Assembly: GCA_046484755.1 (NCBI GenBank)
Contig: JAWOII010000250.1
Coordinates: 1 to 28,195 of the forward strand
Direction: 5' to 3'
DNA from: Enhygromyxa sp.
Lineage (GTDB): Bacteria > Myxococcota_A > Polyangia > Nannocystales > Nannocystaceae
DNA length: 28,195 nucleotides
Part shown: piece after piece, positions 1-28,195 of the stretch
How positions within the stretch are numbered: the first letter of the stretch is position 1
How the letters are laid out: every line of letters starts with the position of its first letter
Notes under the pieces: model-generated
Database searches by the model: none
The model's input: the letters and a program-made list of their open reading frames with translations, nothing else
What the model was told of the DNA's origin: nothing
Made by a program: the position numbers and the translations under genes

Positions 1-1
1 G

Positions 2-136
2 ACCGCGATGCGTGCGATGGACGGCAGCACCCTCGACGGCCGCACGATCCGCGTCAACGAGGCCAACGACCGCGAGCGCAGCGGCGGCGGCTTCGGTGGT
101 GGCGGGCGTGACCGCGGCGGGCGCGACCGCTACTGA
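2..136 (+). CDS. RRM-type (glycine-rich) RNA-binding protein, 3' end only; CDS enters from upstream of the window
   Basis: Frame 2 reads ...RAMDGSTLDGRTIRVNEANDRERSGGGFGGGGRDRGGRDRY, stop TGA 134-136. This is the typical C-terminal RNP/RRM beta-strand followed by an RGG/Gly-rich tail. It is not in the ORF track because it is under the length cutoff and in a different frame from ORF 12..371. Confidence 0.55.
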   Translation, partial: TAMRAMDGSTLDGRTIRVNEANDRERSGGGFGGGGRDRGGRDRY

Positions 137-238
137 GCTCGCGCTCTGCTCTCACGCGCCCGCGGGTCGTCGGCAACGACGGCTGCGCGGGCGCTTCAAT
201 TTCCGAGATCCTCGCCTGGTCTTTCGCCGAGGGCGACG

Positions 239-535
239 CTACCTGGGTTGGTCAACAAAGCCGATCAACGCGTGGAGCTCGACGATGTCGGCGTCGGTGC
301 ACTTGCGCGTGCGGATCACCGTAATCGGGTTGCCGCTCAGGGTCGCGCGCAGGATGAGCCGCGCGCTTTGAATCTCCATGATCCCAAACCCGGCGGGAGC
401 CCGGACCTCGCCGTAGCGGGCCGCGAGCCTGCGCCAGAGCTCGGCGACCTGCTGCTTCTCGAAGAAGTACTTGTAGGTCTCGGGGTGGATACAGGCGTAG
501 TGGCGCGCTCGCGTCGGGGCTGGCCAATCGCTCAT
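239..535 (-). CDS. small hypothetical protein (98 aa), third gene of the RsbR-like operon
   Basis: Internal ATG (533-535, complementary strand) within ORF 239..886. MSDWPAPTRARHYACIHPETYKYFFEKQQVAELWRRLAARYGEVRAPAGFGIMEIQSARLILRATLSGNPITVIRTRKCTDADIVELHALIGFVDQPR has a diverse, protein-like composition. Its ATG overlaps the TGA of the upstream gene (ATGA at 532-535). No family recognised; possibly a small alpha+beta fold. Confidence 0.45.
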   Translation of the reverse strand: MSDWPAPTRARHYACIHPETYKYFFEKQQVAELWRRLAARYGEVRAPAGFGIMEIQSARLILRATLSGNPITVIRTRKCTDADIVELHALIGFVDQPR

Positions 536-1767
536 GCCGTGCGCTCGACTTCGAAGCTGCAGGCCGGCGCGCCGACGCAGATGCAGGCCGACTCGTGCGT
601 GGCGCAGGTCCCGAGCCGGTCCTCGACGGCCCCGCTGCCGTAGACGAGCTCGAGCAGGCCCGCGGCGACGCCGGTTAGCATATAGCAAGTCGGGCTCGCG
701 GCCGGGCCCCGGCGCTCGCCATAGCCGATCGCCTCGTAGCCGTTGAGCGACTCGAAGCTGATCCGCTCGGGGTTCGGGTGGTGGGTGATGTGCCAGTTGC
801 CCCAGCCGAGGCCGTTGCTGATCGCGACGAGCGCGAGCATCTTGTCGCGCGGCTCCCGGATCATCGGCGCGACGAGGGCGTCCCACTCAGCCGAGTTCAT
901 GATCCCGCGAAAGGTGTTCATCGCACAGATCTCGCCGTCGGCGATCAGCATGCGCTTGGCTGCCCTTTCGCGCCGCTTGGCGGCCATCGCCTCGACGAAG
1001 CGGATGCACACGAGGTTGTAATAATCCGCGGGGGTGTTGGCCAGGTATACGCTAAACGCGGGGATCAGCCCCTCGGCGTTGCCGTGGATCGGCATCGCGA
1101 CGAGCGCGTCGATGAGCGCCTGCTCGTCGACATTGTTCGAGCGCAGGTACTCACCGCGCCGCTTGGGCGAGAACTCGAACTCGTGCTTTACGTCGCTCGC
1201 GGGCGACTCGGCGCGGGCGTCGTCGAGCTCGAACACGCACGCCGGGTCGCCCTTGGCCATGCACGCGCGCTCGCGTGCGTGCACGAGCCGGTCGTCGACG
1301 ACTCGGACGGCGGCTTGAATGTAGCCCTCGGCGAAGCTGCAGACCGGCCGCTCGGGTGTGCCGAAGCCCGCGAGCCAGCCCTCGACGTAGTGTGAGGACG
1401 TGGCCCTGACCCGGCCCTCGGCCAGCGTCGAGAAGTCGAGCACTCCGAAGCCCAGGTGGGCGTAGAGCCCGATCGCGACGGCGAGCTTGGTCGCCGCGTC
1501 GTCGCCCTCGCGCAGGGCCGCGGCGATTTGCTCGGCGAATACGGCCTCGGCTGAGCTGCGGATGATCGCCTTTCCGTCGATCATGTCCGTGCCTTCGATG
1601 GTCCGCTGAACTCGCGCGTTGTAATGATGGCAATGAATGATGACGTCTTTTTCGGCGATGACCCGGCGATGGTTGGCGGGGTCGTAGCGAAGCTCGAAGC
1701 GGGACGCGAGCGCTGCGGTGTCCATGTGGTCCTCCTCGGCGACACGGCGGTCGCGTGATTCGATCAT
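532..1767 (-). CDS. tandem V4R-domain (XylR-N-like, putative small-molecule-binding) protein, 411 aa
   Basis: Two halves each end in a Cys-containing V4R-like signature. The first is C-SFAEGYIQ...ERACMAKGDPACVFEL; the second is CYMLTGVAAGLLELVYGSG...TCATHESACICVGAPACSFEV. Start ATG at 1765-1767 overlaps the TGA (1764-1766) of the upstream RsbR-like gene. Stop at 532-534 overlaps the ATG of the downstream small gene. Confidence 0.5.
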   Translation of the reverse strand: MIESRDRRVAEEDHMDTAALASRFELRYDPANHRRVIAEKDVIIHCHHYNARVQRTIEGTDMIDGKAIIRSSAEAVFAEQIAAALREGDDAATKLAVAIGLYAHLGFGVLDFSTLAEGRVRATSSHYVEGWLAGFGTPERPVCSFAEGYIQAAVRVVDDRLVHARERACMAKGDPACVFELDDARAESPASDVKHEFEFSPKRRGEYLRSNNVDEQALIDALVAMPIHGNAEGLIPAFSVYLANTPADYYNLVCIRFVEAMAAKRRERAAKRMLIADGEICAMNTFRGIMNSAEWDALVAPMIREPRDKMLALVAISNGLGWGNWHITHHPNPERISFESLNGYEAIGYGERRGPAASPTCYMLTGVAAGLLELVYGSGAVEDRLGTCATHESACICVGAPACSFEVERTA

Positions 1768-2942
1768 TTGCGCGAAATCGAACGAATCGCAGTCTGCAAA
1801 TTCGCGTAGACTTCGAGATCGCCATAGTCGGCCCAATCCTGCGCGATGCTCTGCGCGATCGCAGGGCTCAAGCCGGTCAGCAGGGCGCGGACGCCAATCA
1901 GCCGCAGCGCCCGGGTCGCGCGGATCAGCGCGTCGACGCTACGGGTGTCGAGCTCGGGCACGCCGGTGAGGTCGAGTATGATCGTGCGCGTGCGCTCGCT
2001 AACCGCGGCCGCGAGCAGGTCCTCGACGATCTCGCTCAGGCGCTCGCCGTCGAGCTCGCCGATGAGCGGGACTACGGTGACCTCGGGGCTGATCGGGATG
2101 CGTGGGGCCGTCAGCGCCCGGATCGCCTCGCGCTGCGCGGCGATGATCTCGGCCTGGTGGCGCAACTGCTCCTGCTCGCGAGCGCTTCGTTCCTGCTCGG
2201 CTCGTCGGCGGTCGCTGCGGTCACGCAGCGAGAGGCTGTAGCCGGCCCGACCCGCGCCCGGGAGGTACAGCGGCCGAGTCTCGAGCTCGAGCCAGCGACC
2301 GTCGAGCTCGAGCTCGCTACGGTAGCCGGCCGGAGACCACAGTGCGTCGGTCCGCAGCAGCGCGTGGCTCTCCGACTCGGCGATCAGCTCGACGAAGCTG
2401 CGGCCGGCGAGGGCCTCCTCGACGATCAGCACGCCGTGGGCGGAGCGAAAGCCGATCAGCTCGACGAAGCGGGCGTTGTGCTCGACGATGCGCAGGTCGC
2501 CGTCGAGGAACACGATGCCCTCGGAGGCCTCGCGGATCACCGCCGCGGTCCGCCGCTGGCGCACGAGCAGGTCATGAACGAGGTTGTTGGCGCCGTCGAG
2601 CGGCTCGACGCTCGCGACCCAGCCGTCGGCGTCGCGGACCAGGACCAGCCGGGTCAAGCGCTCGCGTGCTCCGAGCTCGAGCAGCGCGAGGATGTCGACG
2701 TGCGCGCGCGAGTGGTTTGTCGCGCAGCGATCGAGGGCGAGCGTGGCCGGGCGATCGCGGGCGGCCACGAAGTCGGTCAGCTCGACGCCCTCGAGCTCGG
2801 CGAAGCTGCACTCGAACTCGCGCAGGAACCAAGCCGAGGCCGCGCGCACGGCCAGGCCCTCGTCTAGGCGCAGGAGCCCCAAGGGCGCCTCGATGTCCGG
2901 CTCATGCATGCGCGACGACTCGGGCATCCAAGCGAGCACCAT
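1764..2942 (-). CDS. RsbR-like stressosome-type sensor: N-terminal sensor region, PAS-like domain, coiled coil, C-terminal STAS domain
   Basis: The C-terminus TVVPLIGELDGERLSEIVEDLL...TIILDLTGVPELDTRSVDALIRATRALRLIGVRALLTGLSPAIAQSI closely resembles the RsbR/RsbS STAS domain. The track ORF begins with TTG at 2969. In-frame ATGs lie at 2942, 2927 and 2909 and none has a clear SD, so the start is uncertain. Confidence 0.65.
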   Translation of the reverse strand: MVLAWMPESSRMHEPDIEAPLGLLRLDEGLAVRAASAWFLREFECSFAELEGVELTDFVAARDRPATLALDRCATNHSRAHVDILALLELGARERLTRLVLVRDADGWVASVEPLDGANNLVHDLLVRQRRTAAVIREASEGIVFLDGDLRIVEHNARFVELIGFRSAHGVLIVEEALAGRSFVELIAESESHALLRTDALWSPAGYRSELELDGRWLELETRPLYLPGAGRAGYSLSLRDRSDRRRAEQERSAREQEQLRHQAEIIAAQREAIRALTAPRIPISPEVTVVPLIGELDGERLSEIVEDLLAAAVSERTRTIILDLTGVPELDTRSVDALIRATRALRLIGVRALLTGLSPAIAQSIAQDWADYGDLEVYANLQTAIRSISRK

Positions 2943-2969
2943 GAAGCACCCGGCCGGCGCAAAAATCAA

Positions 2970-3211
2970 GCTGCGCGTTCGTCGAAAGTGGTGATGATCA
3001 CATTTCTACTATTCGTTCTCGCAGACGTTTTCGCTATATCGAAACTGCCAGTCGCGCGGGACGGATGTCGGGATCAACGGGCGCCGAGCCCGGCCAGCGA
3101 ACGCTCTAGTCAGCCGTAGAAAGAGGGGATGCCTCATACCCTGGCACCATGCCAGGGCGATGAAAGACGGCGAGGACGACTACTCTGACGAAAGCAGATA
3201 TTTCCACGAGG
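2970..3211. promoter_or_regulatory. divergent intergenic promoter region with an AT-rich core (about 2990-3060) and an 8-bp-stem palindrome ccctggca-cca-tgccaggg (3138-3156)
   Basis: 242-bp non-coding gap between the minus-strand RsbR-like operon and the plus-strand gene 3212. The local GC drop (tgatgatcacatttctactattcgttctcgcagacgttttcgctatatcg) is the only strongly AT-rich stretch in the first 4 kb. It contains a tgatca core palindrome and a tatatc -10-like element. Confidence 0.3.
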
Positions 3212-4381
3212 ATGACAACTTTGACAAACACTGAGCTCGAGCTCGTTGGAGAACAGGGCACGCGCCACCGGCTCGCGCTCAACCTCCCGGCGCCCGGTGT
3301 GCTCGATGTGATCGAAGGGCCGGCTGTGCTGCGCGACCGGTTCGCCGCCGAGGATTGGTTCGCGGCGTCGTGCGAGCTTCGTCGTCGGGCTGAGCGACTC
3401 GGCTATCGACTAGCGATCTCCGGCGCGTGCGCGGGGGTCTGGCCGACGCTGAGGCAACGTGCCGCCGGTGGGCTCACGCTGACTCGTCTGACTCGCCGCG
3501 GCGACACGCACGAGCTCGGCGAAGCAGTTGAGTTGTTCGATCCCGCGCCGGTCGACGAGGTCGTCGAGGTCGTCGCACAGCGTCGCGTGTGGCGAGACTG
3601 GCTGTTGCGCCCACGACTGCGCCCAGGCGTCCGCGAATTCGAGCTGGTGCGGGAAAGCATCCGTGAGGGCGAGCACATCATCGTTGCGACGCCACCTGAC
3701 GATCCTCGTTTCGAGTTTGTCGGCGCGACCCTCGGGTGGTGGAGGGTGGCCCGCCACCAACGCCTCGAGCCGCGATTTCGGGCCAACCCCCGCCTCGTTC
3801 GCGTCGTGCGAGACGACGGCCGCGCACGCACGGCCGAGCTCCTCGTCGAGCTCGGTTCGGGCGAGGTTCGCGTGCGGCTGTTCGGAGCGGGGTTGGATGA
3901 GGGCTTCGGTCGCGGTAGCGACGGCTTCGTCGCGCTCGCCGATCTCCGCGAGCGAATTGCTGGGCACGGTCGACGCCTGTGCGTCGAAGGAGCGCGCGAA
4001 GATGCGTGGCGCTCCTCCGGCGACGGCCTCACGGTCAGTCGACAAGCGCTCGGGCGGGCGGCCAAGTACGGCCGTCGCGTGGATCTGCTCGATCGCATCG
4101 AGGCCGAGCAGGTCGCAAGCGTCGCCGCGCAGACCCTTTACCGGCGAATGTTGCTCGGTGCCGAGGCCACCCCGAGCGTCGAGGTCATCGCCTGGGCACT
4201 GCGCGAACCCGACAGCACGCGGCCCTTGCTCCTCGGCCGTGACGATGCGAGCGCCCTGGGCTGGTGGGTGAGCGACTCGTGGGGCCGGGTCGCGGAGTTT
4301 CGTCCGAACCCGTGGCTCTGGGCGCGCGAGCGCGGCGTAGAGCCGCGCGACCCCTATCCATATCCGCTCGAGGGCCGCTGA
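3212..4381 (+). CDS. hypothetical Arg-rich protein (389 aa)
   Basis: Long ORF with strong GC3 bias after the first codons. No recognisable domain. Transcribed divergently from the RsbR-like operon. gagg sits immediately before the ATG with near-zero spacing, so the exact start is uncertain. Confidence 0.5.
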   Translation: MTTLTNTELELVGEQGTRHRLALNLPAPGVLDVIEGPAVLRDRFAAEDWFAASCELRRRAERLGYRLAISGACAGVWPTLRQRAAGGLTLTRLTRRGDTHELGEAVELFDPAPVDEVVEVVAQRRVWRDWLLRPRLRPGVREFELVRESIREGEHIIVATPPDDPRFEFVGATLGWWRVARHQRLEPRFRANPRLVRVVRDDGRARTAELLVELGSGEVRVRLFGAGLDEGFGRGSDGFVALADLRERIAGHGRRLCVEGAREDAWRSSGDGLTVSRQALGRAAKYGRRVDLLDRIEAEQVASVAAQTLYRRMLLGAEATPSVEVIAWALREPDSTRPLLLGRDDASALGWWVSDSWGRVAEFRPNPWLWARERGVEPRDPYPYPLEGR

Positions 4382-4419
4382 TCAGGGGCCACGCCCGAGC
4401 CAGGAGCACGTGCACAGAC

Positions 4420-4449
4420 TTCCGGCAAGAGCGGCTCGGAAGCATTTTG
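4420..4449 (+). terminator. weak intrinsic-terminator-like hairpin cttccg...cggaag followed by cattttg
   Basis: Inverted repeat cttccg/cggaag at 4420-4443 with T-run 4446-4449, about 40 nt after the stop of gene 3212..4381. Confidence 0.2.
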
Positions 4450-4469
4450 CGCGACAGGCGCCACGTCTC

Positions 4470-4522
4470 GCAAGTAAAAAATAAACTTGTCATATGAACG
4501 ATTTAAGTAAATCTTATTTCCT
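4470..4522 (+). promoter_or_regulatory. AT-rich promoter/operator region of the hipBA operon
   Basis: caagtaaaaaataaacttgtcatatgaacgatttaagtaaatcttatttcct lies directly upstream of hipB, which is unusual in a 70% GC background. It contains ttgtca (-35-like), the palindrome tcatatga, and taagta/taaatc -10-like hexamers. Autoregulated HipB operators sit in this position in known hipBA loci. Confidence 0.3.
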
Positions 4523-4837
4523 ATGCCCAAGCGCTCTCCGCCTGTCTTCCCGCGTGTCATGCGCCAGCTCGACGAGCTCGGCGCCCGGCTGCGCGCGGCG
4601 AGACTGCGACGGCGGATGACCCAAGCGACGCTCGCTGCTCGAGTCGACGTCTCGTTGCCCACCATCCGCAAGCTCGAGAAAGGCGACCCGACCACGAGCC
4701 TGGCGACGCTGGTGCGGGCGCTGCAGGTGCTGGGCCTGGAAAAGGACCTTGACCTGCTCGCCGCCAACGACAAGCTCGGCCGCGCGCTGCAGGACATTCA
4801 CCAGGTCGGTCCGCCGCGCGGTAAGAGGTCGTCATGA
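4523..4837 (+). CDS. hipB: XRE-family HTH transcriptional regulator, HipB-like antitoxin
   Basis: LRAARLRRRMTQATLAARVDVSLPTIRKLEKG is a Cro/C1-type HTH. Its TGA (4835-4837) overlaps the ATG of the hipA-like gene (4834-4836). Confidence 0.7.
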   Translation: MPKRSPPVFPRVMRQLDELGARLRAARLRRRMTQATLAARVDVSLPTIRKLEKGDPTTSLATLVRALQVLGLEKDLDLLAANDKLGRALQDIHQVGPPRGKRSS

Positions 4838-6087
4838 GCGAGCGAGTCGATGTCGTGCTCGACGACGCGTCGCTCGGACCGACGACGAAGATCGGCACGC
4901 TCCACCGAGAGCGCGGCCGCTCGGCCGAGGTCATCAGCTTCGCTTATGAAGACGACTATCTCGCGCTACCGGGGGCCGTGGCGATCGATCCCGAGCTGCA
5001 GTTGCATCCCGGTCGTATGTACCCAACCCAGCAAGGTGGGCTGTTCGGGATCTTCCGTGACACCGCGCCGGACCGCTGGGGACGGGTGCTGATGGAGCGG
5101 CGAGAGGCCCTGGACGCGAAGCAGCAAAAGCGACGGCGGCGGCGGCTCTCGGAGTGGGATTTTCTGGTCGGCGTCAGCGATGTCGCGCGCCTTGGGGCCT
5201 TGCGACTGTGTGAGACCGAGCCGCCGCATCGATACCTCGACGACCGCGACCACACGGTCCCGCCCTTCGCTCGTCTGCGCGAACTCGAGGCTATCGCGCG
5301 CGAACTCAGCCGCGAGGGTGTCGAAGAGCGCCCGGAGTATGCCCAGTGGTTGGCGCAGCTCATCCAGCCGGGAACGAGCTTGGGCGGCGCACGACCCAAG
5401 GCGACCTTTTGTGGGGAGGACGGGCAGTTGTGGCTCGCCAAGTTCCCTGCCCACGACGATCGACGCGACGTGGGAGCTTGGGAGCACTTCGCCGGCCAAC
5501 TGGCGCTCACAGCCGGAATCCACATGCCGGAGTCCCGGCTGCTCGATCTTGGCAGCCGATACCGAACCCACGCCCTCAAGCGCTTCGATCGTGAGCCGGG
5601 CTCGCGGCGCCTCTACGCCTCGGCGATGACGCTCTTGGAGTTGAGCGACGGTGCAGAAGGTAGCTACCTCGATATCGCCGAGGCGATCCAGCTGCATGGC
5701 GATCCTGCTCTCATCGCTGCGGATCTCGAGCAGCTATACGGCCGCATCGTGTTCTCCATCCTGATTAGCAACCGCGACGATCACTTCCGCAACCACGGCT
5801 TCTTGCGGACCGCCGGCGGCTGGCGACTCTCGCCGGCCTTCGACATCAACCCCAACCCCGACAAGCTCGAGCACGCGCTGGCGATCGATGAAGCCGACCC
5901 GAGCCCATCGATCGCCAACCTGCACGCGACCCATCGCTATTATCGCCTCACCGACACCCAGGCCTCGAATATCGAGGTCCAGGTACGGGCGGCCGTTCGA
6001 GGGTGGCGGCAGATCGCCAGCAAGGTCGGTGTCTCCGCGGTCGAGCAGCGGCTGCTCGCGGACATCGTCGATCCCGACGCAGACTGA
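4834..6087 (+). CDS. hipA: HipA-family serine/threonine kinase toxin
   Basis: HipA N-terminal coupling region, P-loop-like GTSLGGARPKATF, and catalytic motif ISNRDDHFRNHGFL (HipA D-x-H-x-x-N type). RBS aagagg 5 nt upstream; translationally coupled to hipB. Confidence 0.8.
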   Translation: MSERVDVVLDDASLGPTTKIGTLHRERGRSAEVISFAYEDDYLALPGAVAIDPELQLHPGRMYPTQQGGLFGIFRDTAPDRWGRVLMERREALDAKQQKRRRRRLSEWDFLVGVSDVARLGALRLCETEPPHRYLDDRDHTVPPFARLRELEAIARELSREGVEERPEYAQWLAQLIQPGTSLGGARPKATFCGEDGQLWLAKFPAHDDRRDVGAWEHFAGQLALTAGIHMPESRLLDLGSRYRTHALKRFDREPGSRRLYASAMTLLELSDGAEGSYLDIAEAIQLHGDPALIAADLEQLYGRIVFSILISNRDDHFRNHGFLRTAGGWRLSPAFDINPNPDKLEHALAIDEADPSPSIANLHATHRYYRLTDTQASNIEVQVRAAVRGWRQIASKVGVSAVEQRLLADIVDPDAD

Positions 6088-6162
6088 GTCGCGCTCAGCT
6101 GCCGCTCTTGCGCCCTGCTGCGCGAGCCGCTTTGGCGTCGACGATGAAGACTGTTTAGAGCG

Positions 6163-6198
6163 TCCGGCGCGGAATCGACCAGAGGCCGCCCCGCGCCG
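6163..6198. terminator. possible bidirectional terminator hairpin between convergent hipA and the MVP-like gene
   Basis: ccggcgcgg (6163-6171) and ccgcgccgg (6190-6198) form a 9-bp GC stem around an 18-nt loop. The long loop makes this weak. Confidence 0.15.
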
Positions 6199-6216
6199 GT
6201 CTCGGTGCGCGACGGC

Positions 6217-8706
6217 TCAGTCGACCTTCACCGGCCGCCCGTTGGCCCCCTCGCCTCCCACTGCGATCTCCGGCCCGAGCACCTGCGCGAGCTTGGTGCC
6301 GCGCAGCAACCTCGCGAGCACCTCCGAGACGCTCTCGCCCCCGAGGATCGCCAGCGGGGCCATGCTCTCGGCCATCTTCTCGGCCAGGGCTTTATCACCG
6401 AACGCTTGCAACGCGGCGATCAGATCGGGCGAGACGGCGCCGGCCTTGTCGACGACGGCCTTGACCTCGGCCTCGAGCTCGCGCAGGCGCTGGGCGAGCT
6501 CGCGATCGCCGAGCTCGAGGTCGGTCTCGGCGGTCCGGCGGCGGCGAGCGAGCTTGGCGTCGTGGACGGCGTCGGTGGTGGCTTGCTCGGCTTGCTCGGC
6601 GTCGAGTCGACGCTTGCGGCTGTCGACCTCGGCGTCGATCTTGGCGACGTCGTAGTCGTGGACCGCGTCGATCTCGGCCCGCTGCAAGGCCAGCTGCTTT
6701 TGCCTGGTCGCGGCCTCGATCGCGGCGATCTCTTGCTTGATGGTCTCGCGCTCGCGGGTCTGATCGAGCCGGCGGCGCTCAGCCTCGAGGGTCAGGTTTT
6801 GCTGGACCACGGCGTGCTGGGTGTCGATCAGCAGCCGGGCGATCTCGGCGTCGCCGATCTCGACGTCGAGGACCTCGACGTCATAGACCCGCATGCCGTT
6901 CTCCTCGAAGTTTCGGCCGGGGCGCTTGCCGTCCTCGTTTTGGGCGCCGAGGACCACGTCGCGGACGACCGAGACCACCTGCGGGTGGAAGCTCTGGACC
7001 GTGCGCTGCTTGATCGCGCCGCGCAGCAGCGAGCGGAGGTGCTCGGTCAGAAATTTTACGTAGTTCTCGACGTTGAACCAGCGCTGCGGATCGCCCTCGA
7101 AGTTGACCCGGTAAGACAGCCGGATCCGGACCGAGACCAGGTCCGCGGTCTCGGCCTCGACGAGATCCGAGACCTTGTTGTAGAGCACCCGCAGGTAGGC
7201 GGTGCGCTCGAGCTGGGCGTCGGACTTGGGCGTGCCGGTCGAGAGCTCGGCCGGCTGCAGGACCTCGTCGTACTCGAGCATGTGGGTGGCCGGGCCGACC
7301 ACGACCTTGCGCTCGCCGGTCTTGCTGACCACCAGCACCGCGTAGCCGGTCCAGACCGCGATGCACACGGCCCCGTCGTAGCGGGTGTCGAGCACGATCG
7401 TCCGCGGCTGGGTGAAGCTCTGCCCGCGGTTGAAGTCGTCGCCCGCGTAAGTCGAGCTGGCCTCCTCCTCCTGCTCCTGCTTCTTCTTCTTCCTGGCCCG
7501 CTCCTGCTTGTGCGCGCGAAGCTCGAGCTCCTCGTTGGCGATGTAGTCGCTCTTGCCCTCCTGCAGGGCGGCCAGCCGGCGGTTGTGCTCGAGCGCGTCT
7601 TGGTTGCCGGGGAACCACAGCTTGACGTGGCGGGGATCGAGGATCCGCCGGACGATCACCTCGCGCCGGGGATCGGGCAGGAAGATCGAGGGGCCGCGCT
7701 CGAGCCGAATCTGCCCGGTGTGGCGGTCGAGCACGTAGCGGGCCTCGCCGGCCGGAATCGCGACCCCGTAGCTGATGGTCTGCTGCCCGTACTTGATGAT
7801 CGCGTGCTCGGGCCGGGGGAAGTAGATCATTTGATCCTTCCCGGTGATGAACAGCTCGTCGCCGACGTTGTAGCTGTTGCCCTTGCCGTCCTCGTAGGGG
7901 GCGATGACCTTGATGTAGATGCCGCTGTTTTCGTTGAGCTCGATCGCCCGGAATTTGTTGGCGCCCTCGCGCTCGACGAAGGTCTCGGTCGGCTGCGGGA
8001 ACACGACCGCGGGGCCCTGCAAATAGGTCTTGTTGCCGTTTTCGTCGAGCAGGATGCAGTACTCGAGGCGCTCGAGGGTCACGGCCTCGCGCACGAACTC
8101 GCCGTCGTCGTTGGGGACGACCTCGATGCCGGTCGAGGGGATGTAGAAGCTGACGTCGGTGCCCTTGATGACCAGCTGCTTGCCCATGGTCAGGTCGGGC
8201 GGCTCGACCTCGAGCGCGCCCTCTTCGGCCGAGCCCTGCCGCTTGATCACCGCCCGCTCCCAGTTGGCCTTGGCGGCTTCTTCGTCGTAGACGCGGACGA
8301 TCAGGTACTGATTGGAGCGCAGGTTGTGGCCCTGGATGACCCGGACCATCTGCCCGGGCCACAGCGCGAAGGCGGCCGGCCCGGGGAGGTTGACCTTGCG
8401 GCCGATCTCGAGCTCGATGAGGTTGTTGATCGCCCCGGTCTTGGGGTGCGAGCTGTCCTTGGCGGGGTTCTTGAGGACCAGGTACCAGCCGACCGGCGCG
8501 ACCGCGAAGCTGCGGGTTGCGGCCTCGAGCGAGCACTTCTCGAAGCGCTTGTTCTCGGCGTTGAAGACGACCGGCTGATCGGTGTTGGCGAGGCTGGTCT
8601 TGTACGGACCGATGTAGGCGTTGATGTTGCCCTTGGTCTCGTCGGCGATGAAGGCGTACTCGTTGGGGGCGAGGATCAGGTCTCGTTCACGGGCGCGGTC
8701 GGACAT
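6217..8706 (-). CDS. major vault protein (MVP)-like protein: vault repeats, SPFH-like shoulder, long coiled-coil cap-helix; 829 aa
   Basis: N-terminus [39 protein letters not shown] matches the MVP repeat-1 pattern [63 protein letters not shown] parallels MVP [32 protein letters not shown]. Shoulder segment [35 protein letters not shown] parallels MVP [35 protein letters not shown]. A long Ala/Glu/Arg-rich coiled coil (about 200 aa) at the C-terminus resembles the MVP cap-helix. Contains a K/E-rich low-complexity insert encoded by the ctcctcctc/cttcttctt tract at 7462-7497. RBS ggag 9 nt upstream of the ATG (8704-8706). Confidence 0.7.
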   Translation of the reverse strand: [829 protein letters not shown]

Positions 8707-8772
8707 GCGGGAGGCTCCTGCGAGAAGACAGGATACGGGTTTGCCGAGCCGGCGGATCGGCGAAGCGGTGAT

Positions 8773-10074
8773 TCAATGAAACAGCAGGTGAATGCCCGCA
8801 TCCGAGCTGTAGACGACCTTGGAGGAGTGCGGGTGGCTGGCTTCGAGGGCGACGAAGTGGAGATCGGGGGCCGCGACCCCGAGCTTGCGGGTCCACAGCT
8901 CCTGGAAGTTGATGAAGCGCTCGTAGCGAGAGCGACCCTCGAGCTGGGACCTGCAGTTCTCGGGGAAGGTGTTCTCGTGATCGGTGGCGGCCTGGATGTG
9001 CCAGACCTCGCGCGAGGCGTACATGAGGATCAGCGCCTGGCGAGCGGCGCGGTTCCAGATCGCGCTGCCGGGGTTGCGCAGGGCCTTGCGGGCGAGGGCC
9101 CGATCATGGGGGCGCAGGTAGTGGTCGATCGCGTAGTTGGCCGCGCGGACCGGACGATCGCTCTTGGCCTTGCTCAGATTGCCGAGGCCGTAGCCCCAGT
9201 CATCCCAGCCCTTGCAGCCTTGCGGGTTGATCCACCGCCAGCTTTGGATGTCGCCGCGCCCGGGTCCGGGCGGGACCGAGCCGCGCCCGGGCGGGGTCTT
9301 GCGCTGAGGAAGCGGAAAGGCATAGCTGCCGCCGTTGGCCGGCATGTACCGGACCCGGATGCCGGCAGCGGCGAGCTGCTCGTGCACGCCGACGCCCATC
9401 CACACGTAGCGGTGCACGAACTGGCCGCCGGCGGAGTGGCCAGTGATGACGATGTCCTCGAGGTTGGGGAACTTGACGACCGCGGCCCGGAGGAACTCGT
9501 CGAGGACGTCGAATGACGAGACCGACTCGGCCTTGACGATGCCTGACATCGCCTCGCGGTACTCGGCGACGGTGCCGAGCGGATAGGAGGCGCGAGTCCA
9601 GCTCCACACCCGCGGATCGTCGTCGGTGTAGGGCTGCCACTCGTCGGTCCGCTGGAAGGTCGGGGCGATGATCGCGTAGCGCTCGGGGTCGACGCTGGGG
9701 TCGAGCTTCTGGGCCCGGCGCAGGGCGTAGAGGACGTTGCGCAGCTGATAGAGGCCAGGCGGCTCGTCGAGCCGGGCGAGGAGGTCGGCGTCGGGGCCGT
9801 AGACGCCGTGGACGACGAAGATCATCCGCGTGACCTTGGGATCGGGGCGGCCGTCGAGCTCGCTGCCGGGGTCGCAGTGGTAAGGCATGCGCCCCTTGAA
9901 GTGCTCGGCGTGGGCCCAGCGACGAAACTTGAGGTAGGTCTGCACGCACTCGTCGGGCTGACAGCGCTGCAGCTCCTCGACGGGCTTGTAGCGAGGCGGT
10001 CCGGCGTTGCGCCCGGCGCAGCCGAGCAGCGTCCAGAGCAGGCACCAAAGCAGCCACTGCGAGCGGCCGAGCAT
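8773..10074 (-). CDS. lipoprotein, alpha/beta-hydrolase fold (GHSAGG nucleophile elbow)
   Basis: Start chosen at [19 protein letters not shown], a signal peptide with lipobox LLGC. The longer track ORF adds an Arg-rich extension that overlaps fdh[15 protein letters not shown] is a G-x-S-x-G motif. Lies 66 bp upstream of the MVP-like gene on the same strand, so it may be co-transcribed. Confidence 0.55.
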
Positions 10075-10098
10075 CGCGGCGAGTGTACACTCGCCTCG

Positions 10099-10955
<857 letters not shown>

Positions 10956-10959
<4 letters not shown>

Positions 10960-11462
10960 CGCGAGGGGCCTGGATCGCGGCTGCGCTGCTGCTCGGATCG
11001 GCGAGCGGGTGCTGGCCCGGTCGCTGCGGCGGCGCCCTGCGGGGCACGCCGATGGTCGCGTTCACGGGCGAGCACGCGCCCTGTACCGAGGGGCCGAGCT
11101 GCGCCGAGCTCATCTCGCCCGAGCGGGGCTTTCGCCAAAAGGGTGACTACGCGCGGGTCGACGATCCCTCGGTCTTGCTGGCCGAGTCGGGCGTCGACTC
11201 GCGGACTTGGTTTCTGGTCGACGAGCGCGACGCGATCGTGCCGAGCCGCGTCGAGGCGATCCAGCACAGCTCAGCCCACAGCTGCGCGTCGGCGGTAGGC
11301 TTCGAGCTCCGGCCCGACGCGCCGCTCGAGCCGGGGGTCTATCGCCTGGTGTTGCTGGTCGAGCGGGTCCGCTGGCCGCTGCTGCGCGGGAGCGTGGCGC
11401 TGTCGAGCTGGGCGGGCGAGCCGGCGCTCGTGCAGTACTACCGGGTCGAGGCGCCAGGGTAG
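10956..11462 (+). CDS. small hypothetical lipoprotein (168 aa), translationally coupled to fdhD
   Basis: ATG 10956-10958 overlaps the fdhD TGA 10957-10959. N-terminus [19 protein letters not shown] is a signal peptide with lipobox. It is the 3' third of track ORF 10083..11462. Confidence 0.45.
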
Positions 11463-11484
11463 GCTGAACTTCAGGCGTTTCTTG

Positions 11485-11503
11485 GCGAGAGCTTTGCTCT
11501 CGT
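11485..11503 (+). terminator. short hairpin gcgagagc-ttt-gctctcgt between the fdhD operon and the low-GC islet
   Basis: 7-8 bp stem with a triloop, 23 nt after the lipoprotein stop and 16 nt before the GTPase ATG. It could be a terminator or a translational element. No U-tract. Confidence 0.15.
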
Positions 11504-11518
11504 GCGAACCTGTGGCCC

Positions 11519-12346
11519 ATGTCCGATCTCGCTGTCAAGGGGTTGGTTCTCGGCACGGAGGTGGTGAAGTACGTCCGCGACCACCCCCAGACGGTCAACG
11601 CGACGTGGGACATGATCTCGGCGCTGCTCAAGAAGAGAAAGCGGGTGGTCGTCACCGGGATGAAGTGGGCCGGCAAGACGGTCCTCTGCGATTTCCTCAC
11701 GGGGAAGGGATACGAGGAGGGCTACGTGCCACCCGACTCGTCAGTCCGACAGGAGGACGCCCGGATGCCGCGTCCGAAAGGACGCGAGGGCTTCGTGCTC
11801 TCGACGATTCCTGGCGACGACTCGCTCCCCCGGCGAAGCTCCCTGGACGAGCTGCTTGGTGGCGGCGAGACCATCACTGGAGTGATGCACGTGGTGTCGA
11901 ATGGCTTCGTCGCGCCGCGCTCCGGCGTCGCACGCGAGCTCATGGAGCGAGACCACGCCACCGTGGACGAACTCCGAACGGCGATGCTCGATGCCGAGGT
12001 TGAAAACCTGGGAGAGACGCTGCGCGCACTCGAAGCTTACTGGCTGCGGACGAGGCGCCCGCTGTGGCTGCTGATCGTGCTCACCAAGACCGACCTCTGG
12101 TCGCTGACTCAGCGCGAGGTCTTCGAGCATTACACGCGCAAATCCAGGTTTGCGCGTGACCTTTCGGCGCTCCGAGCGCGCATCGGCTCGCTGAATCTCG
12201 ATCTACGGTGGACAGTGGCTGCTACAGTGCAGGAAGACTTCGTCTGGACCAAACGACAGGCGAGGGTGGAGTCCGCGCTCTCCAAGGAACAACGAGATGC
12301 CTACGTACGCCTACTCAGGGCTCAGCTCTACGAGCTCGTCGGTTAA
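11519..12346 (+). CDS. P-loop NTPase, GTPase-like (Walker A GMKWAGKT; [NT]KxD-like LTKTD)
   Basis: VVVTGMKWAGKTVLCDF is a Walker A/G1 motif. WLLIVLTKTDLW is a hydrophobic strand followed by a TKxD G4-like motif. The gene has lower GC (about 62%) than its flanks (about 72%). Confidence 0.55.
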   Translation: MSDLAVKGLVLGTEVVKYVRDHPQTVNATWDMISALLKKRKRVVVTGMKWAGKTVLCDFLTGKGYEEGYVPPDSSVRQEDARMPRPKGREGFVLSTIPGDDSLPRRSSLDELLGGGETITGVMHVVSNGFVAPRSGVARELMERDHATVDELRTAMLDAEVENLGETLRALEAYWLRTRRPLWLLIVLTKTDLWSLTQREVFEHYTRKSRFARDLSALRARIGSLNLDLRWTVAATVQEDFVWTKRQARVESALSKEQRDAYVRLLRAQLYELVG

Positions 12347-12812
12347 GCCGCAAGACGAGCGCCTCGACGCTCGTGAAGGCCCCGACGACCTTCTCGACGA
12401 TGGTCGCTCAGCGGCTTTGCAGCTTGCCGATTTCGAGAAAGTCGTCGATCGGCTACTTGGAGAACACGAAAAGTTCGAAGCACAGCGCGTTCGAGCATAC
12501 ACGCAGTTGGCATATGCCGTTGCCGTCATCTTCTTCTTGACTATCGCGTTTGTATTCTCGACTCGCACATCCACCGCAAACACCGCGCACCTCACCATTG
12601 CCAGTTTCGTGCTGGCCCTTGGGTCTATCATTCTAATGGTCTGGACTGTGTTCCGAAGCTTCCGGAACCAACAGCGCACCCACGAAGAACTGGCCGAACT
12701 CGTGCGAGAAATCGCACCAGCCTTCATGCCCAAATTATCTCCCATCCGCCGCGCCGAAATCAAGATCCGACTCTCCAACATCGGAATCTACGACCCCCTG
12801 AAATACCGCTGA
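12297..12812 (+). CDS. small membrane protein: cytoplasmic N-terminal region plus 2 predicted TM helices
   Basis: Hydrophobic segments AYAVAVIFFLTIAFVF and LTIASFVLALGSIILMVWTVF. GC is only about 53-55%. The ATG at 12297 overlaps the end of the GTPase gene by 50 nt in another frame, so the true start may be an in-frame non-ATG start downstream. Confidence 0.45.
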   Translation: MPTYAYSGLSSTSSSVKPQDERLDAREGPDDLLDDGRSAALQLADFEKVVDRLLGEHEKFEAQRVRAYTQLAYAVAVIFFLTIAFVFSTRTSTANTAHLTIASFVLALGSIILMVWTVFRSFRNQQRTHEELAELVREIAPAFMPKLSPIRRAEIKIRLSNIGIYDPLKYR

Positions 12813-12814
12813 CG

Positions 12815-13576
12815 TCAATCCACGACCACGAAGCTCGTGAACCGCTCGGTCACCCGCAGCTGCCCCTCGGGAGCATCCTTCACGCCGCCTTCGTGGCCGA
12901 AGTTCACGACCTGCCGGCGCTCGATCGGCAGCCCGCGCTCGTCGAGCCACAAGGTCGCGCGCCCGACCGGGCGCTTGCTCACGGTGATCTGAAACTCGAG
13001 CGGCCGGGCCTCGCCGGTGCCGAACACCTCGGGCGGACCGAGCTGCGGCTCGATGACCTGGATCCACTCGGCCACGCCGCCGTCGGCGTGATCGGGCGGG
13101 CGGCCGGCGACCAGCATCGCGAGGTTGTGGAGCAAGCCCTGGCGGGTGAGGCCGACGACCACGGCCTCGATCAGCGCGGGCGGGCGCGGGCCGGTCCAGC
13201 GCGACTCGCCGGCGCCGAGGACCTCGAGGGTCTGGGCGTCGCCGCGCAGCTCGAGCTGCTGGGGCTCACCGTTGAACTCACCGCTGACGGTCCACGCCAG
13301 CGCGGCGTCGCGCTCCCAGACCAGCTTGCCCTCGAGCTGCGACACCACCGCGCCCTCGGACTCGATCACGAACGCGATCTCGACCCGCGCGGCGGCTTGC
13401 AGGCGCCGCTCGAGATCGGTCAGGGTCCGCACCGCCCAGGCGTCGGCTTGCTTGGGCTCGGCTTCGGCTTCGACGGGCGTGGCCGGCTCGCCCGAGAGGG
13501 TCTCGCCCGAGGTCGCGCACGCGAGCGCGAGCGTGGTCGCAGCGAGCAGGGCCAGCGTCACTGATCGGCGGAGCAT
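12815..13576 (-). CDS. hypothetical lipoprotein (253 aa)
   Basis: Internal ATG (13574-13576) of the 1003-aa track ORF. N-terminus MLRRSVTLALLAATTLALAC is a signal peptide with lipobox LALAC. The remainder of that ORF is antisense to gene 13667..15727. Its stop at 12815-12817 lies 2 nt from the convergent stop at 12812. Confidence 0.55.
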   Translation of the reverse strand: MLRRSVTLALLAATTLALACATSGETLSGEPATPVEAEAEPKQADAWAVRTLTDLERRLQAAARVEIAFVIESEGAVVSQLEGKLVWERDAALAWTVSGEFNGEPQQLELRGDAQTLEVLGAGESRWTGPRPPALIEAVVVGLTRQGLLHNLAMLVAGRPPDHADGGVAEWIQVIEPQLGPPEVFGTGEARPLEFQITVSKRPVGRATLWLDERGLPIERRQVVNFGHEGGVKDAPEGQLRVTERFTSFVVVD

Positions 13577-13666
13577 CGCCCGAATGATCCCCGGGCGGTC
13601 ACCGTTGTACAACCCGCCCGTCCGGCAATCGCTTCGTGTATCCTCGGCCGAACCCTGGAGCTCACG

Positions 13667-15727
13667 ATGAAGCGCTTGACCCTGTTGATGACCCCTGCTT
13701 TGGCCTTGTCTCTCGCCGCGACGACCGGCTGCAACGACGACGCGCCCGCTGACGAGAACACCAGCGAGACCGGTGACGGCGACGGTGACGGTGACGGCGA
13801 CGGCGACGGTGACGGCGACGGCGACGGTGACGGTGACGGTGACGGTGACGGCGACGGCGAGGAAGACCCGCCGGCCGAGGTCTCGTGGCCGACCCTCGAT
13901 TGCGACCCGCTGGTGCCGGACTACTGCCTGTTCCCCTACCCCAGCAACGTGTTCACGGCCGACGATCCCGGCTCGCCCACCGGCCGCCGCCTGGCCCTGA
14001 GCAGCGAGCGGCTGCCGAGCAAGAACAACAACGAGATGGACGCGACGGTCTTCAACGAGGCCGACGGCTTCTCGGCAGGACTGGCGGCGATGACCTACCT
14101 GCCGGGCGCGACCACCTCCGGGCTGCCGACCTGGCAGGACCTCGACGCCTCGCTCGCCGCCGACTCGCCGACCGTGATGATCAACGCCGAGACCGGCGAG
14201 CGCGTGCCTCACTTCTCGGAGATCGACGTCTCGCTGGCCGGGGCCAACAAGAACGCGCTGATGGTCCGCCCGGTCGTTCGGCTCGACGACAACACCCGCT
14301 ACATCGTCGCGATCCGCAACGTCGTCGACCAAAACGGCGAGGTGATCCCGGCCAGCCCCGGGTTCGCGGCGCTGCGCGACCTGACCCCGAGCGACGACCA
14401 GAGCATCGAGGAGCGGCGCCCGCTCTACACCGACATCTTCGCGCGCCTCGCCGACGCCGGGGTCGAGCGCGGCTCGCTGCAGATCGCCTGGGACTTCACG
14501 ACCGCGAGCCTCGACAACAACACCGGGGATCTGCTCCACATGCGCGACGACGCGCTGTCCATGTACACGCCCGAGGCGGGACCGACCTTCACGATCACCA
14601 CGGTCGACGAGGACTGGAACACCGACCACATCGCCTACCGGATCGAGGGCATGATCGAGGTCCCGCTCTACCTCGATGATCCCGGCCCCGGCGGGCACAT
14701 CGTCTATGGTGACGACGGGCTGCCCGAGTACCAGGGCACCGCCGAGTTCCCGTTTTACATGCTGATCCCCAACAGCGCCCTGGATACTCCCGCGCAGCTG
14801 TTGCAGTACGGCCACGGCCTGCTCGGCAGCGCGTCGGAGATGTACACCGGCCACATGCGCTCGTTCATCGACGAGTACAACTACATCCTGTTTGCGGTCG
14901 ACTGGATCGGGATGTCGCAGTACGACGCCCTCAACATCGCGTCGATGCTCACCACCGGCGAGATGCACCGCTTCGAGGACGTCAGCGATCGCCTCCAGCA
15001 GGGCCTGGTCAATTTCGTGGTCGCGACCCGGATGATGAAGACCAGCATGGCCGACCATCCGGACTACGGCTCGTTCATCGATCCCAGCGCCGCCCACTAC
15101 CTCGGCATCAGCCAAGGCGGGATCTTCGGCGGGACCTTCATGGCGATCTCGCAGGACGTCGAGCGCGGCTGCCTTGGCGTGTACGGCCAGCCCTACAACA
15201 TCCTGCTCAACCGCAGCGTCGACTTCGATCAGTACTTCGCGCTGCTCCAGCAGGGCTTTAGCGACTCGCGCGACCTGCAGATGATCCTCGCGCTGATCCA
15301 GGGCCTGTGGGACCACGCCGAGCCCAACGGCTACACCCACAAGATCAGCCAGGACATGTTCCCTGACACGCCCGAGCACGCGGTGCTGATGCGCGCGGCG
15401 CTTGGCGATCACCAGGTCACCACCCTCGGCGCTCACATCGGCGCCCGGGCGGTCGGGGCCAAGCACCTCGACACCGGCGTCCGCGAGGTCTGGGGGCTCG
15501 AGCAAGTCAGCGATCAAAACGAAGGCAGCACCTACGTCGAGTGGGACTTCGGCCTGCCCGAGGATCCGCTCGAGAACGTCCCGCAGGAGGCCTGCGCAGA
15601 TCCCCACGGCAAGCTCCGCCACCTCGAGGAGGCGCGGATGCAGCTCGACACCTTCTTCCAGACCGGGGTCGTGCAAAACTACTGCACCAACGGGACCTGC
15701 TCGTTCCCCGACATGAGCGGGTGCTGA
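13667..15727 (+). CDS. secreted lipoprotein, alpha/beta hydrolase (GISQGG nucleophile motif) with an N-terminal (Gly-Asp)n linker
   Basis: MKRLTLLMTPALALSLAATTGC is a signal peptide with lipobox. G-x-S-x-G appears in HYLGISQGGIFGG. RBS ggag 7 nt upstream of the ATG. The (GD)n tract is encoded by a hexanucleotide repeat. Confidence 0.65.
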   Translation: MKRLTLLMTPALALSLAATTGCNDDAPADENTSETGDGDGDGDGDGDGDGDGDGDGDGDGDGDGEEDPPAEVSWPTLDCDPLVPDYCLFPYPSNVFTADDPGSPTGRRLALSSERLPSKNNNEMDATVFNEADGFSAGLAAMTYLPGATTSGLPTWQDLDASLAADSPTVMINAETGERVPHFSEIDVSLAGANKNALMVRPVVRLDDNTRYIVAIRNVVDQNGEVIPASPGFAALRDLTPSDDQSIEERRPLYTDIFARLADAGVERGSLQIAWDFTTASLDNNTGDLLHMRDDALSMYTPEAGPTFTITTVDEDWNTDHIAYRIEGMIEVPLYLDDPGPGGHIVYGDDGLPEYQGTAEFPFYMLIPNSALDTPAQLLQYGHGLLGSASEMYTGHMRSFIDEYNYILFAVDWIGMSQYDALNIASMLTTGEMHRFEDVSDRLQQGLVNFVVATRMMKTSMADHPDYGSFIDPSAAHYLGISQGGIFGGTFMAISQDVERGCLGVYGQPYNILLNRSVDFDQYFALLQQGFSDSRDLQMILALIQGLWDHAEPNGYTHKISQDMFPDTPEHAVLMRAALGDHQVTTLGAHIGARAVGAKHLDTGVREVWGLEQVSDQNEGSTYVEWDFGLPEDPLENVPQEACADPHGKLRHLEEARMQLDTFFQTGVVQNYCTNGTCSFPDMSGC
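13772..13859 (+). repeat. in-frame hexanucleotide microsatellite (ggYgac)n, about 14.5 units, encoding (Gly-Asp)n
   Basis: ggtgacggcgacggtgacggtgacggcgac... read directly from the sequence. It generates the spurious VTVTVT ORF (13773..14000) in another frame and VAVAVT on the minus strand. Confidence 0.85.
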
Positions 15728-15902
15728 GCTGCTGAGCTCTCGCTCGAGAGGCTGCGGCCGCGCTGCTTGGCGCGGCCGCAGTCGCGAGCGGAGCTCGCCA
15801 ATCGCAAGGACGGGGATCGTCCCCACCCGTCGAGCTTGGATTGCCGCGTTGCCTCACCGATCGAGGACGAGTTCGCTCGCCCTGGGCCGGATCCGGCGGT
15901 CT

Positions 15903-18035
<2,133 letters not shown>

Positions 18036-18045
18036 GCGTCGCCGG

Positions 18046-18067
18046 GCGCCGAGCCCTTGCTCGGCGC
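18046..18067 (+). terminator. perfect 9-bp GC hairpin (gcgccgagc-cctt-gctcggcgc) 11 nt after the metalloprotease stop, followed by tandem gctcggc heptamers
   Basis: Stem 18046-18054 and 18059-18067 with loop cctt. No U-tract, which is common in high-GC genomes. The direct repeat gctcggc x3-4 continues to about 18084. Confidence 0.35.
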
Positions 18068-18147
18068 TCGGCGCTCGGCGCTCGCGCGTCGCGGCCTGGA
18101 ACGGAGAATGCACGTGTTCATGGTGACGAAGCCCGAAAGGACCAATC

Positions 18148-18669
18148 ATGAGCAGCGAACAAAGCGCCGAAGTCCAGTCCGCCGAAAAACTCCGTAAGCT
18201 CGTGCGCGAGTTCGACGACGCGATGCTCGTCAGCCTCGACGGCGGCGGCCAGCTGCACGGCCGTCCCATGCGGATCGTCGGTCACCAGCAAGACGGCGCC
18301 GACGATCTATGGTTTTTCACCGGAATCAACGCCGCCAAGCTCGCCGAGATGCGCCAAAACCCGCAGGTCGCGGTGACCATGGCAGACGGCAAGCGCTTCG
18401 TGGCGATCAGCGGCGAGGCCCGCATAGTCGTCGATCCGGCCAAGATCCAGAGCCTGTGGAACGAGAGCTGGAAGCTGTGGTTCCCCGACGGGCCCACGGG
18501 CGGCGGGATCGCGCTGATCCAGGTGCTGCCGCAGCACGCGGAGTACTGGGATCAGTCCTTCCCGGCGGGGATCCGCTTCGCGCTCGAGGCCGCCAAGGCC
18601 TGGGTCGCCAACGAGGCGATCGAGGAGCCCGACCGGCCCGAGCAGCACGCGAAAATTCAACTCTCCTGA
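18148..18669 (+). CDS. pyridoxamine 5'-phosphate oxidase-like FMN-binding protein (general stress protein 26 family)
   Basis: LVREFDDAMLVSLDGGGQLHGRPMRIV...QNPQVAVTMADGKRFVAISGEARIV...LWFPDGPTGGGIALIQV is the PNPOx-like split-barrel pattern. RBS gaaagg upstream. Confidence 0.6.
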   Translation: MSSEQSAEVQSAEKLRKLVREFDDAMLVSLDGGGQLHGRPMRIVGHQQDGADDLWFFTGINAAKLAEMRQNPQVAVTMADGKRFVAISGEARIVVDPAKIQSLWNESWKLWFPDGPTGGGIALIQVLPQHAEYWDQSFPAGIRFALEAAKAWVANEAIEEPDRPEQHAKIQLS

Positions 18670-18759
18670 GCCCGGGGTCACTCATTCCCGAGCGTGCTTG
18701 CGATCGGGGGGGCACGGATCCGAAGCTCGCACGTCTACCAGCGCGGCGAGGCCAGGCTC

Positions 18760-20103
18760 ATGCATCGCACCGCGCGTGTTTCCAACAAGACCCCTCCTCG
18801 TGGCGTGCCGCTGCTCGGCCACCTACCCCGGCTGCTCGCCGATCCCTGCGCGCTCGCGGTCGAGCTGATGCGCTTGGGTGACGAGGTCGTCCCCCTGCGG
18901 CTGGGCCCGACCACGGTCTATTTCGTCCACCACCCCGACCATCTCCAGCACATCATGCTGGACAATCACCAAAACTACAGCAAGGGCCCGCTGTTCGCCC
19001 GCGCCGACATCCTGGTCGGCAACGGGCTGGTGGTCAGCCACGGCGAGGCGTGGCGACGGCAGCGGCGGCTGATGGCGCCTCCCTTCGCGCGCAAGCGGCT
19101 GCGCGAGCTGGTGCCGGTCATCGCCAGGGTCGTCGAGGCGCGCCTGGCCCCCTGGCGCCAAGGCGGGGTGTTCGAGATGTGGCGCGAGATGACCGGCATC
19201 ACCATGAGCGCGCTGCTCGAGAGCATCTTTGCGACCAGCATGGACGAGGGCATGGTTCGTCGCTTCGTCAACGCCTTCGACACCATCGTCGATCACGTCG
19301 GGATCCGGGCGCTGGCCTTCTTCCTGCCCGAGCGCTTCCCCCTGCCCGGGCGGGCGGCGGCGCTGGCTGCCCGCGAGGAGCTGCACCGGATCATCGAGGA
19401 CATCGTCGCCGAGCGGCGCCGCTCGGGCAGCGAGGGCAACGACCTGCTCGGCCTGCTGCTCGCCGCCCGCGACGAGGGCGGCGAGGGCATGAGCGACGAG
19501 CAGCTCCGCGACGAGGTCAAGACCGCCGTGTTCGCGGGCTACGACTCCACGGCCACCGGCCTCGCCTTCACCCTCTACCTGCTCGCAGCCCACCCCGAGT
19601 CGGCCCGGCGGGCCCGCGAGCAGATCATGGAGGTCATGCCCGAGGGCCTCCCCGACGCCGAGCAAGTCGAGCAGCTCGATTACCTGCGCCGGGTGTTTTG
19701 CGACGCGCTGCGCCTGTACCCGCCGCTGGCCTTTCACCCGCGCATGGCCCTGGCCGACGACCAGATCGGCGGTCAGCGGATCCCCGCGGGGGCGACCTTG
19801 CTCTACAGCAATTACGCGCCCGGGCGAAACCCGGCATTTTGGCAGTATCCCGACTCTTTTTATCCGGATCACTTCCTGCCCGAGGCGGTCGCCCAGCGCC
19901 ACCGCTTCGCCTATCAGCCCTTCGCCGTCGGTCCACGCAGCTGCATCGGCATGGGCATGGCCGTGCTCGAGGCGCAGATCGTCCTGGCGATGATCCTGCG
20001 GGACTACGAGCTGGTCCGACCGGTGAACACGCCGGTGATGCAAGGGCGCATGGGCACCTCGCGGGCCAAGGGCGGGATCTGGATCGAGCTGCGGCCGCGC
20101 TGA
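18760..20103 (+). CDS. cytochrome P450 monooxygenase
   Basis: Heme-binding loop FAVGPRSCIGMGMA (F-x-x-G-x-R-x-C-x-G), I-helix AGYDSTATG, and E-x-x-R in DALRLYPP. Start taken at ATG 18760 (MHRTARV...) rather than the non-ATG start at 18694. Confidence 0.85.
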   Translation: MHRTARVSNKTPPRGVPLLGHLPRLLADPCALAVELMRLGDEVVPLRLGPTTVYFVHHPDHLQHIMLDNHQNYSKGPLFARADILVGNGLVVSHGEAWRRQRRLMAPPFARKRLRELVPVIARVVEARLAPWRQGGVFEMWREMTGITMSALLESIFATSMDEGMVRRFVNAFDTIVDHVGIRALAFFLPERFPLPGRAAALAAREELHRIIEDIVAERRRSGSEGNDLLGLLLAARDEGGEGMSDEQLRDEVKTAVFAGYDSTATGLAFTLYLLAAHPESARRAREQIMEVMPEGLPDAEQVEQLDYLRRVFCDALRLYPPLAFHPRMALADDQIGGQRIPAGATLLYSNYAPGRNPAFWQYPDSFYPDHFLPEAVAQRHRFAYQPFAVGPRSCIGMGMAVLEAQIVLAMILRDYELVRPVNTPVMQGRMGTSRAKGGIWIELRPR

Positions 20104-20129
20104 CGCCCGGTCCACAGCTCATCAGCGCC

Positions 20130-21458
20130 TCAGCTCATCAGCTTGTTGATCTCGGTCTGGAAGTGGGCGCTGACGTCGGCGAGGCTGGCGTTGCGCAGCA
20201 TGTCGAGGGCGAACACAAACTCCTGCTTCTTGTCGAAGTGAAAGAGCTTGTTCTTCTCGACCTCCATCATGACCTTGAGGTTGGTCCCGAGGTACTCGAT
20301 GTCGAGGTTGATGTCGGTGATGTTGAGCTGCTTGCGCAGGTGCATGGGCGGGTTGAACTTGCCCGTGTACTTCTGCCCGAGCGGCTTGCTGGCGATGTTG
20401 TTGATCCGGTAGTCGAGGGCCCCGAGCGCGTCGCGGATCTTTTCGATGTCGCGGTTGCGCATGGTGATGTCGATGTTCGCCTCGATGTCGAAGGCCCAGG
20501 AGATGTCGACGTAGCCGCGCAGCCGCCAGTAGCAGTCGGGCGAGGAGATCGAGGTGCCGCTCGGCACCCGCAGCGAGAAGGGCATCGGCAGCACGTCGCC
20601 CTTTTTGGTCTTCCACGGGCCCTGGCGAGCGAGGCAGCGGTCCCACACGTGGCCGTTCTTGGGGCCCTTTTTGTGGTACTCGACCAGCTCGACGAAGATC
20701 GAGGCGACTGTCTCCTTGTCGGTCGAGGTGAACTCGAGGAAGCCGTTGATGGTGTTGTCGTTGGCGAAGGTGTCGCCGGGCAGGGCGATTAGCAAGGTGC
20801 CGTTGTTGTTGCTGCCCTGGCTGCGGTAGGTCAGCTCGCTTGGGGTCGGGCCCTGGGTCCCGCCGACGCCGACGGTCGCGGCCACGCCCGCGCCCATGTT
20901 GGTCAGCGACTGCTGGGCCTGGTGAGCCGCCGGCGAGCCGCCGGGCGCCGCGGTCTGAGGCCGCGCCTGCTGGGGCTGGGCAAAGCCCATCGGCTGGCCC
21001 GGCGCCTGCCCGTAGCCCGTCGGCTGGCCCGGGTAGCCCGTCGGCTGGCCCGGGTAGCCCGTCGGCGGGGCCGATTGACCGAGCTGCTGCTGGCGACGCT
21101 GGGCCATCATCGCCATCAGCTCGGGCGGCAGCGCGGCCATGACCGTCGCCGCCCGGCCGCCGCCCGGCTGAGTCCACTCGACCCCGAGCGGCGCGTGACC
21201 GACGTAGACCACCTGCCCGGGCGCGAGCTCGACCGGCTGGGCTCCGAGCGCCTGACCGTTGACCCACGTCCCGTTGGACGAGCCGAGATCCCGGATGAAG
21301 ACCGAGTTGCCTTGCAAGAACACCTCGGCGTGGCGTCGCGACACGCTCTCGTCGTGGATCCACAGCTCGCAGCTCTGCTCGTCACGGCCGATCATGATCC
21401 GTGGTTGGGTTGGCCCGACTTGCCGCGTGAGGGTTCCAAGCTTCAGCTCTACGGTCAT
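20130..21458 (-). CDS. FHA-domain protein with Pro/Gln/Gly-rich repeat linker and a C-terminal domain of unknown function
   Basis: FHA signature GRDEQSCELWIHDESVSRRHAEVFLQGNSVFIRDLGSSNGTWVNGQ. The start is an internal ATG (21456-21458) with ggag RBS 10 nt upstream; the track ORF adds an Arg-rich N-terminal extension. The linker PTGYPGQPTGYPGQ is encoded by a 21-bp tandem repeat. The C-terminal roughly 250 aa have markedly lower GC (about 50-57%). Confidence 0.75.
   Translation of the reverse strand: MTVELKLGTLTRQVGPTQPRIMIGRDEQSCELWIHDESVSRRHAEVFLQGNSVFIRDLGSSNGTWVNGQALGAQPVELAPGQVVYVGHAPLGVEWTQPGGGRAATVMAALPPELMAMMAQRRQQQLGQSAPPTGYPGQPTGYPGQPTGYGQAPGQPMGFAQPQQARPQTAAPGGSPAAHQAQQSLTNMGAGVAATVGVGGTQGPTPSELTYRSQGSNNNGTLLIALPGDTFANDNTINGFLEFTSTDKETVASIFVELVEYHKKGPKNGHVWDRCLARQGPWKTKKGDVLPMPFSLRVPSGTSISSPDCYWRLRGYVDISWAFDIEANIDITMRNRDIEKIRDALGALDYRINNIASKPLGQKYTGKFNPPMHLRKQLNITDINLDIEYLGTNLKVMMEVEKNKLFHFDKKQEFVFALDMLRNASLADVSAHFQTEINKLMS
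20985..21073 (-). repeat. 21-bp in-frame tandem repeat (gtagcccgtcggctggcccgg, about 4 units) encoding the QPTGYPG heptad linker
   Basis: Two perfect copies at 21012-21032 and 21033-21053, with degenerate copies on each side. Confidence 0.7.
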
Positions 21459-21597
21459 TGTTGCAGTGCTCCGCAATTCGCTCGTGGTGCGGGTTCGGCC
21501 CGCGTGCGCCGGCAGTCTAACAGCCCGCGGCCGCCTGCGTGCGTGAGATTGGTTTGTACGGCGCTGCCGCGCTCGCGCCGAGCTGGTACCCTCGGCC

Positions 21598-22245
21598 ATG
21601 TCTTTGCGACGCTACGGCGTGCTCAAGGCCCGACCGACCGACCGCCGGCAGGGCGGCGGCCGGACGCCGCACTACCACATCCATGCGGTCGATCACGGCG
21701 AGGACTACCGGATCTCGATCAGCGTGCGCTCCAAGCCCGGTCCCTCGCGGGTGCTCTACCGGATCGACGATCGCTTCGAGCACCCCGTGCTCGCCCGGCT
21801 CCGCGAGCTGCCGATGGGCTTTTGCGGCCTACCCTCGGAGCCCGACGGCCTCGCCCTCGACTACGTCCGCGGCGAGCTGCTGCGCCGCGAGGACATGCAC
21901 GAGCTCGCCTGGGACGTGCCCGGCCCCGACCAGGACTTCAGCGAGCTCCTCCACCTGTGGATCGGCCGGGCGCTGCGGGACGAAGACGCGCTGATCTACG
22001 CCTTCGGCGAGCGCTTCGGCCCCGCGCACGGGCCCGATCACCACTTCGGCTTTCGGCCCGCCACCGGCATCTACAACGTGCACATGAACCAGGGCAGCGA
22101 CCCCGCCTACGCGGCCCTCGACGGGACCTGGCAAGACGGCGCGCTGCTCTTGTGGTTTCCGGCGATCGTCGAGGACGGCCTAGTCAAGCTGCGCGAGCGC
22201 TGGGTGGCCGTGTTCGTGGCCTTCGAGTCGCAGCGCTGGGGGTGA
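21598..22245 (+). CDS. DUF2278 (YukJ-like) family protein
   Basis: YGVLKARPTDRR...PHYHIHAVD...LDYVRGELL...WDVPGPD...ALRDEDALIYAFGERFGP...HFGFRP..GIYNVHMNQGS...WQDGALLLWFP...WVAVFVAFESQ matches my recollection of the conserved YukJ/DUF2278 core. Transcribed divergently from the FHA gene across a 139-bp gap. Confidence 0.55.
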   Translation: MSLRRYGVLKARPTDRRQGGGRTPHYHIHAVDHGEDYRISISVRSKPGPSRVLYRIDDRFEHPVLARLRELPMGFCGLPSEPDGLALDYVRGELLRREDMHELAWDVPGPDQDFSELLHLWIGRALRDEDALIYAFGERFGPAHGPDHHFGFRPATGIYNVHMNQGSDPAYAALDGTWQDGALLLWFPAIVEDGLVKLRERWVAVFVAFESQRWG

Positions 22246-22299
22246 CCAGGCGCATTCGCGGTAATTGCTGACGCAGGCCCGCGACAGCGATGGTCGAGC

Positions 22300-23046
22300 T
22301 CAGCTCCGCCGCGCCTCCTGCAACAGCCGGCGGGCGAGCAGCAGGTGCCCGAACAGCGCCGCGGTGACCATGATCGTCGGCAGCCACACGAAGGGCACGG
22401 TCATGACCCAGGTGTTCGGCGGGCCGTCGAAGCGCGAGAGCGGACCGGGGAAGGACATGATCGCGATCGAGACGATCGTCAGCAGCAGACCGAGGCCGAG
22501 CAGGTTCCAGGCCCACAACCAGCCCCGCGGAGCCGGGCGCTCCTCCCCGCGTCGCCACAGCCACAACCCCAAAGCGAGCCCGGTGATGCCCGAGACCACG
22601 TCGAAGTTGAGGCCCGACCAGGTCATCTGCACGCCGATCACCCCCTCGACGTAGGCCCGGTGGAGCATGAACTCGACGGCGACGCGGAAGCCCTGGTAGC
22701 CGACAATCAGCCAAAGCGGGAGCGACTCGGCCAGACGCTTGCCGAAGGGCGAGGCCGCCAGCGCGATCGTCAGCACGGCGCCGAGACCCAACAGCGGCAT
22801 GATCCGTGGTGGGAAGCCCTCGGACTCGGCGAGGAAGCCGGTCGCCGCCAGCCCGCCGGTGAGCGCGAGCCAGGCACCGATCCCCAGCGCGCTGCGGAGC
22901 GTGAACGAGTAGGTGGCCGCCCGCGGCTCGCCGCGGCGCACCCCGGCGTACCAGCGCCCGAGCGGAAACGCCACGACCAGCGCGGCGGTGATCGTCACGC
23001 ACAGGGCTGCCAAGGACGCGCTCGCAGGCGCGCTGTGTTCGAGCAT
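22300..23046 (-). CDS. polytopic membrane protein (about 6-7 TM helices), function unknown
   Basis: Internal ATG (23044-23046) preceded by gaggag RBS. Multiple hydrophobic helices (LAALCVTITAALVVAF, LGIGAWLALTGGLAATGFL, LLGLGAVLTIALAA, GITGLALGLWLW, LLGLGLLLTIVSIAIM, TVPFVWLPTIMVTAALFGHLLL). The plus-strand ORF 22345..23136 is antisense. Confidence 0.55.
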   Translation of the reverse strand: MLEHSAPASASLAALCVTITAALVVAFPLGRWYAGVRRGEPRAATYSFTLRSALGIGAWLALTGGLAATGFLAESEGFPPRIMPLLGLGAVLTIALAASPFGKRLAESLPLWLIVGYQGFRVAVEFMLHRAYVEGVIGVQMTWSGLNFDVVSGITGLALGLWLWRRGEERPAPRGWLWAWNLLGLGLLLTIVSIAIMSFPGPLSRFDGPPNTWVMTVPFVWLPTIMVTAALFGHLLLARRLLQEARRS

Positions 23047-23157
23047 GGGGCTTCTCCTCGCTCGACAGACTACTTGAAACCCGACCCTCGAGCTCGGCGC
23101 CGATCCGCGGCGCTTCGGGGGATTCGCTGGGAGTGATCGATCAGGCAGACTAAGGCG

Positions 23158-23763
23158 GTGCTCCGCATCTACGGCACCCACACCTCCCCCTACGTCCGCC
23201 GGGTCAGGATCGTCGCCCACGAGCTCGGCCTCGAGCACGAGCTGATCGACACCGCGACCGAGGACGGCCTCGCGGCGCTACAGGCCCTCACGCCGATCTG
23301 GAAGGTCCCGGTGGTCGAGCTCGACAACGTCCCGGTGTTCGACTCGGCGGTGATCAACGAGACCCTGCTGCGCCTGCACGGGCCGGGTCCGCTCGCGCCG
23401 CCCGATCCTCACGATCTGATCCTCCGCAACGTGATCACGGTCATCGACGGAGCGCTCGACTCGCTGATCAACTGCTTTTATCTAAACCGCGACGGCGTCG
23501 ACGCCGAACAGGCGCCCTACCTGCAAAAGCACCAGGATCGGGCCGCGAGCGCGATGGCGTGGCTCGACGAGCGAGCCAAGGACGGCTGGCTGTCGCCGAC
23601 CAAGAGCTTTGGGCTGGCAGAGATCGCGCTGTGCACCGCCCTGGGGTGGATGCGCTTTCGCGACACCTACGCGATCGACCGCCACCCTGCCCTGCTGCGC
23701 TGCTTCGAGGAGCACGAGCAGCGGCCGAGCCTGGCGGCGACGCAGCCGCCGAGCCCGAGCTGA
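23158..23763 (+). CDS. glutathione S-transferase family protein
   Basis: N-terminal thioredoxin-like GST pattern MLRIYGTHTSPYVRRVRIVAHELGL...PVVELDNVPVFDSAVI. GTG start at 23158. Confidence 0.55.
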   Translation: MLRIYGTHTSPYVRRVRIVAHELGLEHELIDTATEDGLAALQALTPIWKVPVVELDNVPVFDSAVINETLLRLHGPGPLAPPDPHDLILRNVITVIDGALDSLINCFYLNRDGVDAEQAPYLQKHQDRAASAMAWLDERAKDGWLSPTKSFGLAEIALCTALGWMRFRDTYAIDRHPALLRCFEEHEQRPSLAATQPPSPS

Positions 23764-23810
23764 GCGAGCTGAGGTGGACGATCGTCGCGGGCGTGGGCGA
23801 TGATTGACCG

Positions 23811-24983
23811 GTGGTGCACCCCCTCGCCGAGCCGTCGATCCTAGCCGAGGCCGCCCAGCGCTTCGGCGTCGACGATCCGCTCGAGCCCGAGTTCGCCCCG
23901 GCCTTTCGCGCGCTGCTCCGGGCCCTGCACGAAGAGGCGCGGCTGAGCCCGGCCGGGCTCGAGCGGACCCGCGAGCGACTGCTCCGCGCGCTCGGGCGCC
24001 GGGTCGCCCTCGCCCGGCTCGAGCAGGCCGAGCCAAGCGTGACCTCGATTGCGATCGAGCGCCCGATCGTCGTCACCGGGTTCCCGCGCACCGGCACGAC
24101 CTTGCTGCACAACCTGCTCGCCAGGGTCGAGGGCCTGTGGGCGCCCCCGCTTTGGCAGCTGCGGACGCCGGTCGCTCCGCTCGGGCTCGCGCCCGGACCC
24201 CTACAGCACTGGGAGCAGCAACAGCGCGAGGACACGGCCGCGCTGCTCGACTCGGTGTTCGCCGCGGCGCCGGGCTTTCAGGCGATCCACCCAATGGACC
24301 CAAGCTGGCCCGACGAGTGCAACTGGCTCCTGCGCAATTGCTTCTCGACTCTGGCCAACGCGTTTAGCTGGTTCATCCCGGGCTACGTCGAATTTCTGCG
24401 GACCTGCGACATGCGGCCGGCCTACGCCGATCACCGCCGCTTCATGCGAGCGCTGATCCACCGGCGCGGCGATCGACCCCGGCTCGCGCTCAAGGACCCC
24501 TTCCACATGTGGCAGGTCGAGGCCCTATTGGCCGCCTACCCCGACGCCACCATCATCTGGCTGCACCGCGAGCCCGCGCAGATCGTGCCCTCGCTCGCGA
24601 GCCTGTGCGCGAGCTTGCAGGCGATCGACACCGACTCGCCGCGCACCCAGGCCGAGATCGGGCGCTTCGCCCTGTACATCCTCGGCCAGGGCCTGCGCGC
24701 CCTCGAGCAGGCCCGGCGCACGCTGCCGGGCGAACACTTCATCGATCTTCCCTACCGCGAGCTGGTCGCCTCCCCAGGCGCGGTGCTGCGCGATCTCGGC
24801 GAGCGGCTCGGCTTCGACGCCGGCACCGACGCGCTCGAGCAGGCCGGGCGCTGGCTCGCGCAAAACCGCCAGCACAAGCTCGGGCGGCACCGCTATTCGC
24901 TCGAGGACTTCGGCCTGAGCGAGGAGGTCATCGAGGAGTATTTTGGCGACTATCGGGGGCGCTTTGGGGCGCTGTTGGATTGA
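23811..24983 (+). CDS. sulfotransferase family protein (PAPS-dependent)
   Basis: 5'-PSB motif VVTGFPRTGTTLLHNLL (G-x-P-R-[ST]-G-T-T). The size and the downstream pattern are typical. GTG start. Confidence 0.7.
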   Translation: MVHPLAEPSILAEAAQRFGVDDPLEPEFAPAFRALLRALHEEARLSPAGLERTRERLLRALGRRVALARLEQAEPSVTSIAIERPIVVTGFPRTGTTLLHNLLARVEGLWAPPLWQLRTPVAPLGLAPGPLQHWEQQQREDTAALLDSVFAAAPGFQAIHPMDPSWPDECNWLLRNCFSTLANAFSWFIPGYVEFLRTCDMRPAYADHRRFMRALIHRRGDRPRLALKDPFHMWQVEALLAAYPDATIIWLHREPAQIVPSLASLCASLQAIDTDSPRTQAEIGRFALYILGQGLRALEQARRTLPGEHFIDLPYRELVASPGAVLRDLGERLGFDAGTDALEQAGRWLAQNRQHKLGRHRYSLEDFGLSEEVIEEYFGDYRGRFGALLD

Positions 24984-25005
24984 CTCGGTTCGAGAGCAGT
25001 CGCGC

Positions 25006-25767
25006 TCAGCGGGTCTTCGTCGCTTGCTTCTGCTTCGGCGACGACAGATAGAGCTTCCCGCCCTTGGCACGGAGCACGAGCCCCGGCAGCTTCTCGCTCG
25101 TCCTCATCTTCGTCTTGCTGCGTACCGGCACGAGCACCGCGACGAACTCGCGCTTGTCCTTTTTGTTGACCTCGCGCCGGTGGACCAGCTTCCACTTCTG
25201 CCCGTCGATGACGAGGACCTCGCCCTCCTTCTTCGAGTCGAGGAAGCCACGGAGCTTGGCTACGAAACGTGCGTCGTCGACGACGATCCGGGTGAAATCC
25301 GGGTTGGCGTACTCGGTGACGCTGCCGAGGGACTCCTCCGCCTTCTCGCCGCCCTCGGTGCCCCCACCACCCTCGGTGCCCCCACCACCCTCGGTGCCCC
25401 CACCACCCTCGGTGCCCCCGCCACCGTCGGTGCCTCCGCCACCGTCGGTGCCTCCGCCACCGTCGGTGCCTCCACCACCGCCGCCACCACCGGGATCGGT
25501 CGGGATCTTCGGGCCGAAGGTGTGCGCAAACCAAAAGATGAACGCCTTGACCGGATCCCCGCGCGTGCCCGTATCCAGCGCGTTCCCCACCTCTGTCGCG
25601 GCATCGGCCCAGGCGTCCTGGTTGAGCGGGTTGCCGTCACAGATGACGTACGGGTCTTCACACAGGCTACCGGGGTTGGGATAGCCGGGGCTGGCGGAGG
25701 CCGGCGTCACCATCCACAGGCTACTGATCAAGGTCAGGGGCACAATCAGTCGTGTCGGCGTGTTCAT
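25006..25767 (-). CDS. secreted protein with (GGGGT[DE])n repeat linker and Lys-rich C-terminal domain
   Basis: Start at the internal ATG giving MNTPTRLIVPLTLISSLWMVTPASA, a signal peptide with an AxA cleavage site. The linker contains 7 or more copies of TDGGGG/TEGGGG. The C-terminal roughly 110 aa are K/R-rich. Convergent with the sulfotransferase; the stops are 22 bp apart. Confidence 0.5.
   Translation of the reverse strand: MNTPTRLIVPLTLISSLWMVTPASASPGYPNPGSLCEDPYVICDGNPLNQDAWADAATEVGNALDTGTRGDPVKAFIFWFAHTFGPKIPTDPGGGGGGGGTDGGGGTDGGGGTDGGGGTEGGGGTEGGGGTEGGGGTEGGEKAEESLGSVTEYANPDFTRIVVDDARFVAKLRGFLDSKKEGEVLVIDGQKWKLVHRREVNKKDKREFVAVLVPVRSKTKMRTSEKLPGLVLRAKGGKLYLSSPKQKQATKTR
25354..25494 (-). 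repeat. 18-bp in-frame tandem repeat (ctcggtgcccccaccacc and variants, 7 units plus a partial) encoding (TEGGGG/TDGGGG)n
   Basis: Three perfect copies at 25354-25407, followed by four copies carrying the same 2-3 substitutions. The unit is read directly from the sequence. Confidence 0.8.
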
Positions 25768-25913
25768 CTCAAAAGCAAAGAGAGGGGCCGAGGCCAACGG
25801 GATCATCATCGAGCCGGGTTCTGTGTGCCCTGCACCGTTAGAAGGCTCACGACGCTTGCGCCCGTCCCGATCGTCGAGCAAGCAGTTGCCCGATCACGGC
25901 CTATGCTCGGGCA

Positions 25914-27233
25914 GTGACCGCCCCGCCCAGCGAGCCCGAGCCGTCGGCCGCGACCCGAGTGATCGATGCGCTCGTGGCCGGCGGCCAGCCGGTCGACGAA
26001 GGCCGCTTCAGCCTCGACGTGGCCGCGGCCGCAGACAAGCTCGACAACTACCAACATGCTGACCGCAGCGCATACCTAGTCCCGCTCGTCGAGGGCGCAC
26101 GAGGCCTGGACGCCCGTCGGATCACCCTGACCACCCACGGCGAGGATCTCTCGATCTCGATGGAGGGTGTGGAGCTGCCCGATCCGCTGCGATTTTTGAG
26201 CAATCCGTTCGGGCTGATGCGGGGGGCCGACCTCGAGCGCAAGGACTGGGCGCTCGGGCGCCTCGGCGTCGCCCTGCACATGGCGCTGGGTCACGCTCGC
26301 GTCGCGCGGGTCGCGGTCAGCTACTCGGACCTCGCGAGCATGCTCGTGGCCGAGTATCGCGGCGACGGCAGCGTTCGACTCGCCCGCCGAGAGCCCGAGG
26401 TCACGGGCGAGCTCCGAATCATCATCGACCGGCCCTGGATCGAGCGCGTGTCGCTGCGCGGAGCCTGGCACGCCGAAATTGAGGTGCTTCGCGCCGCAAT
26501 CCAATATTCTCGCTTCGCCCTGTCCGTCGATGGCGAGTCGCTAGCGGGTCATTCCCGCAAATGGGCCTATGTCACCCGCGGCTCGGGACCGGGCTATTCT
26601 TACGAAGCTGGCCTCGAGCCGCACGAAGACCCGTCTGTGCTCGAACTGTGGAGCGAAGGGCTTTGCGTCGAGACGCTTCCGGGACCGGGGCTCGGCTTTC
26701 GAGCCGCCATCCACCTGACGATGCCTCGCCGCGATCTCTCGCAGATGAAGATCGTCCACGATGAGACCTTCAATACAGCCCTGGCGGCCGTCGAACACAG
26801 CTATCACGAGGCGCTAGAGCGGCTCGCCAGGCACGACGCGAGCTGGACCGGCGCAGATCGCCCGAGCCACTGGCCGAGGGCCCGTGTCGACCGTCTGCTC
26901 GGACGACACGAACGCGAGCGCCTGCCCGAGGAGACGGTTCGGCACAGGATACGCGCCAACCGCAAGAATATAGTGTCCGCGTTGGTGTTCGGGTGCGTGT
27001 TTGGCATCATCACAGGTTCGCTGGGATTCGCATTGCTCGTCGGTCCAAGCCTCTTCGGCGGGCTATGGTTTTTGGTCCTCATGCTCGTCGGCAGCGGCGC
27101 CGCGGGTCGGGAACTGGCCAACATCCTCGTGACCGACAAGCGAACGAAGATCGTGATTCAGGGCCTGTGGCTGGTCCTGATTGCGGTGATTGCTGGTTAC
27201 ATCGGACTCGAGATTATTTCGGGCATTCTCTAG
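25914..27233 (+). CDS. hypothetical protein with a C-terminal membrane anchor (about 3 TM helices)
   Basis: 439-aa ORF with GTG start and good coding bias. The C-terminus (IVSALVFGCVFGIITGSLGFALLVG, LWFLVLMLVGSGAAG, IQGLWLVLIAVIAGYIGLEII) is strongly hydrophobic. No family recognised. Confidence 0.5.
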   Translation: MTAPPSEPEPSAATRVIDALVAGGQPVDEGRFSLDVAAAADKLDNYQHADRSAYLVPLVEGARGLDARRITLTTHGEDLSISMEGVELPDPLRFLSNPFGLMRGADLERKDWALGRLGVALHMALGHARVARVAVSYSDLASMLVAEYRGDGSVRLARREPEVTGELRIIIDRPWIERVSLRGAWHAEIEVLRAAIQYSRFALSVDGESLAGHSRKWAYVTRGSGPGYSYEAGLEPHEDPSVLELWSEGLCVETLPGPGLGFRAAIHLTMPRRDLSQMKIVHDETFNTALAAVEHSYHEALERLARHDASWTGADRPSHWPRARVDRLLGRHERERLPEETVRHRIRANRKNIVSALVFGCVFGIITGSLGFALLVGPSLFGGLWFLVLMLVGSGAAGRELANILVTDKRTKIVIQGLWLVLIAVIAGYIGLEIISGIL

Positions 27234-28195
27234 TGTCCTGAGTCCGTAGTAAGCAAGAAAAGTCACCCGCGCCCGAAGAGGTCCAGCACGCGCTGGCAGT
27301 GGCGGGTGACGGAGGCGATGATCTGGTCGGCGGTCTTGTGCCAGACGAACGGCTGAGGGTCGGAGTTGTGGGCGTCGAGATACTCACGGATCGCTTGCTC
27401 GAGTTCCTCGGTGCTGCGGTGGACACCCTGCTTGATCGCTCGCTCGGTCAACAGGGCGAACCATCGCTCGACCTGGTTGAGCCAGGAGCTGTATGTCGGG
27501 GTGAAGTGAAAGACAAACCGTGGGTGCTTCTTCAGCCAGCGCTGGATCTCGGGAGCGCTGTGCGTGGCGTAGTTGTCGAGGATCAGGTGGACCTCGAGGT
27601 CCTTCGGAACGGCCTTGTCGATGGTGTTGAGGAACTTGCGAAATTCGACGGCTCGGTGCCTGCGGTGGCACTCGCCGATGACCTCGCCGGTGGCAACATC
27701 GAGTGCCGCGAACAGCGTCGTGGTTCCATGACGGAGGTACTGCGGCGTCCGCCGTTTCGGCTGACCGAACAACATCGGGGTTACCGGCTGGCCCCGCTCA
27801 AGCGCCTGAAGCTGCGACTTCTCGTCCACGCACAGCACCATCGCGTTGTCGGGCGGGTTCATGTAGAGCCCGACGACGTCGCGGACCTTTTCAACGAAGA
27901 AGTCGTCGTTGCTCAGCCTGAAGGTCTTCTGCCGATGCGGCTTGAGTTCGAAGGCTCGCCAGACCCGCGACACGCTCGACTGGCTCACGCCCACCTTCCT
28001 GGCAAGCTGCCGGGTCGTCCAGTGAGTCTGACCTGGAGGCGTTGTCTCGAGCGTCGTCCGGATGAGTTCCTCGACGGTCTCGTCGGAAAGCTTCCGGCTC
28101 GTCCTTGGACGAGGAAGATCACTGAGTCCATCGAGCCCGTCGGTGGCGAAGCGCTTGCGCCACTTGGACACGGTGGTCGGTGTGACACCGACTTC
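27234..28195 (-). mobile_element. partial IS630-family insertion sequence (right end plus most of the transposase)
   Basis: The transposase stop at 27263 is only 30 bp from the stop of gene 25914..27233, so the IS terminus and TA target must lie in 27234-27262. The other end is outside the window. Confidence 0.55.
27263..28195 (-). CDS. IS630-family (Tc1/mariner-like) DDE transposase, 5'-truncated by the window edge
   Basis: HLILDNYATHSAPEIQRWL and FTPTYSSWLNQVERWF are typical IS630 DDE-region motifs. The reading frame continues upstream of the track's M through EVGVTPTTVSKWRKRF (the HTH) to the window end, so the N-terminus lies outside the window. Confidence 0.8.
   Translation of the reverse strand, partial: EVGVTPTTVSKWRKRFATDGLDGLSDLPRPRTSRKLSDETVEELIRTTLETTPPGQTHWTTRQLARKVGVSQSSVSRVWRAFELKPHRQKTFRLSNDDFFVEKVRDVVGLYMNPPDNAMVLCVDEKSQLQALERGQPVTPMLFGQPKRRTPQYLRHGTTTLFAALDVATGEVIGECHRRHRAVEFRKFLNTIDKAVPKDLEVHLILDNYATHSAPEIQRWLKKHPRFVFHFTPTYSSWLNQVERWFALLTERAIKQGVHRSTEELEQAIREYLDAHNSDPQPFVWHKTADQIIASVTRHCQRVLDLFGRG

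Follow-up and report, generated by a model that had tools for sequence, protein, structure and literature searches.

A tandem-V4R protein and a small partner encoded beside tandem-PAS proteins with exchangeable outputs: a putative sensing module in Enhygromyxa and other bacteria

Introduction

In bacterial signalling, input modules are much more poorly catalogued than outputs. H-NOX and NosP are stand-alone sensors paired with histidine kinases, diguanylate cyclases and chemoreceptors. V4R sensor domains already serve as biosensors for aromatic pollutants, and a role as porphyrin carrier has been suggested for BchJ, the founder of the V4R domains. The zinc ion of the V4R protein DmpR is held by a Cys/Glu/Cys/Cys set of residues, a site which is structural in the phenol sensors (PMC7264223), and PYP, a PAS photoreceptor, has been found fused to V4R in 20 proteins (PMC12826048). 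A heme-free H-NOX from Vibrio cholerae is reported to respond to cysteine oxidation at its zinc site (PMC7108781).

Here we describe three genes, named A, B and C, on contig JAWOII010000250.1 of Enhygromyxa sp., analysed within a stretch of 28,195 nucleotides (hereafter the window). A first-pass annotation, made from the sequence alone, had presented them as a non-canonical stressosome-like operon with a possible ligand-sensing partner-switching function. In our analysis the three genes are instead one version of a putative multi-phylum sensing module where the output end is exchangeable.

Results

Operon layout and the start of gene B

Genes A (1764..2942; a 392-aa tandem-PAS / coiled linker / RsbR-type STAS protein, according to its open reading frame and its Pfam PAS_4 and STAS matches), B (532..1767; a tandem V4R protein resembling the DmpR/PoxR sensor domains, annotated with 411 aa) and C (239..535; an alpha/beta protein of 98 aa with an invariant Cys15) are consecutive open reading frames on the minus strand, to which all feature coordinates below refer, and the unit lies between two neighbours, a convergent gene that ends at 136 and a divergent one that starts at 3212. 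The true start of A possibly lies a few codons downstream of 2942.

ATGA motifs had been reported at exactly 1764-1767 and 532-535, where they are indeed present, and from them it had been concluded that all three genes are translationally coupled. At the B/C junction this reading stands, since the 4-nt overlap between the B stop and the C start (532..535) is conserved, the junction lying mostly between -4 and +25 nt relative to the B stop in loci with a placeable start. It is doubtful at the A/B junction, where the ATG in the overlap between the A stop and the annotated B start (1764..1767) has no upstream ribosome-binding site and is probably an unused start. A GAGGAGG ribosome-binding site (1731..1737) is found approximately 5-6 nt ahead of the ATG at 1725, in the alignment most homologues start at the position matching residue 15, and residues 1-14 of B have pLDDT values below 50 in the structure model. 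Therefore the ATG at 1725, located 38 nt past the A stop, is probably the true start of B, which then comprises approximately 397 aa. With this start, too, A, B and C form a single operon. A scan of positions 1-3300 found no promoter or terminator, a result that is uninformative at the 67-70% GC of this myxobacterial genome. PADLOC matched none of the four genes A, B, C and the divergent neighbour, and a role in anti-phage defence was rejected on this basis.

Gene A contains two PAS modules and an RsbR-type STAS domain

The earlier description of A as a PAS-like sensor followed by an RsbR-like C-terminal STAS domain agrees with both Pfam (PAS_4, 2.3e-8; STAS, 8.5e-14) and the PDB search, where A matched Listeria RsbR (6qcm) with an E-value of 4.6e-22 over residues 267-368 and YtvA with 1.2e-13. 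By tblastn and alignment, the first PAS module (residues 20-120, 2583..2885, boundaries approximate) shares homology with the N-terminal one of the two PAS modules in partner proteins from 52 loci (see below), and Pfam assigns PAS to this region in homologues. The second (approximately residues 131-251, 2190..2552) is matched by PAS_4 at 140-247 and by PAS_8 at 131-178, and its most conserved stretch in the alignment is EGIVxLD...RIVEHNxRFxEL. It is followed by a charged helical linker (approximately residues 252-279, 2106..2189; RRRAEQERSAREQEQLRHQAEIIAAQREAIRAL) aligning with the pre-STAS linker of RsbR, and by the STAS domain (residues 280-392, 1767..2105), which is closest in the PDB to stressosome RsbR, V. 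vulnificus RsbR and YtvA, and less similar to RsbS. PAS-type Pfam matches (PAS_4, PAS_8, PAS_9 or PAS) were obtained for A as well as for 41 of 50 partner proteins.

An alignment of A-type proteins showed three invariant columns in the tandem PAS (E113, N156 and D241), none of them a Cys or a His. A cofactor-binding PAS of the LOV or heme type was rejected, since the N-x-R-F sequence corresponds to the generic PAS motif N-x-A-F and is not accompanied by an invariant Cys or His. The NCBIfam model YtvA_fam (NF052652) matched the C-terminal part of A with 1e-22, but the score of 80.9 bits is far below the cut-off of 250 and the match is confined to model positions 118-243, that is, to the linker and the STAS domain. 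As the PAS modules in addition lack the invariant Cys needed for LOV, membership of A in the YtvA family was rejected.

Gene B encodes two homologous V4R halves

Protein B was proposed to consist of two V4R domains, and this is borne out by the V4R similarity found and by the homology of its halves (hhalign probability 89.5%, E-value 1.9e-6). Half 1 comprises residues 15-200 (1168..1725; secondary structure, model and hhalign) and half 2 residues 201-411 (535..1167; model, hhalign and a weak NCBIfam match to the V4R of MobR at 337-406). B has the V4R fold, and at the level of sequence each half contains a Cys/Glu/Cys/Cys set. The predicted zinc site 1 (C143, E166, C169 and C177; 1237..1341) is invariant in an alignment of 21 sequences and its columns match the C...ETHC...C pattern of MopR, where the B profile aligns with the zinc-site region; predicted site 2 (C361, E392, C395 and C403; 559..687) is likewise invariant and is paired with site 1 by hhalign. 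Half 1 also contains an invariant HCHHYN motif (residues 45-50, 1618..1635; same alignment), which when used as a search pattern retrieved relatives of B in approximately 7 phyla. Of the His/Trp pair that anchors phenol in DmpR/MopR (DmpR residues from PMC7264223), the Trp position coincides with Ala122 of B in the ungapped register, where the region upstream is unaligned, so that the known V4R ligands probably do not transfer to B. All of the 120 homologues listed are V4R-only proteins of 348-411 aa, and a fusion to an AAA+ sigma-54 activator was found neither in B nor among them.

The signal of B may be a small hydrophobic or aromatic molecule, a metal or gas ligand, or an oxidant. In the last case, the two Zn-thiolate sites or the HCHH cluster would lose metal upon oxidation, with a change in the conformation of B; this reading bears on the nature of the signal alone and does not conflict with the architecture proposed below. 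Both Cys3Glu sites and C46 are invariant, B weakly matches (NCBIfam, 1.1e-5) the V4R of MsvR, a redox regulator in which this domain contains Cys, and H-NOX, for which the response to cysteine oxidation is reported in V. cholerae, is a fold neighbour of B. On the other hand, the same zinc site is structural in the phenol sensors, and conservation alone cannot separate a structural from a sensory role, and we regard oxidant sensing as a minor possibility.

Gene C encodes a small protein not tied to named families

The elements of C are ordered beta-beta-alpha-beta-beta-beta-alpha, an alpha/beta fold which is neither STAS nor kinase, as is also the case for the fold of B. A profile search with C across 1.84 billion representatives gave 85 clusters, none of them tied to a named family. 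In three cases (P0181, P0185 and L021) C is fused to the N-terminus of a tandem-PAS kinase. It is missing from 13 loci holding B and a PAS partner, mostly cyanobacterial, and is thus not essential to the module.

The B-C pair follows the tandem PAS and not the STAS domain

Searching through B gave a set of 70 genomic loci holding this gene. C adjoins B in 46 of them and an A-type tandem-PAS protein in 52, or approximately 59 when divergent ones are counted. Seven further loci (six from Bdellovibrionota, and L055) have a kinase reading frame at the position of the PAS partner (all four scanned were kinases), and eight contain B without a PAS partner. When the search was reversed in metagenomes, using as query a 9-sequence subset of the PAS alignment, 8 loci were informative, and 7 of these had B and/or C immediately upstream. 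Cultured organisms that offer B, C and the tandem PAS are Nannocystis exedens DSM 71, N. pusilla, Labilithrix luteola DSM 27648 and Enhygromyxa salina, with kinase-type orthologues for example in N. exedens DSM 71 and L. luteola DSM 27648. Together the B-C pair and the tandem PAS range from Myxococcota and Bdellovibrionota to Cyanobacteria, Planctomycetota and Nitrospinota. That A, B and C could be mere neighbours with no common function is hardly credible, given that their linkage is kept across approximately 7 phyla, is recovered by the reverse search and is accompanied by gene fusions.

The output domains of 50 partner proteins were histidine kinase (HATPase_c) in 26 cases, PP2C (SpoIIE) in 15, STAS in eight and cyclase in one. 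Since the same pair is located beside all four outputs, B and C relate to the PAS modules and not to STAS; the conserved partner of B-C is the tandem-PAS N-terminus of A. With the STAS output, co-conservation of the three genes, which the first-pass annotation had proposed as a check, was found in 7 other loci (L001-L006 and L026), and the common content of the STAS-type loci is A, B and C only. All-against-all clustering of the reading frames in the 70 loci gave no further neighbour conserved in more than approximately 18 loci besides B, C and the PAS partner; lineage-specific neighbours include aminotransferase, AMP-ligase, terpene synthase and DoxX.

A different role for B and C would be to carry a hydrophobic cofactor (a tetrapyrrole, bilin or similar) and load it into the PAS modules of A, so that oxygen, redox state or light would actually be sensed by these modules. 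Such a role would recall the one proposed for BchJ. In delta-proteobacteria and cyanobacteria, phyla where B is common, V4R pairs are also present in clusters for bilin biosynthesis (PMC10151467), and the PYP-V4R fusions (PMC12826048) join V4R to a PAS photoreceptor. Against this, neither a His nor a Cys that might hold a cofactor is invariant in the tandem PAS, and the loci share no conserved gene for heme oxygenase, bilin reductase or chromophore synthesis. The strict 1:1 pairing within operons, like the fusions of C to PAS, better fits a permanent partner than a loader. We therefore consider cofactor loading unlikely.

Relation to the stressosome

The first-pass interpretation of the locus would make A an RsbR paralogue building a STAS scaffold where B and C replace RsbS and RsbT as stoichiometric subunits of a non-canonical stressosome or partner-switching operon. 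Several observations agree with it, as A has an RsbR-type STAS domain with the preceding linker helix and is most similar there to stressosome RsbR (see the E-value above), its PAS-linker-STAS layout parallels that of YtvA, and the three genes are co-conserved in the 7 loci. Other observations speak against it. The operon contains no RsbS or RsbT gene, B being a V4R protein and C an alpha/beta protein, and neither has a STAS or GHKL-kinase fold. A Pfam scan of approximately 20 large reading frames in the window, several of which were without any match, gave none for a kinase, PP2C, sigma factor, HATPase or second STAS domain, in line with the earlier remark that neither kinase nor phosphatase lies nearby; of the partner-switching set (STAS, kinase or anti-sigma, and PP2C) only the STAS domain was thus found among the reading frames scanned. 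The threonines targeted by RsbT are not conserved in the eight STAS-type orthologues, which have G/R/R/T/R/R/R/R at the position of Listeria T175 (B. subtilis T171) and T/E/E/G/E/S/R/A at that of T209 (B. subtilis T205), the residues in A of the window being Gly and Thr. Finally, the B-C pair also partners kinase, PP2C and cyclase outputs.

Collectively, these data make a stressosome of this kind decidedly unlikely, and we rejected stressosome membership, as RsbS and RsbT were not matched among the reading frames scanned in the window, the threonines are unconserved and the output is swappable. With B and C tracking the tandem PAS and the A/B coupling in doubt, the stressosome-like framing finds only partial support. 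The related proposal of a ligand-sensing partner-switching module fares better in one half: sensing that feeds a STAS output is reasonable, and PP2C-type sister loci, three of which were inspected, contain small downstream reading frames with weak, sub-threshold STAS matches and in one case a DUF6272 reading frame, but no cognate kinase or PP2C was matched among the reading frames scanned in the window. The suggestion that the module type had not been described before agrees with the searched literature, where we found no description of V4R combined with STAS or partner switching, or of tandem-V4R/PAS operons.

Discussion

On balance we consider it probable that A, B and C make up one cytoplasmic sensing unit, with B and C as a receptor acting on the tandem PAS of A and the RsbR-type STAS domain as output. 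B would be a receptor of two fused DmpR/PoxR-type V4R domains, an intramolecular version of their interlocked dimer, each half with a structural Cys3Glu zinc site, and the His/Cys cluster of the HCHHYN motif in half 1 is the best candidate for a signal-binding or metal site. C, produced alongside B, may serve as a small adaptor. B and C would dock on A through its N-terminal tandem PAS, in a pairing resembling that of H-NOX with its kinase; this tandem PAS would be a module reserved for the partnership, which could relay a conformational change through the helical linker to whichever output is attached. In this Enhygromyxa genome the presumed action of the STAS output is to bind or release a partner whose gene lies elsewhere, for instance an anti-sigma factor, a kinase-type protein or a STAS scaffold.

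More tentatively, B, C and the tandem PAS might represent an unrecognised cytoplasmic receptor family in approximately 7 phyla, with HCHHYN holding a non-heme metal or binding signals of a new class, be it a gas, metal, tetrapyrrole or oxidant. Domain swapping would connect this family to two-component, partner-switching, cAMP and STAS pathways, and its form with STAS would be a case of an RsbR-type STAS acting outside the stressosome. That B, C and the tandem PAS plug into four output chemistries is the signature of a general-purpose sensor, as for H-NOX, NosP and LOV, and the signal of the module, once identified, would provide an annotation for kinases, phosphatases and STAS proteins by the hundreds. 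B would offer a new stand-alone V4R receptor scaffold, and for the stressosome field A is an RsbR-type STAS protein seemingly working without RsbS, RsbT and the regulatory threonines.

Comparison with known systems

A resembles stressosome RsbR and YtvA in that its linker and STAS domain align with RsbR over approximately 100 residues in the layout of YtvA, but it differs from them in the lack of adjacent RsbS and RsbT and in that STAS is only one of four outputs on the sensor. In partner switching of the RsbP/RsbU type a PAS sensor is joined to PP2C, and the same tandem PAS is joined to SpoIIE/PP2C in the 15 sister loci, whereas in the window no PP2C or kinase was matched among the reading frames scanned and STAS is fused directly to the sensor. 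Unlike the sigma-54 activators DmpR, PoxR, MopR and XylR, B stands alone with no AAA+ or DNA-binding domain; the phenol-anchoring Trp of DmpR/MopR appears unconserved in the aligned register, and only the B family has HCHHYN and the numerous invariant residues of half 2. The V4R pairs of the bilin / slr0144-slr0149 cluster may by description (PMC10151467) be likened to B, as two V4R units occur together in delta-proteobacteria and cyanobacteria, but there the units are separate proteins whose clusters also encode a globin, a bilin reductase and an Fe-S protein, and near B no such gene is conserved. In its pairing with variable partners B may be likened to H-NOX and NosP, from which it differs in being a tandem V4R with no evident heme-binding signature, and the module as a whole differs from them by the extra small protein C, by what appears to be a dedicated tandem-PAS docking module, and by its PP2C and STAS outputs.

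Operon layout and start sites

By the source names of proteins identical to its own, the window belongs to a metagenome-assembled contig of Enhygromyxa sp. (Myxococcota). Genes A (1764-2942, a 392-aa ORF for a tandem-PAS/STAS protein), B (532-1767, 411 aa as annotated, a tandem-V4R protein) and C (239-535, a 98-aa ORF for an alpha/beta protein) follow each other on the minus strand, bordered upstream by a divergent 389-aa gene that starts at 3212 and downstream by a convergent plus-strand gene that ends at 136. The window holds only the C-terminus of the latter (2-136, ending in DGRTIRVNEANDRERSGGGFGGGGRDRGGRDRY before the stop), the rest being cut off by the window edge, and with its glycine-rich tail the product resembles glycine-rich RNA-binding proteins of the RRM type.

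The first-pass annotation placed ATGA motifs at 1764-1767 and 532-535, positions that are exact in the sequence, and considered all three genes translationally coupled. For B and C the overlap at 532-535 is credible as a real junction; in the related loci with a placeable start, where ORF starts are approximate, C mostly begins -4 to +25 nt from the B stop. The A/B overlap at 1764-1767 is doubtful as the functional start of B, because no ribosome-binding site lies upstream of its ATG, GAGGAGG (1731-1737) is found 5 nt ahead of ATG 1725, most homologues of B have their N-terminus at the equivalent of residue 15, and residues 1-14 have pLDDT values below 50 in the predicted model. These four points make ATG 1725, 38 nt past the A stop, the most likely start of B, and the public annotation (411 aa) probably begins 14 codons too early. 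In E. salina (L003) A and B do overlap by 4 nt, so genes of this lineage are as a rule closely linked all the same.

Elsewhere in the window, an 829-aa protein (6217-8706, minus strand; Pfam MVP_shoulder 2.8e-27, Vault_3 repeat matches) is, by sequence, homologous to the major vault protein of eukaryotes. An XRE-type HTH protein (4523-4837, plus strand) overlaps by 4 nt a HipA-like kinase (4834-6087, plus strand; HipA_C 2.3e-43), a predicted HipBA-type toxin-antitoxin pair. A cytochrome P450 (18694-20103, plus; 2.5e-75), an FHA-domain protein (20130-21599, minus) and a sulfotransferase (23811-24983, plus) bear no relation to A-B-C, and an IS630-like transposase (27263-28171, minus; DDE_3 1.7e-24, HTH_32) lies at the window edge. 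Several long ORFs on both strands of 8773-18269, including those of 1003 aa (12815-15826, minus) and 590 aa (16497-18269, minus), gave no Pfam match; some may be spurious antisense frames, given DNA of 65-72% GC.

Domain architecture of A and B

Protein A consists of two PAS domains, a charged helical linker and a STAS domain. The second PAS has a direct Pfam match and the first was recognised via homologues, while the STAS domain scored 8.5e-14 in Pfam. Among solved structures the linker and STAS best match Listeria RsbR (6qcm, E 4.6e-22), followed by V. vulnificus RsbR (2e-14), YtvA (1.2e-13) and RsbS (about 1e-5), in agreement with the first reading of A as a PAS-type sensor joined to an RsbR-like STAS. 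The NCBIfam YtvA model fits A over the model's C-terminal half only, with 80.9 bits against a cut-off of 250. The RsbT target positions of RsbR (Listeria T175 and T209, located via phospho-site variants in the PDB alignment) are not conserved across the eight STAS-type orthologues, which carry G/R/R/T/R/R/R/R and T/E/E/G/E/S/R/A, respectively.

B is made up of two homologous halves (hhalign of one against the other: probability 89.5%, E 1.9e-6). In the homologue alignment C143/E166/C169/C177 of the first half and C361/E392/C395/C403 of the second are invariant and line up with the C...ETHC...C motif of MopR; in DmpR these Cys/Glu/Cys/Cys residues hold a zinc ion, and sensor domains of this type form interlocked homodimers (PMC7264223). 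By analogy we infer that the tandem fusion may build a DmpR-type dimer within one chain. The B family also shows traits peculiar to it: residues 45-50 read HCHHYN without variation, and the second half has long invariant stretches (GLIPAF.VYL..PAD.YN, T.FRGIM.S.EW, SN..GWG.W and G.YEA.G).

B and C accompany a tandem-PAS module with interchangeable outputs

A scan with two B motifs, using one genome per species, yielded 70 loci, the majority in Myxococcota and the others in Cyanobacteria (Coleofasciculus, Pleurocapsa), Planctomycetota, Nitrospinota, Bdellovibrionota, Pseudomonadota (Thiomargarita, Sulfuricellaceae) and one Bacteroidota bin. Many loci come from metagenome bins, and the phylum given for a single bin, such as the Cyclobacteriaceae one, is only as reliable as the binning. 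By tblastn with the window proteins, C adjoins B in 46 of the 70 loci and a homologue of A residues ~20-250, i.e. the tandem PAS, in 52, usually in the order B, C, PAS protein, and matches to the STAS of A inside the PAS partner were confined to L001-L006 and L026, the seven closest loci. The association works in both directions: a PAS2-motif scan of metagenomes gave 11 loci, and B and/or C lay directly upstream of the PAS module in seven of the eight with usable upstream sequence. Only A, B and C are common to all eight STAS-type loci.

The C profile found just 85 clusters among 1.84 billion representative proteins. C also occurs as an in-frame N-terminal fusion to tandem-PAS histidine kinases, namely in locus L021 (gene at 7230-9806) and in P0181 (620 aa) and P0185 (853 aa), which are different representative proteins; one of these fusions also has Hpt. 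Such fusions are a classic indication of contact, here between C and the PAS module.

A Pfam scan of 50 partner proteins found 26 HATPase_c kinases (HisKA in 16, receiver in 13, Hpt in 4), 15 SpoIIE/PP2C, 8 STAS and 1 adenylate/guanylate cyclase outputs. In the partner position six Bdellovibrionota loci have an ORF of ~460 aa whose N-terminus is divergent; several of them have a response regulator gene next, and each of the three ORFs scanned is a histidine kinase. Three PP2C-type loci continue with small ORFs whose STAS matches are weak and sub-threshold, joined in the cyanobacterial locus by a DUF6272 ORF, a layout that resembles partner switching.

What is conserved is thus B together with a dedicated tandem-PAS module and, in most cases, C, whereas the output can be exchanged among at least four kinds, STAS being one. 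This ties B and C to the input side of A; they do not replace RsbS and RsbT. The reported lack of a nearby kinase or phosphatase was borne out, as no kinase, PP2C or sigma-factor match was found among the window ORFs scanned with Pfam. Of the proposed ligand-sensing partner-switching module the broader idea stays, with modifications: a STAS-type switch fed by a module that senses a ligand.

Five Coleofasciculus loci (L025, L027, L028, L032, L065) are without C and have a tandem-PAS-PP2C gene directly after B, and in L025, L027 and L028 there follow a DUF6272 ORF and one of 114 aa whose STAS match is weak, again much as in partner switching. Six Nannocystis loci (L034, L036, L037, L040, L044, L050) contain a second, paralogous tandem-V4R gene with neither C nor a dedicated tandem-PAS partner, surrounded by two or three separate PAS-STAS genes (RsbR-like STAS), a DoxX protein, an AMP-dependent ligase and a terpene synthase. 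Nannocystaceae thus have another V4R-STAS neighbourhood, independent of the first.

Proposed mechanism and comparison with known systems

Most likely B, judged by its fold, would be a small-molecule or metal receptor which, with C as a co-translated adaptor, would act on the tandem PAS, and this in turn would relay the signal via the linker helix to the output. Phenols seem an unlikely signal, since the phenol-anchoring Trp of DmpR/MopR aligns with Ala in B (ungapped register). The cluster of invariant His and Cys residues points to a metal or a metal-bound ligand. The two predicted Zn-thiolate sites could instead sense oxidants, as heme-free V. cholerae H-NOX reportedly does (PMC7108781), and the weak NCBIfam match of B to MsvR points the same way. 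The signal may also be a tetrapyrrole or bilin, or B may load a cofactor: paired V4R proteins sit in bilin clusters (PMC10151467) and PYP-V4R fusions exist (PMC12826048). The alignment of PAS homologues has no invariant His or Cys, which speaks against the tandem PAS having a cofactor that is attached covalently or ligated by His.

V4R, PAS and STAS are parts of known kinds. Full-text literature searches returned no description of tandem-V4R proteins, nor of V4R linked in an operon with STAS, partner switching or PAS kinases; the novelty lies in the families of B and C themselves and in the PAS partner dedicated to them, present in about seven phyla. The proposed receptor and adaptor acting on the tandem PAS are closest in function to H-NOX (and NosP), where a soluble sensor encoded beside a kinase, cyclase or chemoreceptor controls its partner by contact. 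That a stand-alone sensor can work with a swappable transducer is a logic already known from H-NOX.

Follow-up and report, generated by a model that had tools for sequence, protein, structure and literature searches.

A full-length bacterial homologue of the major vault protein in Enhygromyxa, likely a stand-alone vault-like shell protein

The function and the origin of vaults are long-standing questions. Does a myxobacterial genome encode a real major vault protein (MVP) counterpart, and if so, what would this protein build, and with which partners? A sequence-only reading of a contig from Enhygromyxa sp. (GenBank assembly GCA_046484755.1, contig JAWOII010000250.1) had proposed an 829-aa bacterial MVP homologue encoded together with a lipoprotein hydrolase. 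We analyzed the whole stretch of 28,195 nucleotides, referred to here as the window. The MVP-like gene and the parts of its protein, with approximate domain bounds, are as follows.

6217..8706, minus strand: MVP-like gene, 829 aa, stop codon counted in
8715..8719, minus strand: AGGAG ribosome-binding site of this gene, 8 nt before the ATG, read from the sequence
7639..8682, minus strand: six predicted N-terminal beta-repeat domains, residues 9-356
7375..7638, minus strand: linker, residues 357-444, predicted helical then disordered (alignments, pLDDT, hhalign)
7462..7533, minus strand: K/E-rich low-complexity stretch within the variable linker, residues ~392-415 (sequence)
7183..7374, minus strand: seventh beta-repeat, equivalent to eukaryotic R9, residues 445-508 (Pfam Vault_3, PDB alignments, residue mapping)
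6850..7182, minus strand: SPFH-like MVP shoulder, residues 509-619 (PF11978)
6442..6849, minus strand: single long helix rich in Ala, Arg, and Glu, counterpart of the cap helix, residues 620-755 (model DSSP, composition, alignment to the human cap helix)
6217..6441, minus strand: short C-terminal helices and variable tail, residues 756-829 (invariant alignment columns, hhalign)

The encoded protein is a genuine bacterial homologue of MVP, full-length and collinear, with a similarity far beyond chance. The Pfam family MVP_shoulder (PF11978) matches residues 509-619 with E = 2.8e-27 (95.5 bits against a cut-off of 25), spanning positions 2-118 of the 118 in the profile, and was found in all 21 relatives searched. 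MVP chains in the PDB are matched with E-values of about 5e-16 (phmmer) and about 6e-23 (family profile). When the bacterial profile was compared with that of vertebrate MVP using hhalign, the local alignment gave E = 3.7e-37, and the global alignment gave a probability of 100 and E = 3.5e-54 over 722 columns, at 22.6% identity to vertebrate MVP. It pairs residues 1-829 with human residues 1-887, as expected from the whole-length resemblance noted earlier by eye, except that human segments 104-158 and 200-236 have no counterpart in the window protein. Eukaryotic MVPs match all four vault-repeat families of Pfam (PF01505, PF17794, PF17795, and PF17796); here, Vault_3 (PF17795) is the sole one above threshold, and marginally so (residues 462-499, E = 6.5e-7, 29.8 versus 28.8 bits). 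The profile search suggested as a check of the homology gave a clear match for the shoulder, a marginal one for Vault_3, and, for PF01505, sub-threshold matches in 6 of the 21 relatives. The other repeats rest on profile-profile comparison and structure prediction, the latter made from a multiple alignment of the protein's own family with AlphaFold, whose training included MVP structures. DSSP assignment of the predicted model yields seven beta-domains, followed by the shoulder and the cap helix, which is the stacked arrangement of an MVP-type fold that the sequence-only reading had anticipated.

Because the two human segments have no counterpart, the model suggests about seven repeats rather than nine. 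The six N-terminal ones (approximately residues 9-51, 66-119, 120-203, 204-248, 249-306, and 307-356) would correspond, in order, to eukaryotic R1, R2, a single repeat of the R3-R5 type, R6, R7, and R8. In the family alignments, the linker that follows is variable both in composition and in length; hhalign pairs it with the eukaryotic R8 loop, and its pLDDT falls below 50 at residues 413-428. The K/E-rich stretch, previously described as an insert that interrupts the repeats, does lie here, but it is part of this family-variable linker instead of a discrete insertion, and its homologues do not conserve it. The seventh repeat carries a near-invariant LSTGTPK loop, aligned with the eukaryotic "keyhole loop", whose K494 is present in 85 of 85 sequences. 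In the shoulder, the ETAD segment that had been spotted by eye occupies residues 519-522 and aligns to human ETAD 530-533. The long Ala/Glu/Arg coiled coil was likewise recovered, residues 620-755 being predicted as one unbroken helix of 136 aa with further helices up to residue 809. The C-terminal helices include an invariant MAPLAILGG motif, in a region of low pLDDT that aligns with the eukaryotic cap-ring.

Compared with eukaryotic MVP (rat, human, and rabbit; PDB 4V60, 9BW5, and 9Z4W), the window protein shares R1, R2, R6-R9, the shoulder with ETAD, the cap helix, the cap-ring region, and the fold. The differences concern sites of interaction. The R3-R5 block on which the MINT domain of PARP4 docks shrinks to a single repeat, and no residue corresponds to D214. 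Among the 13 residues listed for the human NAD+/ADP-ribose pocket in the MVP shoulder (Lodwick 2025; PMC12280208), only K506 is kept (window K494); the 12 others are replaced, two of them from basic to acidic, with changes including R507 to T/S, P565 to E/D, K573 to D/E, and W545 to V. At the waist interface, human F6/I7/I36 correspond to R8/D9/L39 and human R9/D39 to I11/T42. These residues are chemically different from the human ones, and a closed, two-half cage of the 78-mer kind is therefore not guaranteed; those at the waist-contact positions are strongly conserved within the bacterial family. Neither vault RNA nor any other Rfam family was matched on the contig.

The neighborhood of the gene was of particular interest, given the proposed partnership with the hydrolase.

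8773..10074, minus strand: lipoprotein, probable alpha/beta-hydrolase-fold esterase with a GHSAGG motif, 433 aa; a neighbor outside the MVP system
4523-4837, plus strand: hipB, HTH_31 and HTH_3 in a 104-aa ORF
4834-6087, plus strand: hipA, HipA_C (E = 2.3e-43) and Couple_hipA (E = 1.4e-7)

The hydrolase gene, whose start agrees with NCBI protein R6X02_32515 (100% identity and coverage), lies on the same strand as the MVP-like gene across a 66-bp gap. The lipid anchor and the GHSAGG motif described earlier are borne out: its family has an invariant lipobox Cys19 together with five more invariant cysteines (six in all) and an invariant G212-H213-S214-x-G216. The protein itself has no Pfam or NCBIfam match above threshold, and an alpha/beta-hydrolase-fold esterase is the probable assignment given the motif, the sub-threshold Abhydrolase_1 and Abhydrolase_6 matches of its relatives, the PF12697 domain carried by distant homologues, and a profile match (E = 0.003) to the LpqC-type PHB-depolymerase-like esterase 3d0k, with which it shares GHSAGGQxVHR.

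The reading of the two genes as one unit, in which the hydrolase is an associated or cargo enzyme of a vault-like compartment, is in our view essentially refuted. It draws on the short gap without a convincing terminator in between, on the adjacency being repeated in L001 and L081, the closest relatives (MVP 88-89% identical), and on two more close relatives that carry homologues of both on equally long contigs. Nevertheless, tblastn found the hydrolase beside the MVP-like gene in just 1 of 80 species loci, and the pair is broken within Enhygromyxa: two opposite-strand genes separate them in Enhygromyxa L082; E. salina SWB007 carries the MVP-like gene and the hydrolase on separate contigs, the latter together with fdhD next to rsmB-groESL; and in E. 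salina DSM 15201, as in Nannocystis, the MVP-like gene has unrelated flanks. The conservation of the pair in related genomes, which had been named as the decisive check, is thus absent. Members of the hydrolase family occur only in Nannocystaceae (of 74 matches, only the ~50 strong ones, at E <= 1e-71, count as members), as opposed to the at least nine phyla of the MVP-like family. Moreover, given the lipobox and signal peptide of the hydrolase and the lack of a signal peptide in the MVP-like protein, both judged by sequence inspection, the former should be an exported lipoprotein and the latter not, placing them in different compartments. The hydrolase is a chance neighbor, syntenic with fdhD and not with the MVP-like gene.

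Clustering of neighboring genes across the 80 loci returned only kinase paralogues, in no more than 15 loci and in mixed orientation, with no conserved operon partner, membrane-protein or protease gene, or accessory gene of PARP4/TEP1 type. The MVP-like gene, with its own ribosome-binding site, is a stand-alone gene without a conserved operon partner. The hipBA module (ORFs overlapping by 4 bp) lies convergently downstream, as had been stated, and is an unrelated neighbor.

What, then, would such a protein build? We consider it a cytoplasmic, stand-alone, full-length bacterial MVP that probably self-assembles into a vault-like shell, by analogy with eukaryotic MVP and the SPFH cages (HflK/C, flotillin, prohibitin, stomatin, and erlin). 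None of the modules that form the vault wall and cap is missing, and they come in the same order; after MVP, the best structural matches of the model are SPFH cage proteins, all known to form closed ring or cage oligomers by means of the same SPFH-plus-helix module. The cytoplasmic location is suggested by the hydrophilic N terminus without a signal peptide. Neighboring protomers would pack laterally along their repeats and shoulders, with the long helices bundled together as the cap; the outcome would be a large, thin-walled ring or cage that resembles a vault with a shorter barrel. The lack of an operon partner, the reduced PARP4 block, and the unconserved NAD+ pocket lead us to argue that any bacterial particle would be independent of the eukaryotic accessory machinery; such a shell would function without PARP4, TEP1, vault RNA, or the eukaryotic NAD+ pocket. 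The further step, that bacterial MVP-like proteins form a genuine cytoplasmic vault-like nanocompartment, a minimal and accessory-free "proto-vault" of about seven repeats, is one we propose tentatively, leaning slightly against it. Like encapsulins and bacterial microcompartments, this would be a self-assembling shell in the bacterial cytoplasm, but the MVP fold is unrelated to theirs, and their cargo genes are conserved operon neighbors, of which MVP-like loci have none.

Two other architectures have to be weighed against the self-assembling shell. In the manner of flotillin, HflK/C, or stomatin, the protein could form an SPFH-type half-cage instead of a free closed particle: a single dome that caps the inner membrane on its cytoplasmic side, where it would organize or sequester a membrane patch. 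In favor of this, the shoulder is recognizable as Band_7 in 12 of the 21 relatives, the structural matches place SPFH membrane cages right after MVP, the waist residues are compatible with half-particles, and membrane binding by eukaryotic vaults, via the shoulder/cap region, has recently been observed (PMC13100048). We nonetheless find this unlikely: sequence inspection revealed no transmembrane segment, amphipathic N terminus, or lipidation motif; no conserved membrane-protein or protease partner accompanies the gene; and the canonical SPFH cage proteins (HflK/C, QmcA, flotillin, prohibitin, stomatin, and erlin) are membrane-anchored and lack MVP repeats, in contrast to the ~500 residues of beta-repeats that precede the shoulder here. 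A role without any cage was speculated upon by Sokolskyi (2019; 10.1101/872010): the protein would be a monomer or small oligomer, for instance a nucleotide-binding factor, a sequestering factor, or a scaffold. The same preprint placed predicted GMP/CMP pockets within the 500-700 stretch of the orthologue from E. salina; the near-invariance of the keyhole-loop counterpart and its lysine would fit. This seems to us quite improbable, considering the replacement of nearly the whole human pocket, the position of the eukaryotic pocket between two protomers (PMC12280208), which presupposes assembly, and an elongated, single-layer form of ~830 aa with a solvent-exposed helix of 136 residues that would be hard to rationalize without oligomers.

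The pattern of conservation is informative on the parts of the protein. Identity between phyla is 58-66%, and majority-residue frequencies are 0.57-0.75 in the beta-domains and shoulder versus 0.32-0.41 in the cap helix, where length is kept but sequence is not. These sequence comparisons indicate that the beta-domains and the shoulder are under strong purifying selection, and the pattern of the cap helix is as expected for a structural coiled-coil wall.

The family is already known, and an orthologue from the same genus is in print. Bacterial MVP-like proteins were described in silico by Daly et al. (2013; PMC3762200) and Sokolskyi (2019; bioRxiv 10.1101/872010), including those of Enhygromyxa salina (A0A0C2D5V5 / DB30_03657), Plesiocystis pacifica (the paralogues A6FXM1 and A6FXE2), Saprospira grandis (H6L4P8), Microscilla marina (A1ZGE7), and Herpetosiphon (A9AUD4), and JGI annotates family members as "major vault protein"; the novelty implied by the sequence-only reading is accordingly overstated. 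The window protein, 80% identical to the E. salina orthologue and 76% to that of Plesiocystis, shares with the described proteins the length, the Pfam content, the Band_7-like shoulder, and the "chemotrophic bacteria" clade, and differs in nothing substantive; it is one more orthologue, encoded by a MAG of Enhygromyxa, whose variable linker takes a K/E-rich form specific to the lineage. We found no experimental characterization of any bacterial MVP-like protein in the literature, oligomerization included, in keeping with the view of the family as functionally uncharacterized. Its supposed rarity holds when genomes are counted (at least 230 among 185,579 species genomes, a lower bound limited by the search pattern) but not in absolute terms, with >6,607 clusters at 90% and 1,371 at 50% identity, in phyla that include Myxococcota, Bacteroidota, Chloroflexota, Riflebacteria, Desulfobacterota, Sericytochromatia, and Planctomycetota, among others.

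This patchy distribution could suggest that the gene was recently acquired by horizontal transfer from a eukaryote and does not form a bacterial lineage of its own; Daly et al. (2013; PMC3762200) thought transfer from eukaryotes possible. We consider such an origin very unlikely. The low identity to vertebrate MVP, the smaller number of repeats, and the more SPFH-like shoulder all speak against it, as do the 656 divergent 50%-identity clusters (E <= 1e-30) across many bacterial phyla and the native-like GC content (0.65-0.70). In the published tree, moreover, the chemotrophic-bacteria clade stands apart from the clade of cyanobacteria plus eukaryotes (Sokolskyi 2019; 10.1101/872010).

If the proposal of a bacterial shell is true, the vault is not a eukaryote-only organelle, and MVP shells are a new class of prokaryotic compartment. 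The Enhygromyxa window itself offers no new handle on the vault question; the modest additions of the present analysis are that the hydrolase partnership is spurious, that no operon partner is conserved, that the family is wider than "rare" would imply, and that the protein appears to have about two repeats fewer than eukaryotic MVP, at the PARP4 docking site, with an unconserved NAD+ pocket. The lead was published in 2013 and 2019 for the same genus and its relatives, and known culturable carriers are E. salina, Plesiocystis, Nannocystis, Saprospira, and Herpetosiphon; on the same premise, culturable myxobacteria, Cytophagales, and Chloroflexota would provide a simple system for learning what purpose vault shells serve.

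The 829-aa protein is virtually certain to be a genuine, end-to-end homologue of MVP, the major vault protein. Two Pfam families are recognized, the MVP shoulder (PF11978) at E=2.8e-27 and, for a single vault repeat, PF17795 at 29.8 bits (cut-off 28.8), and among PDB sequences only MVP chains were matched (E=5e-16 by direct search, E=6e-23 by profile search), with alignments that are firm over residues ~450-800 and weak over 209-363. For a profile-profile comparison, 85 sequences of the bacterial family and 15 vertebrate MVPs were each aligned. The match had a probability of 99.9 in local mode (E=3.7e-37, 686 columns) and of 100 in global mode (E=3.5e-54, 722 columns, 22.6% identity), the global alignment running from residue 1 to 829 of the bacterial protein and from 1 to 887 of human MVP. 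The ETAD motif, the pattern P..Y....D.......GP of the first eukaryotic repeat (R1), the F.LWPG closing R2 and, at the C terminus, the cap-ring region are all aligned with their eukaryotic counterparts. The sequence-only reading had aligned the protein by eye to MVP along its whole length; this observation was largely correct, and the homology call is borne out by both the Pfam matches and the global profile alignment. The window spans a whole contig (28,195 bp) from the metagenome-assembled genome (MAG) of an Enhygromyxa sp. (Nannocystaceae, Myxococcota), with the following identifiable genes:

532-2969 (minus strand) and 18694-24983: V4R-domain, PAS-STAS, cytochrome P450 (E=2.5e-75), FHA-domain and sulfotransferase genes
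4523-4837, convergent with the MVP-like gene: hipB
4834-6087, convergent with the MVP-like gene: hipA (HipA_C, E=2.3e-43)
6217-8706, minus strand: MVP-like gene, 829 aa (ORF call)
8773-10074, minus strand: putative hydrolase gene, 433 aa, 66 bases upstream of the MVP-like gene
about 10099-10959, divergent from the hydrolase gene: fdhD (Pfam FdhD-NarQ, E=5.7e-72)
27263-28171, minus strand, at the contig end: DDE_3 / HTH_32 transposase (E=1.7e-24)

An AGGAG ribosome-binding site lies 8 nt from the ATG of the MVP-like gene. The hydrolase is identical (100%) to the NCBI protein R6X02_32515. The MVP-like, hydrolase, fdhD and hipBA genes are all of uniformly high GC (0.65-0.73), and a scan of 6000-10400 for promoters and terminators gave no signal above shuffled expectation.

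We parsed the protein into domains using the secondary structure of an AlphaFold model together with the profile alignment, from which the boundaries are inferred. The model was built on an 85-sequence alignment reaching 40% identity; an earlier one, from a shallow alignment of 21 sequences (>=63% identity), had pLDDT <50 over most of the N-terminal half and was discarded.

Residues 9-51, 66-119, 120-203, 204-248, 249-306, 307-356 and 445-508: seven beta-repeat domains
Residues 357-444: linker, helical then disordered
Residues 509-619: shoulder
Residues 620-755: single continuous helix
C terminus: short helices bearing an invariant MAPLAILGG motif

Profile comparison of repeat against repeat gave 91% for D1-D6, 66% for D3-D5 and at most 34% for the remaining pairs, in partial support of repeat homology. 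The protein has about seven repeats as against nine in eukaryotes, because human residues 104-158 and 200-236 are without counterpart and a single domain (120-203) occupies the position of R3-R5. In human vaults, the R3-R5 block is the docking site of the PARP4 MINT domain (PMC12280208). Human D214 has no bacterial equivalent, and of the 13 residues forming the human NAD+/ADP-ribose pocket only K506 is conserved (K494 in the window protein, present in 85/85 sequences); two basic residues of the pocket have become acidic (K573 to D/E, with P565 to E/D alongside), and W545 is replaced by V. At the human waist-contact positions, bacterial residues are chemically different, yet strongly conserved within the bacterial family. 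The K/E-rich stretch at residues 392-415, previously described as an insert interrupting the repeats, is real, but it does not represent an insertion event. It is a lineage-specific flavor of a variable linker, whose length and composition change from homologue to homologue; its eukaryotic counterpart in the alignment is the R8 loop.

The bacterial MVP family, this genus included, is already described and widespread. Homologues from Plesiocystis, Corallococcus, Microscilla, Saprospira, Flexibacter and Herpetosiphon were modeled as MVP-like (Daly et al. 2013; PMC3762200), and the Enhygromyxa salina protein was analyzed specifically in a preprint that assigned it a Band-7-like shoulder and a TolA-like helix, placed it in a clade apart from cyanobacteria and eukaryotes, and noted a correlation with gliding bacteria (Sokolskyi 2019; bioRxiv 10.1101/872010). 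Our literature search for experimental work on bacterial MVP found none, only in-silico papers. The E. salina protein, 80% identical to that of the window, is named "Major vault protein shoulder domain" in UniRef, and many family members carry the JGI label "major vault protein". More than 6,607 proteins were matched in a word-indexed search, and when 1.84 billion representatives at 50% identity were searched exhaustively, 1,371 clusters reached E<=1e-3, of which 656 passed E<=1e-30; most are full-length (820-900 aa). With one genome per species (GTDB r232), relatives occur in at least 230 of the 185,579 species, this count being a pattern-limited minimum. Among the 80 best are about 46 Myxococcota, seven Cytophagales/Microscillaceae, six Chloroflexota, five Riflebacteria, four Desulfobacterota, two Sericytochromatia and one each of Planctomycetota, Moduliflexus and Schekmanbacteria; identity to the window protein outside its own family is 58-66% in all cases. 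Recent acquisition of the gene from eukaryotes appears very improbable, given the 22.6% identity, the differing repeat number and the hundreds of divergent bacterial clusters. We also observed a full-length Foldseek alignment (E=1.4e-12, 915 columns) between the model and an 802-aa "prohibitin domain-containing protein" of Harvfovirus sp. (BFVD A0A3G5A4K1), which suggests that this giant virus may encode an MVP-like protein.

The close spacing of the hydrolase and MVP-like genes on the same strand had been read as a two-gene unit, with the enzyme as possible cargo. The hydrolase has a signal peptide ending at an invariant lipobox cysteine (C19), as well as five further cysteines and a G-H-S-x-G elbow, all invariant. 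Family-level matches to the alpha/beta-hydrolase fold were all sub-threshold, though consistent, the best being the LpqC-type PHB-depolymerase-like esterase 3d0k (E=0.003; GHSAGGQxVHR common to both), and close homologues occur only in Nannocystaceae. We searched 80 MVP loci from 80 species by tblastn, with 8 kb of flank per side, and found the hydrolase at only one, that of the nearest Enhygromyxa MAG. Adjacency is broken even within Enhygromyxa. The order fdhD<>hydrolase>MVP is seen in the related locus L081 (MVP 88% identical), where the MVP gene and three small ORFs stand between hydrolase and rsmB; in a second related locus, L082 (87%), a pair of genes on the opposite strand lies between hydrolase and MVP. 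In E. salina SWB007, fdhD<>hydrolase adjoins rsmB-groEL-groES (L083) and the MVP gene is on another contig (L003). Entirely different neighbors flank the MVP gene of both Nannocystis punicea and E. salina DSM 15201. These layouts indicate that fdhD is the stable companion of the hydrolase, and that the MVP gene came to lie beside it in one sub-lineage only. Moreover, an exported lipoprotein would be topologically unsuited as cargo of a protein without signal peptide. The two-gene cargo unit is refuted by the rarity of the adjacency in related genomes, the test that the sequence-only reading itself had set for it, and we give it almost no credence.

Clustering of flanking ORFs over the 80 loci revealed no widely conserved MVP neighbor. 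The largest clusters, with 15 loci for TPR-Ser/Thr kinases and 12 for hybrid histidine kinases, are typical myxobacterial paralogues in mixed orientations; they were rejected as partners, as were the remaining clusters, which are genus-level synteny blocks. A functional link to hipBA, which lies downstream of the MVP gene in the window, unlike in L081, was set aside, since HipA is missing from all 80 species loci. L082 has a HipA homologue (13767-14439) about 5 kb downstream of its MVP gene, with three genes between, and the proximity in these two contigs is probably local synteny rather than linkage. Gene order suggests that the MVP locus may be a point of rearrangement. E. salina DSM 15201 has, 84 bp upstream of its MVP orthologue and in the same orientation, a gene (L084, 2243-5917) for a protein of 1,224 aa without Pfam match; flanking-ORF clustering did not show it as a conserved neighbor elsewhere. 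Neither the MVP-like protein nor the hydrolase matched NCBIfam, PADLOC or PHROGs, and there is hence no support for a defense-system or phage origin.

The MVP-like gene is a stand-alone gene. Its product is a cytoplasmic-type protein containing every vault wall and cap module, in order; the beta-domains and shoulder are under strong purifying selection, and the long helix is conserved in length, not in sequence. By analogy with MVP and SPFH cage proteins, protomers would pack laterally and their long helices would bundle, giving a large ring or cage. We suggest that the product may be a vault-like shell with a barrel shorter than the eukaryotic one, which would need neither PARP4, TEP1 and vault RNA nor the NAD+ pocket of eukaryotes. 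Some large cyclic assembly is the reading we moderately favor, a closed two-half particle being less likely. A half-cage capping a membrane is an unlikely arrangement, and a nucleotide-binding or scaffold role without assembly is quite doubtful. The question of vault-like particle building in bacteria, and of its purpose, is interesting, although not newly opened by the window.

The contig contains no Rfam family at gathering thresholds and no tRNA. The V4R, PAS-STAS, P450, FHA and sulfotransferase genes are without evident link to the MVP gene, and the terminal transposase may account for the assembly break. Very long ORFs overlap in antisense at two places, 12815-15826 (minus) with 13667-15727 (plus) and 15849-18035 (plus) with 16497-18269 (minus), with essentially no Pfam matches. 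The only lower-GC stretch (0.598 at 12001-13000, versus 0.65-0.73 in the rest) holds two plus-strand ORFs with overlapping ends (11519-12812), whose products, without match in Pfam, NCBIfam or PADLOC, show a Walker-A-like GMKWAGKT (275 aa) and a long hydrophobic stretch (171 aa). Near fdhD, L081 and L082 carry genes for products of 275-279 and 88 aa.

Follow-up and report, generated by a model that had tools for sequence, protein, structure and literature searches.

A horizontally spread gene pair in Enhygromyxa, consisting of a predicted small GTPase and a two-TM partner, tentatively read as a conflict module

How did two small genes of AT-rich composition come to lie exactly between two convergent genes of an Enhygromyxa sp., and what might their products do together? 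The window (the whole stretch of DNA that was analyzed, 28,195 bp, contig JAWOII010000250.1 of assembly GCA_046484755.1) had been described in a sequence-only reading as containing a low-GC islet of recent foreign origin, within DNA of 72% GC. The drop itself is real. The insert, which runs on the plus strand from 11463 to 12814 (1352 bp between the stop of an upstream lipoprotein gene, TAG at 11460-11462, at its left border and the stop of a convergent lipoprotein gene on the minus strand, at 12815-12817), has a GC content of 60.6%, and the adjacent 1 kb on either side have 73.4% and 71.5%. It is the stretch of that length with the lowest GC in the contig (z = -3.7 compared to all other 1352-bp segments, which have a mean of 68.0%, an sd of 2.0 and a minimum of 62.1). 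The reported value of about 53% for 12541-12660 was reproduced (53.3%), whereas 72% holds for the flanks (72-73%) and not for the contig, whose overall GC is 67.7%. The anomaly is carried mainly by the second gene (gene B), as is clear from a GC3 of 0.65 (z = -4.9 versus the 22 other genes of the contig); the first gene (gene A) has a GC3 of 0.79 (z = -1.8) and is only at the low edge of the range of these genes (0.79-0.94).

The borders of the insert follow from a metagenomic contig (L042) that possesses the same flanking genes (those for the 501-aa protein, FdhD and the lipoprotein on one side, those for the convergent lipoprotein and the 687-aa protein on the other), with the convergent stops 1 nt apart and without the pair. 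The flanking proteins of L042 are 77-88% identical to those of the window, and those of L001, a locus that does carry the pair, 70-82%. Given this empty site in an equally related contig, the pair can be considered an accessory insert. On the basis of these comparisons and of the distribution described below, the islet is a two-gene cassette of accessory nature, horizontally spread, whose insertion in an Enhygromyxa lineage took place exactly between two convergent chromosomal genes. The supposed foreign origin was thus upheld, by the empty site, by the scatter of the pair over phyla, by its being richer in AT than its hosts and by its presence in or near mobile elements. The supposed recency was not: the pair of L001 occupies the same site, and its identity to the window copies is 79% for A and about 51% for B, a divergence that is similar to or above that of the flanking genes (70-82%). 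Moreover, the low GC3 is not just a sign of recency, since B keeps 0.65 in both lineages though 58-68% of the conserved four-fold sites differ. That the pair would be native, with a low GC caused by amino-acid composition, as in a hydrophobic membrane protein, or by expression level, is very improbable. The synteny in L001 and the GC3 of A, which lies inside the native range, would fit such an origin, but both the empty site and the GC3 data already contradict it: GC3 and four-fold-site GC, both independent of amino-acid content, are 0.65 in B versus 0.86-0.97 in the flanks. In addition, the same pair is found in organisms as different as Vibrio and Micromonospora.

In a scan of ten genes between 4834 and 20103 no integrase or IS family was encountered, in line with the initial description. 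At the borders of the islet we found no tRNA, and at those of the insert neither terminal repeats nor a target duplication; the searches for promoters, terminators and Rfam elements at the islet borders yielded nothing informative. Gene A is preceded by a leader of 56 nt (11463-11518, plus strand), in which a sigma-70-like site was looked for on the plus strand and not found. The leader in L001 is 151 nt long and, judged by eye, cannot be aligned with that of the window. On the right-hand side, the last position of gene B (12812) is 2 nt removed from the stop codon of the convergent gene, as had been noticed before. The pair of the window sits between two lipoprotein genes. A HipA-type toxin module is located 5 kb away, and no defence genes were found to adjoin the pair.

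Gene A (11519-12346, plus strand; the motifs of both genes are on this strand as well) encodes a soluble protein of 275 aa that represents an uncharacterized family of predicted small GTPases. The G1 motif or P-loop, GMKWAGKT (residues 47-54, 11657-11680), contains a G47, G52 and K53 that are invariant in 96 members of the family. The G4 guanine-specificity motif, TKTD (residues 189-192, 12083-12094), corresponds to a family consensus xKxD, with NKxD in many members; within the 96-member alignment K190 is found in 96% and D192 is invariant. The sequence PPDSSVRQE (11729-11755), with an invariant Ser75 and a near-invariant Glu79, is a candidate switch I by virtue of its position between G1 and G3. 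The G3-like element is IPGD (11807-11818; family consensus [VT][VI]PGQ). The Walker-B Asp of DxxG is absent from the family, which has Val or Thr instead, and in the window copy (TIPGD) the catalytic Gln of G3 is replaced by Asp. With respect to the characteristics of the TRAFAC/Ras superfamily, gene A displays G1 (GxxxxGK[ST]), G4 ([NT]KxD) and the G-domain fold, and does not display the G3 combination of the DxxG Asp and the catalytic Gln. Considering the Asp in place of the Gln in the window copy and the family-wide lack of the Walker-B Asp, hydrolysis of GTP by A should be regarded as putative only.

The AF2 model of A that was based on the 96-sequence alignment (pLDDT 91.4), and that superseded a model from 4 sequences (pLDDT 67), represents a confident small-GTPase fold, with SR-beta, Rag, Arf/Arl and Sar1 as the best structural matches. 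The P-loop and the TKxD motif that had been read from the DNA thus stood, and the proposed likeness to dynamin did not, as the fold is of the SR-beta/Rag/Arf type. Like the members of that group, A has the P-loop and xKxD motifs, and also the 'GVIHVV' strand that follows switch II; the N-terminal helical extension before the P-loop aligns with that of Sar1. It differs by the Val or Thr at the Walker-B position and by its extra helices. A is about 100 residues longer than SR-beta, Arf, Sar1 and Rag. It has two helices at the N-terminus, an inserted helix of 30 residues (149-178) in which Glu160 is invariant, and, at the C-terminus, a hairpin and another helix. A TM anchor of its own, like the N-terminal one of SR-beta, is missing (the maximum 19-residue hydropathy is 0.96). 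The searches of PDB sequences with A returned matches at the level of the P-loop and nothing closer. All Pfam scores of A remained below threshold, including that for SRPRB (11.6 bits, with a cut-off of 25), and 24 of the 96 members match SRPRB weakly. Taken together, motifs and model show gene A to encode a cytoplasmic, predicted GTP-binding switch of a small-GTPase family that was undescribed so far; the current annotation of its members is 'hypothetical' or 'GTPase domain-containing protein'.

Gene B (12297-12812) encodes a membrane protein of 171 aa, for which family alignments and hydropathy predict a 2-TM hairpin with both termini inside (N-in/C-in). Its reading frame overlaps that of A by 50 nt (12297-12346), so that the earlier description of a small 2-TM protein overlapping the GTPase gene was accurate. 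The overlap in L001 is 50 nt as well, and in other loci the two frames overlap by 1-68 nt or are separated by at most 14 nt. A Shine-Dalgarno-like AAGGAA is present by the overlap, at about 12282-12287, and B is probably translationally coupled to A. The predicted protein starts with a cytoplasmic region that includes a helix motif (12423-12479; family consensus ..LLxLAEELQEK.E), which is followed by TM helix 1 (residues ~71-88, 12507-12560), TM helix 2 (residues ~99-119, 12591-12653) and then an Arg-rich cytoplasmic stretch. The C-terminal motif ELAELVREI...RRAEIKIRLSNIGIY (12687-12791; family consensus ALxxVVxLLRE...ERAEFRIRLARFDIG) is the best-conserved part of B, with A153, R158 and L159 nearly invariant. 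A PDB sequence search with B gave no match. The Pfam family '8xMP' and other membrane families did match B, but these assignments were rejected, as they are not consistent within the B family and were attributed to TM composition; a search of the literature on 8xMP revealed nothing relevant.

The distribution of the family indicates that the two genes form a real unit, as had been supposed for a pair that could not be recognized. The number of cluster representatives of A recovered by an exhaustive profile search was 679 at E<=1e-3 and 149 at E<=1e-30, with a length of mostly about 270 aa among the best 150 of the 679. Word-indexed protein searches with A or B had yielded no more than 3-6 relatives; the exhaustive search overturned the resulting view of an orphan pair. 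Outside an actinobacterial branch that lacks the partner, a B gene follows A in 18 of the 18 independent loci examined. The loci with a B-type gene after A include the window, L001, L002, L004/5, L006-L009, L039, L040 and L043, and furthermore L011 (where B is partial because of a run of N within it), L046, L047, L049, L050 and L051; in L039 B is cut by the end of the contig. The two are fused in a single ORF in L010, without the C-terminal helix of A and without the N-terminal helix of B. This ORF may not be a functional fusion and could instead result from a deletion in a MAG; having the look of an internal deletion, it provides weak 'Rosetta-stone' evidence only. The similarity of A and that of B correlate pairwise (r = 0.80-0.88, 11 pairs). 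The B proteins are 145-180 aa long with 2 TM segments, and B is the only conserved neighbour of A: a third gene conserved across contexts was not found among the neighbourhoods examined. These gene comparisons show B to be the dedicated partner of A, a predicted 2-TM hairpin. No family in Pfam, NCBIfam or PADLOC covers A or B. The pair is scattered over phyla (Vibrio, Hymenobacter, Micromonospora, Planctomycetes, Acidobacteriota and others) and is AT-richer than its host at every pair-bearing locus examined. The related actinobacterial branch of A has a host-like GC and no B; roughly 27 Actinomycetota loci were accordingly rejected as instances of the same module, since a B gene is missing within 6 kb and their GC resembles that of the host.

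In several cases the pair is associated with mobile DNA. In Micromonospora it is cargo of an integrative conjugative element of the pSAM2 type (AICE) with an integrase, GntR and RepSA; in Hymenobacter it is plasmid-borne, between transposase genes and with a DUF262 gene nearby; and in Vibrio a KSF-1-like filamentous prophage lies about 300 bp away. The fused version in L010 shares a small island with a C5 methylase, the limits of which are set by a duplication of the 3' end of thiC, and the pair in L006 adjoins a MoxR-vWA-beta-propeller ternary system. Among plasmid records 3 of 72,556 matched, of which only one contained the pair; among 50,697 phage records there were none with the pair, and a pattern-based scan of IMG/VR found none either. 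Most contexts of the pair are ordinary metabolic neighbourhoods. The contextual evidence for a role in defence or abortive infection is suggestive, and in a few loci only.

The contexts also bear on a role outside conflict, in which the pair would be a regulatory GTPase switch recruited to the membrane for, e.g., envelope, secretion or polarity signalling, with B serving solely as membrane anchor, receptor, GEF or GAP. SR-beta is anchored at the ER and Arf and Sar1 act on membranes, and by analogy the structures nearest to A are all membrane-associated switches. Many loci have housekeeping or lipid/envelope surroundings, like L046 (inside a cluster of the aryl-polyene/fatty-acid-synthase type) and L050 (among glycosyltransferases), and the pair of the window lies between lipoprotein genes. 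Furthermore, the actinobacterial branch has the host-like GC that a resident gene would have. Nevertheless, we consider such a role unlikely, as the pair is present or absent among close relatives, lacks a third gene conserved across contexts, is atypical in composition in all hosts and is carried by an AICE and a plasmid.

Several known systems resemble the pair in part. The DO-GTPase ('GTPase-centric') conflict systems described by Kaur, Burroughs, Iyer and Aravind 2020 (PMC7159879) are mobile neighbourhoods around a novel TRAFAC GTPase, often at the membrane, and some include a 2-TM SLATT pore-forming effector. Their defining features are the partner GAP1, which has three globular domains, components of the GASH or FNIII type and a Glu in Walker B; paired GTPases with zinc ribbons are frequent (PMC7159879). 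The A-B pair is likewise a mobile neighbourhood around a novel GTPase with a link to the membrane, but has none of GAP1, GASH, FNIII, the Walker-B Glu or paired zinc-ribbon GTPases. The invariant Glu160 of A resides in the inserted helix, outside Walker B, and is thus not the Glu of the DO-GTPases, whose Pfam models were absent among the matches of the A family. A second resemblance is to pairs for abortive infection in which a sensor or NTPase is combined with a small TM effector, such as RexA/RexB of lambda, PycC/PycTM of Pycsar, CBASS with 2-TM effectors and the SLATT effectors. Like A-B, these combine, within one compact and mobile operon, a small multi-TM protein with a nucleotide-dependent component in the cytoplasm. 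The A-B pair includes no cyclase or other generator of a nucleotide signal, and B has N- and C-terminal helix motifs of its own. The similarity of B to SLATT stayed below threshold (NCBIfam SLATT_3, E = 0.004 and 17.2 bits with a cut-off of 45; in the B family SLATT_1 in 2 and SLATT_3 in 1 of 12 members, with E>=0.004), and Pfam SLATT did not match B. PADLOC-DB 2.0 gave no match to A and non-significant ones to B (PycTM, E = 0.005, TM-driven; a 4TM effector, E = 0.015). Across the A family the best PADLOC match was mad8 (2e-6, in 27 of 96 members), which fits P-loop similarity alone. A defence system composed of a small GTPase and a 2-TM protein was looked for in the literature and none was found. 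MglA is described as having a Thr at the position of the canonical Asp of G3 (PMC3000849). A is similarly a single-domain bacterial Ras-like GTPase with a G3 that lacks this Asp (Val or Thr, then xPGQ), but has other extensions and a TM partner. A partner of the MglB/roadblock (LC7) type was found neither among the neighbours in the window nor among those of the relatives examined, and in having a 2-TM hairpin as partner, instead of an SRX/longin or roadblock domain, A also differs from the SR-beta/Arf/Sar1/Rag group.

Considering the above, we tentatively favour, at somewhat less than an even chance, the reading that the horizontally spread cassette of a GTPase switch and a 2-TM partner is a conflict module, for abortive infection or addiction. 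The docking site of A would be formed, on the cytoplasmic side, by the N- and C-terminal helices of B, and the nucleotide state of A would govern what B does in the membrane. As a conflict module of the abortive-infection type, a trigger would flip the GTPase, upon which B could oligomerize and depolarize or permeabilize the membrane; a role as addiction module, resembling a toxin-antitoxin system, is closely related to this. For the persistently low GC3, of B above all, a possible cause is selection that keeps the expression of a potentially toxic membrane protein low. The stronger version is doubtful: that this is a new and widespread immune or addiction system, in which a small-GTPase switch of the Ras-superfamily type (SR-beta/Arf-like and without the Walker-B Asp) would directly gate a dedicated 2-TM effector without a cyclase, nuclease or other sensor, and in which AT-rich, rare-codon coding would be selected to keep the effector low in every host.

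It is also conceivable, though distinctly unlikely, that the cassette is purely selfish, with B as a small toxin of the membrane, similar to holins or type I toxins, that is neutralized by A. The cassette would then persist because of the deleterious effect of its loss, without any anti-phage role. The compact operon with its overlapping ORFs, the solitary nature of the cassette without mobility genes of its own, its occurrence on an AICE and a plasmid, and the fast evolution of B, which keeps a rare-codon-like composition, all agree with this, and the HipA-type module implies that such elements populate the region. Against it are the clean empty site in L042, where the cassette is absent or was lost without trace in a close relative, the fact that a GTPase of 275 aa would be an unusually elaborate antitoxin, and the lack of similarity to known TA families.

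If the pair is indeed a conflict module, as we tentatively prefer, it would add a membrane effector switched by a small GTPase to the mechanisms of bacterial defence or addiction, and would provide a function for a protein family of several hundred 50%-identity metagenome clusters. Whatever the function, the locus presents a clean case of a cassette that moves without recognizable mobility genes and lands exactly between convergent stops, and that keeps a host-independent AT bias even once synonymous sites appear to be saturated. Finally, the A family is bacterial but finds its nearest relatives in structure among the SR-beta/Rag/Arf switches of eukaryotes and Asgard archaea, and it therefore bears on the history of the membrane-associated small GTPases.

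The window (28,195 bp) is an entire contig from the metagenome-assembled genome of an Enhygromyxa sp.; it has an overall GC content of 67.7%, lower than the 72% background assumed in the sequence-only reading, but the sharp GC drop described there was confirmed. Across the islet formed by genes A and B (11463-12814) the GC content is 60.6%, and across 12541-12660 it is 53.3% (estimated before at about 53%), against 73.4% and 71.5% in the adjacent 1-kb flanks. This makes the islet the GC extreme of the contig (z = -3.7 versus all other 1352-bp windows, with mean 68.0%, sd 2.0 and minimum 62.1). Most of the anomaly is borne by B, as its third-codon-position GC (GC3) of 0.65 deviates strongly from the 22 other contig genes (z = -4.9), whereas the GC3 of A (0.79) is only at the low edge of their range (0.79-0.94). 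The next-lowest GC of the contig (about 62%) is at ~26600-27900, which comprises the 3' part of the gene at 25914-27233 and the gene at 27263-28171, with GC3 values of 0.79-0.83.

The gene layout proved to be as initially described, and the two products are deposited as hypothetical proteins R6X02_32530 and R6X02_32535. Gene A (11519-12346, 275 aa) carries a Walker A motif (GMKWAGKT) and a TKxD motif (TKTD), gene B (12297-12812, 171 aa) encodes two hydrophobic helices (~71-88 and ~99-119), and the stop of B lies 2 nt from that of a convergent lipoprotein gene. The two reading frames share 50 nt, an overlap suggestive of coupled translation. In agreement with the earlier claim, no integrase or IS family was present among the genes scanned (4.8-20.1 kb of the window), and searches at the islet recovered no tRNA, no Rfam element and, at its borders, no terminal repeats or target duplication. 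The nearest conflict-type gene to the pair in the window, 5.4 kb upstream, encodes a HipA-like serine/threonine kinase (4834-6087; HipA_C E = 2e-43, Couple_hipA) and is abutted by a preceding small ORF (4523-4837), the two probably constituting a HipBA-type toxin-antitoxin module (4523-6087). The 829-aa protein encoded on the minus strand at 6217-8706 contains MVP_shoulder (E = 3e-27) and Vault_3 domains and is major-vault-protein-like, which is uncommon in a bacterium.

The genes around the islet are common to three related contigs. The occupied site L001 (JGI, 8 kb) shows the same order as the window (FdhD, lipoprotein, A, B, convergent lipoprotein, 687-aa protein), including the 50-nt A/B overlap and a matching GC trough. 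The metagenome contig L042 contains the 501-aa protein, FdhD and both lipoprotein genes but neither A nor B, and a single base separates the two lipoprotein stop codons; this junction sets the bounds of the insert at 11463-12814. Given the identities of the flanking proteins to those of the window (77-88% for L042, 70-82% for L001), the genome with the empty site is no more distant than the occupied one. This makes the cassette accessory and dispensable, and its gain or loss took place exactly where the two convergent genes meet. That A and B are a native pair that merely looks odd is contradicted both by the vacant site in L042 and by the GC3 values, and we consider it highly improbable. Downstream, the lipoprotein gene at 13667-15727 contains a long (Gly-Asp)n run (~13772-13858) just past the signal/lipobox, and the repeat also occurs in its L001 and L042 orthologues.

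The islet had been assigned a recent foreign origin, of which the foreign character holds and the recency does not: L001 shares the insert, with A 79% identical to the window copy, like the flanks, and B only about 51%, so that the insert must be older than the split of these lineages. Both GC3 and four-fold-site GC of B are ~0.65 in the window (12297-12812) and in L001 (1943-2473), against 0.86-0.97 in the flanking genes, and 58-68% of the conserved four-fold sites of B differ between the two, in a small sample of 40-50 sites. The synonymous sites of B thus look saturated, yet without drift to the host composition, and on this small sample the low GC would not be just a trace of recent acquisition. 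Possibly it is kept up, for instance to throttle a membrane protein through rare codons.

Nothing significant was found for A in Pfam, NCBIfam or PADLOC, and its proposed dynamin-like identity was not borne out. An exhaustive profile search covering 1.84 billion cluster representatives yielded 679 at E<=1e-3 and 149 at E<=1e-30; most of the best 150 of the 679 are ~270 aa long. Invariant or near-invariant in a 96-member alignment are the P-loop residues G47, G52 and K53, Ser75 and Glu79 within PPxxSxxxE, which may form switch I, Pro98-Gly99 within [VT][VI]PGQ, the strand GVIHVVxNGF, Arg134, Glu160 and Trp183, the G4 motif K190xD192L and an EDFxW motif. The canonical Walker-B Asp of DxxG is missing throughout the family, and the window copy has Asp in place of the Gln after PG. 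In the AlphaFold2 model based on a deep alignment (pLDDT 91.4, pTM 0.85), the core G domain is extended by two N-terminal helices and a C-terminal hairpin plus helix, and a long inserted helix (149-178) bears the invariant Glu160. With its P-loop and guanine-specificity motifs intact, A is a protein of GTPase fold, and it contains no hydrophobic segment.

Outside one actinobacterial branch, a gene of 140-180 aa directly follows A in every readable locus, with an overlap of 1-68 nt or a gap of at most 14 nt. Besides the window and L001, the pair was found in L002, L004/L005, L006 (Acidobacteriota), L007 (Byssovorax), L008 (Planctomycetaceae), L009 (Micromonospora), L040 (a Hymenobacter plasmid), L043-45 (Vibrio), L046, L047/48, L049, L050 (B overlooked by the gene caller) and L051, as well as in L011 (Armatimonadota; B partial, interrupted by a run of N) and L039 (cut by the contig end); for one more contig the gene listing shows an annotated 144-aa gene overlapping A. 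The B proteins of these loci are built alike, with a helix at the N-terminus (..LLxLAEELQEK..), two TM helices whose cytoplasmic ends are rich in Arg, and a motif at the C-terminus (ALxxVVxLLRE...ERAEFRIRLARFDIG); their predicted topology is N-in/C-in. B has no consistent match in Pfam, the NCBIfam families or PDB sequences: SLATT_3 reaches 17 bits (cut-off 45), SLATT models match just 1-2 of 12 members, and PycTM gives E = 0.005. B is a 2-TM hairpin protein obligately co-encoded with A, and the co-variation of A and B similarities (r = 0.80-0.88, 11 pairs) indicates that the genes travel together and are co-inherited. The suspicion that they form an unrecognised but genuine module was well founded. 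In L010 a single 360-aa ORF combines the G domain with both TM helices of B and its C-terminal motif, lacking the last helix of A and the first of B; this is compatible with physical coupling of A and B, although the fusion could be a deletion product. The exception is formed by ~27 Actinomycetota loci (L012-L038, L041; Nocardioides, Terrabacter, Intrasporangium and one Georgenia plasmid), which encode a 268-aa relative of A (about 30% identity) with host-like GC and have no B within 6 kb. They represent a separate, partner-less branch of the family, which may be a resident, differently used GTPase.

The pair exceeds its surroundings in AT content at every locus, with host GC ranging from 34% to 68%, and neighbourhoods differ wholly from locus to locus, with no third conserved gene across the loci examined. 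Several of these neighbourhoods are mobile or linked to conflict. In Micromonospora the pair lies between integrase/GntR and RepSA genes, which mark a pSAM2-type integrative conjugative element, and in Hymenobacter between transposase genes on a 43-kb plasmid, near a DUF262 gene. In Vibrio (L043 1531-9303; also L044, L045) it is found ~300 bp beyond a filamentous prophage that is integrated there and shares 92% identity with KSF-1; the phage genome itself lacks the pair. On L010 (1-5462) the fusion, which is in frame, is accompanied by a C5 cytosine methylase and a 348-aa gene of no known type. These genes are flanked by thiC on one side and a duplicated thiC 3' fragment on the other, forming a small integrated island, after which comes a weak AbiEii-like fragment. 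In L006 (1-5912) a divergent MoxR-vWA-beta-propeller ternary conflict system (bpMoxR, bpX5 and bpX6 domains) adjoins the pair, with a tRNA-Leu gene 2 kb downstream. Elsewhere the context is ordinary, with a cluster of the fatty-acid-synthase/aryl-polyene type, glycosyltransferases, an aminotransferase or a UbiE-type methyltransferase nearby. The pair was not found in 50,697 phage records or in a pattern-based scan of IMG/VR; three plasmid records matched A, just one with the pair.

Being mobile, dispensable, of foreign composition in all hosts and occasionally located in islands with methylases or conflict systems, the pair is tentatively given a conflict role, in defence of the abortive-infection type or in addiction, with B as the membrane-acting effector. 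A would bind to B's cytoplasmic helices, with control of B depending on the nucleotide state of A. A membrane-recruited regulatory switch without conflict role is the main competing explanation, albeit an unlikely one, and a pure toxin-antitoxin module, which overlaps with the favoured conflict role, seems slightly less probable still. The observation behind the sequence-only reading was confirmed and its interpretation partly supported, the defence function being a hypothesis.

RexAB and Pycsar are sensor-plus-small-TM-effector pairs; they resemble A and B in architecture and differ in components. Nearest in logic are the 'GTPase-centric' conflict systems of the DO-GTPases, but their defining features (PMC7159879) are a GAP1 partner, GASH or FNIII components and a Walker-B Glu, and the pair has none of these. 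MglA lacks the G3 Asp like A (PMC3000849). Its partner is MglB, and it was not among the top structural matches of A. More generally, the MglA and Rup groups in a survey of prokaryotic Ras-like GTPases have partners other than B (PMC4316618). Since literature searches found no description of the pair and the described systems do not match it, we class A and B, whose two families lack a curated model, as a probable new form of the cassettes that pair a nucleotide switch with a membrane effector.
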